Position numbers and translations under genes: made by a program
In this document: positions 1 through 58,536 of the stretch, piece by piece
Position numbering within the stretch: the first letter of the stretch is position 1
Layout of the letters: each line of letters starts with the position of its first letter
The notes under the pieces: model-generated
Databases searched by the model: none
The model's input: only the letters and a program-made list of their open reading frames with translations
Told to the model about the DNA's origin: nothing
Sequence record: NC_052983.1
Source of the DNA: Escherichia phage E21
Reading direction: 5' to 3' (one strand)
DNA: 58,536 nt

Positions 1-1128
1 TAACGATGCTGCGATGTGGCGTAGTAACGACTCCTCAAAGTCCGTGCCGATCCCGCCGGGAGTCCCCATCGGTTTTAAGTTCAACTTAGTGCCGGGCATT
101 AAATGCGGGATCTTGGCGCCGTCTATTTCCATGTTTTTAGCAGTCGCGTAGTACGATGCTGCGTTCGTCATCATCTCATGGATAATCTCGCCGAACGGAC
201 GTTGCCCTAAACCTAACTGAGCGTAAACGGCTTCCGGTGGTAGCTCCGACTCAATTGCGGCTGCATACGAGGCATTGATTACCGCGTTTTGTAGCGTTAT
301 CTCCTGAAAGTTCTTAGTCATTCTAATGGTCTTCAATGCTGCAACCATGTCTGAGATACCGCGATTTTGGTGCGGGAGAATTTGCTCCATGATGTGAATA
401 ACCTGTCGACGTCCCCACGGTTTGCGTGATGGAACATATCGCCACATTTGATTCTCACCGTTGATTAAACTCTCTCCCGGGAAACTGTTTTGAATGTAGT
501 ACCCGATTGGTCGTCCGAACGCATCGACATGAACACCGCCTCGAATGTTTTTCGTGTTGGCCGAGTTATTCGGGTTGCTCAGTCGATGCGGGCTAATCAT
601 TTGAATGGCCGTATTGAAAGGACGACCTGCGGTTCTTGACCATTCTGCCGATGCCAATACTTCACCGGAAATCAGTGCTTGGGCCACCGCGAGGCGAACC
701 AAGCCGGTAAAAGAATTGCGTCGTGTGACATCAAACCAGTTTTCCGTTGAGTCCGCAGCCACGTTGAATTTCGACTCTACGACGTCTTGAAACTCCTCCT
801 CCCATGCTTCGGCGTCAGCTCCTTTTAGTCCTAGCGCGGACAAATTCGGCTTAGCGTTTAGCATGTATTGAGAGCCGACGATATTATCTCGATGTATCGA
901 TACGGCACCGGACGCAAAACCGTCATTCTGGATAACGTTTTGAACCCGGGCATCGGCTAATTCTTTTTGTCCGCCGTCTAATTCCTGATCCGGAGAGACT
1001 ATTGCGGGCGTCCAGCGATACATTTCTCGCGAGTTTCGCTGAGCACCCTCATAACCGCCTTGTGCTTTAACCTCCGGGGGATTGTTCGCACTTCTCGCGA
1101 CAAGTTCCTTGATTGATTTCATGCTCAT
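1..1128 (-). CDS. portal protein (lambda gpB-like), N-terminal 376 codons; gene crosses the window junction and continues at 58021..58536
   Basis: Minus-strand ATG at 1128 (MSMKSIKELV...), open to position 1; exactly 376 codons, in frame with the minus ORF that runs off the window end (junction reads ...RHIAASL|NLSYEQFSRDY...); sits between W-like and S49 protease genes as in lambda. Confidence 0.85.
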   Translation of the reverse strand, partial: MSMKSIKELVARSANNPPEVKAQGGYEGAQRNSREMYRWTPAIVSPDQELDGGQKELADARVQNVIQNDGFASGAVSIHRDNIVGSQYMLNAKPNLSALGLKGADAEAWEEEFQDVVESKFNVAADSTENWFDVTRRNSFTGLVRLAVAQALISGEVLASAEWSRTAGRPFNTAIQMISPHRLSNPNNSANTKNIRGGVHVDAFGRPIGYYIQNSFPGESLINGENQMWRYVPSRKPWGRRQVIHIMEQILPHQNRGISDMVAALKTIRMTKNFQEITLQNAVINASYAAAIESELPPEAVYAQLGLGQRPFGEIIHEMMTNAASYYATAKNMEIDGAKIPHLMPGTKLNLKPMGTPGGIGTDFEESLLRHIAASL

Positions 1129-1403
1129 TAGAATAACGCCCCTAGTGGTGCGGAAATTGACCCGAAGCCGACACCGCAATTACAGATCGGGTCGTTCGGG
1201 GCTAACTGACAAATCTGACGTTGTAGCCCGGTAAGATACGCAAGTAGACTCTGACGGTTAGCTGCGGTGAATTCAACACGTTCGCTATTTTGGTCGACAA
1301 ACACTCGGCCAGACACCCCGATTTGTAAATCGTGATATGCTCGGCTCGCTTCAACATATCGCTGTTTTAATACTGCGAGAGTTTCATCGCATGGACGGCT
1401 CAT
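1128..1403 (-). CDS. head-tail joining protein (lambda gpW-like)
   Basis: 91-aa ORF between TerL and portal; segment VFVDQNSERVEFTAANRQSLLAYLTGLQ resembles gpW core ([22 protein letters not shown]) from memory. Confidence 0.55.
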   Translation of the reverse strand: MSRPCDETLAVLKQRYVEASRAYHDLQIGVSGRVFVDQNSERVEFTAANRQSLLAYLTGLQRQICQLAPNDPICNCGVGFGSISAPLGALF

Positions 1404-1415
1404 TTTATTACCTCT

Positions 1416-3491
1416 CTATCCTAATAGTTCACCTAAACGGCTAAAGTCTAACATCGGTCGAGGTTGAAAGGCGAATGGTTTTTCTTCCTCGGGTTCCCTG
1501 ACCATCGTATTATTATCCCATTCCTCCGCCCACGTTGGGGGGTTGTCCCAATTTATCGACTCTACTCGTAATAACTCCGGAGACGTACAAAGGCCCAAAC
1601 AGTAGTAGCTTAAGTCCCATGCTTCGTTTCGGGCTTGCGCTAAATTCTCCCAACCTTTCGCGGTTCTCGTTTCGGCGCATAGCTCCGAGAAAAATTCGTC
1701 CGGTAATTCCCTAGTCATATTATAATAGCCCTTGTGAGGCTCAATACAATCTAGTCGTCCGTTTAATGCGTCTTTCAACAAGTTCGAGTTTAAGAATAAT
1801 ACCGGGATTTCTCCTCTAGCTGCATTCTTATCGTTTTTCCGGTTAGAGTCCGGATAGCTAATACGGGTTCTCGGGTCTGTTACTCGTGTGCCACCTTTCA
1901 ATAAGATGAAGCGAGCATGTTTATTCTTTGTCTTCAAATATCGATAGAACGCGTATGCCATGCCGGTTACGCCAGATTTACCCCCGGAGTCACAACCGGT
2001 CATCTTAATTGACATCATTCTACCGCTACCGTCTGACAACGGATACTCTTTATCTATTACCTGTTTTTCGATAAGTTTCCAGTCTTCTTCGTATGTCGCC
2101 GGCTGTAAGATCATTGCGTCGCCGTCTTCGTCCTTACGCTCCGACTTGTTGATGAAGAACCGGTCTATAACATGAGTGTCATACGGTGAACCCGGGGAAA
2201 TACCGAACACCTGTACTACGAAGCTATTCAATTGAACGTCTATCGTTGCTACGAGGAATCGAACGTCATTCGGAACCATGCCTAGCGGGTAATCTGATGA
2301 CCGGCTTTTCAGTGCTTCCGGTGCGCGGACTGATTCTAACGACTTAGGCTGATACGGCTCACCCATGTTGTTATTCCAGAATTTCTTCAAGGCTTCTTCT
2401 GAGTACGTCCGTTGATATTCGTCAAGGGCATCGAGGTAGATGTTTACCAGTTTTTGCCATGTCGTAAAGGCGGCTGCCGTACCGCGGAGCCAGTAAGAAA
2501 TGAAGTCGGTATGAGGGGCTTTGCCCGTAAGTCTCCCGCTCTTATCAACTTTACAACCCTCCGGAACCCACACTCCGAATAAATTCATTTCAAAGCGTTC
2601 GTCGGGGTGGATCAAACAACCACATTCCGGGCATACCATTTGTACGGTTTCTGCTTTCTCTCGGTTAGATAGCTGTTTTCCGTTGTCCCACGTTAGATGC
2701 TCGAATTTACCCTCGAAATATTCGTCACAGTGAGGACACGGCCATTGCCAACGTCGTCTATCCCCACGGTTGTAAAGCGCAATAATACCGGTACACGGCG
2801 GAGCCTCATGCGGTGACTTAGCTATCCAGTGCGGGTCAAGAATCTCTCTCGACGGGGACGATTCGGCCATAGTCATAGCAAACGAACCAAAGGTTGTTGT
2901 ACGCTGTGTTGCCAAGTCAAATGGATTACCATCACCGCCGATATCGTCGTCCATACGGTCAAAGTCGGTCATCAATATTCTTGGAACCGGTCGTCCGGCC
3001 AATTCGGTCACGGTAGGGTATGTGATAGTTAACATCATACCTGTAATGTATTGTTTATCGAATTTATTGTCGGTGTCTCTACCTTTCAACAATTGCTCGC
3101 CGATTAGCGGGCTGTGTCGGTGAAGACGATCAATACGTCGCATAGAAAAGTCTCGGGCGGCTGCCATTGTCGGACAGAATACCATTGTATCCATCGGTGA
3201 GACTTTGATTGAGTATGACACGCCATTAATGATAATCGCGTCGGTTTTACCTGACTGTGCCGGGCCTACAAACGCCATCTTGCTGTGATTGCGCGAAGTT
3301 AATACGTCCATTGGTTCGACCATATACGGCGTTGTTGTATTCAACCACGGGCCTACATACGACCCGGGAGAATTTACATATCGATATTGAGATGCTGCAT
3401 TAGAAACGGTCAACCTTTCCGGGGGTCGTAAGTTATCCGACATCTTGACCGCGATCTCAAAGAGATTTTTGTATTTAGCCATTCTTGCCAC
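1416..3491 (-). CDS. terminase large subunit (GpA family)
   Basis: 691-aa ORF with Walker A-like GPAQSGKT, followed by W-like and portal genes in lambda order. Confidence 0.9.
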   Translation of the reverse strand: MARMAKYKNLFEIAVKMSDNLRPPERLTVSNAASQYRYVNSPGSYVGPWLNTTTPYMVEPMDVLTSRNHSKMAFVGPAQSGKTDAIIINGVSYSIKVSPMDTMVFCPTMAAARDFSMRRIDRLHRHSPLIGEQLLKGRDTDNKFDKQYITGMMLTITYPTVTELAGRPVPRILMTDFDRMDDDIGGDGNPFDLATQRTTTFGSFAMTMAESSPSREILDPHWIAKSPHEAPPCTGIIALYNRGDRRRWQWPCPHCDEYFEGKFEHLTWDNGKQLSNREKAETVQMVCPECGCLIHPDERFEMNLFGVWVPEGCKVDKSGRLTGKAPHTDFISYWLRGTAAAFTTWQKLVNIYLDALDEYQRTYSEEALKKFWNNNMGEPYQPKSLESVRAPEALKSRSSDYPLGMVPNDVRFLVATIDVQLNSFVVQVFGISPGSPYDTHVIDRFFINKSERKDEDGDAMILQPATYEEDWKLIEKQVIDKEYPLSDGSGRMMSIKMTGCDSGGKSGVTGMAYAFYRYLKTKNKHARFILLKGGTRVTDPRTRISYPDSNRKNDKNAARGEIPVLFLNSNLLKDALNGRLDCIEPHKGYYNMTRELPDEFFSELCAETRTAKGWENLAQARNEAWDLSYYCLGLCTSPELLRVESINWDNPPTWAEEWDNNTMVREPEEEKPFAFQPRPMLDFSRLGELLG

Positions 3492-4059
3492 CTACGGTAC
3501 TCTCTTTGACTTCCGTCTTAGCCCGGTCTCCGAATGCCTCAACGAGTGTTTGCGCCATCTCATTTAGCGCGCCGTCTATCATTTCCGTGATGCGGGTTCT
3601 TTGATGATCGGTGAGGGTGGATTCACGTTCCAGTGAGTCCGTTACTAAGAGTAATGACATGCGTAAGTGTTTAAAAGACTCCGACATTAGCGCTTCTACT
3701 TGGTCGGTAGGCCATAGCTCACCCTCTCTCAACTCGTAGTCCTGCTTAGCTTTCATTCCGTTCCAGAACTCTTTAGAGAGCATTTTAGGAAGCTCGTTGG
3801 GGTGCATTCGCTTAATGTAGGTTTCGACATCATACAGGGGCTTTACTAGGTATGGCGCCACTTCATTTAATTTGTAAATCGGATACCCGCCTCGTTCCCC
3901 GCAAGGAGGAACTTCTCGGATCTTGGGCGTAACGTCTCTACGCTCCATGTTAAATATCTTTGCGATCTGAGTAATGTTAACCCCGTCGAAGATCATCGAC
4001 TCGGATTCACGGTCTAGCTGATTGCTACGACGTCTTGTTGTTACCGGTGCCTTTGCCAT
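3475..4059 (-). CDS. terminase small subunit (Nu1-like, N-terminal HTH)
   Basis: 194-aa ORF directly upstream of TerL with 17-nt overlap; N-terminal region (ITQIAKIF...GERGGYPIYKLNEVAPYL) resembles Nu1 winged-HTH; true start may be the internal Met (MIFDG). Confidence 0.55.
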   Translation of the reverse strand: MAKAPVTTRRRSNQLDRESESMIFDGVNITQIAKIFNMERRDVTPKIREVPPCGERGGYPIYKLNEVAPYLVKPLYDVETYIKRMHPNELPKMLSKEFWNGMKAKQDYELREGELWPTDQVEALMSESFKHLRMSLLLVTDSLERESTLTDHQRTRITEMIDGALNEMAQTLVEAFGDRAKTEVKESTVGGKNG

Positions 4060-4061
4060 AA

Positions 4062-5585
4062 CTAAACTTCCTTTTTCATCGCTTTTCTGAGATCACGTAA
4101 GGTCTTCAAGGCCCAATCTTGGTTTTCTTCCTTACGTCTCAGATTGTTATAAACGTGGCGGTCGGCTAGTTGGACTGTTCGGCCATCTTCATTTGTTCCG
4201 ACCGCAACTAAGTGGTGTACTGTTACTCGGTGCTTTTGACCTTGCCTATCGAGCCGGCCGATAAATTGGTCATAGTTCTCGAACGAATACGGAATGTCAT
4301 AGAAAAGAATTGTATGTCCGCCCCGCTGTAAATTCAAGCCGTGCCCCGCACTTTGAGGGTGTGCCATGTAAACTTTTATTCGCCCCGCGTTCCATTGTTT
4401 TATGTTATTTCCGTCTTTATCCATCTCGACGATATCCGGGAATCGGGCTAATATTCTTTCTCGTGATGACCGAAAGTGATACCCAAGGAAAACATTCTTT
4501 CCGGCTTCCTTTGCTTCTTCCAGAAACACTTCGAGCGCGTCTAGTTTCTCCTCGTGGATATCATAGATGTCGGTCTTCCTTATCGGCTCCTCGTTCTCAT
4601 CTATCCCGTCATAGTACGTGTTGTAAATAACGCCGGAGCACATTTGTAGCAGTTTCAATGCGAGTATCGCTGCCGATTGCGCTTCCACTATGACGTTTTC
4701 CGCTTCGGGTATCATCATGACTAAATTCTTTTGGAAGTCGAAATACTCCTTGGTGATCTTCTTATTGAGTTTTACCGGGATCACCTTTGGCTCATACGGT
4801 ACTCGATCGAGATAGTCTTCTGCTCGCATAACTACGCATATATCTTTTATCTTTTCTAAGATACGCATCTCCGTATCTTCTCTCGGCTTGATGCTGTGGT
4901 TATACGGGTTGTACTCGAAGTATTTATCCCTAAACTTATTGAAGCTACGGCCGAACCGTTTACCGTAATCAAGTAAATATATTTGAGAAAAGAACGAAGT
5001 AAATCCCTCGCCATTTGGGGTGGCCGTCAACTCGATTAGTCGTTTTATCCTCGGTCTGACTTTAGTTAAGTCCTTAAACCGCTTAGATTTGTGAGACTTA
5101 AAGGAACTCGACTCGTCTATGACCACCATATCGAACGGCCACTTGCCTTTGTAATAGTTTACTAGCCAGCTTACATTCTCTCGGTTTATGGATACGATAG
5201 GACTATTGCTATTTAGTACCGCTAGTCTTTCCTTGGGTGTTCCGACTGCCGGCGTTACTTTATACCCACATAGATGACCCCACTCCATGAATTCGTCCGG
5301 CCATGTTACTTTAGCCACCCTACGAGGGCCTATAATGAGAACTCTATCTACTTCAAAGTTATCAAGTAAGTCGGCGATCAGCGTTCCGGTTATTACGGTT
5401 TTGCCTATACCCATTTCGAGGAATAATCCGCAGAATGGAATGTCATGCGCCAGTTGTCGGGCTTCAACTTGATACTCGTGTAAGTCTTCCCGTTGTCTTT
5501 CAACAAGTTTTCTACCTTTCCTGATTTCTTCAAGTAGGTTAACTTTAGTCTTCCCAACCGTACGTTTCGAGAATTTCTTTCGCAT
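4062..5585 (-). CDS. SNF2-family (SF2) helicase
   Basis: 507 aa; Walker A GIGKT, DExx-type VVIDESS, motif III TATP, motif VI GRLDRQGQ. Confidence 0.8.
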   Translation of the reverse strand: MRKKFSKRTVGKTKVNLLEEIRKGRKLVERQREDLHEYQVEARQLAHDIPFCGLFLEMGIGKTVITGTLIADLLDNFEVDRVLIIGPRRVAKVTWPDEFMEWGHLCGYKVTPAVGTPKERLAVLNSNSPIVSINRENVSWLVNYYKGKWPFDMVVIDESSSFKSHKSKRFKDLTKVRPRIKRLIELTATPNGEGFTSFFSQIYLLDYGKRFGRSFNKFRDKYFEYNPYNHSIKPREDTEMRILEKIKDICVVMRAEDYLDRVPYEPKVIPVKLNKKITKEYFDFQKNLVMMIPEAENVIVEAQSAAILALKLLQMCSGVIYNTYYDGIDENEEPIRKTDIYDIHEEKLDALEVFLEEAKEAGKNVFLGYHFRSSRERILARFPDIVEMDKDGNNIKQWNAGRIKVYMAHPQSAGHGLNLQRGGHTILFYDIPYSFENYDQFIGRLDRQGQKHRVTVHHLVAVGTNEDGRTVQLADRHVYNNLRRKEENQDWALKTLRDLRKAMKKEV

Positions 5586-5832
5586 CGTTTAAATTATCCA
5601 CCCAATATACTAAAGCCCCGTAGCGCTTCATCTCGGCCATGCGTAATTCTTGTTGCTTCGACGGCTTCTCTCCGGGGCGTTTGATTTCGATAAAAACTAC
5701 AAAACTGTTTTTAATGAATATCCGGTCTGGTACGCCTCGTTTACCGGGGCTAGTAAATTTAGAAACCCACCAGCCTCGGGCCAAAGCGTATTTTCGGATA
5801 TCCGATTCGACTTTGCTCTCTCTAACAGTCAT
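5545..5832 (-). CDS. VRR-NUC domain nuclease
   Basis: 95 aa; GVPDRIF...FIEIKRPGEKPSKQQ matches the VRR-NUC PD-(D/E)xK signature; overlaps helicase start by 41 nt. Confidence 0.7.
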   Translation of the reverse strand: MTVRESKVESDIRKYALARGWWVSKFTSPGKRGVPDRIFIKNSFVVFIEIKRPGEKPSKQQELRMAEMKRYGALVYWVDNLNDAKEILETYGWED

Positions 5833-7865
5833 TAATCTTTACGGTAAAAATACCCCTCCCACCCTGCTGCTCCTAATGGTAGTCCCGGCGCCCACGATAT
5901 CGGTGCTGCCATACAATCAATGAGGTCGTCTAGCCCTAACAGGTCATCTTCGTCGACTTCCGTTATGATTTCATCGTGAACGTGGAATACGATATCGAAA
6001 CCTATTTCTTCCGCATTAAACATGCCGTTTACTAGGACATCTCTTGCTATGGCTTGAACGATATTCTCAATCAATTTCCCGCCGTGCGTGGTTTGAACAC
6101 CCCAACCGCCTTGATCTTTTTTACCCTCGTACATTATTTCTTGACGAGTGTACGTCTCACCTCTGCGGTTCTTGTAGGTGTTTGTTACTAAGCGTGGGCG
6201 GTAGTAATAAAGTTTCCGCCCCGATGGCAACTTAATCCATAAGAACGGTTTTTTAAACCCGAATACTAACGATCTCCATCGGGTTGTCTTGTGCGTCTTA
6301 ATGGTGGTTTTTACGCAATCTTCAAGTTTATACCAACCGTCAACAATCTCAGGGCACAACTCTCGGAATGCGTCTACCGAAGCGTGAGCCTCCTCTTGTG
6401 TTAGCATGACTCCCATGTTTTCACCGTAACCCCAAAGTCCGGTTTTCTTACCGTCAATAAGTTCGCCACCGCCTAGTCGATATCCGCAACCTAGTGTGGC
6501 CGGTTTTGCCTTTCCTCGGAATGGGAGGGTGTCTTCGTAAGGAATTTTTAGCCATGCTGAGGCGAATGCGCGATATAAGTCTTTTTTAGCCCGCAAGGTA
6601 TCTAGGAACCACTTACAGCCGGTAAGCCAACCTATTACTACCGATTCAATTGATGACAAGTCCGCTACAACGAAGCGACGACCTACCGTTGGGATTAGTG
6701 CGGATCGTAGTAGCCCCGGCAACATATCCATGGGTTCGCCAGCAAAAACGTTTAAAGCCCACATGTCTTGGTCGAGAACTAGCTTTTTAGCGATTTCCGT
6801 AGCTTCGACGTCTTCAAGTATCTTCGGTGTTCTTACGAAGTTGTGAGTTTGTAAGCCCCGCCCGGCGAATCGTCCGGTTCGAGAACCCCCGTAGCATTGA
6901 ATTGTTCCGCGTACCCTACCGTCGTCGTTTTCAATATCTAACATTTTGTTGTATTTCTTTAGAGAGGTTTTGTTAGATTTACGACGAAGTTTAAGAACTC
7001 GACACGCTTTTTCTGTGATCCCATTGTCCGGATACTCGTTTATGACTTTTTTCACGGTGTCAGCTAATAGGTCGTTGAACGGGTATCCCTCTTGTTGTAG
7101 CCACGCTAATAGTTGTTTCTGAGACCCGGGATTGGCTAGCCCTGTAAGTTCTCGCATTTCATCGATAATCTGTGGCTTGCGTGTCTCGGCCATCTTTATT
7201 GCTGCTTCGATGAAGTCGTTATCGATATTTATTCCGCGGTCATTAATTTTCTGGTCTAACGCGTAAACTTCCCACTCAAATTCGATCATGTCATACTTGA
7301 TGTCACTCAGACGGCGGTCGATATTTTCTTCGGCTATCACGTCTTGTCGGCAATAGGCTCCGAATGCTTCCCATTCTTCCGGGTGTGATTCCGCATCGTG
7401 TCTTGTACTTTTGTCGAGTTTAGTTGGCTTTCTTGGTTTACAAAATTTCTGAATTAGGCGTTTACCTGCTGCGTCTTTTGCTTTATCCCCTTTAAAACCT
7501 AGAGCCTTACCAACCATGTCTAACCCGCCGGTAAAACCTCGGTGGTACGCAGCCACCATCGTACAACGCCAGACGTCATACGGTGTGTCGATACCTAGGA
7601 CGTGTTTAGTGATCAACCGCTCAAACTGCGCGTTGAATGCCCGTTTTATGATGTTATCGTCGCGCAAATATCCCTTTAACTCGTCTAAATCTTCTTCGGG
7701 CATTGTGTTGTCCCAAAAACCGATTTCGTCCGAGTCAGTAAACTTCCACGCTACCATTAGAATTTCAGTAGACGGGTGCTGTGCATACTTGTGACCGCCT
7801 ACTTTCTTTATGTCTAGTTCGCTATATGTTTCATAGTCAAAAATTAACGTTCTTTTCGATTCCAC
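5832..7865 (-). CDS. family-A DNA polymerase with N-terminal 3'-5' exonuclease
   Basis: 677 aa; exo I motif FDYETYS, motif B-like RGKAKPATLGCGYRLGG, motif C HVHDEII; GTG start at 7865 preceded by GAGGAG. Confidence 0.9.
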   Translation of the reverse strand: MESKRTLIFDYETYSELDIKKVGGHKYAQHPSTEILMVAWKFTDSDEIGFWDNTMPEEDLDELKGYLRDDNIIKRAFNAQFERLITKHVLGIDTPYDVWRCTMVAAYHRGFTGGLDMVGKALGFKGDKAKDAAGKRLIQKFCKPRKPTKLDKSTRHDAESHPEEWEAFGAYCRQDVIAEENIDRRLSDIKYDMIEFEWEVYALDQKINDRGINIDNDFIEAAIKMAETRKPQIIDEMRELTGLANPGSQKQLLAWLQQEGYPFNDLLADTVKKVINEYPDNGITEKACRVLKLRRKSNKTSLKKYNKMLDIENDDGRVRGTIQCYGGSRTGRFAGRGLQTHNFVRTPKILEDVEATEIAKKLVLDQDMWALNVFAGEPMDMLPGLLRSALIPTVGRRFVVADLSSIESVVIGWLTGCKWFLDTLRAKKDLYRAFASAWLKIPYEDTLPFRGKAKPATLGCGYRLGGGELIDGKKTGLWGYGENMGVMLTQEEAHASVDAFRELCPEIVDGWYKLEDCVKTTIKTHKTTRWRSLVFGFKKPFLWIKLPSGRKLYYYRPRLVTNTYKNRRGETYTRQEIMYEGKKDQGGWGVQTTHGGKLIENIVQAIARDVLVNGMFNAEEIGFDIVFHVHDEIITEVDEDDLLGLDDLIDCMAAPISWAPGLPLGAAGWEGYFYRKD

Positions 7866-7886
7866 GGTCTGCTATCTCCTCAATAC

Positions 7887-7928
7887 AAAAAAGGCCCCTA
7901 TTACGGAGCCTTGAACGGGGCGAACCCC
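7887..7928 (-). terminator. intergenic hairpin(s) with U-run (possible attenuator/terminator between DUF2815 and polymerase genes)
   Basis: Minus RNA GGGG-UUCG-CCCC tetraloop hairpin, alternatively GCCCC...GGGGC followed by CUUUUUUG; then the RBS GAGGAG. Confidence 0.35.
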
Positions 7929-7929
7929 T

Positions 7930-8535
7930 TTAGATGTCGTCTTCTTCGCCTTCACCCCATTCGTCTTCGTCGTCCCACGCTTCGGAATCATCGATTCTTT
8001 CAGCACCGAACGGCTCGCCGTCTTTGATGAATTTGATTGAACGGAGGTTAGCGTTAACTCGTTTTCCGTATTTGTTATCTTGAACCCAAAGACCAATCAA
8101 GGCACTAACATAGCAACCGCCGTATAGGATTTCTTCAATATCGTCTACGTCGATTTCTTCTTTGTCAGCATCTCGACAAACAGGACGTTTCTTTTCCCGG
8201 GCGGAGATAACAAACATATTTTCACATTCAGGTTTGTCCGAAAATTCTTCGTCACCATCTTTGATGAAATACTTCGATGACGGGACTTTCACTTTCGCGT
8301 TTTTCGCTGTTTTAGCTGCTAAATCTTTTAAGACTTCGGCTGTTTCAGAATGAATGTCCTTGTCTAATAAGAATGTAGCACCGAACTTTTTACTGCCGTC
8401 ATCACCCTCTTGTGGTGTTGCTAAGTGTGGGTATGACAAGCGAACATTATCAATTCGGACGTGGCCGTCTTCATAGATTACCGCTACTGTTTTACCTTCA
8501 TGTTTAATACGTTTTACTGGTTTAAGTTTTGCCAT
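7930..8535 (-). CDS. DUF2815-like protein (putative ssDNA-binding)
   Basis: 201 aa with highly acidic C-terminal tail (EWGEGEEDDI); sits between DUF2800-like nuclease and polymerase, the usual DUF2800/DUF2815/PolA arrangement. Confidence 0.5.
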   Translation of the reverse strand: MAKLKPVKRIKHEGKTVAVIYEDGHVRIDNVRLSYPHLATPQEGDDGSKKFGATFLLDKDIHSETAEVLKDLAAKTAKNAKVKVPSSKYFIKDGDEEFSDKPECENMFVISAREKKRPVCRDADKEEIDVDDIEEILYGGCYVSALIGLWVQDNKYGKRVNANLRSIKFIKDGEPFGAERIDDSEAWDDEDEWGEGEEDDI

Positions 8536-8566
8536 TTTCCGGTTTACCTATTTATCGATTTTCGGT

Positions 8567-9895
8567 TTAATCGTCCCAAACTTCTTGATACTTCTCGTTT
8601 AGGTCTTTTCGTGGGTCGTCCTCTGTAACTAACGTCGGTTCGCCCGGTTTTGTAAAAGTCAGGTCAGACAAGATGCTTTTAACAACATCTTTATCATATC
8701 CTAGCTTTTTCAATAGTGTTTCGGCCTGTTTCGGGGATATCATCTTTGTGGGGTTTATTTGACTTTCGTCTAGCCCTACAAATTCTAGTTCTTCCGTGGC
8801 CGTGGACTCCTCAACAAACTGCCGAGTCCCTCTTTTCGCTACCATCTTCAAGCCTTTTATCGGCTTACCCTCCATGATCCGTTTTGATGCTGCTTTCTCA
8901 ACATCTTTGAACCACTTCTCTATCGGCTTGCGATGTGGGTATATTAACGAAATTTCCTCCCATGTCAATAGGGAAGTCTCTTTTAATTGTAAATTTAGTT
9001 CTTCTCTGAGGAGATCTTTTATACTTGCCATGTCGTCCGCCGAGTATCCGAATGGGTTAGGGCTGTATCTGCCGTTCTTGAGATCTAGTATTCTTGCGAA
9101 GTTCGCCGGGCATTTGTAGGATATCTTACACCACTCGCAAGCCTTTTCACTTGGGTAACGTAGAGCGTCCATACTCCACGCTTCTTTGGTGGCTTTTTTC
9201 ACTCGCTCCCCGAAAGCGATAATCTCCGAACGGGTCATCTTAAACCGGCCAAAATTATATTTTCTCGGTTGACAGATACGGATCTCTATATCTTCGAAGT
9301 GATACTTTTCGTCGAACTCTCTAAAGAATCCGTATGCGTACAATTTCAATTGAGTATTGTCGTCAGTAGAAACGTGAATGAATTGCCCGTATTTCAAATC
9401 GGTTATGATTAATTTACCGGGTTGGCATACAGCGTGGTCACACGTACCGCCTTGTCGGATAAACTTAATCGGGCTTTCATCTTCCCCGTTTAGCTCGTCT
9501 GCGTCCGGGTTGGCGATCGGCATTAAGTCCGTGAACCACACTTTAGTTTCTACAAACTGATCGCCTTTGTTCTCACCGCACATCTTAATGTATTCTTGAA
9601 GATACTCGAACATTTCGTGGTCGACCGGGATCTCGAATCGATTTCCGTTCTCCTCGTGTACCTGAGTTGTATTTAATAAGTGGTCGGGCCTGTTCCCGGT
9701 TCTCAACCACTCCTCAGCAATAGCGTGGGCGATGGTTCCCTCGGCTGCCTCGAACCCGGCTGAATCTTCCTCCAAGATGCTAGGTACTAGCGACCCGGGG
9801 CAATTCATCCAAGTTGCGGAGTATGACGGTGCGAATATCGAATGTCCGTCATTTTCGCAAGCCAACATAAGTCGATGTAAAAATGATTTATCCAT
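8567..9895 (-). CDS. DUF2800-like PD-(D/E)xK nuclease with Cas4-like Cys cluster
   Basis: ITDLKYG (D..K) motif plus C-terminal CEWCKISYKC cysteines; start moved from the track call (9931) to ATG 9895 (MDKSF), which has RBS AGAGG and lies 3' of the terminator hairpin. Confidence 0.75.
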   Translation of the reverse strand: MDKSFLHRLMLACENDGHSIFAPSYSATWMNCPGSLVPSILEEDSAGFEAAEGTIAHAIAEEWLRTGNRPDHLLNTTQVHEENGNRFEIPVDHEMFEYLQEYIKMCGENKGDQFVETKVWFTDLMPIANPDADELNGEDESPIKFIRQGGTCDHAVCQPGKLIITDLKYGQFIHVSTDDNTQLKLYAYGFFREFDEKYHFEDIEIRICQPRKYNFGRFKMTRSEIIAFGERVKKATKEAWSMDALRYPSEKACEWCKISYKCPANFARILDLKNGRYSPNPFGYSADDMASIKDLLREELNLQLKETSLLTWEEISLIYPHRKPIEKWFKDVEKAASKRIMEGKPIKGLKMVAKRGTRQFVEESTATEELEFVGLDESQINPTKMISPKQAETLLKKLGYDKDVVKSILSDLTFTKPGEPTLVTEDDPRKDLNEKYQEVWDD

Positions 9896-9909
9896 ACTAC
9901 CTCTAATAC

Positions 9910-9935
9910 AAAAAAGGGACTGCCTAAGCAATCCC
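9910..9935 (-). terminator. rho-independent terminator
   Basis: Minus RNA GGGAUUGC-UUAG-GCAGUCCC (8-bp stem, one G.U) followed by UUUUUU. Confidence 0.65.
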
Positions 9936-9955
9936 TATCATTCAGTTAGTTGATA

Positions 9956-10438
9956 TTACATATCGTCGTCATCGCCTGAGTCGTCATCTGATTCACCGTT
10001 AAGAGATGCTTCACACGCTTGGAAAACAGCTTCATACTTATCTTCTGGGATCTGGCCCATCTTCTCAACACCGCCGACTTCATTGATGATGCGAACCGCT
10101 TCTTCTTTGTCGATATCAGCTCGAACTTTGCGAAGCGCTTCGGTGATGTCTGATTTAGTGTATTTAGGTTTATCCGCCGGCTTGTCAGCTTGTTTTTCAG
10201 ATTTTTTAGAATTAGATTTTTTATCCGCTTTCTTTTCTTCTGTCTTAGTCTCTGACTTGCTTTCTGCTTTAGTTTCAGATTTGCTTTCAGCTTTAGTGTC
10301 GGCATTAGTTTCAGTTTTACCCGATGCTACGCCGTTAGCTACCAACGCTTCGATGTTTCCGTTTAACTTCTCGATATTCTCGTTTAAAGTTGCGAAGCTA
10401 GCTAATAACATTTCTAAAACGCCGTTTTGTTGTGACAT
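9956..10438 (-). CDS. hypothetical protein, coiled-coil N-terminus, K/E/T-rich tandem repeats, acidic C-terminus
   Basis: 160 aa; KAESKSETKAESKSETK repeats encoded by tandem nucleotide repeats around 10183..10312; first gene after the divergent promoter. Confidence 0.5.
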   Translation of the reverse strand: MSQQNGVLEMLLASFATLNENIEKLNGNIEALVANGVASGKTETNADTKAESKSETKAESKSETKTEEKKADKKSNSKKSEKQADKPADKPKYTKSDITEALRKVRADIDKEEAVRIINEVGGVEKMGQIPEDKYEAVFQACEASLNGESDDDSGDDDDM

Positions 10439-10489
10439 AATTCAAATTCCTTAATTAGTTGACTGGATTGTCTCGTTTCGACACGGCCT

Positions 10490-10517
10490 ATAATACTCGT
10501 TATGAAATCCCTGTCAA
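10490..10517 (-). promoter_or_regulatory. sigma70-like promoter for the minus-strand replication/structural operon
   Basis: Minus-strand TTGACA (10512..10517), 16-nt spacer, TATTAT (10490..10495); about 45 nt upstream of ATG 10438. Confidence 0.45.
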
Positions 10518-10711
10518 CACCTTTTTGACGAAATTTTTATATCGGGTATCCACCTCAATGTTAGGCCACCCGAAAAGTTTCATTGCCGGTAAGATGTTTA
10601 TCGCCTTTTAGGTGATACTTTTATCCTCTCAACTGATATCGCTCTCAGGTGGCCGTAGATTTAAGTCCGTTCACGTATTGACTTTCTGTTTTAAGTGGAA
10701 TATCCCGCGCG

Positions 10712-10741
10712 TTGACTTATCTATAATTCTTGCGGTATTAT
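10712..10741 (+). promoter_or_regulatory. sigma70-like promoter for the plus-strand primase operon
   Basis: TTGACT (10712..10717), 18-nt spacer, TATTAT (10736..10741), upstream of RBS AAGGAG and ATG 10791. Confidence 0.4.
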
Positions 10742-10790
10742 CTGCGTCTACCCTCGGGTTAGATTTATCACAACTAAGGAGCAAGTATTT

Positions 10791-11075
10791 ATGAAAGAGA
10801 GTAATTTCCCATCGTGGGCGAAGAACAATAAAACGGGTCGACTTAAATTCATGATCCGGCATTTAGCCAGTTTCGCTTCGGAGGAGGGCCACCTAGTTTT
10901 CCTGTGCCGAGACGCTAAACTGTCGGTTCGTGGTGTCTCACAAGCAATCGACCGAGGAGAATTCACCTTTCAAATGGCGGATAAACTCGTTAAGGCTGCA
11001 AGCGTTGCTGGAAACCCGGACGTCACAGTTATGAACCTATTAAAACCTATGGAATCATTTAAAGAGGACAAATAA
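10791..11075 (+). CDS. hypothetical protein
   Basis: 94 aa; RBS AAGGAG 9 nt upstream; stop overlaps primase start (TAATG). Confidence 0.5.
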   Translation: MKESNFPSWAKNNKTGRLKFMIRHLASFASEEGHLVFLCRDAKLSVRGVSQAIDRGEFTFQMADKLVKAASVAGNPDVTVMNLLKPMESFKEDK

Positions 11076-13750
11076 TGTCTAACGTTTTCAAATCTCGTGG
11101 CCCTGAACTTTTCGACAATGGATACGAAGTCGTACCTATTACTCGTATCGACGCAACTGACAGCAAAGGGAAATTATTGTCTGGCGCGGGTAAAGCCCCG
11201 GCGTTAAAAGGGTGGCAGAAAATAGAGATCACTTCTGACATCGTTAATGAATGGGCGACGGGTAGTCGCTCTCGCTGTGGTGTGGGTATTCGTACCCACC
11301 GTAACCCTGCTGTCGATATCGACTGTTTAGACGCCGAAGCGTCAGAACACATGACGGCTTTCGTTGAGTCGGAAGTGGGCTTTGCTCCTATCCGTGTTGG
11401 GCGTGAACCTAAAGCGCTACTCCTCTATTATACAGAACGTCCTTTCACAAAAGTAAAATCAACCATCTTCGTTGATGAAAACGGGAATGAAAACGCTGTC
11501 GAGATATTAGGAAGCGGGCAACAATTCGTTGCTTACGGTATCCACCCGGGAACTAAGAAACCGTATAAATGGGTTACTAAAGGCGAGTCGCCTGCGGAAA
11601 ACCAAGCGGATTTTGACCTTGAAGAAATCACACTAGAAGACGCGAGAAAAATTATTGCGGAATTCGACCGGTATGCGAAAGAGCGCGGTTGGAAACCTTT
11701 AAAAAGTAAAAGCGGTACGGTCATCAAGCCATCTTTGGGCTACTACTTAGATGCTCCGGAAGAACTATCAGACTGGTCGGACGAGTCGGACTTTGACGAT
11801 GATGAAGACGATTGGGTCACTACTGATGATATCACCGATAAATGGGACGGTACTTACGAAGAACTTTACGAAATCTTCGAAAATGATATCGAACCATCTT
11901 ACGATTACCACACTTGGATTCCTGTTCTGGCTGCACTTAAAGACGCCGAACGTGAGCCGGACGAGTTTAAAGAGATCGCGAGAATGTGGTCTGCTCGGGC
12001 CGAGGAGTCTTTCGATAACGATGCCTTTGAAGATAAATGGGAAAACGGTAATTTCAATCGTGTTGGTAAATACGCTAAGACATTACGAGGAGTAATTGCC
12101 GAAGCGGAAAAGATCCAAGGCGTTCGCGAAATTGAGGACGTAGTTATACCTTTATTCGAAAAAGCTACTGACTTGGCCGAGTGGACTTTAGCTGCCGACC
12201 GCCTACGTGAAACGTGGGCTTTCGGTTTAGAAAGAGAGACGGCCATAAACATTGCTTGCGAAAAGTATAAGAAAGTCACTAACGGGTTAAAACTTACGGA
12301 CGTTCAAAAGAAACGATATCTTAGTATCGATTACTCTCTCTTTGACGCTCCCGAATGGTTGGCTCCTTGGGTTTATTGTACTACGGATAACGAGTTTATT
12401 AACTTAGACAATAGAACCAGAATGAACCCTAAATCTTTCGCGAATGCCTATAACCGAGAAACTGTGAAGAAATTCGGGGTAGCTGCGGACGTTTTCGCCA
12501 CGGTTGAAAGACCCGTTCCTGTTATCCACGATACGATGTATTACCCGTTGATGCACGGTGAGATGCCTAAGAACAAATGGAAGCGGGTTCCGGGTATTAA
12601 TGACAAGCGTGTTTTCGAATACAACGGTTTGACGTTCTTAAATACCTTTGACCATCGTTCCATGCCTGAGACCGCAACAAAAATTTCGACCGCTGGATAT
12701 AAGGCGATCGGGGAGGTAAAACGATACTTCGAAATACAGTATCCAGATCCAGACGAACGAAGACATGCGATGGACTGGATCGCGTGGGTTATCAATAATC
12801 CTGTTAGAAAGATTAACTATATGCTTCTCGTTCTTGGTGGTCAGGGTTCCGGTAAAACCATCGTTAAGAAGTTTATGGAACACATGCTCGGCTCTGATAA
12901 CGTCTCTACGATTTCGAATAAGGTTATCCATGGTAATTTTACCGGGTGGCAGTCTGGTCACATGCTCAAAGTTATTGAGGAAATATCGGTGAGTGGTCAT
13001 CGCTACGACGTTATGAACTCATTGAAAGAGCCGATATCGAATGAAACGTTACAGATCGAAGCGAAGTACCGTGACCCACGCCAGTGTGTGAATACTTCGT
13101 CGTATATGGCATTTACCAATGATGTTGGTGCTTTGCCTCTTACATCAAGTGACCGTCGCTTCTTGTTAGTTCGTAGTGCGTTCCAGCACAAGCGTGAAGT
13201 CACTGAATACCTACGGAAAGACCCTAATTACTTTAAACGGTTTGAGAAAGCCTTTACTAAACACGCACCGGAGATCCGCAAATGGTTTAGCGAGTGGGAG
13301 TATTCCGAGGGCTTCAAACACGATGGTAACGCTCCTGAAACGGTGAGTATGGGAAGCATGTCTTTAGCGTCAGAAGACGATTTCACCTCCGTAGTAATGG
13401 GGGCCGTAGATGATTGTGAGAAAGAGTTAGAATTTACATCGGGGATCACAGACGAAGTAATTTTCATTCCATCGGCAGTAGATTTAGTCCGAGATAGGTC
13501 TAAGGTTCCTAACGGGAAAATAATATATCGCATACTCGCTGAATATGGTTTCTTCCGGCCTGTGGATTCTCGTACACAAATAAGATTTAATGACGTAAGA
13601 GGACAAGTTGTTGTCGCGAATAGACATAAATGGCTCTATCCTGATGGGAGTGTCAACGTAGATAAGATTAAAGAGCATTTAGAGGAGAACGAACGCCGGG
13701 TAGAAGAACAAGAAAGCAAGAGAGAGTTAGAAGAAACTGACGTTTTCTAA
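11075..13750 (+). CDS. DNA primase-helicase (prim-pol-like N-terminus, P-loop D5/SF3-type C-terminus)
   Basis: 891 aa; Walker A LGGQGSGKT and Walker B-like region in C-terminal half; acidic linker; typical phage primase/helicase layout. Confidence 0.8.
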   Translation: MSNVFKSRGPELFDNGYEVVPITRIDATDSKGKLLSGAGKAPALKGWQKIEITSDIVNEWATGSRSRCGVGIRTHRNPAVDIDCLDAEASEHMTAFVESEVGFAPIRVGREPKALLLYYTERPFTKVKSTIFVDENGNENAVEILGSGQQFVAYGIHPGTKKPYKWVTKGESPAENQADFDLEEITLEDARKIIAEFDRYAKERGWKPLKSKSGTVIKPSLGYYLDAPEELSDWSDESDFDDDEDDWVTTDDITDKWDGTYEELYEIFENDIEPSYDYHTWIPVLAALKDAEREPDEFKEIARMWSARAEESFDNDAFEDKWENGNFNRVGKYAKTLRGVIAEAEKIQGVREIEDVVIPLFEKATDLAEWTLAADRLRETWAFGLERETAINIACEKYKKVTNGLKLTDVQKKRYLSIDYSLFDAPEWLAPWVYCTTDNEFINLDNRTRMNPKSFANAYNRETVKKFGVAADVFATVERPVPVIHDTMYYPLMHGEMPKNKWKRVPGINDKRVFEYNGLTFLNTFDHRSMPETATKISTAGYKAIGEVKRYFEIQYPDPDERRHAMDWIAWVINNPVRKINYMLLVLGGQGSGKTIVKKFMEHMLGSDNVSTISNKVIHGNFTGWQSGHMLKVIEEISVSGHRYDVMNSLKEPISNETLQIEAKYRDPRQCVNTSSYMAFTNDVGALPLTSSDRRFLLVRSAFQHKREVTEYLRKDPNYFKRFEKAFTKHAPEIRKWFSEWEYSEGFKHDGNAPETVSMGSMSLASEDDFTSVVMGAVDDCEKELEFTSGITDEVIFIPSAVDLVRDRSKVPNGKIIYRILAEYGFFRPVDSRTQIRFNDVRGQVVVANRHKWLYPDGSVNVDKIKEHLEENERRVEEQESKRELEETDVF

Positions 13751-13773
13751 AATATCGCGATTTTCGGTTTAAA

Positions 13774-13800
13774 GAGGTCACATTACGTGGCCTTTTTTAT
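13774..13800 (+). terminator. rho-independent terminator after primase-helicase
   Basis: AGGUCAC-AUUAC-GUGGCCU (7-bp stem, one G.U) followed by UUUUUUAUU. Confidence 0.7.
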
Positions 13801-13806
13801 TGCCCG

Positions 13807-13828
13807 AAAAACGACGCTCCCGATCGGG
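13807..13828. repeat. 21-bp box AAAAACGACG(C/T)TCCCGATCGG, copy 1 (contains perfect palindrome CCCGATCGGG)
   Basis: Repeated with one mismatch at 14787..14807; flanks the ORF-free region. Confidence 0.7.
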
Positions 13829-13854
13829 AATGCACGTTTGGTCAAAAAATGAGC

Positions 13855-13871
13855 GTACAAAATTTATACAG
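13855..13871. repeat. near-palindromic box GTACAAAATTTATACAG, copy 1
   Basis: Second copy TGTACAAATTTTATACAG at 13974..13991; half-site GTTGTACAAAAA at 14080. Confidence 0.6.
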
Positions 13872-13973
13872 AAAAACGTTCAATATTTAACCGATTTTCG
13901 GGTGATCGGATTTTTTGAGTGAATTTCCAATTTTTCATTTTTCCATTTTTTGGTCGAAAAACACCGAAAATGC

Positions 13974-13991
13974 TGTACAAATTTTATACAG
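13974..13991. repeat. near-palindromic box TGTACAAATTTTATACAG, copy 2
   Basis: Direct repeat of 13855..13871, about 120 bp apart. Confidence 0.6.
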
Positions 13992-14786
13992 GGTTTTTTG
14001 ACACAAAGTGTGTCGGTCATGTGTTCCGACGTGTGCGTGCCAGTTAACGTGTTGATTTTATTGAAAACGCATTTTTTATGTTGTACAAAAATCACCCAAC
14101 ACACATGATCGAATTACCTTTATATAGCTTATATATATATTTTTCTATTTTTCCTTTCCTATCTATTTTTTCTTTCTTCTGGAATTTCTATTTTATTATC
14201 TATTACTGTGTTTGCTGTGTCAGAAAGAAAGTAATATAGTAAAAACAATAACTTACCTTGGAACACCTATTGGAACATCAGCCGGCACAGCAATTTCCTG
14301 TGACACACCACCAGCCATGGTAATACCTAAAACGGCGCATAACTATTTGATATTATTACGGAATTACCTAAAATACCGGTCATTACGGTAAACCCGCCCT
14401 CCCGATCTACTAGCTACGCTAGACCCGAATTAATCTAATTAAATCAACGATTTGCGACGAGGGGCTATGGCAGATCCCGGACAAATTTCTGGAAGACGGC
14501 TCTGCGCACCCCCGCCCAACCGGACAACTCGTCCAAGTACCTTTTTCGATTTAAAAGTGATTCTTCTCTAGAAAGCACGGAGAGCGACGCACAGGCTTTA
14601 GCAATAGGGGACATCATCTAACACCGCGATCGCCTCGCACAATCGCACACGCTTACAATTTGAAGCACATCTAACCCACAACACCGCCCACCCGAACACC
14701 CAAACATCGAAACATCACGAAAAGCGGTTATATTTGTAAAAACGTCATGCGGTACAACCGCACACCCGAACACCCGCACAAAACGT

Positions 14787-14807
14787 AAAAACGACGTTCC
14801 CGATCGG
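14787..14807. repeat. 21-bp box AAAAACGACGTTCCCGATCGG, copy 2
   Basis: Direct repeat of 13807..13828. Confidence 0.7.
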
Positions 14808-15012
14808 CGTGTTCACCCGAGGCGCTATACCCCCGCTCAACGGATACGACCGACAAACTTAAAACCCCCTTTAAGTCGGAACAAACAAAGCGCCGTCTTC
14901 CGCCCTCAATCGAACCACACGGGCATAACTCATCGTAGGTAATACATCGGCCTTACCTAGCGGGCAAAACACGCTGAGGACGCAACACATGGCTTTACGG
15001 CAATTTTCCATA

Positions 15013-15067
15013 GGGTGGGGGGGAATGGGGGAGAGTGAGGGCTTGGGGTGGTGGTGTTGGGTGGGTA
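15013..15067 (+). other. G-run tract with G-quadruplex potential (C-rich on the transcribed minus strand)
   Basis: GGGTGGGGGGG..GGGGG..GGG..GGGG..GGTGG..GGGTGGG within 55 nt, directly 3' of the minus-strand small membrane protein gene. Confidence 0.5.
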
Positions 15068-15160
15068 GGCGCTGGCGCGACCGCATGGACAGACTGACGG
15101 CTAAGAACGAGAAAAGCCCCGCACGAATGCGAGGCCTTGGGGGTGGACTGTGTGGGACGG

Positions 15161-15400
15161 CTACCGGATTGTTAGGGCGACGCCTCCGGCGAACACCAAG
15201 ATCGCAACGCAAACCATGAAGACGACCATCATGATAGCGCCGATTGATTCGAGAACTAACGTAGTGCGGTGTAGACCGTCGAAACCGTGGTTTTGTAGGG
15301 CGCGGAAAAAGAACGAGAGAATATAAATCGAAATTAGGCCGAAGAAACACACGGCGCCCACGTTGTACACACCGGAGAGTAGCATCTTGAGAATGCTCAT
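15161..15400 (-). CDS. small membrane protein (2-3 predicted TM helices)
   Basis: Hydrophobic segments VGAVCFFGLISIYILSFFF and IGAIMMVVFMVCVAILVFAGGVAL; start set at internal ATG 15400 (ATGA overlap with upstream gene). Confidence 0.45.
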   Translation of the reverse strand: MSILKMLLSGVYNVGAVCFFGLISIYILSFFFRALQNHGFDGLHRTTLVLESIGAIMMVVFMVCVAILVFAGGVALTIR

Positions 15401-15975
15401 TTTCGACCGCCTCGTGCTTTTCGTTCTGCGATTATGTCTTTCTGGCAATAGTCGCTGAGTTGTTCCCAGTCGTCGGGGATCTCGACGTAATCGCCACCGT
15501 CTAGGCGGGAGGACATCAACGACTCAGAAAAGTAAATCCGCTCATTGGTTCGCACGTTCACGTACTCCGCAAACATTCCGCGAGGGTGTTCTGTCCCACT
15601 TCGTTGTAACGTTGCCCCCGTGTGTGCGATGGGGTCTTTTCCATTTTTGACGTAGACTAGCGCAGGGAATTTAAAACGGTCTTCCTGATCCTGAGTTTGT
15701 TCGTCCTCCTCGAACTTTACGCCACAGAACGGGCAATAATTCATAAACACAGGAAAATCAGATTTTGTTACCGTCGAGTAGAGCGTCCCGTCCGGTCTAC
15801 GCTCTTGATACTCTATGGTGAAGTCTAGAAAATATCGGGTTTTCAACTTTTTATTTTCAATAGCTAACACTTCTGTTTTCCACTCCGCCGAGTGTATTAT
15901 TGCGCCGTTCGGCAACTTACCGGCCACCCGATCAGCCATCGATTTTTGAATACGATCGAAACAGTTACAACTCAT
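15397..15975 (-). CDS. hypothetical protein with CxC...CPFC cysteine pairs
   Basis: 192-aa ORF, no antisense competitor of similar length. Confidence 0.5.
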   Translation of the reverse strand: MSCNCFDRIQKSMADRVAGKLPNGAIIHSAEWKTEVLAIENKKLKTRYFLDFTIEYQERRPDGTLYSTVTKSDFPVFMNYCPFCGVKFEEDEQTQDQEDRFKFPALVYVKNGKDPIAHTGATLQRSGTEHPRGMFAEYVNVRTNERIYFSESLMSSRLDGGDYVEIPDDWEQLSDYCQKDIIAERKARGGRK

Positions 15976-16184
15976 AATAATTGACTCCTAACAGACGAGT
16001 AGATGACGAAACACGCGCCCACCATCACAAAGGTGATTCCGGCTAAACTTACAGCGCGTAATTTCTCAAAGGTTTCGCTTCGGGTCGCTTTGTTCGTCCC
16101 CACGATACACAGGACAGCCACGCCGAACCCTAACACCATCAAAACGACACCGAGACAAAACGGCCAAGCGTTGATTATTTCCAT
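15972..16184 (-). CDS. small membrane protein (2 TM)
   Basis: 70 aa, two hydrophobic helices; ATGA overlap with downstream gene. Confidence 0.45.
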   Translation of the reverse strand: MEIINAWPFCLGVVLMVLGFGVAVLCIVGTNKATRSETFEKLRAVSLAGITFVMVGACFVIYSSVRSQLL

Positions 16185-16197
16185 TTTCGGCCACCCC

Positions 16198-16887
16198 CTA
16201 GCGATCCATAAATTGAGTATTTGCTATTCCGTGTGGGTTAATGACAATATCCCCGTAGGTGTCCGCGACAACGTTTAACACAATCCCCACGCTAGAATCG
16301 AACTGGTCGCAAAATAAATCGCCATCGCTGACTAGGTAAGGCTGGCGGAGTGTTTGCAGGTCAGTTAATACGGTGAGTGTGTTCAAGTTCTCCCCCGCGT
16401 CTAGCTCTGATTGCGTTAGTTCCTCGTCCTCTAGAACTTTCTCCCCTTGACATACTAGAACCGATTTACCGTTATCTTTCGCCAAGGGTGAGGTAATTAA
16501 ATAACAATCGTTTTTCCATGTGCCGAGATTCACGCCACCAATCAACGACGGAATGATTAACGGCGTTTTGACCTCACCTAGTAGTGTATTTATCGGCAAT
16601 AAATCAACGTGGAGAAAGTCGAACGAGTGAAAGCCGGTATTATGCGCTACGATCAGCTTTTCCATGCCATGCGCCCAAAAGCGCACACGGTTAAACCTAT
16701 CTTCCGGAACCATGCCAAGAGACTCAACGTCGCCCAGTTCATGACCCATTTTATGCAAGTGGTACGAAGCCCCACTGGCTTTAGTGCGGAAATCTTCAAA
16801 GCTAATATTTGTATGGAAAACGGCGCCCGCTTTAGTGTGGATCTTCATGTCAAACGTGTTTTGAGTACAACCAGTTAATACGATCAT
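16198..16887 (-). CDS. hypothetical protein
   Basis: 229-aa ORF; RBS AAAGGA upstream. Confidence 0.5.
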   Translation of the reverse strand: MIVLTGCTQNTFDMKIHTKAGAVFHTNISFEDFRTKASGASYHLHKMGHELGDVESLGMVPEDRFNRVRFWAHGMEKLIVAHNTGFHSFDFLHVDLLPINTLLGEVKTPLIIPSLIGGVNLGTWKNDCYLITSPLAKDNGKSVLVCQGEKVLEDEELTQSELDAGENLNTLTVLTDLQTLRQPYLVSDGDLFCDQFDSSVGIVLNVVADTYGDIVINPHGIANTQFMDR

Positions 16888-16936
16888 TTTTTAAATCCTT
16901 TAGTTTTAGTTTTAATTCAAGCCAAATTATTAAATA

Positions 16937-17737
16937 TTAGTTTCTTTGAGGTAACGGGCGAAACTCAATGCGACGAGAACCACCCTCAATCATGAAATTC
17001 TCGATCACTGATGACAGTCGGGCTTTCTGGTTTACTGCGATAGTCTCATAGTCACCGCGCCAACCGTACACCCGTAAAACTTTCGTCGGCGCACTATGCG
17101 ATAGAATGGCGAGGTTCCCATTGCGTATATCGTAGGCCAAACGGTCGAGGGTGTATATCATTGACCACACATATTGTAAGTCGTTATTAAACATCGTATT
17201 TATAGACACGATAATCTTGATCGCCCCTTGATTGTTTATAGCACTTTTGAAGTTTAGAACTTGGCCACGATATACGACACCAAACGACTTGCGAACGATC
17301 AAGAGGCTATCCATAAGCACTAAATCCAATGGGTCGGCTTTCTCCGCTTTACGCGTCATCTCCTTGATTCCTCTACGTTGCTGTGCGCTTGGTTGCATTG
17401 ATTTACGCAATGATACGTGAAGCGGTTTATCTAGGGATACGGTTTTATTTGATAACTCGGTCAAGTAGTCAACAGAACCACACGCACGGATCTTGTTCTC
17501 GACGATATTAAAACTTCCGGCTTCTACGGTTTCGGTTGCCACTTTCTCGCCCACGATAACGGTGATAAAGGCTTTATACGTTAGTTTTTCGCCGGCGGAA
17601 TATTTAACTTTGATAGATGCGGTCGCGTCTTTATTCGTGTAAGTAACCGTTTCATAGTGCGTAGGATTAGCTTTGATAACGTTACAAATTTGACGTAATT
17701 CCGCACGTTCTGAAGCACCGATAGTAATCTTTTTCAT
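16937..17737 (-). CDS. hypothetical protein
   Basis: 266 aa; preceded by promoter/leader cassette A and RBS GAGGA. Confidence 0.55.
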   Translation of the reverse strand: MKKITIGASERAELRQICNVIKANPTHYETVTYTNKDATASIKVKYSAGEKLTYKAFITVIVGEKVATETVEAGSFNIVENKIRACGSVDYLTELSNKTVSLDKPLHVSLRKSMQPSAQQRRGIKEMTRKAEKADPLDLVLMDSLLIVRKSFGVVYRGQVLNFKSAINNQGAIKIIVSINTMFNNDLQYVWSMIYTLDRLAYDIRNGNLAILSHSAPTKVLRVYGWRGDYETIAVNQKARLSSVIENFMIEGGSRRIEFRPLPQRN

Positions 17738-17790
17738 TTTAAAATCCTCAATACTGGTTAAAGTTTCCGGTTCGTTCCGGCTATGTGTGT

Positions 17791-17819
17791 AATATAATGC
17801 TACCGCTTTCAGGTGTCAA
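17791..17819 (-). promoter_or_regulatory. sigma70-like promoter, cassette A (TTGACA-17-TATATT) with conserved leader
   Basis: Minus-strand TTGACAcctgaaagcggtagcatTATATT; ~85-bp cassette repeated near-identically at 19510..19590 and 21000..21075. Confidence 0.6.
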
Positions 17820-17898
17820 CATGTTTTTATAATTATTTTAGATAATAAAAAAGGACGGCCACCAGAAAAGATGACCGCCCCGATTGTTGATGCTTCGA

Positions 17899-18120
17899 TT
17901 ACCGTGTGAGCATCGTAACCACGGATTTTTTAACCATTTCCAAGGAATCCCCGCCAAGGCTCACACCTTGCCCGCAGAAAGTCCACGGCTTGAGGTGGTG
18001 TGGTGTCTTGGCAATCGTCCCGATCCATACACCGCCCGCAACAACGTAATAAATATTTTCGCCTCGCTCTTGGTAAATCTCGATCGTCTTATCCAAGGTT
18101 GGATTATTTACCGGCTTCAT
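17899..18120 (-). CDS. hypothetical protein
   Basis: Track ORF 17899..18174 trimmed to internal Met (MKPVNN) to limit overlap with upstream gene. Confidence 0.35.
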   Translation of the reverse strand: MKPVNNPTLDKTIEIYQERGENIYYVVAGGVWIGTIAKTPHHLKPWTFCGQGVSLGGDSLEMVKKSVVTMLTR

Positions 18121-18754
18121 TTTCTCCCCCTTTAATCTTAACGAGTTCTTGCTTGTACTCGGATCCGAGCACATAATTTTTATTTTCTTCCTTGGGATAA
18201 GGCAATACCGGATATCGAAGCAACTTTTTATACTTCTTCACGACCGAACGGCTCCCCGTAAAATAAACGTAACGATGCTTAGATGTTCTGACTTGTCGAT
18301 ACGTCTTGCTTTCCTTTCCTTGATAATGCCGAGAGTGTTTACCTTGCTCCGTGTATTTATCGGTGCGCGCTTTCGTCGCCCCCGTGTAGATGAAATTAGA
18401 CGCTTGATAAATATATCCGTTGTGGTTCATACCGCGATCCGCATACGACACGATGACAAGGTTTTCACTTTTCAACTCAGCCATAGCGAAGGCGATCAAC
18501 TGCGACGGAGCGTTACGGATTGGACGAATAAAACAAAGTCGGTTTAACTCAAAAACGTGGCTTTTGTACTCCTCGCCCAATATTCCAACACATAGCGGGT
18601 TGCTGGCCGGCTTACCGATAGTTAGAACCCCGACAAGCTCCTCGTCTTCGAAGAACCCGAAAGCGTAAGATATGCTAGGTCGACGTTTCGCATAATGGTA
18701 GTTTAGGATTATGTCTAAACAGTCTTTAGGATCAACGCGTCTCATCGTGTACAC
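18104..18754 (-). CDS. hypothetical protein with GNAT-like C-terminal motif (possible acyltransferase / Mom-like)
   Basis: 216 aa; ...IVSYADRGMNHNGYIYQASNFIYTG resembles GNAT motif B; assignment is tentative. Confidence 0.45.
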   Translation of the reverse strand: MYTMRRVDPKDCLDIILNYHYAKRRPSISYAFGFFEDEELVGVLTIGKPASNPLCVGILGEEYKSHVFELNRLCFIRPIRNAPSQLIAFAMAELKSENLVIVSYADRGMNHNGYIYQASNFIYTGATKARTDKYTEQGKHSRHYQGKESKTYRQVRTSKHRYVYFTGSRSVVKKYKKLLRYPVLPYPKEENKNYVLGSEYKQELVKIKGGENEAGK

Positions 18755-18757
18755 GTT

Positions 18758-19498
18758 TTAACCCTCCCACGTCCACGATTCTGAGGCGTCACGAACAATA
18801 ATTTCGGCCGGACGATTCGCGCGTATCGCAACGTCTTTACCATCAACGAAGTAGACCGCGAAAAAATGCCCGAACACGTCGCCATCTTTCACGTGGATTT
18901 CTCGCCCGTCGTCTTCGCAGTAGAACACTGTAAGCCCGTCAACTGATGCTTCGTTGTTCACTTCGAAACCAAGGCTTGACAGGCCGTCTAACAGTGGGCG
19001 CATTGTGTCGAAACTTTCAGGGAGTGACGCCAAGATCAAGGCGTCTAAATCGCTAACCGCGTTACGTTTAAGCGTCACACACCCGCCGATCGTGAAAGTT
19101 ATGTCCCAACCTTCGGCTTCTTCGCCACGGCTAAAAAATATGGCTTTTAATTCTTTCCCGTCGATTGTTTTCGCAAATGTTGTCGCTCCGTGAGATTTAT
19201 CAAGGTCTAAAGAGAACCCCAGCGCTTTCATTACGGCGATAGTTCGTGCGGATAAGTCCGCATCATTGGCCATATGACAGCTCGCACCATGATCGAACAC
19301 GCTCACCTCGACGCTCTCAAATAGGTAACGTGCTAGTGGAATGAATTTATCGAAATCCGCAATTAATGCTATCGCCCCCGATAATGTTTTAACATCGCCC
19401 ACCTTGGCGCGAGGGTTAACTGTCAAAATATAATTACGAACACTTTCGGGCATATCAAAAGGGCTGTTATCGGTTACAACGTTAGAAATGAAAGTCAT
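18758..19498 (-). CDS. hypothetical protein
   Basis: 246 aa; preceded by promoter cassette B and RBS GAGGA. Confidence 0.55.
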   Translation of the reverse strand: MTFISNVVTDNSPFDMPESVRNYILTVNPRAKVGDVKTLSGAIALIADFDKFIPLARYLFESVEVSVFDHGASCHMANDADLSARTIAVMKALGFSLDLDKSHGATTFAKTIDGKELKAIFFSRGEEAEGWDITFTIGGCVTLKRNAVSDLDALILASLPESFDTMRPLLDGLSSLGFEVNNEASVDGLTVFYCEDDGREIHVKDGDVFGHFFAVYFVDGKDVAIRANRPAEIIVRDASESWTWEG

Positions 19499-19552
19499 GA
19501 TTTAAATCCTCAAAACTGGTTTAAGTTTCCGGTTCGTTCCGGCGATGTGAGT

Positions 19553-19581
19553 AATATAATACTACCGCTTTCAGGTGTCAA
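19553..19581 (-). promoter_or_regulatory. sigma70-like promoter, cassette B (TTGACA-17-TATATT)
   Basis: Near-identical to cassettes A and C. Confidence 0.6.
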
Positions 19582-19609
19582 CAAGTTTTTTATAAATATT
19601 TTAGGCAAT

Positions 19610-19650
19610 AAAAAACCTCTTACCGTGGCACCGAATAAGAGGTTTTAGTT
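19610..19650 (-). terminator. rho-independent terminator (structurally bidirectional)
   Basis: CCUCUUA-13 nt loop-UAAGAGG; U6 on minus strand, UUUUAGUU on plus. Confidence 0.65.
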
Positions 19651-19729
19651 ACTAACTTGTTTTCATGTTTTCAAATCAAGGCTATATTAACGGATATTTT
19701 TCAACTTGTAAACAATAAATTTCTCAGCG

Positions 19730-19758
19730 GAAAAGAAAAAAGCCCGCATATACGGGCT
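19730..19758 (-). terminator. rho-independent terminator
   Basis: Minus RNA AGCCCG-UAUAUG-CGGGCU followed by UUUUUCUUUUCC. Confidence 0.65.
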
Positions 19759-20047
19759 TAAAATATAAGGCTTAATGACCTAAAATTACGCAAACTTTAC
19801 GAAGTGTGGCACAAGCAACCCAAATCAACCAACGGATGCGAACTTATCCACCGTTGAGCCGAACAATAACACCGTTACGTGGTGCTGTCAAGCGTCGCTA
19901 CACATAGCCCAATTGAACCGCGCCACGGTGAATATATCCCACAGGATACGCACTTTAATCGAAACAAAACTAGCCCGTTACTACTGCGAGCCTCAGATCT
20001 AAACGGCTTACCGCATGAACAATAATACCAGTTTTTCTTTTCCCTGA

Positions 20048-20413
20048 TCACCATACAGACCCCCTTACGTTCGTTAGCGTGTCCCTATAACTCCGGTATA
20101 AATTTTTTGCGCCTCGTATCCATTCGCCGGCGATCTCCCCCGAGAAAAGAACCGGCTCGTAAACCGGATAAGTGACATTAGGGTAATCCGTTCTTACGTC
20201 GTCGATCCTAACGTATGCCCTCCGGTGTCCATAAGAATATCGGACGGTTAGGACTCTAAGCAACTTGTTGTTAACATGGAACACCACGCCATAAGAGTAA
20301 TTAAATTCCGGTAATGATAAATCGTTGCTAGGCCTCCCGATAGCCACTACCGGTAGATTTAGAAACTCATTACAAACCTCATAAAATTTGAAACAATTTA
20401 CTGAGTTACCCAT
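20048..20413 (-). CDS. hypothetical protein
   Basis: Track ORF 20048..20515 trimmed to internal Met (MGNSVN), which overlaps the stop of the upstream gene. Confidence 0.45.
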   Translation of the reverse strand: MGNSVNCFKFYEVCNEFLNLPVVAIGRPSNDLSLPEFNYSYGVVFHVNNKLLRVLTVRYSYGHRRAYVRIDDVRTDYPNVTYPVYEPVLFSGEIAGEWIRGAKNLYRSYRDTLTNVRGSVW

Positions 20414-20975
20414 GATATACAACCCCGCGCAGTTCCAGACCTCGGAAATTATAATAAATTTCAGACTCTCCGGCTTCGTTCGGCGCCCACATGCACACAG
20501 AAAAGTCGCCAGCATCGAACTCTCTTAGGTGTGGAATGTGACCGAAACGGCACCCGCCAGTGATTACCAGTTCGTCGATTGTTCCGAACTCCTCGCAACC
20601 CTCGACAACTTCTTCCAGTGCTTCGGCCAGTTCTTCGATGTAGGCTTCCACTTGTTCACGCCAAGACGCGCTTATTAATGCGTTAGCTTCCATCATCAAA
20701 CATTTTAATGAACTTTTGCACCCGCTGAAATCTAAAGGCGTTTCTAGCTCAACAGAATCAAACTCGCTAGACTGGACGATCTCCCATGCTTCCCCGAAGT
20801 AGTCGACGCTGATACATTCCGGCGCATTCATAAGATTATTTTCTTCGAAAAGGTCGCGTAATTGATTTTCGAAATCTCCGCGGGTATCTAATGAAGTTCC
20901 TTTAGGTAGACCCGTACTAACATCATCAACGATAGATTGGAAGATAGACGCTTTAGTGTATGCTAATTCTGCCAT
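20406..20975 (-). CDS. strongly acidic hypothetical protein (DNA-mimic-like composition)
   Basis: 189 aa from ATG 20975 (RBS GAGGA 8 nt upstream); ~40 D/E versus ~11 K/R; preceded by promoter cassette C. Confidence 0.5.
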   Translation of the reverse strand: MAELAYTKASIFQSIVDDVSTGLPKGTSLDTRGDFENQLRDLFEENNLMNAPECISVDYFGEAWEIVQSSEFDSVELETPLDFSGCKSSLKCLMMEANALISASWREQVEAYIEELAEALEEVVEGCEEFGTIDELVITGGCRFGHIPHLREFDAGDFSVCMWAPNEAGESEIYYNFRGLELRGVVYHG

Positions 20976-21029
20976 GGTAATACTCCTCAATACTGGTTAA
21001 AGTTTCCGGTTCGTTCCGGCTATGTGTGT

Positions 21030-21058
21030 AATATAATACTACCGCTTTCAGGTGTCAA
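21030..21058 (-). promoter_or_regulatory. sigma70-like promoter, cassette C (TTGACA-17-TATATT)
   Basis: Near-identical to cassettes A and B. Confidence 0.6.
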
Positions 21059-21080
21059 CATGTTTTTGTGATTATTTTAA

Positions 21081-21482
21081 TCAATCGGGGAAATAGGGAA
21101 TTTTACACTCACATAAGGTCAGATTTTCTATGTGGGTAAAAATAACCTCTAAGTGCAACGTCTTCCAGCACTGACCAGAATTAAGGAAATGCCGGCGGAT
21201 AATGAGCCAGCCCCGATCATCTTCGACTATTCCGGATATGCGAAGGCTTACAATAGTTTTGTTGTCTGAGTAAGCCGGTTTACTCTCCGGATCAGCTCGG
21301 AAGTAAAACGCATTAGCTAGGTTTAAAATAGTCTGTATGTCGTGCGTAGATAGTTGTAACTCTTTTTCGTGCGGACTCAAGAACGAAGAAAGCCGGGATC
21401 TCGCCCGGCGTGAATTGGTATCTTTAGGAACTGATGAAAAGTATGTCACACCGTCCACCCCATCAACTGTATAATCGCTCAA
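21081..21482 (-). CDS. hypothetical protein
   Basis: 133 aa; TTG start with RBS GAGGTG upstream. Confidence 0.4.
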   Translation of the reverse strand: MSDYTVDGVDGVTYFSSVPKDTNSRRARSRLSSFLSPHEKELQLSTHDIQTILNLANAFYFRADPESKPAYSDNKTIVSLRISGIVEDDRGWLIIRRHFLNSGQCWKTLHLEVIFTHIENLTLCECKIPYFPD

Positions 21483-21654
21483 AACTTTTCACCTCTCGAT
21501 GTGTAACCGTTCGATTATATGAAATGTTACGAGTTAACATAAAGCGCATATCCCACGCCGGACAGAATAGCGAACCGTCTGCGTTTACCGTAACTTTTTC
21601 GTCGTCAGCGATTAAAATCATACCGCTGTTTAATGTGATTTTATTCTTCATCAT
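21463..21654 (-). CDS. hypothetical small protein
   Basis: Track ORF trimmed to internal Met (MMKNKITL). Confidence 0.3.
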   Translation of the reverse strand: MMKNKITLNSGMILIADDEKVTVNADGSLFCPAWDMRFMLTRNISYNRTVTHREVKSFERLYS

Positions 21655-21883
21655 TACCGCCCCCACGTATCGCAGATATAAACGCCTCCCCGCTCTCCTG
21701 ATCAGGCCACGCAATCCCGCCGACCACCCCAAACGCTACCCCATAAAGACAGAAACGCGCGACGGTTAGATCACCATATACGGCCAAAGTTCCCACCGCC
21801 CCCGCGAACCCTACCGCACAAAGAGACGCGACGACAAAACCAAACGCCCCGCGAGCCTCTAAATTATTTAATTTCTTAGCCAT
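21641..21883 (-). CDS. small membrane protein (2 TM)
   Basis: 80 aa; hydrophobic helices FGFVVASLCAVGFAGAVGTLAV and FCLYGVAFGVVGGIAW. Confidence 0.45.
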   Translation of the reverse strand: MAKKLNNLEARGAFGFVVASLCAVGFAGAVGTLAVYGDLTVARFCLYGVAFGVVGGIAWPDQESGEAFISAIRGGGNDEE

Positions 21884-21894
21884 CGATAAACTCC

Positions 21895-22221
21895 TTACGG
21901 GTGAATAATAATATTATCGTTGCGAGTTCGAACCGGCTCCGATAAATACATATTAGCCACCTTACCGCTTTTTATATCCTTTTTAATCTCGGACACCATC
22001 AAGCCCGACCGGATAATTACAGAAGACGGGCTACTCACTCTTTCTTCTGATATCGCAACAGGGAAAGGGAAATCATTCAATAAGTTATCGATGAACTTTT
22101 CCAGATAATCCGCGTCGGCTTTATGGGAGAGAACGACATATTGCTCATAGTTCGCCTCGATCCCTGTGACAGTCAGACGATGCGCAGAACGGAAAAGATC
22201 GAAAGGAATTTGTTTGCTCAT
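21895..22221 (-). CDS. hypothetical protein
   Basis: Start at ATG 22221 (MSKQIPFD) with RBS GAGG; downstream of promoter D. Confidence 0.45.
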   Translation of the reverse strand: MSKQIPFDLFRSAHRLTVTGIEANYEQYVVLSHKADADYLEKFIDNLLNDFPFPVAISEERVSSPSSVIIRSGLMVSEIKKDIKSGKVANMYLSEPVRTRNDNIIIHP

Positions 22222-22253
22222 TACTAAAACCTCAGTTTGTTTGTGTGCTGAGA

Positions 22254-22282
22254 ATATTAGCAACACCTCGGGCCGGTGTCAA
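22254..22282 (-). promoter_or_regulatory. sigma70-like promoter D (TTGACA-17-TAATAT), shares the -35/upstream element of cassettes A-C
   Basis: Minus-strand TTGACAccggcccgaggtgttgcTAATAT. Confidence 0.45.
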
Positions 22283-22287
22283 CAAGT

Positions 22288-22562
22288 TTTTATCTATAAA
22301 AATTCTGACGGAACAAAGGAAACGCGCCCACCGGTGCGCCCGTACATACATATAAGTCGGCCAGTTTGTACTTATCTACAAAAATTTCGGGCTTACTTCA
22401 AAAACCTCGCGGGCCGATGATTTTCTGTGACGATTTAAAAACTTTTCCGGCCGGCTTACTTCAAAAACCTCGCGGGCTGAAAAAATTCCCGTGAGAAATA
22501 AAAACCGGCCAATGGATTTATCTACAAAAATTAGAACCTTACTTCAAAAACCTCGCCGGTTG
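22288..22562. repeat. iteron-like direct repeat array (3x TATCTAyAAAAATT and 3x CTTACTTCAAAAACCTCGC(G/C)GG)
   Basis: Motif A at 22291, 22373, 22519; motif B at 22392, 22455, 22538; in the divergent control region between minus promoter D and plus promoter 22621. Confidence 0.7.
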
Positions 22563-22620
22563 ACGGAAATCCTCGGGTAACATCGATTAAAACTTTACGG
22601 CCAAAAATACATAAAAACGT

Positions 22621-22649
22621 TTGACACCGCAAACAGGTTAGATTAGTAT
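22621..22649 (+). promoter_or_regulatory. sigma70-like promoter of plus-strand early operon (TTGACA-17-TAGTAT)
   Basis: TTGACAccgcaaacaggttagatTAGTAT, then RBS AAGGGG and ATG 22691. Confidence 0.5.
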
Positions 22650-22690
22650 TCTCGGACATTAAAGATGATTAGTCACAACAAGGGGAAAAC

Positions 22691-23122
22691 ATGATCGAGT
22701 CAGAAGATATTATTTTCGTAAACGGCGACAAACCTAAAATCGATAACTCGCCAGCGCTAGAAAGACGCAACACGGTTAGTGTAGAACTAGAACGAGAGTT
22801 AACCGCAGCGTCTTCGATTCCGGACAAACTTACAGTAGTACCAACAAAAGGGAGACCAACCAGCATGGTAGGTATGATCGTATCGTTAGATGTCGGAGAC
22901 GTGTTCACTAAATCCGAGTTTATTCTTGAAGTTTCAGGTCTCGACGCCATGAGCGAGAGCGTAGACCTGACTACACGAAAAGAAAAACTCAGACAAAGCG
23001 TAAAAGCGTCTATGACACACGCTAAAAAGAAAACTAAGGGCGAATATACTTTAGAAACGCACCACTTTATTACGCCGTTGGGTCGCCTTTACATTCAAGT
23101 TTTAGTGACCCGTATTTCCTGA
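22691..23122 (+). CDS. hypothetical protein
   Basis: 143-aa ORF, first gene after promoter. Confidence 0.5.
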   Translation: MIESEDIIFVNGDKPKIDNSPALERRNTVSVELERELTAASSIPDKLTVVPTKGRPTSMVGMIVSLDVGDVFTKSEFILEVSGLDAMSESVDLTTRKEKLRQSVKASMTHAKKKTKGEYTLETHHFITPLGRLYIQVLVTRIS

Positions 23123-23203
23123 GCAATTTTTTGTAGGTTTCACGTTTTTTAAAAAGGCGTGACACCCTATGGTAAACAACCACCCTATCGGAGAGAAAAA
23201 CCA

Positions 23204-23515
23204 ATGGAACGCAACGACAATTTAGAGCACACCACCCCCGCAGACCCGGATACGCAAATCGTCAAGTTGTTAGAGGGGAACCCGGATCTTTTAAAGCACT
23301 TTTATAAACTTTCCGCATTAGCGGGAAACGTGGGGGAGATGGAACGCTCTTTCGAAGAACGAGTTGACGCCGTGTTTAAAGTAGGTATCCGCCTAGTCAT
23401 GGTCGCGAGCAACCGGAAAAACCTTATCGTAACCGATGACGATGTGGCAAAGGCGGAGAACTCAACACTGGAAGTTAGCGAAAATAACGGCAATGTTAAA
23501 TATATGATCAAGTAG
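23204..23515 (+). CDS. hypothetical protein
   Basis: Start set at MERNDN, which has RBS GGAGAG; the upstream ATG lacks an RBS. Confidence 0.45.
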   Translation: MERNDNLEHTTPADPDTQIVKLLEGNPDLLKHFYKLSALAGNVGEMERSFEERVDAVFKVGIRLVMVASNRKNLIVTDDDVAKAENSTLEVSENNGNVKYMIK

Positions 23516-23520
23516 GTAAT

Positions 23521-23841
23521 ATGAAAAATTCAAACGTAGCACTCGCCATTGATTCCGTTTTGGTAAAAAAGAAAATTGATATTATCCCGGTTTTTAAATC
23601 GTTAGAGGAAGAATATCAAATGCGGATACAAGCGTCGTGGTCAGGCATCACCGCGCACACGCCAGAACGACGCATCTACACCCACGGCCACCCGACTACT
23701 AAGATGGCAACAACACCGGAACAACGTACAACGTATCGCCTCCGTCTATTGAAATTCCTACGGTGGCTCTACGCGAACAACTACACAACGGGGCCACTGT
23801 TAGAAATCAAATCGTGGCTAGAGGAGCAAGAGGAATGGTAA
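23521..23841 (+). CDS. hypothetical protein
   Basis: 106-aa ORF. Confidence 0.45.
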   Translation: MKNSNVALAIDSVLVKKKIDIIPVFKSLEEEYQMRIQASWSGITAHTPERRIYTHGHPTTKMATTPEQRTTYRLRLLKFLRWLYANNYTTGPLLEIKSWLEEQEEW

Positions 23842-24182
23842 AGGTCTTATACAACAGCGAACAAGCGCAAGTAAACCAGTTGCGAGACCAGATTAAATCG
23901 CACACTGAGTCGTTTGAAACAGCGATGGCCGAAGTCGACCAGATCATTAAAGAAAATATCGAGACATACCTAAACGATATATCCGGGTTAATGATGTCGA
24001 TAGTTAGAGTGTATGACAACGCGGAGATTGAGGACAAAGCGGTGGCCTTAGATCTTGTTCACTCTAAAGCGGTAACTCGTTTAGCTGCTATCGAAGATAA
24101 GAGCATAGAACTACGCGCCCATATTGAAAACTTAGTATCCACCATTAAAACCGGAGTGATTAAAAACAATGAAACCATTTGA
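23835..24182 (+). CDS. hypothetical protein (coiled-coil-like)
   Basis: Start set at MVKVLYN with RBS GAGGAGCAAGAGGA; overlaps previous stop. Confidence 0.45.
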   Translation: MVKVLYNSEQAQVNQLRDQIKSHTESFETAMAEVDQIIKENIETYLNDISGLMMSIVRVYDNAEIEDKAVALDLVHSKAVTRLAAIEDKSIELRAHIENLVSTIKTGVIKNNETI

Positions 24183-25257
24183 TAAATTTATTGCTTTTGC
24201 AATATCTGAACCAGCAGACCCTAACAATACGACTTCGTTTTCCGCATTAGCTAACGGGACAGAAGACCAACTAAAACAACTAGGCCGAGAACTAGAAACA
24301 AGCCTGAGAAACTTACCGATCGGAGACCCAAGCGCTATGCAGTGGACGCGCCACGGTTTTGCTAAACCCGACGAGAACGCCGAACCGATCACCGTTGTAG
24401 ATGAAGTCCTAGGGGACATGGAAGACACACCATACGTTATGATAGACGAAGCGGGTAAATATCTTGTGTTCACTTTCGAAGAACGTGCTCGAATGCTAAG
24501 CCCGACAACGATCAAGGACGAATTAGAGGTTAAAGTAAAAGATTGGATAGAACGAGTTGGTGACACCCCGACAAAACGTGAACGTAATGATATGCGCGAT
24601 GAAATCATCAATGACTTGTTGCCAAAGGCCACAATAAAGCGCACCAAGACATACGCCATGATCATCAAGGGTGTTCTTATTGTCTTCGCCGGTAGCAATA
24701 ACATCGGTGAAAAAGTAGCATCGGCCGTAAGAAAGGTAGTAGGGTCTCTCCCAGTAGTACCATGGTTTGAGCATTCGGCCCTCATTACGGAGTTTCTAAA
24801 GAAAATCGCTACGGTAGACTTTGACCCGGAAGATGCAGTAGGCCAAGCGCTAGATAAATTTGAGATTGTCCGTAGTGCTAAAGTCTCCGCTGAAACCGGT
24901 GCGTACACTTTCAAAGATGTTTTTGACATCACGAATGACGTTTCCTTCAAAGAAGCGCTAGGACAAACTAACGGATACTCATACCCTCTCGGGATCACCG
25001 AAGCGAATTTAGAATTACGACATGACGCCACAGACAGCCCTATCGGTTTTGTTCTTACGGCCAAAGGCGTTTTAAAGAGCGTAAATTGGAATGACGAGCC
25101 GGAAAATATTTTCGACGACTCAGTGTTTGACACGAACGAGGAACGGGAGCGTGCTCGATTTATTTTCTCTACGTGGGACGCTTACACCTTAGTTACGGCC
25201 GTGCTAGGAGCGCTACACAACGCAAACGCAAACCGATTTGTAGAAGACGATATGTAA
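24169..25257 (+). CDS. rdgC: RdgC-like recombination-associated protein
   Basis: 362 aa; block RNDMRDEIINDLLPKA...VRKVVGSLPVVPW closely parallels the E. coli RdgC core (...LRKSLGSLPVVPL) from memory. Confidence 0.7.
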   Translation: MKPFDKFIAFAISEPADPNNTTSFSALANGTEDQLKQLGRELETSLRNLPIGDPSAMQWTRHGFAKPDENAEPITVVDEVLGDMEDTPYVMIDEAGKYLVFTFEERARMLSPTTIKDELEVKVKDWIERVGDTPTKRERNDMRDEIINDLLPKATIKRTKTYAMIIKGVLIVFAGSNNIGEKVASAVRKVVGSLPVVPWFEHSALITEFLKKIATVDFDPEDAVGQALDKFEIVRSAKVSAETGAYTFKDVFDITNDVSFKEALGQTNGYSYPLGITEANLELRHDATDSPIGFVLTAKGVLKSVNWNDEPENIFDDSVFDTNEERERARFIFSTWDAYTLVTAVLGALHNANANRFVEDDM

Positions 25258-25259
25258 TT

Positions 25260-25460
25260 ATGAATACAGAACGTAAAAAACTGGCGTCTAACCTGACAAG
25301 ACTAAAAGTCGGAGAGTCTTTCTTCGTAGAATGTCTTCCGAAAGACCTAGCCCACGTTCGACGCCTAGCTTATAAGCTGAATATTAAGTTATCCATGGTT
25401 CGTGTCGATGTCGACCCGATCTACGGTACATTGGGGACGAGGATATCTCGCGTCAAGTAA
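25260..25460 (+). CDS. hypothetical small basic protein
   Basis: 66-aa ORF from internal Met of track ORF 25173..25460. Confidence 0.35.
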   Translation: MNTERKKLASNLTRLKVGESFFVECLPKDLAHVRRLAYKLNIKLSMVRVDVDPIYGTLGTRISRVK

Positions 25461-25467
25461 AAACGCA

Positions 25468-25503
25468 TTGACACCTTGCGGGGGATTAGTTACGATTCCC
25501 CCG
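25468..25503 (+). promoter_or_regulatory. sigma70-like promoter (TTGACA-17-TACGAT) overlapped by a 7-bp inverted repeat (operator-like)
   Basis: TTGACAccttgcgggggattagtTACGAT; inverted repeat CGGGGGA..11 nt..TCCCCCG spans the -10. Confidence 0.45.
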
Positions 25504-25526
25504 TATTATAAACGTAAGAGGCTCAC

Positions 25527-26345
25527 ATGATTAAACTTATGCACTATGCGGATTACGACTACCGCGACCCAAGTAAACATGAACACCGAATATTCCCGGT
25601 TCCGGCCGGAATTAGAGTCGGGGTGATCATTAAACGCGTTAAGTCCATCGCGAACCCAACAAAGATTGAGGTGTGGCAATACGACGAAAAAGGTAACGCG
25701 ATTACTGACCTTACCGGCTTCGCCCCACACATCGAGGAAATATGTTTAAAAGCGTACCAATGGCTTACAGAACATACATTATCTCTATCCGGGATCTCTG
25801 ATACTGAGTCCGATGCGTATGACTCCGGGATCGTAATCGATGGGTATTTCCAAGATATCCGTCCCAACTATGGAACGGCCGACGAGACATTAGACCAGTT
25901 GGAAGAATGGTTATTAGATGAATTCGAGACGACGGACGAAACTAAAACCATATTTCAATATCTGGCCGTTACGACCTACGAGTCAGCGCTTCGCGGTAAA
26001 GACGGTAAAGACATTCATCTACGCCGTTCTAACCTACGCCATGCGTTGTGCGCATCGAACAATGCTGACCACACCCGAGCAAATATCTCTGTCTCGGATA
26101 ATGTGCCACGTTTTACCGTGTGGCCGATGTCTATGTCACCTCGTTCTTGGGATATGAGCAAGCCCGGCCCGAACGCTTGGGACTCCATGGCGGGCGTCGC
26201 AGCACCAAGAGGTCAACAATTCGAAGACCAGTTAAATACATGCTTTGAGCGCGGTTTTATCGGCGGGCTAGATATGCGAGCGTTTCACGGCTGGAATACA
26301 AGAGTTACCGCGTACCAGTTTATTACTGAGGACGCAACGTTATGA
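25527..26345 (+). CDS. hypothetical protein
   Basis: 272-aa ORF; RBS AAGAGG. Confidence 0.5.
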   Translation: MIKLMHYADYDYRDPSKHEHRIFPVPAGIRVGVIIKRVKSIANPTKIEVWQYDEKGNAITDLTGFAPHIEEICLKAYQWLTEHTLSLSGISDTESDAYDSGIVIDGYFQDIRPNYGTADETLDQLEEWLLDEFETTDETKTIFQYLAVTTYESALRGKDGKDIHLRRSNLRHALCASNNADHTRANISVSDNVPRFTVWPMSMSPRSWDMSKPGPNAWDSMAGVAAPRGQQFEDQLNTCFERGFIGGLDMRAFHGWNTRVTAYQFITEDATL

Positions 26346-27109
26346 TTGACGGGGAATTGGATATTATGGCACTACCACAGATTAAAGACTTTGCCGGATA
26401 CGATGGCCCGTTAGACCACCCGATCATTATGCCTGTTCCGTCCCTCATGAGGGCGGAAGTCTATGTATCCCACGATTTAAAGGATATAGAAATCAACGGC
26501 GTTTTTCGCGACGGAACCTATTCTGCGTCGAGATGGACGGGGTTATGCCCGGAATTAGAAGAACAATTTTTATTCCTAGCGGAGTTGTTGAAAGACGACT
26601 TTAAGGAAAAATGTATCCTCCCATTTAGAGTTGGTCGAGACAAGTCCGAACTACGGGAAGTCGATAGATTTATCCCGGGGATCACCGGAAACATCGGTTT
26701 TGAAGTGTATTTACATGACACCGGGGATTTCGGCACCAAGTATACTCAGAAATACTTAGCCAACAGTAAGATGACGGGAGAGAAAGACGACGGCGGGCTA
26801 GTATCCGCCTCGATCGTGAGCGCTTACGGGTTCGGGGAACTAACGCCAGTTTCGCGCGAGGTAATAGACGTTGTGCGGATTTACGAAAGACGTTATCAGA
26901 TTAGCCACCGACTCAACCTCATGGACGACGAGGGGTATTTGCTGTCATTAGCTCCCGGAGAACTGAAACGCGTTGACGCGGTACGAACTGCTGAATTCTA
27001 TTTCGAACAAGGATACCCCAACGTGATTATTCTCAATTCCGGACGTCCGTACAACTCCGACGCTACCGGACAAATGTATTACTATTCACCGGAGACATAC
27101 GACTTATGA
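26342..27109 (+). CDS. hypothetical protein
   Basis: 255-aa ORF, ATGA overlap with neighbours. Confidence 0.5.
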   Translation: MIDGELDIMALPQIKDFAGYDGPLDHPIIMPVPSLMRAEVYVSHDLKDIEINGVFRDGTYSASRWTGLCPELEEQFLFLAELLKDDFKEKCILPFRVGRDKSELREVDRFIPGITGNIGFEVYLHDTGDFGTKYTQKYLANSKMTGEKDDGGLVSASIVSAYGFGELTPVSREVIDVVRIYERRYQISHRLNLMDDEGYLLSLAPGELKRVDAVRTAEFYFEQGYPNVIILNSGRPYNSDATGQMYYYSPETYDL

Positions 27110-27552
27110 CCGAGCACAAGAAATTAACCCGCGTGTACGGCGCTAACCTTTGTACTTTTTGCGGTAGAGCATGGGAAGACGGAGAAGAAATCCCCGATTG
27201 CGTTGCGCCCCAAGAGGAGGTTCAAAAAACACGCAAGAAATTTTTCCGGGCATACTTCCCGGCGCCAACCCACTTTACCGCATGGTTGTTATATGGGAAT
27301 AACGGTAAAGCGATGGTCGCCTATGCGGATCATCGGGAGGTGGCTTTACGCATCGGGTATTATTGGACGAGAAACAGAAAAGATATTGTAAAGGTAGAAG
27401 AATCGGCGGAGCTAACCCGTTTTGCTGTTTGGCAATCCGTACCCTATATTGAGATTAATCCGGTAATTATTAATAAACTAAACCAGTTAAGCAAAAAAGG
27501 GGATAACATAATAATATCTCCCGCTAATTTTAAAAAGGCCATTTATGACTAA
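27106..27552 (+). CDS. hypothetical protein
   Basis: 148-aa ORF. Confidence 0.5.
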   Translation: MTEHKKLTRVYGANLCTFCGRAWEDGEEIPDCVAPQEEVQKTRKKFFRAYFPAPTHFTAWLLYGNNGKAMVAYADHREVALRIGYYWTRNRKDIVKVEESAELTRFAVWQSVPYIEINPVIINKLNQLSKKGDNIIISPANFKKAIYD

Positions 27553-28177
27553 GTTAGATGAAGTACGCAAATTATCATACTCGTTCAAACTGCCCGAAGA
27601 TGTCCGAGAGGGAACCTATGTAGTTTTACGCTTCGAATCTGAGGTAGGAAAGTGGTATCAGAACGCAAATATTGTTAGCTATATGCTCGGTGTTATCAGC
27701 CACACTACTAAGACACAATTCCAAGTTTCTTGTGAGGGTTTATCCTCCCCGATGCGTTTCGGGCGCGATGGCGGTATCCGCGCAGACAGCAAGGGACAAG
27801 TTGGTGGCGCACTAAGAACGTCAGTATTCCTTGCCGGTAGTGCAGATACCGCAGAAGAATACATCAAGGGCCAAGTAGAACAACACAACGACCCCGAAGT
27901 AGTAAGACGCGAGCCAACGTTCCACTTAAAAAATGCTGACGATTTGATAGGTATCATCGTCAAGCTGGACAAGCTGATAAACGATGCGACAACGCTATGG
28001 GGCGCAATACCTGAAAAATGGAAAGGCCGAGAGCAACGACGTAGCCGAAACGACCGAATACCGCATGATATGTTAGTAGCGATCTTGTGTAATCCGGACG
28101 CATCGGACATATTAGCAGACCTATTTAAGTCCATAGCTAAAGCATTCGGAGTATCAACCAAAAAAGAGGAAGAATGA
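27545..28177 (+). CDS. hypothetical protein
   Basis: 210-aa ORF. Confidence 0.5.
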   Translation: MTKLDEVRKLSYSFKLPEDVREGTYVVLRFESEVGKWYQNANIVSYMLGVISHTTKTQFQVSCEGLSSPMRFGRDGGIRADSKGQVGGALRTSVFLAGSADTAEEYIKGQVEQHNDPEVVRREPTFHLKNADDLIGIIVKLDKLINDATTLWGAIPEKWKGREQRRSRNDRIPHDMLVAILCNPDASDILADLFKSIAKAFGVSTKKEEE

Positions 28178-28914
28178 TGATCAATCCCTACGCGGTGGAA
28201 TTACAGAAATTGAAAGACGCCAAGAAACACATTCCAAAGCAGATAAAAGACCAATGGCGTACTCCGGACTGGCTTTTCTACGCGCTAAACTCTTTATACG
28301 GCCCGTTCTTGGTAGATTTGTTTTCAGATGGACAGAATGCTAAGTGCTCCCGGTATTTCATGGCCGAGGATAATGCGCTACAACAGAACTGGAAAGAAGC
28401 ACTAGAAGACGCCAAGTTTGAATTCCTTATCGATGCAGACTGTGCGGGGTACGATGCTACTGACGATCTAAAGACGGCCAAGTGTTTTGCTAACCCGCCA
28501 TACAGCCCGGCTAAGTATATCGGTAAAGGGCGTAAGAATAGAATACCGCTCTGTGGTATGCGAAATATCATGGCTAAGGCCTACGAGGAACACAAGGCCG
28601 GTTGCCCTTCATTCTGGTTGCTTAAATCCGCCACGTCAGAAGATTGGTGGCCTAACGAGACCGCAAGCCAGATAATCCACATCAAGGGTAGAATTGCTTT
28701 CGAGAAACCGGTGTGGTTTAGAGATGAGGTCGTAGACCGCGTGGAAAGTAGTGCTGCTTTCGGTGCGTCCGTTGCTATTTTTAACGGAATAAACGATATT
28801 CAAGAACCGGAAGCCTACATCAGTCGAGATACCTTAAAATTAATAGGGGAGCCACTTGCTGAAATTAATGCGGAAAGACGCGCCGAGTGGATAGCTAGTT
28901 TCGACGATCTATAA
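28174..28914 (+). CDS. phage-type DNA N6-adenine methyltransferase
   Basis: N-terminal WRTPDWLF and catalytic-type FANPPY motifs typical of the phage Dam family; RBS GAGGAAGA. Confidence 0.7.
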   Translation: MMINPYAVELQKLKDAKKHIPKQIKDQWRTPDWLFYALNSLYGPFLVDLFSDGQNAKCSRYFMAEDNALQQNWKEALEDAKFEFLIDADCAGYDATDDLKTAKCFANPPYSPAKYIGKGRKNRIPLCGMRNIMAKAYEEHKAGCPSFWLLKSATSEDWWPNETASQIIHIKGRIAFEKPVWFRDEVVDRVESSAAFGASVAIFNGINDIQEPEAYISRDTLKLIGEPLAEINAERRAEWIASFDDL

Positions 28915-28919
28915 TTTAA

Positions 28920-28938
28920 GGGGGCCTTGTGGCCTCCC
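28920..28938 (+). other. stable stem-loop immediately 3' of the methyltransferase gene (no U-run)
   Basis: GGGGGCC-UUGU-GGCCUCCC, 7 bp with one G.U. Confidence 0.35.
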
Positions 28939-29155
28939 TATTAAAAGGTAAATCCCGTGAAAATTCTAAAGTATACATTGCTTGTGTTGATTGTGATTTC
29001 TGCGGTTGTCGGCTCATACATGGCAATACGATCAACCTCATGCGCGGAGTATGGCCAGAAGAACAAAGTTGCGACCGAATACTCATTGTACGAGGGTTGT
29101 GTGATAAAAAACTCCGGCCACCCGTAAAAAAGTTCACCTCAAGCGAGAAAAATAG

Positions 29156-29184
29156 TTGACACCGCGATCCGGAGTCGATAGTAT
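29156..29184 (+). promoter_or_regulatory. sigma70-like promoter (TTGACA-17-TAGTAT), same family as 22621
   Basis: TTGACAccgcgatccggagtcgaTAGTAT, then RBS AAGGGGG and ATG 29216. Confidence 0.5.
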
Positions 29185-29215
29185 ACCCCTACACCAAGAG
29201 ATAAGGGGGTACGAC

Positions 29216-29749
29216 ATGGATCATAAGTACAAGGTTTCGGACAGGAATACCGTCGCCCGAGTAGTGGGCCGTCATCGCCAATGGTGCGACGCATACGTTG
29301 AGGTAAAACGTATCGTTCGTGAAATGTCCGAAAAAGGGATAACCGATCTGGAAGTTGACGCGATGCCGATCCACGCGCACCTAAACCGGATTGCTGGTTT
29401 CAACTCATTTTTTGCCAACACTCAAAACGAATGGTGGCTAAGATTTAGACCATTTGAAGCCTACCCACAAGATAACGGGAAGACGCTAATTAAGTACCGC
29501 GACTCCCACCCGTGTAACATCTGGCGAAAAGTAGAAAAGATGGAATTCGACCGAGAAGATTTAGAACGAAGAATAAGTCGTATCGAACAAATATTACAAG
29601 GACAGCCGGAAACAATCGCATACGATAGAAAAGTATTTCGAATTCGTAGAACACAAGAATTATCTCAAACCGGCATGTCAAACCGAAAAGCGAGAAAAAT
29701 CGCATGGGAGGAAGCCGGTAGAGAATTCCCGGGAGAAGACCATGTTTGA
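29216..29749 (+). CDS. hypothetical protein
   Basis: Start moved from track call 29156 (which begins inside the promoter) to ATG 29216 (MDHKYK). Confidence 0.5.
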   Translation: MDHKYKVSDRNTVARVVGRHRQWCDAYVEVKRIVREMSEKGITDLEVDAMPIHAHLNRIAGFNSFFANTQNEWWLRFRPFEAYPQDNGKTLIKYRDSHPCNIWRKVEKMEFDREDLERRISRIEQILQGQPETIAYDRKVFRIRRTQELSQTGMSNRKARKIAWEEAGREFPGEDHV

Positions 29750-29993
29750 TGAAATACGGAGAATAAAACGGAAATATGAAATGTTGCCTCCCGGAGATAA
29801 CATACCTCTGTATGGCGATTTCATTGAGTTTAAGGACGAATTTAACGGAGCAACATATATTGGGGAGGTGTTAGATCACCATTTCAGTTCAACACCTCAC
29901 GATCAAATTTGGAATGTCTTCGTAGACGGCGTGACCATATCTGCGAAACAATCTGAGATAACAAGAGTATACCGACGCAAACGGAGAAAATAG
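29742..29993 (+). CDS. hypothetical protein
   Basis: 83-aa ORF. Confidence 0.4.
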   Translation: MFDEIRRIKRKYEMLPPGDNIPLYGDFIEFKDEFNGATYIGEVLDHHFSSTPHDQIWNVFVDGVTISAKQSEITRVYRRKRRK

Positions 29994-29994
29994 C

Positions 29995-30858
29995 ATGAAA
30001 GACCTAACAAAACCTTTAGTAGAAATCGATATCGACGTTAGAACGGATTACCTACCTCACGGTGTTTTATCCGTTGATATCAAAACCGAGGAAATATCTC
30101 ACGAACTAAAATCGTTACTAGCCGATACATTTGAAGCCATGGTAGTTCGTTTGATTTCTTCGGAGAGAAAATACCAAAGAGGGAACTCTTACCAGAACGA
30201 AGAACTAGCGCAAAGCGGTGAACTCGCATTCCGGATCGCCGACCGGCTTAAAAATTTCCAAGATATTGACGCCATGAATTTGATTATGTTTTCCATGTAC
30301 CATCAGGCGTATTCTGGACAACAAATTCATCTAATGGATAGTTGTATTAAAGATTTCCATCGCGGGGTGGTAGACGCGTATAACTTCATTGATTCTACTT
30401 GCCCTCCCGGTTGTGCTGAGGAAGCGTTCCGAACACTGCTTATGAGCGAGTTAGTCGACACTACCATGAAAGAACTCGGCAAAGGCGATAAAACCTCATA
30501 CAAGATGTTAGGTGGCGATACGGCCAAGTTATCCGTTAACCCCCCTAAGTCCCTAAAAGCATTTGCGGATCAACTAGGCGACGAGGAGCTTTACATCTAT
30601 AACATTCTAGGCATGAATTTTGTGATCCCATGGTGGGGCGATACCGTAGTAGCGAATAAGGAAAAACAACTACTCGTGTTCCCGGGTGTACCATATGTTG
30701 ATCGAGAGACCGATAGATGGCGTTCACCAGACTGTGAAGATTTCCAAAAAGACGGTCTCGTTATCGGCACAATAGATGTCTCGAAAGAAAGAGAATATCT
30801 CATTGATGGTTTTATTCTATCTCTGTCCGCATTCAACCGCAAACCGCTAGAGGGCTAA
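29995..30858 (+). CDS. hypothetical protein
   Basis: 287-aa ORF. Confidence 0.5.
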   Translation: MKDLTKPLVEIDIDVRTDYLPHGVLSVDIKTEEISHELKSLLADTFEAMVVRLISSERKYQRGNSYQNEELAQSGELAFRIADRLKNFQDIDAMNLIMFSMYHQAYSGQQIHLMDSCIKDFHRGVVDAYNFIDSTCPPGCAEEAFRTLLMSELVDTTMKELGKGDKTSYKMLGGDTAKLSVNPPKSLKAFADQLGDEELYIYNILGMNFVIPWWGDTVVANKEKQLLVFPGVPYVDRETDRWRSPDCEDFQKDGLVIGTIDVSKEREYLIDGFILSLSAFNRKPLEG

Positions 30859-30860
30859 AA

Positions 30861-31325
30861 ATGAAATTAGTATACATAGCTGGCCCATACCGCGCAGACA
30901 CCAAAGAGGGCGTGGCTGAAAATATCCGTAAGGCACAAGTAATCGGGCTATCTCTAACCACCAACGGACATACATTAGGGGTATTCCCCGTGATCCCTCA
31001 CATGAATACGGCGCACTTTGAGACCCACACTTTAACCGTATCACAAAAATTCAGCGCTTTTATTGAGCCGGTGCCAGATGAATACTGGCTACAAGGAACA
31101 ATGGCATTGATGGAAAAATGCGATGCGGTTTTATTGACGCACCCACAAGCCGGCATAACAAGCAAGGGAACGCGGGCGGAGGTTATGCGCGCTATTGAGT
31201 TGGGTATTCCTGTTTATGACCACATAAACGGTCTACTATCTGACCTTAGAGACGAATCAACGCCTCTACGAAGTATTAATGTTTTGAATGACAAGCGAGA
31301 ATTTCTCGGGGCGGTTGATGAGTGA
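30861..31325 (+). CDS. DUF4406-like / nucleoside 2-deoxyribosyltransferase-like protein
   Basis: N-terminal MKLVYIAGPYRA motif typical of this Rossmann-like family; RBS AGAGGG. Confidence 0.5.
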   Translation: MKLVYIAGPYRADTKEGVAENIRKAQVIGLSLTTNGHTLGVFPVIPHMNTAHFETHTLTVSQKFSAFIEPVPDEYWLQGTMALMEKCDAVLLTHPQAGITSKGTRAEVMRAIELGIPVYDHINGLLSDLRDESTPLRSINVLNDKREFLGAVDE

Positions 31326-31391
31326 TGTAGCGTACTTAATAGTCGTTGCGATGTGTGCCTTAGTTATAACACTAGGGATACGGAAATAACT

Positions 31392-31410
31392 AAGGGGCGT
31401 AATGCCCCTT
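31392..31410. terminator. bidirectional rho-independent terminator at the convergent junction of the plus early operon and the minus lysis/structural operon
   Basis: AAGGGGC-GUAAU-GCCCCUU perfect 7-bp stem; U-rich on both sides. Confidence 0.7.
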
Positions 31411-31420
31411 TACTTTATTA

Positions 31421-31660
31421 TCAAAACCGGCAAGACCGCTCACCGTCTTCACCACCCCAACCGCACAACCTTTGTCCTAGGCAGTTATGAAATAAAACTT
31501 GGTCGGCCGTTTTAGTAGAAAAGATATCATCTTCACCAATGTAAATCGGTCTGGCTGTTTGGCAAAACGACGGGTTATTTACGGTCTTTACGCAACCAAC
31601 CACTGCGAAGACGATCAGAACTACCGCCGTCCGGTAAGCTATTAATCCCCGAATCGACAT
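31421..31660 (-). CDS. o-spanin-like lipoprotein (Rz1-like)
   Basis: 79 aa; signal sequence with lipobox-like VVGC; Cys/Pro-rich; overlaps the 3' end of the i-spanin candidate in another frame. Confidence 0.5.
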   Translation of the reverse strand: MSIRGLIAYRTAVVLIVFAVVGCVKTVNNPSFCQTARPIYIGEDDIFSTKTADQVLFHNCLGQRLCGWGGEDGERSCRF

Positions 31661-31832
31661 CTTGTTTTACCTCATTAACTCGTTCTTGTTCAATATGGTT
31701 ATCGATAATATCTTCGATAACTTTCTCGTTCTTTCCGTCCTGTTTTCCTTTACGCCACGTTAGGAATAGGAGGACAAAAAAGGCGACGACCCCTAGAGCC
31801 ATCGCCTTGATTTTAGCCCAAAAGGACATCAC
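31575..31832 (-). CDS. i-spanin-like protein (Rz-like)
   Basis: 85 aa; N-terminal TM helix followed by a charged segment. Confidence 0.5.
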   Translation of the reverse strand: MMSFWAKIKAMALGVVAFFVLLFLTWRKGKQDGKNEKVIEDIIDNHIEQERVNEVKQDVDSGINSLPDGGSSDRLRSGWLRKDRK

Positions 31833-32533
31833 TGCCCCAATTTGAATTTACGGTAGCGGACATAGCCGAGGTAAATCCCGATCCCGACGGTGGCGACGCC
31901 GAGGAAGATTCTAGCGTAGTCGCCAGATGAAAGGTCTCCCGAGGCATTGTGTACCGCCTCCTTGACCGGCTGGACGACCTCAACCAACTGAGCGACGCCT
32001 AGTGCTGCGGTGCCGGCTGCTACGGTTGCAGTAGAATTAACGACTTTCGGTTTCTTAGTCACCCCGGCCATACGGAGGGCTTCTTCGATAGTCTCGTCAG
32101 AATACCAAGTGTTTACCGTTTTGCCTTTGAGTGGCCCATTGAAGCCGTTTTCTGTACCGATGATGCCTGACACCAATAAAAACAACTGGTCGTAGTCGTG
32201 CATATCGATAACTTCGTCGTCCGGGCCAACGCCTAGTAGGTCTGCTAAGTTTTTAGCGTATACGTTGGTATTATTCCCTTTCTCCGACCCCGGCGCCCAA
32301 CGCTCAACGATTTCACGCGCGGAGTCGATGCGAGAGCCGTTCTTTGATTTGCGCTTATCGTAATACGTGATTAACGTTACTGCGATCGCACGAATACCAT
32401 AAACCGGATTTACGAATTCACAAAAGCGAGGAGACGTTCTCTCCGCTTTCGGTACTAGCCCCTGCCAAGGAGATCCCCACTCCAAGTTACCCGGGTTATT
32501 TTGTCTGATACCTTTAGGCTTTAAATTCGCCAT
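31829..32533 (-). CDS. putative endolysin / cell-wall hydrolase with C-terminal hydrophobic anchor (family unresolved)
   Basis: Sits between holin-like and spanin genes; start set at ATG 32533 (MANLKPKGIRQNNPGNLEW) with RBS AGGGG; C-terminal hydrophobic stretch FLGVATVGIGIYLGYV. Confidence 0.4.
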   Translation of the reverse strand: MANLKPKGIRQNNPGNLEWGSPWQGLVPKAERTSPRFCEFVNPVYGIRAIAVTLITYYDKRKSKNGSRIDSAREIVERWAPGSEKGNNTNVYAKNLADLLGVGPDDEVIDMHDYDQLFLLVSGIIGTENGFNGPLKGKTVNTWYSDETIEEALRMAGVTKKPKVVNSTATVAAGTAALGVAQLVEVVQPVKEAVHNASGDLSSGDYARIFLGVATVGIGIYLGYVRYRKFKLGQ

Positions 32534-32543
32534 GGTGTTGCCC

Positions 32544-32888
32544 CTATTTTTTATCTGCGAGTTTTTGAACGCTAGTTTTAATGTCTCTAAGGTCTTCGCG
32601 AACTTCACCTCGAAACTGGTTTATTTGTTGTGCGGTATTATGTTTTATATCGGCGATTTCCCGCTCGGCTTGCGTTGTTCGTTGTTCTAGGACTCTAACG
32701 TCAGCCGTGACCAACAAAACATCGTTTCTAACATTGCTAAACTGGTTATTAACCCACATTATACCGCTACACAACGCTGCTATTAGCGAAAGGATAGTCG
32801 GGATATTGATCGCCAAGTCAATGCGAACGCCTCCCGTACCTCCATCTCTACCCGCCATATTGCCCCCGTTATCGGTTCTTATATCCAT
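32544..32888 (-). CDS. holin-like membrane protein (1 TM plus coiled-coil)
   Basis: 114 aa; TM INIPTILSLIAALCSGIMWV; first gene of the lysis cassette. Confidence 0.35.
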   Translation of the reverse strand: MDIRTDNGGNMAGRDGGTGGVRIDLAINIPTILSLIAALCSGIMWVNNQFSNVRNDVLLVTADVRVLEQRTTQAEREIADIKHNTAQQINQFRGEVREDLRDIKTSVQKLADKK

Positions 32889-34854
32889 ATATCATCTTAC
32901 ACACGATCCTAACGCGATGTCTCTGCGGTGGGTGTGGCATGTGATATAACGAAGAATCGACGCGCACAACATTTTGATACACGGACGTAGACTTTATGTC
33001 TGAAAGAACTGAGTCTTTATCCGGGTACTCAGCTACCGTTGCCAGCGAAGATGAAACCTGAGCGGAATTAATTCGCGAATAAACCGTACTTTTATCAGGG
33101 TATCTGGCCGAGAACGCAACGTTAGCCGAAGTTTGTGTCGTCAACGATAAGGAGTTTAGCGTATTTGCGGGCAAATAGTTAGCCTTACACGCGATATTTT
33201 GTGTTACTAATCCCGCGAAATCATACATTAAAAACGATTTCACCGGCGGGTAGTCAACCGAGTTAGCGATATTAAATGCTACTAAGTCCGTTTGGCCAAC
33301 TGTCATCGGTAGACGAATATCAGGGTACGATGCCGTTACCGCGATATTTTTAGCTAAACTACCCGTTTCAACATAACTCTGAGGTTCTTCCGTAGACGGG
33401 AACGAACTCGTAACCATGGTGTGTTGCGATAGGCCCGAAATAAAGTCGCCTTTCCTCGCAACTTCGTCCGGAGTTGGCATCGGAGATTTTATCCCGGAAA
33501 CAATGGATAGTGAGGCGACATCTTCCGTAGATATCGGCATACCGTCGTCACGTTTCATCGCAGTAGACGTAACGTATTGAGTAACATGGTTTCCTTTCTC
33601 AAGTTCTACCACGTTATCAAGAGGCGGGTAAAACCGTTTAGGCGCAGTCATCAACGATAGGATCGGTACGGAATACGTTTCGGTGTAACTGTCTTTGTGT
33701 GCCGGCCCGAAGTCCGATTCTAATAACATCGCCACCGTAGCAGACCCTACCGCATTTAAAACGAAGTACGACTCTAGCGGAGGTTGCGGGCTATCTTGTA
33801 CGGCCAAAATATTAACTGACGGTGAAGATATATCTGACCAACTCCATGTTGCGTCGACCCCAATCGCCGATAAGGACACAACGGAACTAACGTCCTCCGG
33901 GGAAATCGGTAGTTCATCAATGACCGACTCAACTTGTGACAATAAAACTTGGCCGACATCAGTATCGGATTGCGGATATACATAATCCGATGACAGAATC
34001 GCTTGAGTGAAAACCTGAGACGATTTCTCCACTCCGACGGTCGGATCATCGCCTACCGGTATCGAGGCTAAACTGACAATCTGAGGGACGTTTTCAACCC
34101 CTACTCGTGCCGGAGGTGTGGACGGGTACGACGACAATTGAACGACACTCCCGGAAGATGTGAAAGAGTTAGGGAGGCCGAACAAATCCGTCGGAACCGA
34201 TGCTAAATGTGTTACCGTACCGACGTCAGCCGGTCTTGTCTCCCATTTTATCGGAGATGAGTAGGAAACCAACGATACAACGCTAGGAGAGTCAACCCCG
34301 GATCTCGGGATATATTCGATATCCAAAGACTGACAAACGAGCATAACCTCGGAACCCATCTCCGTGTTCGACCATGTATCGACCGGGCGGGGTTGCGGTA
34401 GCCCTTGGTTTACGAGGTGGACGTTTTGCCCGATAAACTTCATGGACGTAGTGTCGTATTCCGTACCAACGACCACCAGTTGCGTAAAAGACTTCACATC
34501 AAGTTTAGAGATCGGCAACGCTTCAACCCATGAATAGGTCGCGGTATTTATTACCCCACCAATGATATTGTTTGAAATCTCAAACTGGTACGACGTGTTA
34601 TAGACAACTTGGTTTAGCGCTTGTGGGACAGTAATTACCGTTCTTGCAGTTGAATCGGTACTATATACTATATTAGAAACGACCGACCTAGCACGAAATG
34701 GCGGTATTTGGTAGACCACGTTTCGGTGCTGCGACCGAAAACGCAGTTTCGCGGAGACCTGATATAGAACATTCCGGTGGGTAGACCTTGCCCTAAAGTC
34801 AGGCAAGATCTGATAAACGACAGCCCGCGAAGTGTTCCTTGCGTTGACTGCCAT
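32869..34854 (-). CDS. tail fibre-like protein with N-terminal tandem repeats
   Basis: 661 aa, S/T/V-rich; N-terminal repeats RARSTHRNVLYQV / RFRSQHRNVVYQI / RARSVVSNIVYS. Confidence 0.5.
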   Translation of the reverse strand: MAVNARNTSRAVVYQILPDFRARSTHRNVLYQVSAKLRFRSQHRNVVYQIPPFRARSVVSNIVYSTDSTARTVITVPQALNQVVYNTSYQFEISNNIIGGVINTATYSWVEALPISKLDVKSFTQLVVVGTEYDTTSMKFIGQNVHLVNQGLPQPRPVDTWSNTEMGSEVMLVCQSLDIEYIPRSGVDSPSVVSLVSYSSPIKWETRPADVGTVTHLASVPTDLFGLPNSFTSSGSVVQLSSYPSTPPARVGVENVPQIVSLASIPVGDDPTVGVEKSSQVFTQAILSSDYVYPQSDTDVGQVLLSQVESVIDELPISPEDVSSVVSLSAIGVDATWSWSDISSPSVNILAVQDSPQPPLESYFVLNAVGSATVAMLLESDFGPAHKDSYTETYSVPILSLMTAPKRFYPPLDNVVELEKGNHVTQYVTSTAMKRDDGMPISTEDVASLSIVSGIKSPMPTPDEVARKGDFISGLSQHTMVTSSFPSTEEPQSYVETGSLAKNIAVTASYPDIRLPMTVGQTDLVAFNIANSVDYPPVKSFLMYDFAGLVTQNIACKANYLPANTLNSLSLTTQTSANVAFSARYPDKSTVYSRINSAQVSSSLATVAEYPDKDSVLSDIKSTSVYQNVVRVDSSLYHMPHPPQRHRVRIVCKMIYGYKNR

Positions 34855-34857
34855 GGG

Positions 34858-36498
34858 TTATACCTCTTTCACTGATATACCGTAAGCAGTATTGGATATT
34901 TCTTCAGGAGAGGTGGGGGTTGTATAAGTAATCGTGTGAGCTACGGACGAATAGCGCCCGCCATTCGAAGCCTTTAGTTCGGTAGACCCCAATTCTCTTT
35001 CTCCTAGTAGCGATACGACCTCGCCGTCAGCGGACGGGGCACGAACTATCGATTTTACTTGAACTCCTAAGATATTCCCGGCGAAATCCGGCATAGAACT
35101 ACCATCGGTTTTATACATGTCTCGGTCTCCAGCCCCACCGGATAACTCGGCCCCCTCATCAACAACATTCGACCCCATGGGGGCACCAACCACGCTAGCA
35201 TTAGAATCGAAACTTTGTGGCCGTTTGAATGATGTCTCGATATCCGAGTTAGGAGCGTCTCCCCATACGCGAGTTGACGGCCCGAAGACAACTTCTCCGT
35301 CGGAAGCACTGGACTCCCCTACCACGATATCACTAATCAATACCGGGCCGGACTCCTCCGCCATCTCCGGATAGTGATACGTCGGGTAAACTGACACGTT
35401 GTACTTATGATTCATCTGAAAATTAAACTGCAACCCTGTAAGAAAGTTCTCTGAGTTTACCCGATCCGAAGTAGCTAAATTTGACGTATCCTCGGGCGGA
35501 ATCCAGAACTCGTCATTGGCTCCAGAAACGTTCCAACTGCTGACGGGTTCCCCATCGATGAATACTTTCACGGAGGGTCGAGTTACATAATTGTTTGTAG
35601 CGGAGTTTATCCTCAACAAAATTTCTATATGGTAATCTCGGTCGAACTCAAATTTGAAAAAATGACCGTCTCTCCCCGGTACCGTCGGGTTGGGTATATC
35701 CGTAGCTAATTCGTTGTTAGGTCTTAAGCACACCCACGGAAGACCATCTGAATAAGTGCAAGTCTCCGTATCTCCCGGTGTTCCTGACCCTAGATTTATA
35801 CGTTTAGAACTCCCAAAAATTATATAACTAGCGAAGAACCCCGGACATAAACTGGATAGCCCATAATTCCTCCAGTTAGTTTGGTATCCCGGTCGAACCT
35901 TAATCGACGGGTATCCGACAGAAAAATACCAAGCTAGTCTAGTGGTCTTATCCGTACGTCTATTAAATCTAGCTACAAAAGATATGCTAGTTTGACGCCC
36001 TGCCGGAGCCGATACCGACGGTCTAGGAATGCGATAGCGAATTGAGAAGCAGTTAGGAGACCCCGACCAGTTATCACTGCTACTTGTAGAAGTAAGGGGT
36101 CTACCGACCATCTTTTTTCCGGGGAACATGAAGCGCTTTCTTCCGGGTCTAGTCGGGCAAGGTACAATAGAAAAACCGCTCGGGGATAACTCCGGTCGAA
36201 TACTCGGACTATTGAACGGATACCCGAAAGGGTAGCTAGGCGACCACGGTGCGGATACGGGAGCATAGAGGCCGGAAGCTCTAAAAGTATACAACATAGC
36301 CCCAGTATTACCGCCATTAAATAAGCCACGACTATCTACCGTGAATAGCGGGATCTTAGATACGTCTAGAGAGCCATTAGGAGCGTAAGAATCGTCAGGC
36401 AACCAACTTTCATCGCTATAACCTCCCGTCAACATAGGGTATGTAGCGATGTCTAATTGCTGAAATGATTCGGTGAATAGGATATCAGGTATTGCCAC
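34858..36498 (-). CDS. tail fibre / structural protein
   Basis: 546-aa ORF in the distal tail region, G/S/P-rich. Confidence 0.5.
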   Translation of the reverse strand: MAIPDILFTESFQQLDIATYPMLTGGYSDESWLPDDSYAPNGSLDVSKIPLFTVDSRGLFNGGNTGAMLYTFRASGLYAPVSAPWSPSYPFGYPFNSPSIRPELSPSGFSIVPCPTRPGRKRFMFPGKKMVGRPLTSTSSSDNWSGSPNCFSIRYRIPRPSVSAPAGRQTSISFVARFNRRTDKTTRLAWYFSVGYPSIKVRPGYQTNWRNYGLSSLCPGFFASYIIFGSSKRINLGSGTPGDTETCTYSDGLPWVCLRPNNELATDIPNPTVPGRDGHFFKFEFDRDYHIEILLRINSATNNYVTRPSVKVFIDGEPVSSWNVSGANDEFWIPPEDTSNLATSDRVNSENFLTGLQFNFQMNHKYNVSVYPTYHYPEMAEESGPVLISDIVVGESSASDGEVVFGPSTRVWGDAPNSDIETSFKRPQSFDSNASVVGAPMGSNVVDEGAELSGGAGDRDMYKTDGSSMPDFAGNILGVQVKSIVRAPSADGEVVSLLGERELGSTELKASNGGRYSSVAHTITYTTPTSPEEISNTAYGISVKEV

Positions 36499-36507
36499 AA
36501 TCGCCCC

Positions 36508-37524
36508 CTATCGAGTCACGATGCCGAACTGCAATGCTTCGACAGCGCCTTTATTCCAGTCGGTATTACCCGGAGTTTGTTCGTGGGTAACTTGGTAGTA
36601 TTTATAGTCTTCGGTCAACGGTACTTGGACTTCTTTCTCAGAACCCCCGTCAGTCTGGATCACCATACCGAGTTTGCGGTCGTCTAAGTCCCCTTTACGG
36701 GCATACGCAATCACCGACACGCCGAAAACCTTGTTGTTAGTCGGTAGGATCGTATTAGAACGGAAAATGTCTTTAGCTCCCGACTTGTTAGACTGTAAAT
36801 ACGGTGCGTTAGGTCTCCCCGGCTCCAGTTGGGAGGCAACTTGGTAGTGATTTTCGTTAGTGCCGTTAACGATCTCCCATTCGGTCGTAACATCAGAAGT
36901 AGGAGCGCGGGTAGCAACCTCAATCGGCCCTAGGCGGGAAGTGTTTACCGACCCCGAATCGTCCATAGCGTAAAAATCATCTAGGTACTGGATACCCGCA
37001 TTGGGCGCTGTACCCACTTGCCCCCATACCAGAACGAGTTTTTCAGGCCAAGAAGTAGTAAGGGTCGCCTCGATTTGCTTTTCGTTATTAACCCATACGG
37101 TTACTTTCTTAGCGGACTTATCAAGTTCTATCTCGAAAAAATACCACGCATTAAGGATCAGCGGGTTTACCCCTTTTTGGCCATCAATTTCTAGCTTACC
37201 GTCTTCGCTATCCCACTCCACGTCGACCAAGTTCTCAACCCGACATACTCGCATACGAGAACCATTGGCTTTCATCGCGAAACCGAAACACGCGTAGTTT
37301 CCGGCCGGAGTGAACCCCCATGATAGCGACGCATTGGTTGCGGAGTTACGTTCTACGGTAAATTTAAGGCTCTTAGCGCCGTCACGACGACCTAGGTCAA
37401 TCTGGAACGTATCGTCAGTAGCATTTCGGATATCATACCCGGCTGCTTTTAAGTACGGCTCGACTACGGAACCTTTCTTGCCGATATCTGCGTAGTGGTC
37501 GAAACCGTCTTGATGTTTTAACAT
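36508..37524 (-). CDS. tail-associated protein, paralogue 1 (possible LamG/concanavalin-like lectin fold)
   Basis: 338 aa; shares M..F.DGF, WYFFEIELDK..V.VN and RLGPIEV.TR.PT.DV..EW blocks with the next two genes. Confidence 0.55.
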   Translation of the reverse strand: MLKHQDGFDHYADIGKKGSVVEPYLKAAGYDIRNATDDTFQIDLGRRDGAKSLKFTVERNSATNASLSWGFTPAGNYACFGFAMKANGSRMRVCRVENLVDVEWDSEDGKLEIDGQKGVNPLILNAWYFFEIELDKSAKKVTVWVNNEKQIEATLTTSWPEKLVLVWGQVGTAPNAGIQYLDDFYAMDDSGSVNTSRLGPIEVATRAPTSDVTTEWEIVNGTNENHYQVASQLEPGRPNAPYLQSNKSGAKDIFRSNTILPTNNKVFGVSVIAYARKGDLDDRKLGMVIQTDGGSEKEVQVPLTEDYKYYQVTHEQTPGNTDWNKGAVEALQFGIVTR

Positions 37525-37536
37525 GTGGTGCCCCTT

Positions 37537-38520
37537 TTATGGTCTAATAACTACACCGAACGGAGTTTCAGGGATATTATCGCGATCCCAATTAGCGCCG
37601 AGCGGAGAATTTTCGAATACAGCATAACTTATTTTGTCAGTCAAGGTAAGTTTTTCATCTACCTTTTCCAACTGTTTGTCTTTCTCGCCAACCACCAACC
37701 CGAGTTGTCTATTATCTACGTCAGATTTACGGTTGATCGCGGTGACACTCACGGCCAAGATGTCGCCTTTAGCGTCGAGCGGGATTTCACTTTTGAAAGT
37801 ATCCATCGCGCCGGAGACGTTAGACTGAATATATTCGTCCTCTTTCGGAGGGCGATTACTGACAAGAGACCAGTGGTTATCGCCTTTCGATGGCGACCAT
37901 TCGCTCACCACGTCCACCGTCGGCATTCGGGTGAGTATTTCAATCGGGCCAACTCGGTCAACGTATTTGCCGGCTTGCGCATCGATAAAAACGATATCAT
38001 CTAATTTTTTACCGCCAGAACCGCCCGGCCATTCGCATTTGTAGTCTGTCATGAAACGAACACTATCCGGTAGTTGTCCAGCTAAGTCCGCACCGTTATT
38101 AATAAAAACTTGGAAAGTATTTGTTTCTTTGTTGATGACGATCTCGAAATAGTACCAGATACCTAGGAGCAAGATAGCTTGACCCGTAACACCGGCCAAG
38201 GAGACTTTACCATTGTCGCGGTTCCAAGCGAGCACCCCAAAACCGGGAATACGGATAATATCGTCCCGCACTTTGTCCGCACAATACGCAAAACCGATAA
38301 CCACACGGTTAGTCTCGGAGTTAAAAAGTCGAGACAGTGTTGCCGGGCTTGCTGCGTTCTCGTTTACATCACCTAGGTATAAGCATCGGGTTTCTGTATT
38401 ACGTCCCTCCGCAATACGGATCGGCGGTACTGCGTTGTACCCCGAGTTGTTGAGTAAATTTACCATCTTATCCGACGGCATATCTTTTAGCTGGTCGAAA
38501 CCGTCCATAAATTGCATCAT
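37537..38520 (-). CDS. tail-associated protein, paralogue 2
   Basis: 327 aa; WYYFEIVINK and RVGPIEILTRMPTVDVVSEW blocks. Confidence 0.55.
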   Translation of the reverse strand: MMQFMDGFDQLKDMPSDKMVNLLNNSGYNAVPPIRIAEGRNTETRCLYLGDVNENAASPATLSRLFNSETNRVVIGFAYCADKVRDDIIRIPGFGVLAWNRDNGKVSLAGVTGQAILLLGIWYYFEIVINKETNTFQVFINNGADLAGQLPDSVRFMTDYKCEWPGGSGGKKLDDIVFIDAQAGKYVDRVGPIEILTRMPTVDVVSEWSPSKGDNHWSLVSNRPPKEDEYIQSNVSGAMDTFKSEIPLDAKGDILAVSVTAINRKSDVDNRQLGLVVGEKDKQLEKVDEKLTLTDKISYAVFENSPLGANWDRDNIPETPFGVVIRP

Positions 38521-38530
38521 AATTAAGCCC

Positions 38531-39451
38531 TTACGCTTTTAGAGTTATTCCGAAAGTTGAGTCCGGTATTACGTGCTCCGGGAGCACTCCAAGTTCTGAG
38601 TAGCGGTACTCCCAATCACGAGGTAACGTAGCTTCGTTTTTAACTAGCTCGTTTGTGAACACATCTACGCTAACTGGATCTACGGTGGCTTTTCGGAGGA
38701 GTGTTATCACCGAAACACCTTTTACTTCTGTCTCCTCTGATAGCACGGTTTCCGAGGTGAAAGAATCCGTAGCACCATTCGTCCCCGTATAGATGAACCG
38801 GTCAACTAAGTTCGGTAGTGCGGGAGCTACGACCTCATGGTGAGATTCCCCACCGGAAACACCCCAATCTTTCGATACGTCTTTCGTCGGAACGCGAGTA
38901 GTGACGGTGATAGGCCCGACTCTCGTAGTGTCGGCATAATACAAGTCATCGAAGCGAATGTCCGCAAAATCCGACTCGTCGAAGTCCCGCAATGTTATTG
39001 TGAGCGTGTCTGCCGTCGCTACGCCATCTGGTATCGAAACCGTAATGTCTTTTTTACCATTGATATAGACGTCGGCCGTCTTTGCGTCTTTGTTTACTTC
39101 CACTTCTAGATAGTACCAGTTGTTACGCAATGGGATAACGTAACCTGACTCTCCCTCGGACTGTAATAACCCTGTGGTCTGGTCTACACCAACTTTAAGC
39201 GTACTATCCCCGCCTGAGATGCCTACGAGATTTCCTCTCGTGGTCATATTGAACGCGAAACCTACGGTAAAATTGCCGGTATCAGATGGGAAATCTCGGG
39301 ATATTCGACCTCGGCCGAGTAGGACGCTTGCGCCGTTCTTACGTCCTGCGCCGAAGCCGAAAGACCCCGAAACGGTATACCCGGCTCTACGCATGAAAGC
39401 CGGGGAATCCCCATCGAAGGCGAACTGTTCGAACCCCTCGAAGAAAAACAT
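38531..39451 (-). CDS. tail-associated protein, paralogue 3
   Basis: 306 aa; WYYLEVEVNK and RVGPITVTTRVPTKDVSKDW blocks. Confidence 0.55.
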   Translation of the reverse strand: MFFFEGFEQFAFDGDSPAFMRRAGYTVSGSFGFGAGRKNGASVLLGRGRISRDFPSDTGNFTVGFAFNMTTRGNLVGISGGDSTLKVGVDQTTGLLQSEGESGYVIPLRNNWYYLEVEVNKDAKTADVYINGKKDITVSIPDGVATADTLTITLRDFDESDFADIRFDDLYYADTTRVGPITVTTRVPTKDVSKDWGVSGGESHHEVVAPALPNLVDRFIYTGTNGATDSFTSETVLSEETEVKGVSVITLLRKATVDPVSVDVFTNELVKNEATLPRDWEYRYSELGVLPEHVIPDSTFGITLKA

Positions 39452-40194
39452 TAAGCCCCCTGAATCATTAATCTAATAATAAAGCCGAAGTTAACGGCTG
39501 AGTCGATTGTATCAACCGGAGCTAAGATTGTCAGCCTGTCACCTTTGAAAAATCTCACGGCAACGCTACCAGACGTCACGAAAGTGGCGTTATATTGCCC
39601 CCGATCGACAGTGAATGTGCCGACAGTTTGGTTATTTCTCTGCACAGTGAACTTAGCTTTATCGAGAAAAGCACTACGGGCGTCGAATTGAGATTGTGCC
39701 ATGTTAGCCGGTAGGTACATATTGTCGATAATTGGCAAGTGTACGAGCACTTCCGATGGATACATCTTCTCCGAAATAGTCGCGGATACATCAAACGCCA
39801 TAGGTACAACATCGGGAGATGGGTTAGGGTTGATCGGGTCAACTCCGGTATTCTCAATACGCCACGTCTCCCCGTCCCACCAGATAAACTCACTGGTCGG
39901 GTCTAAGAATGCTCGCCAACCTCGTTTGGGTTCGATGAATTGCCACACGCCGTCGATCAATACGGCCAGTTTTCTTTCTTGGCCAACCCAAGGGCCAGTC
40001 GGGTTTTTATAGATAAAATAGGTGTCGCCGTTTTTAGCGTCAGCCGGTGGCGCACTAAACGTGATAGATTGTAGGCGTAGAAACGTAACAGTATCTAAGG
40101 TGGTTAGCGTCTCGTTCATTGGGCCACCCCAAAAATCCTCGCCTCTCACCCAACCATAGGAAAGCCCCATGTTAGGGGCAATTTTCATTGGCAT
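39451..40194 (-). CDS. hypothetical tail protein downstream of J-like gene
   Basis: 247 aa; ATGA overlap with J-like gene. Confidence 0.45.
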   Translation of the reverse strand: MPMKIAPNMGLSYGWVRGEDFWGGPMNETLTTLDTVTFLRLQSITFSAPPADAKNGDTYFIYKNPTGPWVGQERKLAVLIDGVWQFIEPKRGWRAFLDPTSEFIWWDGETWRIENTGVDPINPNPSPDVVPMAFDVSATISEKMYPSEVLVHLPIIDNMYLPANMAQSQFDARSAFLDKAKFTVQRNNQTVGTFTVDRGQYNATFVTSGSVAVRFFKGDRLTILAPVDTIDSAVNFGFIIRLMIQGA

Positions 40195-43100
40195 TATTCA
40201 GTATCCTCTTTGACGTCTTGGTCTGGTAGTCGTTCCGCCCAATCATGATCCCACTTGTTTGACCAACCGGCAACAACCAACGGTGGCGGAGGCTCGACCG
40301 GATCAGGGTCAGGGTTGCCCGGATTAGGTTCTGGATCAGGGTTGCCCGGGTCGGGGTCGGGGTTCGGTCTATCAGGCTGACCCGGATCTGGATTGCCGGG
40401 GTTCGTACCACCGCCAGTTCCGCCACCGCCAGTTTCGCCACCGCCAGTTCCCGGGTCAGGTCTTCCCGGATTGGGGTCAACATCTCGCTTGGCCGGAATT
40501 GAGGGTACTTTACACTGAGTATTATATCCTTGCCAGCTACTAAGCTCGTTTTCATCGACAGCGGATACCGTGATCGAAACATAGACGTAGCCGGTGGATT
40601 CCGTCAAGATCCCTACTCGTCTGCCGAACGCGTGTAAGTCTTCGGCCTTGATCGTCATTCCTGCGTCGCGAGTATAATACGTCCCCATGGTGATAGTAAC
40701 TGTGCGATTGCTGTATCTAGGAGTATATCGTTTCCCGATCCACACTCGATACATTACGTCGCTTGGCCGTTGTTGTCCCACATCAAGATGGTCTAACACG
40801 GTTTCCCCTTGACGAACTCGGTTACGGTGCGCCCACGTCATCACTAAGTCTTTGCCTTGCGGGTCATAGTAGTCAAAGTTATCGGCCAGTGCGTCCCACC
40901 CTTTGAAAAAGTGCTCACCGTTGCCGAGCAAGAACCCCGGTGGATATGGTCTATCCGCGCGTAGTTTCACTTCCAGTTGTTTGTTTACCACGTCTTTAGG
41001 CTGGATTTCTGCTGCGAGAGAATGAGGCCTTACGGCAACTACGCAAGTCTGGCCGTCGTGATATTTACGTTGCCCGGAAGCTATTTGTTTGTCGACAAAC
41101 CACACAACTTGACCTTTCCCATGAAGTGCGGGGATTGTATCAACACAACCACGGCCAACCGTAATACGTTTACCATCGATGCCCCGGATCACCATCGCTT
41201 CGGCTCCGACGAAAATCACGTCGCCCGGCATCGCGTCCTCAGTAGGAACCCCGTCAGAATCCGACGTAGCATCGAGGATTATCTCATTATCCAGATATGA
41301 GATTGCCTTAGACAGAATCCCCCACGGCGTCCACGGTTGCGCCCCTTGGTTCACGTACTCTGTATCGTTCTTCTCTTTCTCGAACAAATCGTACCCGTCG
41401 GTTACACGGTCTGACGGTCTAGCTACCGTAGCGAAGAATTGTGAGGCGGACGGTTCGAACCCATGGCGTAGCAACATTAAGTAAGGGAACTCAAACAGTT
41501 GGCTATCTACGATAGGAACTAATTTGCCTTGTTGCGAAACCGGTTGTCGCACATAGCTAACATTCACGCCATCAGGTAGGCCCCCGCCACCGGAAGATAG
41601 ATCTTCGCTCTCCTGTGCTACGGATTGGTTGACAAAACTAACCATGGCTTTTGCGTCTACGGCCGTCTCTCCGTCTTTATCTTCGGGGTCGATTTTATCG
41701 GACACCTGAGCGACAGATTGGTTTAAGAAACTAACATACGCCATTTGAGGCGGTTTCTTGAAAACGGTGATCGGTATTAAGTAGTTTTGCCACGATTCGA
41801 ACCCGTCGCGCATAGACTCTAATCTCAAGTACCCAGCAACCGGATCTATGGCTGACGCTTCCACGTTCAAATCTAGGCTCGCTTGGCCGTAAGTGTAGAC
41901 AAACTGTGTGCCGGTAATCCCGTTTTCTCTGCGGATTACTTCACCCTTAGCGTTTAGGATACTAATTCGGTATGTCGTTCCCGGCTCCGGCCCGATACTA
42001 TCTTGCTCATGATAAATAGGCTTGTCTTGTTGCATCGGTCTATCTCGGTGCGCCCACGTTATCGTCAAGGCGTCAGGCACTTCGGCCTCTCCGACGTCCG
42101 CTCGTAAAACATGGCCATTAAACCAAGGGTTCGGTTCCGTGCTTTCCACTGAGGTGAGTTCTACTTTACCCGGAGCGTATGGGCGGTAGAATCGGTAATT
42201 GAAAGTCAGTTCATCTTCGGACACGTTAGACTCGTCGAGAACCCCACCCGATAGCGTCCATGGGAGTATCTTCACCGATAAGGTTTCTCCCGCTTGTCGG
42301 GTTGTCAGGTCAAGCCCGCCACCTTGAACCATATCCCACACTACGGAGCCAGCGGGGTGTTGGTGAGGTACGGTGTCGTACACGCCTCGACGTATTTCGA
42401 CTAACCCGTCTTCCTCGATAGACTGGATCATGATTATTTCTTGGTTGACGTAAAAAACGTCCCCGACTTCAATCAAGTCTTCATCTACCGGATCTTTCAT
42501 TCGGATATAGCGGTCTAAATATCCAAGGTCAACCGGTAATTCGAATAGCGCAGTGAAATCCCCCGCACCTGTTTTCTCATACTTTCCAGTGGTCGGGTTT
42601 TGGACGTGCATCTCGAACGCCATCGTTACCGGTGAGCCTTTTTCCGCCTGTGCCCGCAAATACCCGAAAGACGGCTTGATGGCCTCAAACTCTCCTAGTG
42701 GGAATAGGGACGACAATTCTGCGTATGTCGCCTCATAAACTAAACGTCTGGCCGGAACCGGGTTTAGGTTCGGTTTAGGGAAAGACGGGTCTTGAACACC
42801 AGTAAACGTGTTCAGGTCGAACGAGAACGTGTCTTGTACGCAAGATAATCGTATCTGACCATCGGATTGTTTACTCTCCTCTGTGTCCGCTACACGAACG
42901 ATTACGCTCTCAAGTCCGCGTGTCTTTGGGTCGGAAATCTTCAAAACGTCTCCCGGTTGTACTCGCCATGCTCGACGGTCACAAACTAGGGTGAACCGGC
43001 GGACGTTAGTAGACGCAACACGTAAGTCTCTTTCTGCTATGATAGTGGCCAGTTTTGCGGTTGGCACCCCCTCATACGTGAATGTGTCGCTTTTGATGGC

Positions 43101-44015
43101 GCCGGAAGTCTGAATCAGGGCTAGGTTCTGTGCTCGAACTTGACTCTCTTTACCGACGATCGGGTTGAACCATTTAACGACACACTCATTCATCAGACCA
43201 TGGATTGCGCCGTTAGTCGCTTCCTCGATTTGTAGTAACCCGCTCTCAAAACCGTACACCGGCAAGTTATCCGCATCGTAGTCATTACGAAGTAACTTGA
43301 GTTTGAAAGTACCGGTAAACTTATCGACGTATAACACGCCTGAAATGTGGTTAAGTATATTCTGGATAAAAGACTCTAGGGTGTCTTGGCGTCTCCACGC
43401 AATACAGATCCCGAACCCCTCCTCGAACAACGTATCGGCCACCTTTCGGAACTCCGAGTCAAACAGTAGGTCACGAGAGATACCTCGGCCCCAATCTCGG
43501 TTTGTCATACACTCGTAAATAACGTGAGCCGGGTTCATCGCCTTGATGGGATACTCTTTCCCCTCGTCATCGTGGCCGGTAAGTTCTATGACCGCTTTTT
43601 CCGGATACCACACCCCACCGTCCCAACCTTTTAAGATGCGACGTATTTTAAATCGCCACGCTTTCGGGTATGGGTTCATGGCCGACACTAAACCATCGAA
43701 ATAGCCGGTAGCTACTCCGCGAAACTCCGGTTGGCTCCCACCGCCCAACATGGATTTAAGTTTGTCGCTAACGACCTGATCCTTATCGCCCATGTAGAGT
43801 TCGAAACCACCCTCAATGCCTCCCTCCGCTTTCTTACCCCCGAAAAGATTTTCAGCCCGTATCCGAAAGAACGAGGACTCTTTAACGGAACCACGCCAAG
43901 CGGTTCTTCCGCCGACCTCGATTTCCATCAATTCATCAATAGGGCCACGGCCGATCCCCATGTGTAGCCCCATATAGTAGGAGTAGCCGGCCGTCGCCTT
44001 TTTAAATTTACCCAC
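40194..44015 (-). CDS. host specificity / central tail fibre protein (lambda gpJ-like) with C-terminal Pro/Gly/Asn-rich repeat
   Basis: 1273 aa; size and position after tail-tip genes; low-complexity C-terminus (PNPGRPDPGTGGGETGGGG...PDPDP). Confidence 0.75.
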   Translation of the reverse strand: MGKFKKATAGYSYYMGLHMGIGRGPIDELMEIEVGGRTAWRGSVKESSFFRIRAENLFGGKKAEGGIEGGFELYMGDKDQVVSDKLKSMLGGGSQPEFRGVATGYFDGLVSAMNPYPKAWRFKIRRILKGWDGGVWYPEKAVIELTGHDDEGKEYPIKAMNPAHVIYECMTNRDWGRGISRDLLFDSEFRKVADTLFEEGFGICIAWRRQDTLESFIQNILNHISGVLYVDKFTGTFKLKLLRNDYDADNLPVYGFESGLLQIEEATNGAIHGLMNECVVKWFNPIVGKESQVRAQNLALIQTSGAIKSDTFTYEGVPTAKLATIIAERDLRVASTNVRRFTLVCDRRAWRVQPGDVLKISDPKTRGLESVIVRVADTEESKQSDGQIRLSCVQDTFSFDLNTFTGVQDPSFPKPNLNPVPARRLVYEATYAELSSLFPLGEFEAIKPSFGYLRAQAEKGSPVTMAFEMHVQNPTTGKYEKTGAGDFTALFELPVDLGYLDRYIRMKDPVDEDLIEVGDVFYVNQEIIMIQSIEEDGLVEIRRGVYDTVPHQHPAGSVVWDMVQGGGLDLTTRQAGETLSVKILPWTLSGGVLDESNVSEDELTFNYRFYRPYAPGKVELTSVESTEPNPWFNGHVLRADVGEAEVPDALTITWAHRDRPMQQDKPIYHEQDSIGPEPGTTYRISILNAKGEVIRRENGITGTQFVYTYGQASLDLNVEASAIDPVAGYLRLESMRDGFESWQNYLIPITVFKKPPQMAYVSFLNQSVAQVSDKIDPEDKDGETAVDAKAMVSFVNQSVAQESEDLSSGGGGLPDGVNVSYVRQPVSQQGKLVPIVDSQLFEFPYLMLLRHGFEPSASQFFATVARPSDRVTDGYDLFEKEKNDTEYVNQGAQPWTPWGILSKAISYLDNEIILDATSDSDGVPTEDAMPGDVIFVGAEAMVIRGIDGKRITVGRGCVDTIPALHGKGQVVWFVDKQIASGQRKYHDGQTCVVAVRPHSLAAEIQPKDVVNKQLEVKLRADRPYPPGFLLGNGEHFFKGWDALADNFDYYDPQGKDLVMTWAHRNRVRQGETVLDHLDVGQQRPSDVMYRVWIGKRYTPRYSNRTVTITMGTYYTRDAGMTIKAEDLHAFGRRVGILTESTGYVYVSITVSAVDENELSSWQGYNTQCKVPSIPAKRDVDPNPGRPDPGTGGGETGGGGTGGGTNPGNPDPGQPDRPNPDPDPGNPDPEPNPGNPDPDPVEPPPPLVVAGWSNKWDHDWAERLPDQDVKEDTE
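40293..40494 (-). repeat. coding low-complexity repeat (PNPG/PDPG units) at C-terminus of the J-like protein
   Basis: Repeated GGATCAGGGTTGCCCGG-like units visible in the DNA. Confidence 0.6.
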
Positions 44016-44217
44016 GTTTTACCTCACTATCAGCGAGTGCGATTTCTACCACACGTCGTATCATCGGGTTTGTGTTGTTAGCCAGTTGCGGGGTGATCAG
44101 CAACCCGTTCTGTAAAAAGTCTCTTTCGTCAACACCGATCCGCTCTAATACCCGGCCTACGCCGTTAGCACAATATCCGGCTTGACGAACATGTTTGATG
44201 TAAATTCTTTTTTCCAT
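44008..44217 (-). CDS. hypothetical small tail-tip protein
   Basis: 69 aa; may be part of a split gene together with 44217..44453. Confidence 0.3.
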   Translation of the reverse strand: MEKRIYIKHVRQAGYCANGVGRVLERIGVDERDFLQNGLLITPQLANNTNPMIRRVVEIALADSEVKRG

Positions 44218-44453
44218 TATTTTTTAGCCTGACTTGCTTTGATTTTTGAAGTTCTCATATCGCCGTAACCTAACACCTGCCAATCTCCTGTCCAGCACTC
44301 CCCGAAATATACGGTTTGCGGTGTGCCGTCTTCAATCTGAGGTATGTTAGAGTCATCAAACGTCGGCGGTTTTGCCGAAGCCGGTTTCGGGGTTAACGCA
44401 ATTGAGATCAGCAAACTTGCGACCATGGCTGCTAAAGCCCATTCGATACCCAT
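44217..44453 (-). CDS. hypothetical small tail-tip protein with N-terminal hydrophobic segment
   Basis: 78-aa ORF. Confidence 0.3.
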   Translation of the reverse strand: MGIEWALAAMVASLLISIALTPKPASAKPPTFDDSNIPQIEDGTPQTVYFGECWTGDWQVLGYGDMRTSKIKASQAKK

Positions 44454-44465
44454 AATTTATACTCC

Positions 44466-45281
44466 TTAGTAAACCGGATTTCCGTCAAACGGAGAACGCC
44501 CCGGCATTGATGGTATTCCGCCATAATTAGCGAGGTTATTAAACTTATCTCGGCAAGATGCCACGGTTCGAGGACAGCCGGGAAATACCTTTATGATCAT
44601 TCCGCCGGTAATTCCGCCCACGGTTCCGAAAATTTCTATTGAGTCGTAGCTGTGTGCCTGAATAGCGCGTCTCTCCACCCCGCGGAGTTTATCTACCCAT
44701 TCGATGTATCCGCCGGCGAAATAGGATTCCCCGTAAGGTGCTAAATCCTTAGACATGATATTGTTTGACCCGACGCTTTGTATCGTAGCTTCGACCATAA
44801 ACTCGGCCGGGTTTACGCCACATGACGAATTGTATAACGCGTGGGGGCACGAGCGAGACCACGCTAAACGTAAACCGTTTTGCTCCATCGACGCGGAAAG
44901 GGTGTTACACGTAATCTTAGCTGCGGCAGCGTTAGCAGTATCTAGTTGTAGCACTTCGCCGACGTAACAGACGGCTGCTTCGGTATCGCCACGGTGGAAC
45001 CTGCGGATCTTTAACGTTACTGCATTGATTGGTGGTGTGCCCCGGAACAAATCGACTATTACCGCCGACTGAGGCATTAAGATGGTTAGGCTATCCGATT
45101 GGGCGTCACTTGTTTGGCGTATCCCGTCATCTTCCATGGGGGTGCCAAGCCAAGTTTGCCCTAACATCTGGATATCTTTTTTAGCGGAAGTGTATCGCCA
45201 ATAATTGTCGTTCAGCCGAAACTCATATAAGTAAATCGGCTGACCGTCATCAGTGGATATTTCTAGTTGATTATATGCCAT
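44466..45281 (-). CDS. minor tail protein (gpL / BR0599-like position)
   Basis: 271 aa with Cys-containing C-terminus; between distal tail protein and J-like gene. Confidence 0.45.
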   Translation of the reverse strand: MAYNQLEISTDDGQPIYLYEFRLNDNYWRYTSAKKDIQMLGQTWLGTPMEDDGIRQTSDAQSDSLTILMPQSAVIVDLFRGTPPINAVTLKIRRFHRGDTEAAVCYVGEVLQLDTANAAAAKITCNTLSASMEQNGLRLAWSRSCPHALYNSSCGVNPAEFMVEATIQSVGSNNIMSKDLAPYGESYFAGGYIEWVDKLRGVERRAIQAHSYDSIEIFGTVGGITGGMIIKVFPGCPRTVASCRDKFNNLANYGGIPSMPGRSPFDGNPVY

Positions 45282-45302
45282 TATAACCCCTTTTTGTCGG
45301 GG

Positions 45303-46991
45303 CTAAACGGTTCGCTCCATCGGAATATTTACGAATACGAGCGTAACTGTGCTTACTCCCCGACTATCAGTTAATCGTTGGAACTCAATAGAATCTATAT
45401 CTAAGCGAGTTATCGGCATATAGCATACACGACGAACGTCACTCATTGCAATGTTAGGTAGTGTCTCTGCTAAGAATAGCCACTCCTCCCCTCGCATAGT
45501 TCTACTTGAGATTATCGTGTTGTAAAAAACTCGGCCGTCAAACAACTCGATCATGATGTGTTTTCGGGTGTTCTGGCTACTTTGGCCGTAAAGCGTATAG
45601 CCTGATGGGTGTACTCTAAGCGCCCCGTCGTTGGTATTGATATCTTGTATCAGTTCAAATTCATCTCGGTACGTCGGTAAGTGAAATGATTTCCACCGGC
45701 CATTCATTGTGTGGATCATCTCTACGAATTTACGCATATCCTCACGGCCGTTAATATGGAACCCGAGTCGTTCCCATTGTTGCGCTTGACCTCCCGGATA
45801 GGCCATTGAAATACCGCCCACCTGACCATCGAAAAATACTGCATTCGACCCGTATGTAAATGCGATATCCCTAAAGTTAGGTTCCATAGTGAACACACGC
45901 AATCCGGTATTTTTGTAAACCGGAGCGTCCCACTTCTCAAATATTGTCGGGTCTTCGGTTACGCTGAATTGTAGTTGAGTCGTGCTAACTTGATCCGTGA
46001 GTTGCGATACTTCGGCCGTTAGTTCCACGCGAGATTGTCGCATAGGCGTTATTGTGCTACCGAGAATGAAATCTCTTTGTAAACCATACCGTAATACGAT
46101 TTTATTGTCGGAGTATTCTTTGATGACATTCAACTCAAAAGCGAGCATGTCGTAAGGTTCTCTAATGATCACCGTATCATTAACGCGTAGCGGTATGTCT
46201 TTAAAGTCCCCCAACACTTCCACGGTAGCCACGGTTAGTTTGTTGTCTACGACTTCTTCGTAAAACCATAAGGGGACTAAACCCTCGTTAGGGCCAACGG
46301 CCGTAAGGTATCCGTCAATTAGGTTTCTCGTTACTCCGAAACTAGCAAAACTCGCCGTCAAGTGTTGTCTCGGTTGCTCTCTTAGTCGTCTACGTTGTTC
46401 CGCGCCCGTTTCTGATTGAAGAACGTCAGTGAGCCACGATAGCCCCTCAACTACGCCATCTTTCCAGTTTGGTTTCGGTAGGAACACCGGCAATTGTAGT
46501 CGATTGTCTACCGAGAACGGAGGTCGTGGGGGCATATCTTCCATTTCGATAGGAACGATATTCCCTATATACTCATTCGCTCTCGATACTTCAAATACTT
46601 CTCCGGTACTATCATGTATCACGTAGATGAAATACGCTGGCTCATTAGTCGCGTTGGCCGTATACCAGATATCGAATTTAATTACCGCGTTGGCCGTTAT
46701 CGAAAATTTTGCGGTAGTGGGCGTAGTCCAAGACCCACCGTTACTAACATTATCCGCGATGACGGTTCCCTCAAGACCAACACCGCCGAAGCCGTTAGCG
46801 ATCATCGATATCGTATATTCCCCCGCCGGAAAACGAGTCCATTTAGACCCGTAATATTTTTGACCGACGTCGGGCTTGTCATAGATTTCTTGGGCGAATA
46901 TTTGGTACGCCCCCGAAAGGCGGGCGCTCTGTTCTGGCGCCAACCCCTCGGAATTTGTCTCCCTAAACGGCCGTAATCCTAATAGTGCCAT
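45303..46991 (-). CDS. minor/distal tail protein
   Basis: 562 aa, immediately downstream of tape measure gene. Confidence 0.5.
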   Translation of the reverse strand: MALLGLRPFRETNSEGLAPEQSARLSGAYQIFAQEIYDKPDVGQKYYGSKWTRFPAGEYTISMIANGFGGVGLEGTVIADNVSNGGSWTTPTTAKFSITANAVIKFDIWYTANATNEPAYFIYVIHDSTGEVFEVSRANEYIGNIVPIEMEDMPPRPPFSVDNRLQLPVFLPKPNWKDGVVEGLSWLTDVLQSETGAEQRRRLREQPRQHLTASFASFGVTRNLIDGYLTAVGPNEGLVPLWFYEEVVDNKLTVATVEVLGDFKDIPLRVNDTVIIREPYDMLAFELNVIKEYSDNKIVLRYGLQRDFILGSTITPMRQSRVELTAEVSQLTDQVSTTQLQFSVTEDPTIFEKWDAPVYKNTGLRVFTMEPNFRDIAFTYGSNAVFFDGQVGGISMAYPGGQAQQWERLGFHINGREDMRKFVEMIHTMNGRWKSFHLPTYRDEFELIQDINTNDGALRVHPSGYTLYGQSSQNTRKHIMIELFDGRVFYNTIISSRTMRGEEWLFLAETLPNIAMSDVRRVCYMPITRLDIDSIEFQRLTDSRGVSTVTLVFVNIPMERTV

Positions 46992-46996
46992 CTATG

Positions 46997-49900
46997 TTAT
47001 GTCCTCTTAGAGCTTCCGCGATTTAATATGCTACGGATCGCGGGTGATTTTCGGTTTAAGTTAACAATCATAACCTGCTCGCCCTCGGCCGTTGCCATGG
47101 CTTCCGGTATCTTGCTACGGTCATCAACTGCTACTAGTTTGATGTTTGTCGGGCCGGCTTGTCCTCCCGGTCTTGCTGCCTGTCCGCCATTTGCGATATT
47201 TCTAGGGTCGTTCTTGGATAAGACTTCTTCCCCTCGCTCTAATATTGTCGGTATTTCGTTAGGCTTAATTCCGGGCATTCCCCCGTTATGGAACTTCGGA
47301 GCCGATGCAAATGTAGAGGGAGCCACGGTTCTAGACCTACCTCCGCTCCCGACCGCACCGCCGGAGTGTTTTACCGGGGCTACCACACCGCCCATCGATA
47401 CTGCTGCTGCTCCTACCCCTCCACCCATGCCGGCTATCGCATTGAGTACCATTTGTTGCATTATTGCCATAGCTATTTGTTTTAGGAAATCTGCGAAAAA
47501 CTGAGCCACTGCGACGCCTAGGTTTGCGAATGCGTCTCCGATACTTTCTGCCCCAGTTGCGACTTTAACGATCCCATCATAAGCCGAGTTGATCGCCGTG
47601 TCGAAACCTCCTAGAACCCCGTTTACAACTTGGCTGTCTAGTTTAGTGAATTCACCCTCAACGCCTTGTAGTTCGGAACGTATTTTACTAATACCAGTTG
47701 TTATCCGGACTAGTTCTTCTTCACTGAATAATGTAGATGACTGCGCCACTTGGTTGCTAAGAGCGTCTAGTGATGAAGATATCGCCCCTATTGACCCCTC
47801 ATTTATGGCCTTGATCGCGTCAGCTTGTTGCTGGTCATCAATCAAGCCCGCTTTTCTTTTGGCGTTGATTTCTTCAATCTTGTTCTTTTTGATCTCTAAT
47901 TGCGCATTAACTGCATCTTGAAGACGCTTAACCTCCTCGACTTGCATTTTCTCTGAGAGATAGAGGTTTGTTTTCTCTCGTAGCTTCTCCAAGTTGTCGG
48001 CCAGTTGTTTGCCCTCTTGTCCGCCTATGGCTAGGGCCTCTTTTTTCAACGCATTAATCTTAACGTTTGACTTCTCGATCTCCGCGTTAATTCGGTCATC
48101 GAGAGACGACTCCGGATCAGCCTTAGTTTGACGTCTGTTAACTTCTGCGTTCATTCTTTCAAGCGCTTGCGTGATAGCATCGATCTTGCGCTTACGCTTA
48201 TCTAGGCCACCGCTAGAACTTTGTTGAGCATTGAATAGCATCGTCTCTGACCGTTTCGCGTGAGCTACTAGGTCGTCGATTTGCTTTTTCATCTCGTCGC
48301 CCTCTTTGCCACCGATGGCTTTCGCTTTTTCATACATCTTAGCGTATTCTTCATCGATGATTTGTAGGCGTCCTGCGAGGCTCTTACGTTGTGCTGCTTT
48401 TCTGGCTGCTAGGTCGGCTTTCTCCTCCGCGTTCTGGCGTTTCTCGATCTCCTTTTTCAACGCACGCATGTCGAGGTCTCTTTGACCTATTCCCGTTCCG
48501 GGGTCTTTCTGAAACTCGAATCCGCTTTGTTTCTTGGCTAACTGTTCTGCAGCCTTGCTCACCAGTTCCATTGAACCGATTACGGCTCCGGCGGTCTTTC
48601 CGGCATTGTCTGCCACCGTTTCCATGGCTTTTTCGTGGACATAAGATACGTCGCCGGTCATCTTATCCCAATTGTCTACGATATCTTTGCTGAGCTTATT
48701 CGAAGACTCGAATATCTCACGGTCAGCTTTCGTCAGGTCGTCAGTAATACCCATGACCCATGCGCTTAGTGAGTCCCCCACCACAGGTAACATTCCTAAC
48801 AGGTCTGCCAACCACTTGCCAACTTGTTTGATGGAATCACCGAACAACGTAGTTATTGGCCTGACGAACGACACTAATAAATCATATATCGCAGTACCCG
48901 GTACTTTCGCATAATCGATTAGCATCTTGCCGAGGTACTTAGCCCGCTCGATCGTCTCGTCGCAAAACTTCCGGAACGCTTCGTTGTTCTCGTAGAGAAT
49001 GGAAACCATATCCCACGCTAACAGGGCCACCCCGACAAACGGTATCGCTCTTAGTAGAAGTTTCAGCGCACCGGTGAGTAGTCCTGTGCTAGCAATTAGA
49101 GATCCGATACCTCCTACCAAGCGTTTTCCTAGAGGCAATACCGTTGAAATGACGCCCTTAACTTCCTTGAATACGGATATCAAATTCCGGCCGGTGGATA
49201 CTAAGATCTTTATCACCTTTATCGATGCTAAGACCTTTAGGGCGTCTATTAGTAGGTCTACATTATCCACGGCCCATATCACCCCGTCGGCAATCGCGGA
49301 GAACGCTGTTCCGAGTTTTTCGGCTGCTTCTTTACCTCGGTCTGATGTGATGAACTCCGTCAGTTTCTCCAACATCGAGGTATACGCTTCGATGAACCCG
49401 GATTTTGATATCGCCAGTTTGAGGTTGAACATCGCATTTGATGCTCTAGCTTCGATCGCATCTACGCCTTTTTGCGCTTCGGCGAGTTGCGCTTCGATAG
49501 CTTTGCCTTGTTCGTTCGCGAAGTTAATCACGGATCTGGCGTCTACCTCGCCATTCTCCATCATCTTTGTAAATTCGGGTATGGTCTTACCTAAACTTTT
49601 CGCGAACATCGCTACGGCGCCGGGGAGACGTTCACCTAATTGTTGCCTCAACTCCTCTGCATAAACTTGTCCTTTCGAGAGCATTTGTTCCAAGGCCAAG
49701 AACACGCCGTTCATATCATCGTCGGATAGGTGATATACGCGAGCCGTCTTTGCGATATTCTCAAAGATAAATTTAGCTTCTTTCTGCGATAGGCCTACTT
49801 CCTTAGCCGATACCGCAAACTTGGTATATGCCTTACTTAGTGTTTCAATTTTAATACCGAGCGCATCTGAGAGGCCTAACATATACTCCCATTCTTTCGC

Positions 49901-51328
49901 TCGTTCTTCCGGGCCAGACCCCACCACCGTTCCGATTTTAACCATGGCTTGTTGTTGAACCTTAAAGGCCTCTACCGCACCTTTCGCCATGTCTACGGCG
50001 CCTTGAACCCCGATGTAGGCTGACGCCAGACTAAGAACGTCACCACGCATTCTCTGCATGAATGACAACGTGGTACGTCCCTCGTCTCGGAAGAATGAAA
50101 AGGCTTTGCCGGAAGATCGGGCGCTACCGGACAACCGCTCTAACGATGCTCGGAGGTTATTAATACCGCCCACCGAGTTTTGTACTAATCCCCGGAGTCG
50201 TTGTTGTTCCGCTCCTAGGTTTCTAGTATCAATACCGGCTGACCGTAACGCGGATTGAGTCTGTCTAGCGGAAGCCGTTTCATTCCGTAACGCTTGGCTT
50301 GCTTCGCGTAGTCGAGCATTAGACGCTTGAAGTTTTGCGCCCATCTCGGCATTCGCTGTGCCGGCTTGTCTTACCTGATTTGCTAAGTTCTTAGCGTCGG
50401 CCTGTGCTGATCGGTATTCCGCTCTCGCTTTTCTCACCGCTTCGGTTTGACGTTGGAAAGTCTCGATCATGCGGGACATTCCTATCGCCGATTTCGCGGA
50501 GGCTTCTAGGGCCTTTAGGTCTGAATTCATACCGCTAGCGTCTTTGCGCCAACGTTTTGATGCCGTAGCTAAATCGTTTATCTGTTTTTCTAGTGTACCT
50601 ATCTTACGCCTAGCTGCTTCTGCCGGAGCCATCAAGTCGGCCATTTGCCCGGACATTGACGGTAAAGACGAGATCACTCGGCCAAGTGTTTGATAGCCTT
50701 TCGTGCTCGCTACCAGTTGGTTTGCTTGTAACTTCAAACTTGCTAGTAGTTGGGCGTGGGCTTTCTGTGCGCGAGTCGGCACGTCACCTATGATCTTCTC
50801 TTGGCGGGCTAGCGCTTGGTTTGTCCGGGTTACTTCATCACGTATTCTTTTCTGTGCGGTCGCAATATCATTCGACGAAATCCCGAAACGAGATAGTTCC
50901 TTGGCGGTCTTTTGTACGCTCTTGGTCGACCGGTCTTGTTGGTCGGTCAAACGCTTTACCGCTCGTTCTGCTTTGTCTAAGTCGGACTGCATTTTCTTAG
51001 TGACATTAGACGCACCGTTCATAGCGGAGGAAAGGTCACTATGTTTTTTCTTGGCTTCGGCCAATTGAGTGTTTACCTTATTAAGCGCCTCTTTCTGGCG
51101 GGTAAACATCTCTGTTAAAGAATTAAGCCGGAGCAATTGTTGTCCGGCATTCTCTAATTTCTTATATTGTTGTTCTAGTTCTCTGACCGAAGCGTCACCT
51201 CGTTTCGCTGCGTCCGCGTTACGGGTCTGCGCCGATGTTAAGTCATCTAACGTCTTTGATACTTGCTTTAGCGTTTTCTGACTATCATCTCTGGCTCTGA
51301 TCCGTAGTTCTACGTCTCTATTTGCCAC
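46997..51328 (-). CDS. tail tape measure protein
   Basis: 1443 aa, coiled-coil rich; GTG start with RBS AAAGGGG; downstream of G/GT chaperone. Confidence 0.9.
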   Translation of the reverse strand: MANRDVELRIRARDDSQKTLKQVSKTLDDLTSAQTRNADAAKRGDASVRELEQQYKKLENAGQQLLRLNSLTEMFTRQKEALNKVNTQLAEAKKKHSDLSSAMNGASNVTKKMQSDLDKAERAVKRLTDQQDRSTKSVQKTAKELSRFGISSNDIATAQKRIRDEVTRTNQALARQEKIIGDVPTRAQKAHAQLLASLKLQANQLVASTKGYQTLGRVISSLPSMSGQMADLMAPAEAARRKIGTLEKQINDLATASKRWRKDASGMNSDLKALEASAKSAIGMSRMIETFQRQTEAVRKARAEYRSAQADAKNLANQVRQAGTANAEMGAKLQASNARLREASQALRNETASARQTQSALRSAGIDTRNLGAEQQRLRGLVQNSVGGINNLRASLERLSGSARSSGKAFSFFRDEGRTTLSFMQRMRGDVLSLASAYIGVQGAVDMAKGAVEAFKVQQQAMVKIGTVVGSGPEERAKEWEYMLGLSDALGIKIETLSKAYTKFAVSAKEVGLSQKEAKFIFENIAKTARVYHLSDDDMNGVFLALEQMLSKGQVYAEELRQQLGERLPGAVAMFAKSLGKTIPEFTKMMENGEVDARSVINFANEQGKAIEAQLAEAQKGVDAIEARASNAMFNLKLAISKSGFIEAYTSMLEKLTEFITSDRGKEAAEKLGTAFSAIADGVIWAVDNVDLLIDALKVLASIKVIKILVSTGRNLISVFKEVKGVISTVLPLGKRLVGGIGSLIASTGLLTGALKLLLRAIPFVGVALLAWDMVSILYENNEAFRKFCDETIERAKYLGKMLIDYAKVPGTAIYDLLVSFVRPITTLFGDSIKQVGKWLADLLGMLPVVGDSLSAWVMGITDDLTKADREIFESSNKLSKDIVDNWDKMTGDVSYVHEKAMETVADNAGKTAGAVIGSMELVSKAAEQLAKKQSGFEFQKDPGTGIGQRDLDMRALKKEIEKRQNAEEKADLAARKAAQRKSLAGRLQIIDEEYAKMYEKAKAIGGKEGDEMKKQIDDLVAHAKRSETMLFNAQQSSSGGLDKRKRKIDAITQALERMNAEVNRRQTKADPESSLDDRINAEIEKSNVKINALKKEALAIGGQEGKQLADNLEKLREKTNLYLSEKMQVEEVKRLQDAVNAQLEIKKNKIEEINAKRKAGLIDDQQQADAIKAINEGSIGAISSSLDALSNQVAQSSTLFSEEELVRITTGISKIRSELQGVEGEFTKLDSQVVNGVLGGFDTAINSAYDGIVKVATGAESIGDAFANLGVAVAQFFADFLKQIAMAIMQQMVLNAIAGMGGGVGAAAVSMGGVVAPVKHSGGAVGSGGRSRTVAPSTFASAPKFHNGGMPGIKPNEIPTILERGEEVLSKNDPRNIANGGQAARPGGQAGPTNIKLVAVDDRSKIPEAMATAEGEQVMIVNLNRKSPAIRSILNRGSSKRT

Positions 51329-51583
51329 CTTGTAGCCCCTTTATCGTCTTGTTGAAAATCTTAGCGCCCTCTTTCCCCCATACGGCGGAGGCGATACATT
51401 GTTGCATTAATATTGCTTCCGTTGCTATTTGATTATTAACTCGCTTGATAACAATGTCTACTTCGGCCTGTACCATGCCGATCGGGTAGTGTCGTGCGAA
51501 CGTATGACCGTGGGACAGGAGGAGGCTAACCCCCTCCCTGATTTTCTCCGCATAGGAGATGAAAAAGTTTAACCCTTTTTCTT
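51318..51583 (-). CDS. T-extension of tail assembly chaperone (G-T fusion via programmed -1 frameshift)
   Basis: -1 frame is open for ~85 codons from the slippery AAAAAG just before the G stop down to a stop at 51318..51320, overlapping the tape measure start; no start codon of its own in the upstream part. Confidence 0.5.
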
Positions 51584-52021
51584 GGCTTTCTTGGCCGGAA
51601 CTGTTTTCCCGTTCGCTTCTCCCACTTTCTCCATTACGTTCGCCATGATCTTTTTTAGCGTAGCAATGTCCGAGAAAGTTAACTCAAATACGGCCATCAT
51701 TAAATCGTATTGCGCCGTTATCGGTAGGAGGGAGGCTTTATCGGCCATGGTAGGTTCGTCCGCAGAAACCGCGATAATGCTACTAATTAGCCCCGGTGCG
51801 GAGGATATCAGGGTGAGCAAGTAGTTAGCGAATACTAAACTATCTAATTCTTTCCCGGCCCCAACTCCTTGTGAATATAAGTCGAATACGCCGTCTAAAT
51901 CTTGGGCGTGTAACTGGATTAATCGAGAGATATCGTTTAGTGATAAGCCTCGAACTTCGATGGAAATAGAATCATTGATAGTTACGCTTTTTTTCGTTGG
52001 TTCGAATGCGGATAATGACAT
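51569..52021 (-). CDS. tail assembly chaperone (gpG-like)
   Basis: 150 aa from ATG 52021 (RBS GAGG); between major tail protein and tape measure; ends ...AKKAKKKG at the slippery site. Confidence 0.6.
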   Translation of the reverse strand: MSLSAFEPTKKSVTINDSISIEVRGLSLNDISRLIQLHAQDLDGVFDLYSQGVGAGKELDSLVFANYLLTLISSAPGLISSIIAVSADEPTMADKASLLPITAQYDLMMAVFELTFSDIATLKKIMANVMEKVGEANGKTVPAKKAKKKG

Positions 52022-52091
52022 TGTGATTACCTCAATAGTTGTTGACCTGAGTAGTTTATCCGCTGACAGGAAATATTTCAAACGTTAAAAC

Positions 52092-52113
52092 AAAAAAGAC
52101 GCCCGGAGGCGCC
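52092..52113 (-). terminator. rho-independent terminator directly after the major tail protein gene
   Basis: Minus RNA GGCGCC-UCCG-GGCGUC followed by UUUUUUGUUUU. Confidence 0.6.
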
Positions 52114-52159
52114 TTATATTATCCTAATTACAAATACGCGTATCCGAGGGTACGTGGCG

Positions 52160-53347
52160 TTACTTTGGGTTGACGGTAACTTCCTCCGTCGCACTTCCTC
52201 CGTCGCTATCGGTTACTGTTATCGTAACTTTTGTCGCGGAACCGGACACGGGGCCTACCGTAAGATTCACAGTGGCCTCTCCCGTAACCCCGTCTGTCTC
52301 TACACCGTCAGGGTGACTATCGGCCAGTTCCACCTCGTCGGAGCTAAAGGCAAAGACCACTTTTGTTTTTCTCGGAGCGCCGTCTTTCGTAGCTTTTACC
52401 TTAGCTACTAAAGTATCACCCTCAGTACCGGAGGTCGGAGTAACGCTAAGAGTTAGACGGTATTCCGGCTCCGGATCAGGCTTTGGGGGCGTAGATGCTC
52501 TTGCCATCGCTGACTCGATGTAAACCTGCTCCACTTTGCGGTTTTTGCGAAGAACGCTAAAGGTAAACCCAATTTGTTGCCAGTCGTCACCTTTAAGTGC
52601 ATAGTCTCCGTCAGGTTGTAACATGACTTTGGGCCAGTAGAAATCTTTCGCGCTACCTACCGGGTTAGCTGACAAGAATCGCAGTGAGCCGTAGATCATG
52701 CGGTTACGGGCAATGATGATTTCGCGAGCCTGCGCCTCGATGTCATACTGGACTACTAACTGCTGACCGTTTTTAATTTCAGTAGCGGTAGGTTCGATAT
52801 AGATACGTCCTAACTCTAGGTCGTAGTCGATCTGGCCGGCAAAATTTACTTTAGTTACACCGTCGATAGTTGACACATCGCCATCGCCTAGGTTGATGGT
52901 TGTATCACCGTCCGCCACGTAAACTAACAGATTCTCGATGTTACGAACGCCCATCGGTAGGATATCCGTTGTGCCGAGTTGGTAGTGACGACCTAATGCC
53001 ACGTTTTCGAATACTTCTTTGTTGCCTGTCACCTGAGTCTGAGTAACATGCGTTTTGTCCCCTAGGAAGAACAACGCTAGGTTGTCCGCGGAGATATGGT
53101 CGGTTGTGAATGAACCAGAACGAGAATGCTCTAGCATCACGGTTAGGTCTTTTTCACGCATACCATAATCAGACGAATAATGGTCTAACGTTTCTGTGTC
53201 AGAAGATAGTGATAACTCCGGGGTATTACCGAAATACATTTCGCCATGCTCGGAGTTGTTACAACCGTCGACGAACTTGTCGAAGAATAGTCGACCACGC
53301 CCTACGACGTAATTCTGGTCGTTGCTGCTTGTACATGGTTGTGCCAT
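52160..53347 (-). CDS. major tail (tube) protein with C-terminal Ig-like domain
   Basis: 395 aa; position upstream of G/GT; C-terminal T/S/V-rich beta-strand region after a Pro-rich linker (PPKPDPEPE). Confidence 0.7.
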   Translation of the reverse strand: MAQPCTSSNDQNYVVGRGRLFFDKFVDGCNNSEHGEMYFGNTPELSLSSDTETLDHYSSDYGMREKDLTVMLEHSRSGSFTTDHISADNLALFFLGDKTHVTQTQVTGNKEVFENVALGRHYQLGTTDILPMGVRNIENLLVYVADGDTTINLGDGDVSTIDGVTKVNFAGQIDYDLELGRIYIEPTATEIKNGQQLVVQYDIEAQAREIIIARNRMIYGSLRFLSANPVGSAKDFYWPKVMLQPDGDYALKGDDWQQIGFTFSVLRKNRKVEQVYIESAMARASTPPKPDPEPEYRLTLSVTPTSGTEGDTLVAKVKATKDGAPRKTKVVFAFSSDEVELADSHPDGVETDGVTGEATVNLTVGPVSGSATKVTITVTDSDGGSATEEVTVNPK

Positions 53348-53350
53348 GGT

Positions 53351-53863
53351 TTACCCTCTTGCTTGATTAGTGATGCCGATTACTATCGGGAGGTAGAAAA
53401 ACGCCTTAGATGATACCTCAACTTCGCTTGGTCTGACAACCTCGTCACCTAAAGTTAATTCAAAAATCCGCCCACCTAGTCGATAATACTCCGGGTATAG
53501 CGGTTTACCGGTCTCCGGCCGTACCGCATTAATCTTTTGTAACGCACATATTACGTCTTGTACTAGCTCGTATACCGGGTCGGTTTCTTGTTTAGGGTCT
53601 ATCGGGTCGACCCACCCTTGTATTAATAGGTTCCAGCCGGTTTTGTTTATGATCTTGAAGTCATCAGCGTAATCAGCGTAATTAGCCCCTTTCGCTTCAA
53701 GTATACTCACCAAAGGTACGGGGTCGTTATCTCCAAAAACGGTTCTACCGCGATAGACACTTCCGGCCAAACTATACGGCCGTATATTTTCGTTACCGTC
53801 CGATGATACTGTTTCTAGTAGAGACGTTAGTGCTTTTAGTATTTCTAATTTTTTACTTGCCAT
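53351..53863 (-). CDS. tail terminator / tail completion protein (lambda gpU position)
   Basis: 170 aa, immediately upstream of major tail gene. Confidence 0.4.
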   Translation of the reverse strand: MASKKLEILKALTSLLETVSSDGNENIRPYSLAGSVYRGRTVFGDNDPVPLVSILEAKGANYADYADDFKIINKTGWNLLIQGWVDPIDPKQETDPVYELVQDVICALQKINAVRPETGKPLYPEYYRLGGRIFELTLGDEVVRPSEVEVSSKAFFYLPIVIGITNQARG

Positions 53864-54470
53864 TGCTTAATCTCTCAAACTGCCGGAAGAACTCGCCTTC
53901 AACTAACTTCGCGATCTGAGGTGACACTTTTCCGGCCGTAGTTTCCATAACCTGATTTACCGATGGGGCGTAAAGGAGGGCCACTCGCCCGGGAACAAGC
54001 CACGCTTTGTGGGCGCTTGCTTTGTTGTTAAGTTTCTCCCCGGGAGAGAGACGAACTGCTAGTCCGGTGTTGTAATTGTCTTCTGACATACTCGCACCTG
54101 CTTTCAGTTTAACAAGAAACGCTTTCTTAAGAAAGGTTGTTCTCCCCCGACGAACTTTAACTGTTACCCCGGACTTACCCATCGTTCCGGAGGTGGCAAA
54201 ACGCGCTAGGCTGGTGGCCCTTTTCCTCGCGAGTATTGTCGCTTCTAGTTTATTGTCTGAGGCGTATCGAGCCACTTTCAGTCTGTCACCTTTTAGGTAT
54301 CCCCTAGGGAAACTTATCTCGGCCAACATTCCGTCCCGTAGCGCTTTCATGCCTGACCGGCGGACTACCGTATTTATCGCTAAACGCATAGACCGCGCCG
54401 TCATCTTCGGCATACCGTCGAAATACAGTTTTAACGCATTAACGCCCACCGTCTCCACCGATATCGCCAT
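53853..54470 (-). CDS. tail completion protein (gpZ / HK97 gp10-like position)
   Basis: 205 aa, basic. Confidence 0.45.
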   Translation of the reverse strand: MAISVETVGVNALKLYFDGMPKMTARSMRLAINTVVRRSGMKALRDGMLAEISFPRGYLKGDRLKVARYASDNKLEATILARKRATSLARFATSGTMGKSGVTVKVRRGRTTFLKKAFLVKLKAGASMSEDNYNTGLAVRLSPGEKLNNKASAHKAWLVPGRVALLYAPSVNQVMETTAGKVSPQIAKLVEGEFFRQFERLSNGK

Positions 54471-54472
54471 GA

Positions 54473-54826
54473 TTATATCCTTTTAACTTGCCACTTTGAT
54501 TCGACCGGGCCGTTGTACGGCTCTTGCGCTACCAACGACACTCGGATATCTTCGAATCCCGGGTCTGTCAATTGAATGATATTTCCGTATGCTAGTACGA
54601 CACCTTTTTCTTTCAGTTCGTCTCTATCGAAGATCATTCGGTCTACTCCGTCAATAACTTCTGAATAGCCCGCTTCCATGAGGTCGCCCATGATTGCTAT
54701 CTTATTGTGATATCGGACATACAGGGCGACCGGCTCCTGATTCCCTCTTATCAAGATAGCAGATAGGCGAAAGGCGGAATGAACCGCCTTTCTCATTTTA
54801 TATTTTTGTCTAGCCCAAGCGGTCAT
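54473..54826 (-). CDS. head-tail adaptor (gpFII-like position)
   Basis: 117 aa, same length as lambda FII. Confidence 0.4.
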   Translation of the reverse strand: MTAWARQKYKMRKAVHSAFRLSAILIRGNQEPVALYVRYHNKIAIMGDLMEAGYSEVIDGVDRMIFDRDELKEKGVVLAYGNIIQLTDPGFEDIRVSLVAQEPYNGPVESKWQVKRI

Positions 54827-55173
54827 TATAGATCGTCGTCAGCGTCGGTCTTCGCTTTGGCTCCTTTCTTATTGCTCTTTGCCGTGTCTGCGGATTTAGC
54901 TTGTTCGGCTGCGAGTTCTGCACGGGCTTGTTCTAGTGCTTCTCGTTTGATGGCTTCCATATCAACCGTCTTTTCGACGAGGGCCTTTGCCACAGATTGA
55001 TTAATCTTAATGTGGCCGATAGCGCTAGGGTTAGTTGCGTTAATCTGTTCTAACTCGGAGGTTGTGAGTTCAACTACATCGCCGATGGCCGGAACGAATT
55101 GCTGGCCGTTACGACGTAAGATGATCGTTTGAAGCGCCACGCGTTGTACTACAGTTTCTTTGGTCTCTGACAT
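54826..55173 (-). CDS. hypothetical head completion protein (gpFI position)
   Basis: 115 aa, directly after capsid gene; Ala/Lys-rich acidic-ended C-terminus. Confidence 0.3.
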   Translation of the reverse strand: MSETKETVVQRVALQTIILRRNGQQFVPAIGDVVELTTSELEQINATNPSAIGHIKINQSVAKALVEKTVDMEAIKREALEQARAELAAEQAKSADTAKSNKKGAKAKTDADDDL

Positions 55174-55200
55174 GATATTTTCTCAACTTGAATTCAATTT

Positions 55201-55222
55201 CGGGCGGTCATCTGACCACCCG
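55201..55222 (-). other. 22-bp imperfect palindrome / RNA hairpin between major capsid and FI-position genes
   Basis: CGGGCGGTCA-TC-TGACCACCCG (one mismatch); no U-run. Confidence 0.4.
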
Positions 55223-55236
55223 CATATTAGTATTAC

Positions 55237-56304
55237 TTACTTGGTGGATACCATCAGTAAGAATGAAGTGTTAGGATCGCGTGGAACCATTAACGGAGCC
55301 GATTGCGTCATCACATAATCAACACTTGGGTCTTCTTCTTCCCACATTTTAGGGAACATTTCTAATGAACGGAAGCCCGCTTTCTTGTCGTGGATTGCAC
55401 CGAAGCAACGGTAGCCCTCGATAGCACGAGATACACCTACGATACCGCCTTGTGGTACTAGGTATTCTTCTTTGCCGTCTTGGTTAACGAATTTCTGCGT
55501 GTTGACGTAGATATCCATTGCACCCGCGCCATTTACACCCGCGATACGGCCCATGTATTCAATGCCCTCAAGGCCATCTGAGATACGCGTAATCAATGTT
55601 TCAGAACCTTTGAAACGAGTATCCATCAAGCCGTGATCGCCGAACAATTCGTCTTTGTTGATCTTGACGAATAAATCCCAAGCGTCTTGGCCGAAGATGT
55701 AGTCACGAACAACCGTACCGCTAGCAGACTTGTCATTAACCAGTTGCTTGCCTAAGCGTAAGTCTTTAAAGGTCTGCTCCGATGTGATGCCGGGAGCCGT
55801 CCAGTCGGTTGTGATGGTCAGCGACGGGTCACGTCGGAAGTCTACACGGGTTTTCGGATAGTCCGGCCCTTCAACATCAACGTAGCCATAGATCACCGCT
55901 GACGCTGCCATAACCTCGAACGTATTCTCGATCATTGACTTATGTTTGCGTAGCGTTTCTGCGACGGCCATCTTGAATTTTTGGTCTGGCGTCAAGGAAC
56001 CAGTTAGTAGGTTTTCGCCCGGGCGACGAGGAAACACCATCGATGGGTCGATAGCATGTTTAGGTTTCAGGTACGCCGGTTTAAACGCTACGGTGTGGAA
56101 ACCTTTCTCTTTGATCACCACGCCTTGTACGTTAGGAGCGACGAACGGTGCTACGCGTTTGTAGTTGTCGCTTACTTTATCGATCGCGATTTCGTCGGTA
56201 TCAAAGTTGATCGTGTTCGGGAAGAACCCTAAGAAAAACGACGGTAGCGATTCGATTTTACGCAATACCGGTAAAAGTTGTACGGTTGAATACTGTCCAG
56301 CCAT
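55237..56304 (-). CDS. major capsid protein (lambda gpE-like)
   Basis: 355 aa; C-terminal ...MTQSAPLMVPRDPNTSF parallels lambda E ...MIQSAPLMLLADPDEFV from memory. Confidence 0.9.
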   Translation of the reverse strand: MAGQYSTVQLLPVLRKIESLPSFFLGFFPNTINFDTDEIAIDKVSDNYKRVAPFVAPNVQGVVIKEKGFHTVAFKPAYLKPKHAIDPSMVFPRRPGENLLTGSLTPDQKFKMAVAETLRKHKSMIENTFEVMAASAVIYGYVDVEGPDYPKTRVDFRRDPSLTITTDWTAPGITSEQTFKDLRLGKQLVNDKSASGTVVRDYIFGQDAWDLFVKINKDELFGDHGLMDTRFKGSETLITRISDGLEGIEYMGRIAGVNGAGAMDIYVNTQKFVNQDGKEEYLVPQGGIVGVSRAIEGYRCFGAIHDKKAGFRSLEMFPKMWEEEDPSVDYVMTQSAPLMVPRDPNTSFLLMVSTK

Positions 56305-56316
56305 TGTCTGCCCCTA

Positions 56317-56733
56317 TTAATACAGTTTTTTGATAATGATTGTTGAGCGACCTAACTCGAAAAGCGATTTGGCTTTCACTAGGTCATCAATGGCTTTCGG
56401 CCATGTGATCGCATCGATATTAAACGTACCGCCGGTGTAGAACTGTACTGTCTGACCGCTTTTCGTTGCTTGTGCCGAGATCCCGACTGGTAATATCGCC
56501 GTTGCAGTCCCCTCACCCTCGTCACCGCCGGAACCCGTACCCGGATAAACCGTGTCGTCAAATGCTGCGATAGTGCCGTCTTCTTTACGATATACCACTT
56601 GGTACATATCGATATCGCTTGACGCCACGCCGTTGTCCGTATGGATCGGTGACTCGCCGGCGAAAATCTGAGTTGGTTCCCATGCGTTAAGGTCGCGAGA
56701 ACCTGCTAACATATCTACGTTTGTGTTTTTCAC
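56317..56733 (-). CDS. head decoration protein (lambda gpD-like)
   Basis: 138 aa; QFYTGGTFNIDAITWPKA parallels gpD TFYKSGTFRYEDVLWPEA. Confidence 0.7.
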   Translation of the reverse strand: MKNTNVDMLAGSRDLNAWEPTQIFAGESPIHTDNGVASSDIDMYQVVYRKEDGTIAAFDDTVYPGTGSGGDEGEGTATAILPVGISAQATKSGQTVQFYTGGTFNIDAITWPKAIDDLVKAKSLFELGRSTIIIKKLY

Positions 56734-56746
56734 GATAAACCCCTAA

Positions 56747-58024
56747 TTAGTTACCGAAATAGCCAAGACCTGAAAGGTCGTCTAATAACGAGTTATTCTC
56801 GTCCGTTGCTAAGGGCTTATCCGTGTCCTGTGGCTCGGCTTTGATGCCCGGCTGTTCGCCTTCGTCCATTGCTTTCTTAAAAGCGTTCGGCTTTTCTTCT
56901 TGCTTTGGTTCTTCCGCTTTCTCAACCGGAGAAGCGTTAAGCATTGCCTTAGCATCTTCTTCGCTCATTGAGGTGTTGAACGCGATGTGTTGTGCTAACG
57001 ATTCGCGCCCTTTTGCTTCATCACAACCAAGAATGCCCTTGATACGCGCTTGTTCTGCTTTCGCACCTTTAGCTTGTTCTTCGGACGCATTGATTGTCGG
57101 TTGCTCCGCGTTTGTGTTTTTTACGGCCATATCAGTTTCGCTCTCTGTTCCGTTAATGAAGTTGTGTAATGCCATTTCTGGCGATTCAACGCGGTCAACT
57201 AGACCTAAGTCTTTAGCATCATTCGCGTCGTATGTTTTCGCTTCGGTGTCGAATACTAGCTTTTCCGACAAACCGCGATTTCTTGCTACGGTTGCTACAA
57301 ACGTTTTTCTACAAGCGTTGACGCCTGATTGTAGCTCTGCTCTCGCTTGATCGCTAAGTTCCTCGAAAGGGTTGGTTTCTGCCTTTCTGTCGCCGGCGCG
57401 TATCACAGATACTTTAATTCCTACGTCAGACAACATTTTAGACATATCAGCGTGAATAATCAACGCCCCAATTGAACCCGCGCCACCCGAGGGCGTGATA
57501 CTTATCGCGTCACACGCACTTGCGATCGCGTAAGCAGCAGAATAGCAACTTGAGTTGATGACGGCCAGTGTAGGTTTTTCACCGCGACGACTGAAAATCT
57601 CGTCCGATAGTTCCATACAACCGGCTGCCTCGCCTCCACCCGAATTAACGTCATAGACGATTCTCTCGACGTCCGGATCATTCAAGGCCATTGCGTGTGC
57701 TCTACGAATATAGCTATATCCTGTAACGAATCCCCAAGAACCGCCGAAGCGGTTAATTAGAGAGCCGTGTACCGGAATGAAAGCGGTTCCGTTAGAGAAT
57801 CCGTATGGTTTGTTAGTTGGTGCGCTGTTAGACACCCCATACGTCATACACACGTTGTTTAGCATTGTTGACCAAGTTTCGTCAGTCATGTCGGCCTCTA
57901 CGTTAGCTAGCAACTGTAAGTTACTCCCCATAGAACCGACTGAACGTTCGTCCAGAAACGCCGGGCGTAGATTAATAGCTTGTACCGCTTGTACGGCAGC
58001 AGCTTGATAAGTGCCTTGCGTCAT
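56747..58024 (-). CDS. prohead protease / scaffold (S49 ClpP-like, lambda gpC-like)
   Basis: 425 aa; S49-type core (SGGGEAAGCMELSDEI...INSSCYSAAYAIASACD); between portal and decoration genes. Confidence 0.85.
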   Translation of the reverse strand: MTQGTYQAAAVQAVQAINLRPAFLDERSVGSMGSNLQLLANVEADMTDETWSTMLNNVCMTYGVSNSAPTNKPYGFSNGTAFIPVHGSLINRFGGSWGFVTGYSYIRRAHAMALNDPDVERIVYDVNSGGGEAAGCMELSDEIFSRRGEKPTLAVINSSCYSAAYAIASACDAISITPSGGAGSIGALIIHADMSKMLSDVGIKVSVIRAGDRKAETNPFEELSDQARAELQSGVNACRKTFVATVARNRGLSEKLVFDTEAKTYDANDAKDLGLVDRVESPEMALHNFINGTESETDMAVKNTNAEQPTINASEEQAKGAKAEQARIKGILGCDEAKGRESLAQHIAFNTSMSEEDAKAMLNASPVEKAEEPKQEEKPNAFKKAMDEGEQPGIKAEPQDTDKPLATDENNSLLDDLSGLGYFGN

Positions 58025-58536
58025 TCCGAATCCCCACTGTTAGTTTCTTCGTCATCTTCCGAGTTTGTTTTCTCGTTAGCGGATATATTACTCACATCTC
58101 CGGAGAAAACAAGCCCGTATTTATCTTTTATTCGTTTTTCTCGTTCTAACTGCCTAAAAATCTCTCTCCAGTCTTCGCCGAGTCGAGCGATTTCTTTCTC
58201 ACGAGTGCTCAGACCACTGTTAATTCTCATGATAGCTGCTTCGGTCTCTTTCTTCTCGTCGATTTGACCGCGGGCTGCACCTATCCAGTCGCAACGAATT
58301 AAACAGTCTTTCACTAACGGTTCGTAAAACCAGTCGCTCGTTTTTCCTCGTGGCAACGGGATTTCGTTTTTGTTTATCATCTCCTCTAACCACAACGCAT
58401 AAATGTTTGTAGCGAAAGCATCAGCAATGATCTTTTTGCGAGACTGCATGAATTTCCATGTTTCCCCCATTGAGGCTCTCGCGGAAGAATAGTTAGTCTT
58501 CGTGTAGTCTCGGCTAAACTGTTCGTATGAAAGGTT
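58021..58536 (-). CDS. portal protein, C-terminal 171 codons (continuation of the gene at 1..1128 across the circular junction)
   Basis: Minus ORF open to the window end, in frame with the N-terminal segment; ends with acidic tail ...EDDEETNSGDSE; stop overlaps protease start. Confidence 0.85.
   Translation of the reverse strand, partial: NLSYEQFSRDYTKTNYSSARASMGETWKFMQSRKKIIADAFATNIYALWLEEMINKNEIPLPRGKTSDWFYEPLVKDCLIRCDWIGAARGQIDEKKETEAAIMRINSGLSTREKEIARLGEDWREIFRQLEREKRIKDKYGLVFSGDVSNISANEKTNSEDDEETNSGDSE

Follow-up and report, generated by a model that had tools for sequence, protein, structure and literature searches.

The closest described counterparts of the repeated units reported here are the PeSL (promoter-early stem-loop) cassettes of T4-type phages (Arbiol et al. 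2010, PMC2839356; Comeau et al. 2014, PMC4122927). Both consist of a conserved composite motif of ~100 bp that is repeated in a non-essential ORFan region and combines a sigma-70-like early promoter, an AT-rich upstream tract, a 3' SD plus ATG and an associated terminator stem-loop, and the T4-type cassettes recombine with one another so that the genes they flank are lost or gained, a behaviour suggested here by L019 versus Kokobel1. There are also differences. The present phage is a siphovirus of an unrelated lineage (Casjensviridae) with no sequence homology to PeSL; its terminators fall outside the conserved repeat, have individual sequences and are lacking at cassette 3; its conserved stem-loop lies downstream of the predicted TSS, in a fixed 47-nt leader; only three copies are found per genome; and no cassette-bounded indel is seen within Lavrentievavirus, seven genomes of which differ in gene content only at places not bordered by a cassette. 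Membership of the T4-type PeSL class by homology was rejected, as the genome belongs to Casjensviridae and the cassette matches only Lavrentievavirus and Kokobelvirus records; the motif also has no terminator stem-loop inside it.

Early promoters read by host RNA polymerase and firing immediately after DNA entry are found in T4, T5 and T7 (A1-A3). These families resemble the present one in having multiple near-consensus sigma-70 promoters, A-rich UP-like regions and a phage-specific extended consensus. Unlike them, three members of the present family share an entire 5' UTR, and all members carry a bipartite spacer motif, CC-N7-GG, the counterpart of which differs by genus. Self-contained units with their own promoter and terminator also recall the morons of lambdoid phages, reportedly described by Juhala et al. 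in 2000 as autonomous promoter-gene-terminator units, but the units here belong to an early arm of conserved synteny in a virulent-type phage and are not prophage-expressed insertions.

The window, the whole 58,536-nt stretch of DNA analysed here, comes from a Proteus phage of the genus Lavrentievavirus (Casjensviridae). A repeat scan found one 96-nt family with three members, all on the minus strand, at 17745-17840 (cassette 1), 19507-19602 (cassette 2) and 20984-21079 (cassette 3); by chance none would be expected. These lie ahead of the genes starting at 17737, 19498 and 20975, as claimed in an earlier note on this DNA, with their 3' ends 7-8 nt before the ATGs. The ~85 bp given there for the unit has to be extended to ~96 nt, as the likeness takes in ~22 nt of A/T-rich sequence ahead of the -35 and stops at the SD. 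The copies had also been called almost unchanged, which is true of copy 3 (97% identical to copy 1) but not of copy 2, the most diverged (85%), with six differences in leader and promoter plus upstream changes. A 31-nt promoter core, TTGACACCTGAAAGCGGTAGYATTATATTAC, occurs exactly three times in the 58.5 kb and in none of 100 shuffles. The conserved cassette corresponds to exactly one regulatory region and includes no coding sequence.

Taken up to the start codon, cassette 1 (17738..17840, minus strand) is composed of a UP-like A/T tract (17820-17840), the -35 hexamer TTGACA (17814-17819), a spacer with CC-N7-GG, the -10 hexamer TATATT (17791-17796), a predicted TSS at ~17784, the hairpin CCGG-AACGAA-CCGG (17767-17780) and the SD GAGGA (17745-17749), followed by the gene J ATG at 17737. 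In cassette 2 (19499..19602, minus strand) the -35 is at 19576-19581, the -10 at 19553-19558, the predicted TSS at ~19546, the hairpin at 19529-19542 and the SD at 19507-19511, ahead of the gene G ATG at 19498; in cassette 3 (20976..21079, minus strand) the same elements lie at 21053-21058, 21030-21035, ~21023, 21006-21019 and 20984-20988, ahead of the gene E ATG at 20975. TTGACA-17-TATATT in all three matches 11/12 positions of the sigma-70 consensus, and these were the top three sites in a 10-kb scan. The A/T-rich tract, CTAAAATAATTATAAAAAC, is kept in Kokobel1, L020 and Saba and resembles the UP element, an A/T-rich sequence at about -40 to -60. Each leader is 47-48 nt long and runs from a short GC hairpin, set back ~4 nt behind the predicted 5' end, through an A/U-rich stretch to a strong SD at its end, the SD-ATG geometry also being strong.

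The minus-strand genes behind the cassettes fall into three units. Unit 3 begins with gene E (20406..20975; 189 aa, pI 4.1, net charge -27), followed by gene F (20048-20413) and a 59-aa ORF with CxxC..CxxC (19875-20054). Unit 2 comprises gene G (18758..19498; 246 aa, acidic), a Mom-like gene (18104-18754) and gene I (17899-18120), and unit 1 comprises gene J (16937..17737; 266 aa, basic) and genes K (16198-16887), L (15972-16184), M (15397-15975) and N (15161-15400). Strong acidity is common to proteins E, G and K. The Mom-like protein matches Pfam PF25680 with 120.8 bits (gathering cut-off 27.1) as well as PHROG 1384; the other genes received no assignment from Pfam, NCBIfam, PDB sequence search or the one usable AlphaFold model. 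Among the genes of this supposed anti-defence or host-takeover island, an assignable function, of anti-restriction type, is seen in the Mom-like gene only.

Strong intrinsic terminators, all on the minus strand, adjoin two of the cassettes on their upstream side. The one that ends unit 2 (17852..17881; 12 pairs plus a T-run, -20.9 kcal/mol, z -6.3) abuts cassette 1, and another (19606..19646; -15.6 kcal/mol, z -3.7), which ends candidate small RNA 2 and has compensatory stem changes in relatives, abuts cassette 2; their sequences are unrelated to each other and lie outside the repeat. Upstream of cassette 3, where gene D ends at 21081, there is no terminator. A terminator at 19740..19759 (-12.6 kcal/mol, z -4.3) closes both unit 3 and candidate small RNA 1, and one at 15113..15138 (-16.4 kcal/mol) closes unit 1. 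A covariance search of Rfam 15 matched no curated family, its sole hit being a sub-threshold Trp_leader at 19734-19819 (E = 0.43) that falls on a terminator. The proposal that the cassettes are promoter-plus-leader units for separate transcription units is supported by the 11/12 consensus match, the 17-bp spacing, the SD-ATG arrangement and the terminators before two of them.

The cassette promoters belong to a larger family. Seven promoters share the motif aaaaac..TTGACACC-N7-GG(T/A), against 0.6 expected: 17819, 19581, 21058 and 22282 on the minus strand and 22621, 25468 and 29156 on the plus strand, with aaaaac at -44..-39 in 7/7. The divergent early region (17.8-29.2 kb) holds the whole TTGACACC-N7-GG family, and the structural and replication modules have none of it. 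The first leftward promoter, P4 (22254..22282, minus strand; TTGACA-17-TAATAT), drives genes A-D (21081-22221) and has a short, hairpin-free leader of 26 nt; its spacer holds a perfect palindrome, ACACC-N7-GGTGT (22263-22279). The earlier note had singled out this promoter as a fourth sharing the -35 and upstream element; by consensus it is real (10/12), but those elements are common to seven sites and not special to four. The rightward members are TTGACACC-N7-GGT at 22621..22649, which drives the genes from 22691 onward (a DUF7609 protein and those following), and TTGACACC-N7-GGA at 25468..25496, where the -10 is bracketed by an inverted repeat, and at 29156..29184. When 20 promoters from the clade are compared, the CC at -29/-28 and the GG at -20/-19 vary no more than the -35 hexamer does, and sigma-70 recognition does not account for this clade-specific spacer motif.

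Three copies are present in essentially all of the ~26 sequenced Lavrentievavirus members, and sequence matches to the cassette are confined to Lavrentievavirus and Kokobelvirus records. Kokobel1 has orthologous units ahead of its E, G and J homologues, and Saba has units ahead of the I- and J-containing blocks; cassette 3 and gene E, present here and in Kokobel1, are absent in Saba, in which D and F are adjacent. Analogous cassettes of unrelated sequence and the same layout, including the 5' hairpin, are found in Chi, Saba, Redjac-type and Jacuna-type phages. Positions are kept across genera though the proteins are merely 35-70% identical. The earlier note had tied its reading to conservation of the cassettes in related phages; they are kept at the same gene positions throughout the genus and in sister genera, so this ground for abandoning the reading falls away.

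The copies evolve in concert. Cassettes within a genome are more alike (96% for the two of Kokobel1, 97% for cassettes 1 and 3 here) than orthologues between genera (64-80%), and linked variants are common to different copy pairs in different genomes. Colinearity between the Kokobel-like L019 and Kokobel1 is broken only by the loss from L019 of a 2.3-kb block between two cassettes (Kokobel1 6805-9118), where one chimeric cassette now marks the junction; in two metagenomic contigs the break falls inside a cassette. The genes found between cassettes 2 and 1 are different in every lineage examined. Composite promoter cassettes as recombination junctions are probably not limited to T4-type myoviruses. 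For the present phage, the 96-bp direct repeats predict deletion derivatives of 1.5, 1.8 and 3.2 kb, which is relevant to genome stability in therapeutic stocks, as the Proteus phage group concerned is under development for therapy.

The repeat, its anatomy, its conservation and concerted evolution, and the cassette-bounded deletion in a sister lineage are, in our estimate with a probability of roughly three in four, best explained by terminator-insulated sigma-70 early expression cassettes, copies of one composite unit that is read by host RNA polymerase. Host sigma-70 polymerase would read each composite cassette in the leftward accessory arm beside the genome end, and each would start its own transcription unit (E-F, G-Mom-I and J-N), with intrinsic terminators insulating units 1 and 2 from upstream transcription. 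With a cassette of its own for each unit and two of the units insulated, the accessory genes would be expressed strongly, in parallel and independently soon after DNA entry. Recombination between copies, together with common constraint, would keep the cassettes alike and may also delete or add the gene block between two of them. Promoter activity, TSS, promoter strength and early timing are predictions here, the timing by analogy with the Casjensviridae phage JS26, in which the cos-proximal cluster of hypothetical genes is the early cluster (PMC8754663; preprint 10.64898/2025.12.19.695335). Cassettes of this kind would be natural, insulated and, by prediction, strong expression modules, available for reuse when these phages are engineered.

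The 4-bp CCGG/CCGG hairpin is the sole consensus structure across 17 distinct leaders. Its stem is short and, being invariant in the clade, shows no covariation among family members, and the whole leader folds weakly (z -0.8 to -1.4 over 50 nt). Long leaders with a 5'-proximal GC hairpin are found in the internal leftward units of six lineages (z -2 to -4.8), with unrelated stems: CCGG/CCGG, CGGGGA/UCCCCG, AGGC/GCCU, GACG-GAAA-CGUC, GGGCG/CGCCC and CCC-UUCG-GGG. Leaders of rightward promoters are short and hairpin-free (mean z +0.44). The UUCG and GAAA tetraloops of other genera, and one G-C to G-U change in the L019 leader hairpin, point to an element that acts as RNA and not as DNA; at the DNA level, two CCGG sites 10 bp apart may instead represent an operator or a roadblock. 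Shared post-transcriptional control through CCGG..CCGG, as first suggested, gains from the conserved hairpin and its analogues in five other lineages, but a second, SD-occluding hairpin predicted on single sequences is not conserved among the 17 leaders. In the E. coli ompA and RNase E literature, four unpaired nucleotides 5' of a hairpin are the limit reported for 5'-end protection, and the assumed TSS leaves four here. The element resembles stabilising stem-loops of the ompA 5' UTR type in being a short GC hairpin a few nucleotides from the predicted 5' end, and in that structure is conserved and sequence variable across lineages; unlike those, it has a stem of only 4 bp and a predicted TSS. 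We infer a role in mRNA stability, most likely by shielding the 5' end, and the hairpin may also be the recognition site for a factor.

The spacer motif allows another reading, which we regard as unlikely though it deserves consideration: the cassettes would be primarily operator-bearing, a phage DNA-binding protein reading ACACC-N7-GGTGT, cut down to CC-N7-GG at most sites, and perhaps also CCGG-N6-CCGG (+5 to +18), to shut off or tune the whole early regulon as Cro does at lambda OR/OL, with near-identity of the copies reflecting co-evolution with this putative protein and not recombination. The CC and GG pairs, invariant in 19-20 of 20 promoters with the N7 between them free, and the perfect 5-N7-5 palindrome of P4 are consistent with this, but the three cassettes have only 3/5 arm positions complementary. 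A palindrome-like element of its own occupies this position in each genus sampled (ACACAYGC-S-GCRTGTGT in Jacunavirus, ACAYA-N7-TRTGT in Redjacvirus, GACnnCC..GGnGTC in Saba and TTGAC[A/G]TACGYSRCRTGT in Chi), with its centre near -24, a position at which a dimer, once bound, would be expected to occlude RNA polymerase. A candidate reader is a 94-aa protein encoded upstream of the primase, with an HTH-like motif by eye, which is 80% identical in Kokobel1 and L019, both sharing the motif, against 35-70% for its neighbours; in Chi, two putative transcription regulators are reportedly encoded in the same region (PMC4342425). However, searches of the early proteins with Pfam, NCBIfam and PDB detected no DNA-binding domain, and for the leader element the tetraloops and G-U wobble argue for RNA. 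Operator function is compatible with the expression-cassette explanation and does not exclude it, and the spacer motif, specific to each genus, suggests that the Chi-like phage family has an early regulator still to be discovered. A broader and likewise doubtful proposal is an early-regulon code across Casjensviridae, in which a genus-specific palindrome (-32 to -16) in every early promoter would be read by a co-evolving putative regulator, the 5' RNA hairpin of the internal leftward units would be read by a second factor or protect against it, and the cassettes would also act as portable recombination modules shuffling accessory, probably anti-defence, genes.

Far less probable is a nut-like or rrn-like antitermination site, with the hairpin as boxB and the downstream CUUUAAC as boxA, which would render polymerase resistant to the terminators between units and give delayed read-through expression. 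The small GC hairpins with purine- or A-rich loops (AACGAA, GACGAA, GAAACA, GAAA) do resemble lambdoid boxB, terminators lie downstream of every unit, and CUUUAAC in copies 1 and 3 is, by inspection, a 7-nt match to the rrn boxA core. The boxA-like stretch nevertheless varies within the genus (CTTAAAC, AATTAAAC, ATTAAAC; in Kokobel CATTAAAC and GATTAATC), no small arginine-rich N-like protein is found among the early ORFs and Rfam gives no match, grounds on which a lambdoid nut site was rejected; a strong promoter for each unit also makes read-through unnecessary. That the repeats play no regulatory part and are remnants or sites of mobile elements (MITE-like or homing), or else segmental duplications of recent date, is very improbable. 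Their high similarity and the block deletion that they bound in one lineage would fit this, but they lack terminal inverted repeats and target duplications, are always oriented with the genes and end at the SD-ATG, hold their places across genera with diverged proteins, are flanked by genes that are not paralogues, with likeness stopping at the SD, and have no copies outside the phage clade in IMG/VR and JGI metagenome scans.

The expression-cassette explanation yields a testable transcription map of the accessory arm, in which four units run leftward, three promoters point rightward, and five terminators and two candidate small RNAs are placed. On its left the island, earlier taken to begin at 14871, is instead bounded at about 15113-15161, between the terminator at 15113-15138 and the last gene (15161-15400), both of which are overlapped by a probably spurious ORF at 14871-15350. 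The adjoining stretch, 13750-15100, is non-coding and holds the genome end of several GenBank records (about 14500-14520).

A repeat search of the window identifies a single family of three 96-nt direct repeats, all on the minus strand, at 17745-17840, 19507-19602, and 20984-21079 (cassettes 1, 2, and 3), in front of the small genes J (16937-17737), G (18758-19498), and E (20406-20975). Copies 2 and 3 are 85% and 97% identical to copy 1. Each cassette contains, from its 5' part, the A/T tract cTAAAATAATTATAAAAACATG, a promoter composed of TTGACA, the 17-nt spacer CCTGAAAGCGGTAGYAT and TATATT, then ACACAC, the leader AUAGCCGGAACGAACCGGAAACUUUAACCAGUAUUGAGGA, a further 7-8 nt, and the AUG. The window has exactly three occurrences of the 31-nt promoter core, and 100 shuffled versions of it have none. 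Similarity begins about 22 nt upstream of the -35 hexamer and ends at the Shine-Dalgarno sequence, and the coding sequences and farther-upstream DNA are unrelated among the three. The earlier note placed these elements, their start codons, and a fourth promoter correctly, though its unit length of ~85 bp was too short, and "almost unchanged" is too strong for copy 2. The cassettes are a real conserved regulatory repeat, ordinary in kind: probable units of early expression by the host polymerase, which evolve in concert, are shielded by predicted terminators, and would double as recombination junctions.

A genome map drawn by colinearity with record PV596763 places portal, terminase, helicase, and DNA polymerase genes at 1-10.5 kb (minus), primase at 11075-13750 (plus), a ~1.3-kb non-coding stretch between primase and the end of the leftward arm at about 13750-15100, small genes of unknown function at 15161-22221 (minus), RdgC-like, Dam, and other genes at 22691-31320 (plus), and lysis and tail genes from 31570 onward (minus). 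The accessory region that contains the cassettes is thus cos-proximal and divergent, and they occupy its leftward arm. The physical genome end of several records falls at about 14500-14520, within the non-coding stretch. Short C/A-rich repeats (ACCGCCCACCCGAACACCC; repeat family D2) also lie in this stretch, AAAAACGACG[C/T]TCCCGATCGG is duplicated at 13807 and 14787 (repeat family D6), and the nearby ORF at 14871-15350 is probably spurious.

In a consensus promoter scan the three cassettes rank first (11/12), and the fourth promoter, P4, at 22254-22282 scores 10/12. Intrinsic terminators are predicted at 17852-17881 (-20.9 kcal/mol, z -6.3), 19606-19646 (-15.6 kcal/mol), 19740-19759 (-12.6 kcal/mol), and 15113-15138 (-16.4 kcal/mol). 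Together, the scan and these strongly folding terminators divide the leftward arm into four units: P4 with genes A, B, C, and D and no terminator; cassette 3 with E, F, and a 59-aa CxxC ORF; cassette 2 with G, a Mom-like gene, and I; and cassette 1 with J, K, L, M, and N, the last three each closed by a terminator. In the Casjensviridae phage JS26, the early cluster is the cos-proximal cluster of hypothetical genes (PMC8754663), and gp01-13 act as an early-entering region (preprint 10.64898/2025.12.19.695335); it is by analogy with JS26 that the cassette units would be expressed early.

Two small promoter-terminator units lie between the E-F block and cassette 2 (19600-19891, minus). The first has the promoter TTGACA-17-TATTGT at 19863-19891 and a predicted transcript of ~115 nt that stops at terminator 19740-19759; from the second, whose promoter is TTTACA-17-TAATAT at 19684-19712, a transcript of ~65 nt stopping at terminator 19606-19646 is predicted. 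Both are kept in P2-71, Providencia phage Kokobel1, and the further loci L019 and L020 in layout, promoter hexamers, and compensatory terminator stems, with the invariant cores TTCGC[A/T]TCCGTTGGTTGATT and GATTTGAAAACA, and they may be regarded as candidate phage sRNAs. Searches of Rfam with them returned no match, and their predicted pairing with the cassette leaders is not significant (z -1.1 to +1.0). A 21-nt inverted match at 19900-19920 (I5/I6) is no better than chance, and Kokobel1 does not share it.

The segment 14800-22700 aligns over its full length, at 93-96% identity, to about 20 Proteus phage genomes of 58-59 kb; these, P2-71, pPM_01, PM87, and Jing313 among them, are placed in the genus Lavrentievavirus of the Casjensviridae. 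A 108-nt cassette query matches three places in essentially every Lavrentievavirus record and, at 80% identity, two places in Kokobel1 (genus Kokobelvirus). The latter is syntenic with the window, with orthologues of A-G, I, J, and M at 34-72% amino-acid identity; ahead of its counterparts of E, G, and J stand promoter units (at about 5218, 6716, and 9027 of its locus, L002), each directly 3' of a terminator. In Proteus phage Saba (Cenphatecvirus), promoters precede the I-containing and J-containing blocks, and both gene E and the cassette ahead of it are lacking. The earlier note had held that absence of the cassettes from related phages would count against it; they are instead retained in Lavrentievavirus and Kokobel1, as are the promoters in Saba. 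Duplicated promoter-plus-leader cassettes occur in several genera in the arm reading toward the genome end, as in Chi (L018 +18172 and +20807) and SLP-22 (L013 -4661 and -1903). No description of these early promoters was found in the Chi, Saba, or RP6-type genome papers or in a full-text literature search, and pattern scans of IMG/VR and JGI metagenomes returned just Kokobel1 itself and chance matches within unrelated sequence.

The cassette promoters belong to a larger family. With at most one mismatch, TTGACACC-N7-GGT has seven sites in the window, where 0.6 would be expected; three are the cassettes, one is P4, and the others are rightward promoters at 22621, 25468, and 29156. All seven have aaaaa[c/t] at -44..-39 and a plausible -10, and the structural and replication modules contain none of them. 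An eighth site, at 19891 (minus), carries the palindrome GCACC-N7-GGTGT displaced by 3 nt. Among 20 promoters from the window, Kokobel1, L019, L020, and L022, CC at -29/-28 and GG at -20/-19 match the -35 hexamer in invariance, while the seven positions between them are nearly free. The P4 element is a perfect palindrome, ACACC-N7-GGTGT; in the cassettes pairing is limited to ACC/GGT. This CC-N7-GG motif is not accounted for by sigma-70 recognition. Kokobel1 has equivalents of P4 and of the rightward promoters bearing TTGACACC-N7-GG, and every other sampled genus has a genus-specific spacer element of its own, starting within the -35 hexamer and common to the early promoters on either arm: in Jacunavirus SLP-22, TTGACACAYGCSGCRTGTGT, which forms an almost perfect 8-1-8 palindrome; TTGACAYAYGC....RTRTGT in Redjacvirus PatoteraRojo; TTGACTMCC-N5/6-GGGGTY in Saba; and TTGAC[A/G]TACGYSRCRTGT in Chi. 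That all early promoters of this Chi-like family share a motif specific to the genus is of mild interest. A weak candidate for the factor that reads it is a 94-aa protein at 10791-11072 (plus), whose 80% identity in Kokobel1 and L019 far exceeds that of neighbouring genes. The protein is encoded directly upstream of primase and has an HTH-like stretch by eye (AKLSVRGVSQAIDRGE); Pfam, NCBIfam, and PDB searches gave no match.

Two further features were observed near these promoters. An inverted repeat, GCGGGGGA-N11-TCCCCCG (25480-25510), surrounds the -10 hexamer of P25468, a rightward promoter; orthologues of this promoter in Kokobel1 (L002 about 680-706) and L019 (about 3870-3897) have CGGGA-N11-TCCCG, so that the arms vary yet remain complementary, and this is possibly a separate operator. 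Three direct repeats with the core CTTACTTCAAAAACCTCGCGGG lie in the divergent promoter region at 22367-22559 (repeat families D3/D4). The motif recurs three to five times in the equivalent regions of Kokobel1 (L002 3649-3836) and PatoteraRojo (L010 7207-7470) and is present upstream of SLP-22 +5217; these iteron-like sites, kept across genera, might mark an origin or be bound by a conserved regulator.

Downstream of the predicted transcription start, single 50-nt leaders fold weakly (z -0.8 to -1.4), which argues against a riboswitch-like fold, and a search of Rfam gave no match. Within the first 30 nt, a CCGG-N6-CCGG hairpin is significant (z about -2.1 to -2.3), and it is the sole consensus structure among 17 distinct leaders. 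In the Lavrentieva/Kokobel clade its stem is invariant and its loop variable (AACGAA, GACGAA, GGCGAA, GAACGA, AACGAG), so there is no covariation within the family. Across lineages, the leaders of internal leftward units are 45-57 nt long and have a GC hairpin near the 5' end, with stems that are unrelated: CGGGGA-CAAC-UCCCCG in the Kokobel1 E-unit, AGGC-GAAACA-GCCU in Redjac, GACG-GAAA-CGUC in Saba, GGGCG-AAAC-CGCCC in Jacuna, and CCC-UUCG-GGG in Chi (z -2.3 to -4.8). Relative to Kokobel1, the L019 E-unit has a C-to-U change by which pairing is preserved as G-U. This wobble pair and the tetraloops UUCG and GAAA favor an element acting at the RNA level; a DNA-level site, two CCGG 10 bp apart, is the less likely reading. 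At rightward promoters the leaders span 24-36 nt and lack a hairpin (mean z +0.44). From what is generally known of 5' stem-loops in E. coli, the simplest role for the hairpin would be protection of the mRNA 5' end, and its strict conservation is mildly interesting. A second hairpin occluding the Shine-Dalgarno sequence (CUUUAA/UUGAGG), although predicted for single leaders, is absent from the consensus of the 17. Antitermination by boxA/boxB is disfavored by variation of the boxA-like stretch among leaders, and GGA/ARN motifs are too frequent in purine-rich leaders to point to CsrA or Hfq.

The cassettes are more alike within a genome (97% for window copies 1 and 3, 96% for the Kokobel1 pair) than between orthologues of different genera (64-80%). 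The window E-unit cassette is of the cassette 1 type and the Kokobel-clade E-unit leader differs, which points to replacement or conversion in a single lineage. Copies 1 and 3 share linked variants (ACA...CTTTAAC versus ACT...CTTAAAC) in some genomes, and copies 1 and 2 share them in others. The Logan contig L019 (58,246 bp; about 84% identity to Kokobel1) is colinear with Kokobel1 up to the ATG after the G-unit cassette and again from the J-unit cassette; the two alignments share 126 nt, which are the cassette, and thus a 2.3-kb, three-gene block is missing from L019. Its single cassette is chimeric, joining the upstream flank of one copy to the leader 3' part of the other, the product that would be expected of homologous recombination between direct repeats or, conversely, of insertion of a cassette-plus-genes module. 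Content between the G- and J-unit cassettes varies in every lineage examined: G-Mom-I in the window, G-I in Proteus phage PLY284, G-284aa-118aa in Kokobel1, G-73-309-118 in L021, G-73-289-74 in L020, and nothing in L019. Within Lavrentievavirus, the mappable indels (15769-15890, 16195-16950, 17112-17188, and 18150-18756) miss the cassettes, so that cassette borders are not the breakpoints of these indels. The short metagenomic contigs L021 and L022 both start 101 nt ahead of the G homologue, 18 nt upstream of the cassette -35, as would follow from assembly breaks at the repeat. Such breaks appear to occur in short-read assemblies of these phages and could conceal cassette-bounded variants in metagenomes.

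Of described elements, those closest to the cassettes are the PeSLs of T4-type phages. A PeSL is a composite motif of ~100 bp comprising an AT-rich tract, an early promoter of sigma-70-like type, a stem-loop terminator, and an SD-ATG; such motifs recur among ORFans and mediate modular shuffling (PMC2839356, PMC4122927). The window cassettes resemble them in outline anatomy and, going by L019, those of the sister genus probably in recombination behavior. Unlike PeSLs, to which they have no homology, the cassettes are low in copy number, their terminators stand outside the conserved repeat, and their conserved hairpin lies downstream of the start site within a fixed leader. They would work like PeSLs but are not members by descent or strict anatomy. 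Phage early-promoter families are a general class into which they also fall, and cassette 3 with gene E fits as a moron-like unit.

Among the arm proteins, Pfam, PHROGs, and NCBIfam searches yielded one functional assignment, the Mom-like protein (PF25680, 120.8 bits). Mom-type DNA modification, as in phage Mu, counters restriction. Other PHROGs matches were to families of unknown function, NCBIfam and PDB sequence searches gave no match, homologue searches returned just 3-7 close relatives confined to this phage clade, and the predicted model of J (pLDDT 48) was unusable. Three of the proteins are strongly acidic: E (pI 4.1, net charge -27), G (pI 4.6), and K (pI 5.0). This property is compatible with DNA-mimic-type inhibitors but is not evidence for them. 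The Mom-like slot (18150-18756) is hyperplastic, being precisely missing from PLY284 and filled by unrelated genes in Kokobel1, L020, and L021. Gene K (16198-16887) has a counterpart, with 82.5% protein identity and about 85% DNA identity, in Redjacvirus Providencia phages, which cannot otherwise be aligned to the window; it is exchanged for a different segment in PM87, PLY284, and DoubleBarrel (five small genes in the latter two); it is a horizontally exchanged accessory gene with breakpoints at gene borders. The 59-aa ORF (19875-20054, minus), which has two CxxC pairs and overlaps the end of gene F, is kept in Kokobel1 (an annotated CDS, L002 6224-6424) and L019, lacks annotation in most Lavrentievavirus records, and is probably a real small zinc-ribbon protein. 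Finally, genomes filed in GenBank as phages of Pseudomonas, Staphylococcus, Enterococcus, and Salmonella (PV596763, PV593182, OR506460, and OR699184-7) are 93-96% identical to this Proteus phage; for near-identical genomes such host labels are implausible, and they may reflect contaminating Proteus or its phage.

Follow-up and report, generated by a model that had tools for sequence, protein, structure and literature searches.

A stand-alone gene for a Mom-family enzyme of the GNAT fold in a lytic Lavrentievavirus phage of Proteus mirabilis

The 216-aa open reading frame at positions 18104..18754 on the minus strand almost certainly encodes a stand-alone Mom-family enzyme, that is, a member of the GNAT-fold branch whose prototype is the Mom protein of phage Mu, as indicated by profile, fold and alignment matches. 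The window that carries it (the whole stretch of DNA analysed, 58,536 nucleotides) is that of a lytic Proteus mirabilis siphovirus of the genus Lavrentievavirus (Casjensviridae). It is collinear with the E21 record, and the 5-kb surroundings of the gene are 94-96% identical to the corresponding regions of P2-71, Q29, pPM_01 and others. The Mom-like annotation is itself already public, as the 99%-identical gene of pPM_01 (gp08, YP_009199621.1; 99.1% protein identity, with the same position, neighbours, promoter cassette and overlaps) is named 'Mom-like DNA modification protein' in RefSeq, an annotation made by similarity only. What is added here is a residue-level test of family membership that includes the missing R151, the description of a promoter-to-terminator unit with a repeated cassette, the contrast with the regulation of mom in Mu, and the identification of phage PLY284 as a natural deletion control. 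We regard it as established that the protein belongs to this family, has its fold, conserves the active-site residues and is under purifying selection, and likewise how the unit is built.

The open reading frame list of the window gives the gene at exactly these positions. Its GTG start is the most upstream start possible, and hence gives the longest reading; it is found 7 nt past the Shine-Dalgarno sequence GGGAGGG and 3 nt past the TAA of the upstream gene, and the E21 orthologue has an ATG at the same codon. Residues 2-6 form the first beta strand of the protein and are confidently modelled by AlphaFold2. The protein is laid out as a GNAT core (residues 1-133) and a C-terminal half of basic character (residues 126-216, pI 10.0), in which lie a shortened insertion loop (residues 134-151) and two conserved motifs, RY..F and PYPK.

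The Pfam family Mom (PF25680) is matched with E=1.6e-35 and 123 bits, against a gathering cut-off of 27.1, over profile positions 2-202 of 202, and PHROG 1384 ("Mom-like DNA modification protein") is matched with E=1.5e-69. The sole significant match by sequence to a solved structure is to Mu Mom itself (8BV8, E=3.5e-7). When the AlphaFold2 model (mean pLDDT 88.2, pTM 0.83) is compared with the PDB using Foldseek, 8bv8_B and 8bv8_A come out on top (E=7e-11 and 8e-10, TM 0.66-0.70). An hhalign comparison of a profile of 53 sequences of the type found in the window with one of 43 Mu-type sequences gives a probability of 99.6% and E=4e-24, residues 2-193 of the window protein lying on residues 39-241 of Mu Mom; the homology is therefore full-length and extends beyond the GNAT core. 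The first-pass annotation had described the protein as possibly Mom-like and considered the assignment weak. The likeness is borne out, and as profile, profile-profile and fold searches all pick Mom, we judge the assignment to be strong. The block IVSYADRGMNHNGYIYQASNFIYTG, in which a resemblance to GNAT motif B had been seen, does correspond in the model to the beta5-alpha4 region (residues 101-125), with a strand at 100-106, a helix at 114-118 and a second strand at 122-126. In NCBIfam, the sole match (XF1762_fam) is below threshold, at 21.9 bits vs 50. The second match among PHROGs is to a 'homing endonuclease', phrog_3339, over profile positions 366-492 of 536, and may come from Mom-domain fusion proteins, the wide homologue search also having returned longer proteins.

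The enzymology of the family is known from Mu. Silva et al. (2026) found that Mu Mom moves glycine from Gly-tRNA(Gly) to the N6 of adenine in double-stranded DNA, the adduct then rearranging to N6-carbamoylmethyl-dA (PMC13219725). In their work R111, S124 and R151 are essential (the R151A variant has no detectable activity), H58, Y59, D149, Y159, W48 and W181 are important, and deletion of an HTH-like insertion (approximately residues 175-209) abolishes activity (PMC13219725). The same six core residues had been reported by Karambelkar et al. (2020), with numbering 10 lower (PMC7261163). These six, H58, Y59, R111, S124, D149 and Y159 of Mu Mom, correspond to H20, Y21, R72, S84, D106 and Y116 of the window protein. 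In alignments with 120 close homologues and 107 Mu-type sequences, none of the six varies among the 117-120 close homologues aligned. At least 97% of the 108 Mu-type sequences have them, as do at least 94% of 105 representatives of distant clusters. The two clades further have in common E69-L70-N71, Q117-A118 and several glycines, and R161, Y162, F165, P187 and K188 (Mu R216, Y217, F220, P240 and K241) are invariant in both. The window protein shares with Mu Mom the PF25680 family, the GNAT core, an insertion, if a shorter one, between beta6 and beta7, a basic C-terminus with PYPK and the status of a single stand-alone gene, at an overall identity of about 26%.

The two proteins differ at several positions that matter in Mu. 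R151, an arginine in 108/108 Mu-type sequences, is replaced by G108 in the window protein and by G, Q, A, S or N across its clade, so that the change is clade-wide and not a defect of one gene. The neighbouring R107 is variable in this clade, and H111, three residues past G108, is a histidine in 104/105 of its members. The dimer residue W48 of Mu Mom is K10 in the window protein (K, E, Q or R across the clade). Residues 1-38 of Mu Mom, including Y28 and the basic segment 11-19 (which is thought to aid tRNA binding), have no counterpart. According to the hhalign alignment, the version of the HTH-like insertion found in the window protein (residues 134-151, against 175-209 in Mu) has some 15 residues fewer and no W181; the model shows it as a loop of low confidence (pLDDT 61-70) with no helices, and within it H140, R142, H143 and Y144 are invariant in the clade. 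Mu Mom ends at PYPK, whereas the window protein continues with a C-terminal extension of 28 residues (PYPKxENKNYxLG...), which its clade conserves.

We count the loss of R151, the shortened insertion without W181, the loss of W48, the missing N-terminal 38 residues and the identity of about 26% against a mechanism of the Mu type. A serious rival to such a mechanism is that the protein is a nucleic-acid modifier with the Mom fold that has another chemistry or specificity, with another aminoacyl-tRNA or acyl group as donor, another DNA sequence context, or another base or RNA as target; its product would then differ from the N6-carbamoylmethyl-adenine that Mu Mom makes at SASNY sites. This would accommodate the replacement of R151 by G, A, S, N or Q next to an invariant H111, a DNA-facing insertion of half the length with its own invariant H140-x-R142-H143-Y144, and the absence of W48, W181 and the N-terminal basic segment; according to Silva et al., donor and substrate are also not predictable from structure (PMC13219725). 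On the other side, the residues conserved throughout the family are those of the active site (H, Y, ELNR, S, D and YQA), and two random metagenomic homologues are described as active for the Mu product (PMC13219725). We consider this different chemistry unlikely, if far from negligible. In a more specific and slightly more doubtful form, the clade with a small residue in place of R151, an invariant histidine and a shorter loop might install a chemically different hypermodification of DNA, with another aminoacyl group, sequence context or base, and might do so early, from a constitutive host-type promoter in place of the tight late control of Mu.

The reading that we prefer, at a probability of roughly two in three, is that of a Gly-tRNA-dependent modification of adenine N6 that serves anti-restriction. 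By analogy with Mu Mom, the enzyme would bind double-stranded DNA through its basic C-terminal half, take an activated glycyl group from host Gly-tRNA(Gly) and pass it to the amino group at N6 of adenines; what is formed would then rearrange on the base to N6-carbamoylmethyl-adenine, which would block many restriction endonucleases and so protect the progeny DNA. We infer by homology what the donor, the product and the target sequence are, when the gene is expressed and that it serves against restriction. The donor would be a host tRNA, since no phage-encoded tRNA, tRNA(Gly) included, was found in the window. Our literature search found no report of modified DNA for Lavrentievavirus or for other phages with Mom-like proteins of this type. 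The DNA of RP6, a relative bearing the same unit, is cut by EcoRI and HindIII (PMC10194311), a result that is uninformative rather than contrary, as the sites of these two enzymes lie outside the SASNY context of Mu.

An ordinary acetyl-CoA-dependent GNAT acting on a protein or a small molecule, which the first-pass annotation had offered as the alternative, seems very improbable. The fold is that of a GNAT, many generic acetyltransferases are found among the weaker fold matches, some distant phage homologues are annotated 'acetyltransferase', and Mu Mom has been reported to bind acetyl-CoA in vitro (PMC7261163). However, those generic GNAT acetyltransferases follow Mom in the Foldseek results only at E>=1e-5 and with TM <=0.52, as against 0.66-0.70 to Mom, and Mom is the only Pfam family matched at E<=10, no acetyltransferase family (e.g. 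PF00583, PF13508) being found at that level. The loop between beta4 and alpha3, which follows the strand at residues 67-75, reads IRPIRNAPSQ and does not contain the Q/R-x-x-G-x-G/A motif that binds the CoA pyrophosphate. The basic C-terminal half and the Mom-specific R72 are conserved, and the acetyl-CoA model for Mom has itself been replaced by the Gly-tRNA one (PMC13219725).

From its sequence relationships, the window protein belongs to a large clade separate from Mu-type Mom. A search of 1.84 billion library representatives gives 1,825 clusters (50% identity) with E<=1e-3, of which 657 have E<=1e-10. The consensus of this clade includes GKPAS, ADxxxxH with the invariant His, GKHSRHY and PYPKxENKNY. 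The closest homologues from outside these phages are 65-73% identical and are carried by unrelated phage contigs, without any of the genes that neighbour the window gene, a distribution consistent with momylation being the work of a single enzyme. Mom-like proteins from Listeria (LP-125, LP-114), Staphylococcus (Twort-like) and Bacillus (Riggi) phages fall in the same clade and in PHROG 1384, with 43-56% identity over nearly the full length, and differ in belonging to other hosts, other phage families and unrelated gene neighbourhoods; we found no experimental characterisation of these. Beyond the family, FemX (4II9) and TacT (7F36) resemble Mu Mom in combining the GNAT fold with an aminoacyl-tRNA as donor or substrate, and Silva et al. 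modelled the binding of tRNA and DNA by Mom on these two proteins (PMC13219725). They show no sequence-family relation detectable here, and their acceptors are peptidoglycan precursors or a tRNA-bound amino acid, not DNA.

The Mom-like gene is the second of three genes in a compact unit on the minus strand. The unit is headed by a promoter/5'-UTR/RBS cassette of 96 nt (19507..19602, minus strand) that matches the sigma-70 consensus at 11/12 positions: a -35 TTGACA (19581-19576), a 17-nt spacer and a -10 TATATT (19558-19553), followed by a small CCGG..CCGG hairpin, a GAGGA Shine-Dalgarno sequence and the ATG at 19498. Three copies of this cassette lie in the window (17745-17840, 19507-19602 and 20984-21079), 85-100% identical to one another; the 31-nt core is found 3 times where 0 occurrences are expected. 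The cassette is also found at equivalent sites in pPM_01 and E21, where both hexamers are intact and the substitutions are confined to the spacer. Directly upstream of the cassette, a terminator-like hairpin with a U-run (19612..19646, minus strand; dG -17.3 kcal/mol, z=-4.4, 0/200 shuffles as stable) is predicted to insulate the unit from upstream transcription. The first gene (18758..19498, minus strand) encodes an acidic protein of 246 aa (pI 4.6) that belongs to PHROG 38602, of unknown function, has no Pfam match, and has just 6 homologue clusters in 5.8 billion proteins. The third (17899..18120, minus strand; PHROG 37849, gp07 in pPM_01) encodes a 73-aa protein, overlaps the 3' end of the Mom-like gene by 17 nt and has its RBS, GGGGGAG, within the tail codons of the latter. 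A strong intrinsic terminator (17852..17881, minus strand; 12-bp stem, 7 of whose pairs are GC, with a T-run, dG -20.9 kcal/mol, z=-4.6) closes the unit and is followed by the next copy of the cassette (17745-17840). In 25 phage records, the whole stretch from promoter to terminator is preserved, at 92-96% nucleotide identity. We considered the 246-aa and 73-aa genes as possible partners of Mom and rejected both, as they are absent beside the closest outside homologues and both occur without a Mom gene in phage Kokobel1.

The near-consensus sigma-70 cassette, together with the terminator, suggests that the Mom-like gene is probably transcribed by the RNA polymerase of the host, either early or during the whole of infection. 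If so, its regulation would be quite unlike that of the gated late mom gene of Mu. Mu is a transposable temperate phage in which mom is expressed late, from a promoter that depends on Dam/OxyR and C, and in which the zinc-finger translational activator Com is encoded by a gene overlapping mom; the window gene, in contrast, belongs to a lytic siphovirus and has a promoter close to the sigma-70 consensus, with no such arrangement. No Com-like regulator was found among ten neighbouring ORFs, a 59-aa Cys-rich ORF at 19875-20054 included; what these ten matched were PHROGs without a name and, below threshold, two Pfam families. A reading of the promoter cassette sequence found no GATC in it. The apparently strong host-type promoter could also suit a GNAT acting on charged tRNA in the manner of the TacT/AtaT toxins and shutting down host translation. 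Binding of aminoacyl-tRNA is a property of enzymes of the Mom type, and the structure of Mom can be laid over that of TacT (PMC13219725). The sequence family, however, is that of Mom and not of a toxin GNAT, the Mom-specific DNA-facing C-terminal region is conserved, and the same ten ORFs contain no antitoxin-like partner, all of which leaves such a toxin with a very slim chance, slimmer than that of the acetyltransferase.

A role in DNA modification had been proposed at first partly because the phage also encodes a Dam-type methyltransferase and a DUF4406-like protein. The methyltransferase is indeed there, at 28174-28914, and is of the phage type (PF05869, E=9e-30). For the ORF at 30861-31325 our searches did not report DUF4406 and returned DUF7768 as a marginal match (28.1 bits vs a cut-off of 26). 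A functional tie of the Mom-like gene to either of them finds no support, as both are approximately 10 kb away, on the opposite strand and in a different module.

The sequence of the Mom-like gene is under strong constraint. Comparison with pPM_01 gives a dN/dS of 0.012 (21 nucleotide and 1 amino-acid differences) and comparison with E21 a dN/dS of 0.046 (48 nucleotide and 8 amino-acid differences, including the start codon), values that indicate strong purifying selection on the protein. The gene can nonetheless be dispensed with or exchanged. PLY284, a Proteus phage in the same genus, has cleanly lost window positions 18151-18755, which is nearly exactly the Mom-like ORF, and retains the last 14 Mom-like codons, which hold the RBS and start codon of the next gene; such an absence is what an accessory gene for anti-defence would lead one to expect. 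In Providencia phage Kokobel1, the slot between the 246-aa and 73-aa-like genes is occupied by an unrelated 284-aa gene, and no informative Pfam or PHROG match was found for the genes in this slot in Kokobel1 and in a metagenomic relative. The placement of the gene in an accessory island, as first worded, agrees with this deletion in PLY284, with the swapped slot in Kokobel1 and with the unrelated contexts of the outside homologues, and the whole pattern fits a stand-alone anti-defence gene that was horizontally acquired. That the gene is a decaying or non-functional remnant, which its dispensability and its deletion in PLY284 might suggest, is the least probable reading of all and is rejected on dN/dS (the 21-48 differences being mostly synonymous), just as the acetyltransferase is rejected on the missing acetyltransferase profile, the ORF moreover being intact in 25 phage records with all active-site residues kept and the fold confidently predicted.

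These Proteus phages are in development for therapy, and a DNA-modifying anti-restriction enzyme affects host range; such an enzyme can also alter how phage DNA behaves in sequencing and restriction mapping. The tRNA-dependent modification of DNA by Mom was demonstrated only in 2026, and only for Mu-type enzymes. PLY284, which is near-isogenic and has the Mom-like gene cleanly deleted, provides a natural control, and a clade that does without the R151 essential in Mu could reveal which features of the mechanism are general.

The site of the Mom-like gene behaves as an exchangeable cargo slot in the related Casjensviridae, its occupant differing between genomes while genes resembling its two neighbours can be recognized on either side. 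The co-transcribed gene upstream of it (18758-19498, minus strand) encodes an acidic protein of 246 aa (pI 4.6) for which only six homologue clusters exist among 5.8 billion proteins, all six of which appear to derive from this phage group. Between genes resembling this one and the downstream 73-aa gene, Providencia phage Kokobel1 (MW145139.1; positions 4940-5794 of its sequence, L009) carries a 284-aa gene unrelated to the Mom-like gene, and in a metagenomic relative (L010, 853-1979) the same slot is filled by genes of 73 and 309 aa, likewise unrelated to it.

The leftward accessory region contains successive short transcription units headed by copies of a 96-nt promoter/5'-UTR/RBS cassette (TTGACA-17-TATATT, a small hairpin and GAGGA), found three times on the minus strand (17745-17840, 19507-19602 and 20984-21079), each unit apparently ending in a terminator of its own. 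A fourth promoter, at 22282-22254, resembles that of the cassette. Close to the far end of this region, short direct repeats rich in C and A form a cluster (14683-14780; ACCGCCCACCCGAACACCCAAACA and its variants). Another repeat, of about 47 nt and containing GGCTTACTTCAAAAACCTCGCGGG, occurs in three copies spaced 63 and 83 nt apart (22367-22559); these are intergenic, with the leftward gene block on one side and the rightward on the other, and may represent operator or iteron-like sequences.

The rightward module, about 10 kb away from the Mom-like gene, holds the two other genes that the first-pass annotation had mentioned. The Dam-type methyltransferase is borne out by a match to the phage-type family (PF05869, E=9e-30) at 28174-28914 on the plus strand. 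The ORF described as DUF4406-like (30861-31325, plus strand) matches DUF7768 instead, with a score of 28.1 bits that barely clears the cut-off of 26; its annotation in E21 is nucleoside 2-deoxyribosyltransferase.

Some Mom domains of the type found in the window are embedded in far longer proteins of the representative library (for example P0343, P0351 and P0318, of 721, 680 and 509 aa). This is consistent both with the secondary PHROG match, to the "homing endonuclease" family phrog_3339, and with the Mom-nuclease fusions on record for jumbo phages (PMC7824862).

Over the Mom-like region, seven records (PV596763.1, PV593182.1, OR506460.1 and OR699184-OR699187) share 92-95% identity with Proteus Lavrentievavirus phages. 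They bear the names Pseudomonas phage E21, Staphylococcus phage SVV09-A, Enterococcus phage AS-M1_NWU and Salmonella phages SD-11 to SD-14, and these host labels look doubtful. Relative to the window, the sister Proteus phage PLY284 of the same genus (PV568318.1, L011) has a clean deletion of 18151-18755, almost exactly the Mom-like ORF, of which it retains only the last 14 codons, containing the ribosome-binding site of the downstream gene. PLY284 is a natural mom-minus control.

Follow-up and report, generated by a model that had tools for sequence, protein, structure and literature searches.

What is the role of a promoter that is followed, about 70 nt later, by a strong terminator, with only a four-codon ORF between them? 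This question is raised by a minus-strand segment (19712..19610) of the window, i.e. of the whole stretch of 58,536 nucleotides that was analyzed in this study. The window is the complete or near-complete genome of a siphophage of Proteus that belongs to Lavrentievavirus (Casjensviridae) and shows approx. 99% identity to Proteus phage pPM01. A strict lytic lifestyle has been reported for the phage (PMC10194311).

Architecture of the locus

The segment sits within a leftward (minus-strand) early operon, which carries three copies (17745-17840, 19507-19602 and 20984-21079) of a 96-nt cassette composed of a promoter (TTGACA-17-TATATT) and a 5′-UTR. It occupies part of a gap of approx. 550 nt between a 121-aa gene (end at 20048) and a 246-aa gene (ATG at 19498). 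In the GenBank records of Lavrentievavirus this gap either has no annotation or has small ORFs annotated on the other strand.

An earlier note on this DNA had described a free-standing promoter-to-terminator unit here, with a transcript of approx. 70 nt. The elements that it listed are all present on the minus strand: the −35 hexamer TTTACA (19707..19712) of a promoter designated P2, a 17-nt spacer (19690..19706), the −10 hexamer TAATAT (19684..19689) and a hairpin terminator with a U6 run (T2; 19610..19646). The position of the unit was also as described, between an upstream terminator and the second copy of the cassette. The former, T1 (19736..19759, minus strand; stem 19759..19740 followed by a T-run), closes the preceding operon and a unit starting from promoter P1. 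The latter, cassette B (19507-19602, −35 at 19581), has a strong minus-strand promoter (19553..19581; TTGACA/17/TATATT, 11/12 matches) directly downstream of T2. Together, P2 and T2 delimit a predicted sRNA of about 66-68 nt (19610..19677, minus strand).

Conservation within the genus

Within Lavrentievavirus, 10 kb of the window were aligned with the corresponding regions of 12 relatives, giving 13 sequences in total. The nucleotide diversity of the unit (19610..19712) was 0.0059, compared with a 10-kb median of 0.039, which places it in the lowest 1.3% of the 103-nt windows over the 10 kb; the block 19606-19855 ranked within the lowest 1.1% among windows of 250 nt. The unit is less diverse than the flanking genes and also than the adjoining strong cassette promoter. 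In 26 related GenBank records, the 273 non-coding bases at 19603-19875 were 96.7-99.6% identical, and identity dropped to 93.5% when an 801-nt stretch with flanking coding sequence was considered.

Only three sites within the unit are variable: (i) A19621G, which affects the 3′ arm of T2 and leaves a U.G pair in the stem, (ii) T19665C, which removes the ATG of the four-codon ORF in one record, and (iii) one spacer base (19704).

Related units in other genera

More distant relatives were reached through the proteins encoded nearby. Kokobel1, a Providencia phage of the genus Kokobelvirus, was found through the downstream 246-aa protein (56% identity), two Logan assemblies (L064/L067, a 58-kb phage contig, and L065, which overlaps L063 by 25 nt) through the upstream 189-aa protein, and Proteus phage Saba (Cenphatecvirus) through the primase. 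The comparison thus comprised five lineages from three genera, namely Lavrentievavirus, Kokobel1, Logan L064 (with L067), Logan L065 plus L063, and Saba, whose flanking proteins are approx. 40-60% identical where homologous.

The same layout was found in all of them, in support of the free-standing unit proposed in the earlier note. A small Zn-ribbon gene is followed by P1, approx. 100 nt, T1 (its position kept in every lineage compared), TTTACA, 17 nt, TAnnAT, 6 nt, GATTTGAAAACA (GAGTTGAAAACA in Saba), a variable linker, a hairpin with a U-run and a strong promoter. Homologues of the Zn-ribbon gene have the same three-genus distribution as the unit, which remains beside this gene, while the gene downstream is a different one in L064 and Saba.

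This swap of the downstream gene argues against a leader for that gene, and it bears on the view that the locus acts in cis. On that account, T1 and T2 would insulate the cassette promoter, or P2 and T2 would form a leader or an antitermination module. Phage lambda provides the model for such a module: transcription from its pR′ meets the strong terminator tR′ within 70-200 nt to give an abundant short RNA (6S RNA), and the late genes depend on Q-mediated read-through of tR′. The arrangement of a constitutive promoter and a close terminator is shared with the lambda late leader, and T2 directly precedes the UP-like region of the promoter of cassette B in every lineage. Unlike pR′-tR′, however, the unit belongs to the early region, is followed by a consensus promoter, so that the downstream genes have an 11/12 promoter of their own, and stays in place while these genes vary; it does not have the character of a late leader. 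Direct reading of the first 20 transcribed bases revealed no −10-like pause element of the TAnnnT type, and the other two copies of the cassette have no promoter-terminator unit upstream. An insulator, moreover, would need neither a conserved promoter nor an invariant 12-nt 5′ end. We therefore regard a cis-acting element as quite improbable.

Searches of larger sequence collections added few relatives. DNA patterns combining the −35, the −10 and the 5′ end matched only Kokobel1 and Saba in IMG/VR, and nothing in the JGI metagenomes or GTDB genomes; 44 IMG/VR matches to a shorter pattern were rejected as chance matches in coding DNA, except for Kokobel1. Scans guided by the downstream 246-aa protein (IMG/VR, JGI metagenomes and GTDB) gave no usable relatives, and a search with the 121-aa protein returned its own cluster only. 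Two Logan contigs found with the downstream protein (L061 and L062) break at the repeated promoter cassette and therefore contain no upstream sequence. In Jacunavirus SLP-22, the next closest relative by primase, we found no such unit complementary to the start of its primase gene.

Promoter P2 and the 5′ end of the predicted RNA

Taken on its own, P2 is a chance-level match (9/12). The surrounding 6 kb contain 19 promoter matches of this type, compared with 10.0 ± 3.9 in shuffled sequences, and P2 is located between much stronger promoters. These figures favor the view that P2 is a fortuitous promoter-like match in an A/T-rich spacer between terminators. The comparison of the five lineages gives a different picture. 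The −35 hexamer is identical in 5/5 lineages and the −10 always reads TAnnAT (TACTAT in Kokobel1, TAATAT in both Logan lineages and TAAAAT in Saba). The spacer is always 17 nt long, although its sequence has diverged to a mean pairwise identity of 0.30. The footprint of −35, spacing and −10 thus recurs over a diverged spacer, as a chance match would not.

Transcription is predicted to start 7 nt past the −10 in every lineage, which in the window corresponds to G19677. The first 12 transcribed bases (19666..19677, minus strand; GAUUUGAAAACA in the window) form a nearly invariant seed, GA(U/G)UUGAAAACA, which is identical at 12/12 positions in four lineages and at 11/12 in Saba. Expressed as mean pairwise identity among the five lineages, the values are 1.00 for the −35, 0.83 for the −10, 0.47 for the discriminator and 0.96 for +1 to +12. 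This pattern of segment identities is what a functional promoter and a functional RNA 5′ end would be expected to leave, and is unlike that expected by chance.

Terminator T2 and the body of the RNA

T2 is composed of an 11-bp stem, with the arms AAAACCTCTTA (19646..19636) and TAAGAGGTTTT (19622..19612), around a 13-nt loop containing GCCACG, and of a T6 run (19615-19610). Two inner pairs cut the apical loop to 6 nt. A simple terminator scan missed this structure because the loop, at 13 nt, exceeds 8 nt. T2 nevertheless has the features of an intrinsic terminator, i.e. a G+C-containing hairpin, an immediate U-run and a conserved structure.

The stem differs considerably between lineages (CCTCTTA/TAAGAGG, CCCGAA/TTCGGG, TCCCGAA/TTCGGGA, CCCCTAA/TTAGGGG and CCCCGAG/CTTGGGG). 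Pairs were counted first on a hand alignment and were then recounted on an equal-length alignment, from which one loop base of the window was removed and Kokobel1 was omitted. MAFFT alignments of the hairpin were discarded, since differences in loop length had put them out of register. All 55 cells (55/55) were paired, and 6 of the 11 pairs were altered on both sides, with none broken. The covariation score was 0.60, compared with 0.25 in shuffles (0/500 reached 0.60), and the pairing collapsed in slid registers. The loop is 12-13 nt long across the lineages and keeps the motif GCCRCG. The check for conservation and covariation, which the earlier note had put forward for its candidate, thus came out in favor of the unit, with the promoter and the 5′ end kept and the stem of the terminator covarying.

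The 70-nt RNA 19677-19608 has a folding energy of −16.5 kcal/mol (z = −2.98), which was matched by 1 of 200 shuffles, and the values for the five lineages range from −15.8 to −19.2 kcal/mol. The predicted RNAs of the other lineages are 61-70 nt long, and each lineage's RNA folds as a 5′ single strand followed by the terminator hairpin. The seed is predicted to be mostly unpaired: the centroid structures leave it free in Kokobel1, L064 and L065 joined to L063, and it is weakly paired in the window. Between seed and hairpin lies an A/U-rich linker (19647..19665, minus strand) that varies in both length (13-26 nt, with indels of 4, 6 and 7 nt) and sequence.

Coding potential and RNA family searches

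In the window, the four-codon ORF (ATG AAA ACA AGT TAG, encoding MKTS) extends from 19666 to 19652, with the ATG at 19666..19664 and the stop codon at 19654..19652; it lies largely in the linker. The earlier note had rightly treated it as irrelevant, because it is absent outside Lavrentievavirus and its start codon is destroyed (ATG>ACG) in one record of the genus, AS-M1_NWU. More generally, no ORF on either strand is common to the lineages, and Saba has none of at least 10 aa. Some GenBank records do call small ORFs here on the opposite strand, which would speak for a small protein-coding gene. This reading was dropped, given that no ORF is shared, that the indels are not all multiples of three and that the mini-ORF is absent elsewhere. 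Together with the invariant promoter elements, these comparative data practically exclude both a chance match and a small protein, and we consider either highly improbable.

No match was found in the whole window with Rfam 15 at gathering thresholds. In a permissive search of 19450-19950, the best match over the unit was a Bacteroid-trp leader (score 29.9 bits, threshold 49; E = 0.21), and the permissive matches look like generic terminator hits. A tRNA/tmRNA search returned none.

We conclude that 19712..19610 (minus strand) very probably represents a real, previously undescribed small-RNA gene, whose RNA would be approx. 68 nt long. This conclusion is reached because of the comparison with relatives, and not from the window alone.

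A candidate target in the primase mRNA

Complementarity to the primase gene does not appear in the earlier note. This gene (11075..13750, plus strand) encodes an 891-aa Prim-Pol / PriCT_2 / DUF5906 primase-helicase. Its translation is coupled, through TAATG, to that of a 94-aa ORF (10791..11075), and the operon has its own sigma70-like promoter (10712-10741), so both RNAs could be present early. Nucleotides 1-11 of the predicted sRNA are a perfect complement of positions +10 to +20 (codons 4-7) of the primase gene in the window, Kokobel1 and L067. In the window this candidate site, GUUUUCAAAUC (GTTTTCAAATC), occupies 11084..11094 (plus strand); in Kokobel1 it lies at 42820-42830, with the ATG at 42811.

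Apart from the sRNA gene itself, the primase site is the only perfect seed complement of at least 11 nt in the window and in Kokobel1. A reverse search from the initiation region of the primase gene likewise gave the 5′ end of the sRNA as the sole intergenic complement of at least 11 nt. When the 12-mer was shuffled 20,000 times with its composition kept, 6.2% of the shuffled seeds had a complement of at least 11 nt anywhere in the genome, and 0.26% had one at −30 to +25 of a start codon preceded by a Shine-Dalgarno sequence. The search for a target was post hoc. The independent lineages are few (five), and four of them have the same seed.

When the sRNA was folded with the primase region −50 to +60, the duplex with the primase was used in the minimum free energy dimer of every lineage. 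The core duplex has an energy of −10.6 kcal/mol, and the net ddG values range from −9.7 to −15.7 kcal/mol. In Saba both partners are changed: the seed begins GAGUUG, and the primase gene starts with ATG TCT CAT GTT TTC AAG. The position that is altered on both sides forms a G.G mismatch, and nt 4-15 of the Saba sRNA (UUGAAAACAUGA) are perfectly complementary to +6 to +17 (UCAUGUUUUCAA), which gives 12 contiguous pairs. This is suggestive of a pairing of 11-12 bp retained in a shifted register and is not clean covariation. Clean seed-target covariation is not seen, because Saba alone departs from the common seed. In all 26 Lavrentievavirus records, identity over the 5′ region of the primase gene as a whole is 99.3% or higher. 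The conservation of the target site does not count as independent evidence, because it is coding (V-F-K-S) and forms part of a generally conserved gene start.

The behavior of Saba also bears on the proposal that the 12-mer is a DNA operator, bound by a phage or host protein both at +1 to +11 of P2 and where the primase gene begins, with the transcript a regulated by-product or functionless. The sequence GATTTGAAAAC equals its own reverse complement at 8/11 positions (a GnTTTnAAAnC near-palindrome) and is placed exactly where a repressor would block P2. In Saba, however, the shared stretch moves to TTGAAAACATGA, past the palindrome, which fits RNA pairing and not a fixed protein site. Codons 4-7 of a gene inside an operon would be an odd location for an operator, and the genome shows no enrichment of the 12-mer when up to two mismatches are allowed (12 occurrences, 8.1 expected). 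A conceivable DNA-binding partner is the product of the 94-aa gene coupled to the primase, which is labelled "transcriptional regulator" in some records, but Pfam gives no match for this protein, and the PHROG to which it belongs is of unknown function. Finally, an operator leaves unexplained the presence of a covarying terminator at a constant distance. We consider this proposal improbable.

Pairing at the candidate site could interfere with initiation of translation. The 30S subunit covers about −20 to +19, and pairing within the first five codons, or up to approx. 15 nt past the start codon, can block 30S binding and initiation (PMC5861419). The duplex is short and A/U-rich, and it lies at the 3′ edge of this five-codon window. 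Since the site is inside the 30S footprint, pairing would lower translation of the primase and possibly also the stability of its mRNA.

The explanation that best accounts for the observations as a whole, and to which we assign an even chance, is therefore that the locus encodes an early trans-acting sRNA repressing primase translation. Soon after infection, the host sigma70 RNA polymerase would start at G19677 from P2 and stop at the intrinsic terminator T2. The resulting RNA would consist of the single-stranded 5′ end, the A/U-rich linker and the terminator hairpin with its U-tail. Its 5′ end would pair in trans with codons 4-7 of the Prim-Pol mRNA, which is encoded 8.6 kb away on the opposite strand, and the lowered translation of the primase would set the level or the timing of phage DNA replication. 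The predicted RNA has the layout of Hfq-type sRNAs, i.e. a Rho-independent terminator, a conserved accessible seed, a non-coding character and conserved complementarity to a predicted target. We infer transcription, the use of Hfq, the direction of regulation and the physiological role of the primase as a target; that the primase is a true target of the predicted sRNA seems to us somewhat less than evenly likely.

The main rival to this explanation accepts a real early sRNA and regards the match to the primase as fortuitous: the RNA would instead act on host (or other phage) mRNAs, or titrate Hfq or another RNA-binding protein. The anatomical evidence for the sRNA is independent of any target, and the constraint on the 12-mer exceeds what pairing with a conserved coding site over 11 bp would require. 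The confinement of the unit to three genera infecting Proteus or Providencia fits a host-specific target, and the trans-acting phage sRNAs PreS (LPR1) of lambda and VpdS of VP882 act largely on host genes (PMC12197685). An 11-mer complement somewhere in the genome is, moreover, within the reach of shuffled seeds, at the frequency of 6.2% given above. The location of the match in an initiation region is much rarer in shuffles (0.26%), however, and the match persists, shifted, in Saba; the reverse search, too, led from the start of the primase gene to the 5′ end of this very RNA. The target scans covered phage genomes, and better targets may exist in the Proteus and Providencia hosts. On balance we regard a host target as unlikely, though to be taken seriously.

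Several other candidates were rejected. A second site complementary to the seed, in an early-right gene (23590-23600), is kept by wobble pairing in Kokobel1 and lost in Saba (LLKS, not VFKS). An RNAduplex scan of the whole genome, using nt 1-31, was swamped by long interrupted duplexes and failed to discriminate; scans for contiguous seed matches took its place. We also considered, by eye, whether the seed pairs with the cassette that is repeated in the 5′-UTRs, but the unbiased scans gave no support for this. For the RNA delimited by P1 and T1, immediately upstream, no conserved complement was found among phage targets.

Comparison with known regulatory RNAs

The closest parallels in layout are sRNAs of the RybB, OmrA/B and MicC type, enterobacterial Hfq-dependent RNAs whose 5′-terminal seed pairs inside the first codons of their targets. 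The RNA predicted here resembles them in its length (approx. 70 nt), its own putative sigma70-type promoter, its conserved single-stranded 5′ seed, an A/U-rich stretch, a Rho-independent terminator with a U-tail and a predicted early-coding pairing within the 30S footprint. It differs from them in having no sequence or Rfam kinship, in being encoded by a lytic phage, and in its predicted target, which is a phage replication gene and not a host envelope protein.

Small constitutive RNAs that limit the synthesis of a replication protein are known from plasmids (CopA, acting on CopT/repA of R1, and RNA I of ColE1). CopA blocks translation of a frame that is translationally coupled to repA, and the predicted target described here is likewise coupled, through TAATG, to the 94-aa ORF upstream. 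The plasmid RNAs are cis-encoded and fully complementary, and interact through kissing loops, whereas the phage RNA would be trans-encoded and would use a short linear 5′ seed. A role in dosage control in a lytic phage is speculation.

Among phage RNAs, Sar of P22 (approx. 69 nt) is directed against ant. OOP of lambda (77 nt) is antisense to cII and represses this phage gene by pairing (PMC12197685). Our candidate is similar to both in being a predicted short early phage RNA of comparable length with its own putative promoter and an intrinsic terminator. Unlike OOP and Sar, which lie opposite their targets and are fully complementary to them, it has a candidate target 8.6 kb away and a match of 11-12 nt. 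No conserved gene is present on the plus strand under 19610-19712, which sets the RNA apart from cis-antisense RNAs.

Trans-acting phage sRNAs have also been described. PreS (LPR1) of lambda, approx. 88 nt, targets and activates host dnaN (PMC12197685), and VpdS of Vibrio phage VP882 is an sRNA of approx. 50 nt (bioRxiv 10.1101/2024.10.31.621285). Common to these and the present RNA are a phage-borne promoter-to-terminator unit and an influence of base pairing on DNA replication, which is predicted in our case. PreS and VpdS, in contrast, are encoded by temperate phages and have mainly host mRNAs as their targets, whereas here a lytic phage is predicted to repress its own primase. We found no sequence similarity to either RNA.

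Significance

Among the base-pairing sRNAs of virulent phages, few have been assigned a target, and a 2025 review (PMC12197685) makes no mention of primase. The candidate described here offers predicted ends, an invariant seed, a specific target prediction in an essential replication gene and natural variants (Saba and Kokobel1). An RNA that tunes replication would be of practical as well as mechanistic interest, since therapeutic use of these phages against Proteus mirabilis is under development. The approx. 550-nt gap that appears "empty" in 26 GenBank records contains the best-conserved sequence of the early region.

For the biology of the group, our tentative reading, which we hold to be possible rather than probable, is that a strictly lytic siphophage brakes or times its replication by controlling its own primase-helicase through a trans-encoded early sRNA, in a plasmid-like manner, and that this control would be conserved, with complementarity of seed and target maintained, in three genera of Casjensviridae infecting Proteus and Providencia. 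Such an sRNA may work jointly with the second conserved RNA unit located directly upstream.

Terminator loop and second complementary site

The loop of T2, the terminator that ends the predicted sRNA, is unusually large for a terminator (12–13 nt; 19635..19623, minus strand). A GCCRCG motif within it is kept in all five lineages compared (the window, Kokobel1, L064, L065_63 and Saba), and the loop AGTTTAGCCGCG is identical in three lineages despite their different stems. The retention of the motif and the identity of the loop over differing stems suggest a separate role for the loop, e.g. in a kissing contact or a contact with protein.

The sRNA seed has a second complementary site, GTTTTTAAATC, inside an early-right gene (23590..23600, plus strand). 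The complementarity extends over 11 bp, including one G·U pair; 10 bp with a different wobble are retained at the orthologous site of Providencia phage Kokobel1, and the site is lost in Proteus phage Saba. The site at 23590..23600 falls within the least diverse 250-nt window of the 10-kb alignment, which starts at 23403.

Repeated sequences and related genomes

A cassette composed of a promoter (TTGACA-17-TATATT), a 5′-UTR hairpin CCGGAACGAACCGG and a Shine–Dalgarno sequence is present in three copies of 85–97% identity (17745–17840, 19507–19602 and 20984–21079), with its core additionally found at 22275–22293. It is precisely at this cassette that both metagenomic and Logan assemblies of related phages are interrupted. 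Three direct repeats of approx. 47 nt, each ending CTTACTTCAAAAACCTCGCGGG, occupy positions 22367–22559, flanked by two divergent early promoters, one at 22282 (minus) and one at 22621 (plus); the repeats may serve as operators or as origin iterons.

Genomes 93–99% identical to the whole window are deposited in GenBank as Pseudomonas phage E21, Staphylococcus phage SVV09-A, Enterococcus phage AS-M1_NWU and four Salmonella phages. Given that the genus (Lavrentievavirus) is one of Proteus phages, these host labels are doubtful.

The region upstream of the sRNA unit

An ORF of 59 aa with a CxC...CxxC zinc-ribbon pattern (20054..19875, minus strand) is preceded by a good Shine–Dalgarno sequence and overlaps the upstream gene as ATGgTGA. 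Many Lavrentievavirus records carry no annotation for it, and the AS-M1_NWU record contains several private substitutions plus a 1-nt deletion in this ORF; annotated homologues are gp58 of Kokobel1 and gp17 of Saba. Homologues were detected by tblastn only in Lavrentievavirus and the genera of these two phages, the same three genera in which the sRNA unit occurs.

Directly adjoining the sRNA unit on its upstream side is a second conserved promoter-to-terminator unit (19891..19736, minus strand). Its promoter, P1, lies within the 3′ end of the zinc-ribbon ORF and consists of a −35 hexamer TTGACA (19891–19886), placed 17 nt before the −10 hexamer (19868–19863) of an extended −10 element, TGtTATTGT; approx. 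100 nt further on is the terminator T1. In Kokobel1, the T1 region (L016 4739–4780) matches, at 90–93% over 42 nt, a sequence that many T1-like phages of Escherichia and Klebsiella carry in their tail-assembly region; the match is probably due to a terminator hairpin that they have in common, not to homologous loci. Between P1 and T1 there is a conserved block, TTCGC(A/T)TCCGTTGGTTGATT (19842..19823, minus strand), common to Kokobel1, L064 and L065 and partially present in Saba. Among Lavrentievavirus sequences, diversity becomes low near the predicted transcription start. The P1–T1 unit could encode a second sRNA or a 3′-UTR-derived RNA.

Follow-up and report, generated by a model that had tools for sequence, protein, structure and literature searches.

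A co-oriented repeat array at the divergent early junction of Escherichia phage E21 and other Chi-like phages: a putative protein-binding region

Organization of the E21 genome and its early junction

The analysed window, i.e., the whole stretch of 58,536 bp deposited for Escherichia phage E21 (NC_052983.1), represents a complete Lavrentievavirus genome (Casjensviridae, Chi-like) of a Proteus pPM_01-type siphophage. Searches against Pfam and PHROGs assigned gpW, a lambda-type terminase, an SNF2 helicase, PolA, an Enc34-type SSB and a DUF2800 nuclease to the minus strand (1128-10438), followed on the plus strand by a 94-aa protein and a PrimPol/D5-type helicase (10791-13750, the latter at 11075-13750). 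The same searches placed small early genes, including one encoding a Mom-like protein, on the minus strand at 14871-22221 and an early operon comprising DUF7609, RdgC and Dam on the plus strand at 22691-31325. The long run of ORFs on the minus strand at 31421-58470 presumably contains the structural genes, as judged by synteny with annotated relatives; one ORF of this run was scanned. The PrimPol with its SF3-type helicase is related to the NrS-1 enzyme; its PrimPol domain shows 43-58% identity across genera, its C-terminal 90 amino acids are its least conserved part, and its gene is located 8.5 kb from the repeat array described below. Directly downstream of this primase gene lies a non-coding stretch (13751-14870) that is more AT-rich than the array, rich in repeats and equipped with three IHF sites. 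It also contains, at 14499-14510, the cohesive end GGTGCGCAGAGC published for phage Chi (PMC4342425); as this cos site is 8 kb away from the array, a function of the latter as cosB was ruled out.

The array is flanked by two divergent sigma70-type promoters. The leftward early promoter P_L (22282..22254, minus strand; TTGACA-17-TAATAT) matches 10 of 12 consensus positions, carries a TG before the -10 hexamer and holds the inverted repeat ACACC-N7-GGTGT in its spacer. The rightward early promoter P_R (22621..22649, plus strand; TTGACA-17-TAGTAT) likewise matches the consensus at 10 of 12 positions. Both the -35 block of P_L and the P_R block GTTTGACACC..AACAGGT are conserved in Providencia phage Kokobel1, and equivalent promoters are present in phages Enc34 and SLP-22. 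When the region was inspected for internal sigma70 promoters, only this flanking pair matched the consensus in E21, Enc34 and SLP-22.

Located between the -35 hexamers of P_L (22282) and P_R (22621), the array as a whole (22290-22559) consists of three A-boxes and three B-boxes, all on the plus strand. The A-box, TATCTAyAAAAATT, occurs at 22291-22304, 22373-22386 and 22519-22532; at up to one mismatch these three matches compare with 0.07 expected, and none of 100 shuffles reached this number. Including one further nucleotide at the 5′-side, A-box 1 (TTATCTATAAAAATT, 22290..22304) covers approximately positions -40 to -60 of P_L, A-box 2 (TTATCTACAAAAATT, 22372..22386) ends 5 bp upstream of B-box 1 and is conserved in Kokobel1, and A-box 3 (TTATCTACAAAAATT, 22518..22532), located 5 bp upstream of B-box 3, falls within the 40-mer of lowest GC content in the region. 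This 40-mer (at 22511) has 23% GC, which corresponds to the 0.2 percentile of the genome, in a region of 41% GC overall.

The B-box, CTTACTTCAAAAACCTCGCsGG or CTTACTTCAAAAACCTCGC(G/C)GG, is found at 22392-22413, 22455-22476 and 22538-22559, with 0.00 matches expected at up to three mismatches and none elsewhere in the 58.5 kb. A PWM scan of the genome revealed no weaker B-box copies, and no further copy of either box is present in the genome outside the array. The B repeat runs on for approximately 4-8 bp (GGyTGa), so that B-box 1 (CTTACTTCAAAAACCTCGCGGG plus CCGA) can be drawn at 22392..22417, B-box 2 (CTTACTTCAAAAACCTCGCGGG plus CTGA) at 22455..22480 and B-box 3 (CTTACTTCAAAAACCTCGCCGG plus TTGA) at 22538..22563. 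The start-to-start distances are 63 and 83 bp for the B-boxes, and 82 and 146 bp for the A-boxes. In addition, we observed a third, weaker repeat, the C-box CGATTtAAAAaCTTT, at 22431-22452 and about 22584-22604. C-box 1 (CGATTTAAAAACTTTTCCGGCC, 22431..22452, plus strand) is weak and partly conserved in Kokobel1 as CGTTTGAAATC; the weak second copy, C-box 2 (ATCGATTAAAACTTTACGGCC, 22584..22604, plus strand), is variable in close relatives and of uncertain membership. The C-boxes follow B-boxes 1 and 3, and the resulting layout is an A-B-C unit that appears twice with an extra B-box in between.

Thus, the coordinates, the match counts and the promoter hexamers confirm the preliminary description of three copies each of two direct repeats, irregularly spaced between divergent early promoters. 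Its view of the two repeats as equivalent, interleaved iterons does not hold: the A-box is an AT-rich element that is not equivalent to the B-box, and its first copy occupies the UP-element position of P_L. The sequence at 22287-22307 reads AGAATTTTTATAGATAAAAAC on the promoter strand and lies directly upstream of the P_L -35 hexamer, and the position and the A/T tracts of A-box 1 suggest that it is a candidate UP element of this promoter. An A-box adjoining the P_L -35 hexamer is likewise present in phages JC01, L016 and SLP-22. The A-box falls within a wider motif, TTyTCTAyAAAAATTTyG, of which most genera contain one to three copies. At the second divergent junction of the E21 genome, an A-box-like sequence (10531-10544) lies in front of the leftward promoter. 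The composite of an A-box placed 5 bp before a B-box is also found in Kokobel1, BUCT551 and Chi.

Conservation of the B-box array in Chi-like phages

The 1.4 kb surrounding the array share 96-99% identity with 26 deposited phage genomes. In an alignment of eight Lavrentievavirus genomes comprising 338 inter-promoter columns, 37 columns are variable. The three 22-nt B cores, which together cover 66 bp, contain none of these (hypergeometric P about 3e-4), the core of B-box 1 included, and only one lies in the 45 bp of the A-boxes; for the 26-bp B-boxes, Fisher's test yielded p = 0.022. The C-boxes are not protected, C-box 1 varying at 2 of 22 positions. This pattern supports purifying selection on the B cores within Lavrentievavirus.

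Loci of more distant relatives were obtained from short blastn matches, which in a Jacunavirus and a Zhonglingvirus lie exactly over the repeats, and by fetching loci via the DUF7609 gene. In the 11 further genera sampled, arrays of three to six co-oriented B-box copies occupy the same divergent junction. Array-bearing representatives were found in Jacunavirus, Zhonglingvirus, Kokobelvirus, Enchivirus, Yonseivirus, Maxdohrnvirus and Chivirus and in phage Smarc5, and variants occur in Sharonstreetvirus and Dunedinvirus. Individual phages with three to six co-oriented B-boxes include Salmonella phage SLP-22, Cronobacter phage JC01, Xanthomonas phage XAP3, Providencia phage Kokobel1, Hafnia phage Enc34, Klebsiella phage Seifer, Serratia phage Smarc5, Pseudomonas phage SS2019XI and phage Chi. 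A short-query blastn search with 31 nt returned matches in 134 phage records, the bulk of which, and every match examined, are Chi-like phages.

Across 55 distinct copies with the consensus CTTACTTsAAAAACCTnGCnGGyTG, TTAC.T and four more positions are invariant. The left half, CTTACTTsAAAAA, is nearly invariant across genera, with variants in Seifer, BUCT551 and JS26, and has been retained almost unchanged in phages infecting Proteus, Providencia, Salmonella, Klebsiella, Serratia, Hafnia, Cronobacter, Pseudomonas and Xanthomonas. All copies of one genome share the same right half (CCTCGCGGG, CCTAGCCGG, CCTGACAGG, GTTACCCGG and others), which differs from genome to genome, even within one host group, as exemplified by JC01 and SLP-22. 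Aeromonas phage BUCT551 contains three copies of CTTACTTTGGAGATCTCGCAGG, which are still alike although the insertion of genes has spread the array over 2 kb. Serratia phage JS26 harbors six copies of GGTACTTGAGAAAGCCAGCsAGACC at the divergent junction, while its DUF7609 gene is located 6 kb away.

Despite diverged spacers, the spacing of the copies has been kept in several relatives: 63 and 83 bp in both E21 and Kokobel1, 61, 57, 47 and 57 bp in SLP-22 and L016, and 51, 71, 43 and 49 bp in Chi, Smarc5 and L017. The DUF7609 protein encoded next to the array shows only 18-55% identity between genera, and the flanking DNA has diverged as well. Among the non-coding elements that we encountered in the family, the array shows the highest conservation, which also exceeds that of the adjacent proteins.

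The phage Carli, which infects the alphaproteobacterium Sphingomonas, has different repeats at the equivalent place. In Proteus phage Saba (Cenphatecvirus) no B-box was found in 60 kb, and its junction of 246 bp is free of repeats. Saba nevertheless retains P_L, P_R, DUF7609 (47% identity), the primase (67%), the polymerase, the SSB, the helicase and the rest of the replication module. Because this array-less phage keeps both the promoters and the replication genes, the array is a dispensable accessory to whatever conserved machinery reads it.

The family-wide conservation of the B-box array at the divergent early junction, as it emerges from the genomes compared, is the main new result of this analysis; our search of the literature yielded no description of the repeat, nor is it mentioned in the paper on the Chi genome (PMC4342425). 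Cross-genus conservation together with the substitution-free cores lends strong support to the earlier suggestion that this part of the early control region would be bound by protein at multiple sites. We consider it highly probable that the locus is a selected, oriented, multi-copy putative protein-binding array in an untranscribed cis-acting region between divergent early promoters, and that it is family-wide.

Candidate binding proteins and possible functions other than promoter control

The product of the first gene of the rightward early operon (22691..23122, plus strand), a DUF7609 protein of 143 aa (Pfam PF24582, E = 2e-29), had been named among the early proteins that might bind the array. 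In 9 of the 11 further array-bearing genera sampled, its gene comes directly after the array, the exceptions being BUCT551 and JS26, and DUF7609 is a possible candidate for the array binder. However, an uninformative structure model and fold search revealed no recognizable DNA-binding fold, and DUF7609 also persists in Saba, which lacks the array. The protein has no sequence match in the PDB. Nearly all of its approximately 260 remote relatives are small proteins with a single domain, and informative fusions were not found among them. None of the early proteins matched a DNA-binding family in Pfam, PHROGs or NCBIfam. A phylogenetic profile against Saba likewise did not reveal a candidate binder common to distant array-bearing phages: the E21 genes absent from Saba (20406-20990, 18758-19498, 21641-21883, 21895-22221 and others) are confined to Lavrentievavirus and Kokobelvirus or encode a membrane protein.

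The preliminary description had also offered a plasmid-type iteron origin. According to this reading, the array would be an iteron-type replication origin or replisome-loading zone, in which a phage initiator, either the PrimPol/D5-type helicase or an early protein, binds the B-boxes, and negative supercoiling by the divergent promoters, the AT-rich A-boxes and, in other genera, IHF open the DNA for helicase and primase loading. We regard this proposal as possible, though slightly less likely than the promoter control discussed below. The repeats themselves are as anticipated for such an origin, since three direct B-boxes on the plus strand in E21 and three to six direct, co-oriented repeats of 22-30 bp in relatives are typical iteron numbers. 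As in pSC101, P1 oriR, R6K gamma and lambda ori, co-oriented direct repeats of approximately 20 bp are replicon-specific and are placed immediately upstream of a promoter and a gene, with IHF sites and AT-rich elements nearby in most genera, and the genome-specific right half resembles the specificity pairs of iterons and initiators. Nine exact IHF consensus sites are present in 13 homologous regions, where 0.25 are expected, and are distributed over 8 of the 13 relatives. The short AT-rich elements, with the region of A-box 3 in the 0.2 percentile of genomic GC, the strong divergent promoters, which would underwind the spacer, and the presence of an NrS-1-related PrimPol-helicase with a poorly conserved C-terminus add to this picture. 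Moreover, the origins of the lactococcal phages c2 and sk1 are situated next to early promoters, in intergenic regions rich in repeats.

However, several hallmarks of iteron origins were not found. In the 13 homologous regions, there is no exact DnaA box (TTWTNCACA; 0.5 expected); the sole near-match to a DnaA box at the E21 junction, TTATCTACA with one mismatch, is the A-box itself. GATC shows no enrichment (26 occurrences against an expectation of 22). The copies are interleaved with other motifs and separated by irregular distances of 31-153 bp, instead of about 22 bp in iteron origins, and 40 spacings gave no indication of helical phasing (Rayleigh p = 0.38). Within the array of E21 itself, no IHF consensus occurs at up to one mismatch. 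No recognizable Rep-type initiator gene adjoins the array, its neighbour being DUF7609 with neither a Rep-like nor a winged-helix fold. In addition, the array is dispensable in Saba, a close relative with the replication genes described above, and the AT-rich, repeat-rich stretch with three IHF sites after the primase gene (13751-14870) would be an alternative location for an origin. Of the features that the earlier origin proposal would require, only the repeats were thus found, whereas a DnaA box, clustered GATC, evenly spaced copies and an initiator gene beside the array were not. In a variant of this idea, which we consider improbable, the half-site CTTACTTsAAAAA would not be an ordinary operator but would act as a loading or priming signal for the best-conserved component of the phage's replication apparatus, e.g., the PrimPol domain, allowing several co-oriented starts in DNA kept underwound by divergent early transcription. 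If true, it would represent a new kind of phage origin, dispensable in Saba.

The near-invariance of the half-site across hosts, observed while nearby phage proteins diverge, would suit a conserved host protein. The array could accordingly be seen as a landing pad at which a conserved gammaproteobacterial DNA-binding protein reads the half-site and, together with the A-boxes and IHF, boosts or times early transcription by the host RNA polymerase. Some features of the distribution fit this notion: no phage gene is distributed like the array, the genes missing from Saba were not found in distant array-bearing phages, the alphaproteobacterial-host phage Carli has other repeats at this place, and IHF consensus sites and UP-like tracts occur in the same region. 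We nevertheless consider a host factor rather unlikely. By inspection, the motif does not appear to fit the consensus sequences of DnaA, IHF, Fis, CRP, LexA, sigma32, sigma28 or sigmaE; judged in the same way, OmpR/NarL-type sites, CRISPR repeats and ToxI-type repeats do not appear to account for the invariant positions either. In particular, the invariant TTAC.T is not a constraint imposed by Fis, and the flanking G/C that Fis needs varies. Moreover, the right half differs between JC01 and SLP-22, that is, within one host group.

Direct-repeat arrays upstream of an operon also resemble the centromeres R1 parC and F sopC. A centromere-like or clamp-loading site of the parS, parC or sopC type, serving a partition or DNA-organizing system, is nonetheless extremely unlikely, and the corresponding suggestion of the preliminary description finds no support. 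No ParA-, ParM- or ParB-type protein was detected among the scanned proteins of the replication module and the early region, and neither a partition ATPase nor a centromere-binding protein, which accompany parC and sopC, was recognized among them. An HTH_ParB protein is encoded in the rightward operon of the Pseudomonas relatives only and has no homologue in E21. In the bacterial reference genomes searched, the tandem motif was not found in a prophage or plasmid context; the one relevant match is a 58.9 kb contig that is probably phage-derived. E21 is a lytic phage, and phages of this group have been described as lytic cos phages (PMC4342425).

The uniform orientation of all copies toward the rightward operon could in principle point to a transcribed element. 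This could be a set of tandem promoters recognized by an alternative or phage-modified RNA polymerase, or else a repeat RNA. The G-variant of the repeat contains CTTGAAA, which resembles the -35 element of sigma32. However, no conserved -10-like element follows the repeat, C replaces the critical G in half of the genomes, and in BUCT551 the transcripts would be antisense to 2 kb of genes. As to a repeat RNA, there was no Rfam match at E values up to 1 and no fold signal (z = -0.07 and -0.17 for the two strands). The potential mini-hairpin ACCT-N3-AGGT in the right half showed no compensatory pairs in 55 copies, its pairing being no better than in shuffled columns. We therefore judge a transcribed element to be very unlikely.

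Possible control of the early promoters

The reading that we tentatively prefer, and slightly favour over an iteron-type origin, is accessory control of the divergent early promoters. Promoter control is ranked first because the position of the array is linked to the promoter junction and not to a particular gene, because it always faces P_R and lies nearer to this promoter, and because it has been lost without loss of the replication genes. Every B-box copy faces P_R and is closer to P_R than to P_L. In E21 the nearest B-box lies 83 bp from the -35 hexamer of P_R and 109 bp from that of P_L; in relatives these distances are mostly 40-109 bp for P_R (204 bp in the two-copy array of L014) and 106-372 bp for P_L. 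Neither here nor in the relatives did we find B-boxes that abut or overlap a core promoter at a fixed distance. The multi-site operator envisaged earlier is thus possible with regard to its location in the promoter region, but not as a set of sites that overlap the core promoters.

The B-boxes are, with high probability, oriented and asymmetric sites of approximately 26 bp for one sequence-specific DNA-binding protein, and the A-boxes AT-rich helpers, one of which occupies the UP-element position of P_L while two are located 5 bp before B-boxes. In the proposed mechanism, several copies of the protein may load head-to-tail along the spacer. Acting with the bendable A-tracts, and with IHF in most other genera, these copies could fold the DNA between the promoters, and the resulting complex would modulate the early promoters, chiefly P_R. 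The array may then serve as an accessory switch or booster outside the core promoters, a role that fits its complete loss in Saba, where both promoters are kept.

Several known systems offer partial parallels. In the phi29 p4/p6 region and in the Mu operator with its IHF site, multiple sites for small phage proteins and a DNA-bending protein are likewise located between divergent early units, and the nucleoprotein complex sets promoter activity. However, the sites in these systems reach up to or into the core promoters, and some form inverted repeats, whereas those of the array are all direct and placed 40-370 bp from the -35 hexamers. The rrnB P1 promoter, with its UP element and several Fis sites, shares the AT-rich tracts directly upstream of the -35 hexamer, the protein sites beyond and a strong sigma70 promoter; in contrast to the degenerate Fis sites, the B half-site is a near-invariant 13-mer, and the B-box departs from the Fis consensus. 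The stoperators of mycobacteriophage L5 are also asymmetric and conserved in their orientation relative to transcription, but they comprise 13 bp, are scattered over the genome inside transcription units and are bound by the known repressor of a temperate phage.

Promoter control, too, has to be reconciled with opposing observations. No DNA-binding domain was recognized in any early protein. The promoter hexamers are already near-consensus and the promoters have spacer palindromes of their own, while the B-boxes lie off the core promoters. The variable distance between the last B-box and P_R and the lack of helical phasing differ from classical activator geometry, and in BUCT551 the copies have remained alike in an array split by inserted genes. 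Moreover, copy number, length and uniform orientation are more iteron-like than in typical operators, and a 13-bp half-site that is nearly invariant from Xanthomonas to Proteus hosts is a poor fit to a fast-evolving phage regulator.

Chi-like phages (Casjensviridae) are widely isolated and have been proposed for therapy, and we found no account in the literature of the control of their early genes or of their replication. Should the array prove to be an origin, it would be the first mapped for a replication module consisting of a PrimPol-helicase, PolA and a gp2.5-type SSB. Because the array is more conserved than the proteins encoded beside it, the B-box array provides a bait of 22-30 bp with which to identify the protein governing the early region. 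The array likewise offers a defined target for engineering and, when placed on a plasmid, might titrate an essential factor and thereby block infection.

Palindromic elements within and between the early promoters

In addition to the 22-nt direct repeats (B-boxes), inverted repeats are located within the -35/-10 spacer of both early promoters, in the window (22262-22282 and 22621-22649) as well as in the relative loci L013, L001 and L022. In the leftward promoter P_L of the window the spacer repeat reads ACACC-N7-GGTGT, both promoters of the Providencia phage Kokobel1 carry GACACCT-N5-AGGTC, and TTGACAyACGCGGCrTGTG is present in both promoters of phages SLP-22 and Enc34 alike. These elements look like a second, palindromic type of operator distinct from the B-box.

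A GC-rich near-palindrome, ACGCGCCCACCGGTGCGCCCGT, which includes the perfect 8-bp palindrome CACCGGTG, lies between the first and second copies of the AT-rich A-box (22322-22343). Kokobel1 lacks this element, as indicated by a gap at 22322-22343 in the alignment with the window. An A-box-like sequence, ATATAAAAATTTCG (10531-10544, minus strand), precedes the leftward TTGACA at ~10525 in a second divergent junction (10439-10790), where the replication/structural operon is set against the operon comprising the genes for the 94-aa protein and the primase.

The array position and the early operon in related phages

Upstream of the DUF7609 gene of Sphingomonas phage Carli (L024 2326-2427), two different pairs of tandem repeats (22 nt and 25 nt), both with 25-bp periodicity, occupy the position of the B-box array; the repeats suggest that the sites have turned over in sequence in this phage, whose host is an alphaproteobacterium. 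In Aeromonas phage BUCT551 (L027 11219-13212) the array is split by the inserted leftward genes gp19-22, one of which is annotated as a GntR-type regulator, and the three B-box copies, though separated, still agree in their variant sequence.

An acidic C-terminal tail (DDDDEV or ADDDEV), resembling those of SSB or gp2.5, is present on the DUF7609 proteins of Enc34, Seifer, Smarc5, XAP3 and Chi; it is missing from their counterparts in the window, Kokobel1, Saba and the Jacunavirus phages. The rightward early operon of the Pseudomonas relatives (L041/L042 7892-8908) encodes an HTH_ParB protein of 338 aa. A 184-kb contig from a Pseudomonas aeruginosa assembly contains one copy of this phage-like region; the region could be carried there as a prophage or episome, or the contig could be the product of an assembly join.

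Near-identical genomes in the databases name Pseudomonas, Enterococcus, Staphylococcus and Salmonella as phage hosts. Because these sequences share 97-99% identity with Proteus phages, the host assignments are probably erroneous.

The non-coding stretch downstream of the primase gene

Directly 3′ of the PrimPol-helicase gene, 1.1 kb of DNA (13751-14870) is non-coding. It contains three exact matches to the IHF consensus (14045, 14340 and 14442) and, on the minus strand at 14499-14510, the Chi-type cohesive end GGTGCGCAGAGC. Its 14050-14250 segment is the most AT-rich DNA nearby (22-25% GC). Several families of repeats are also present: GTACAAAWTTTATACAG in two copies, CACCCGAACA-type repeats, and AAAAACGACGyTCCCGATCGG at each edge. 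The cos-proximal end of Proteus phage Saba harbors three copies of CCCTCCCGATCCGC. The stretch at 13751-14870 probably represents cosB, and it is a possible alternative origin.
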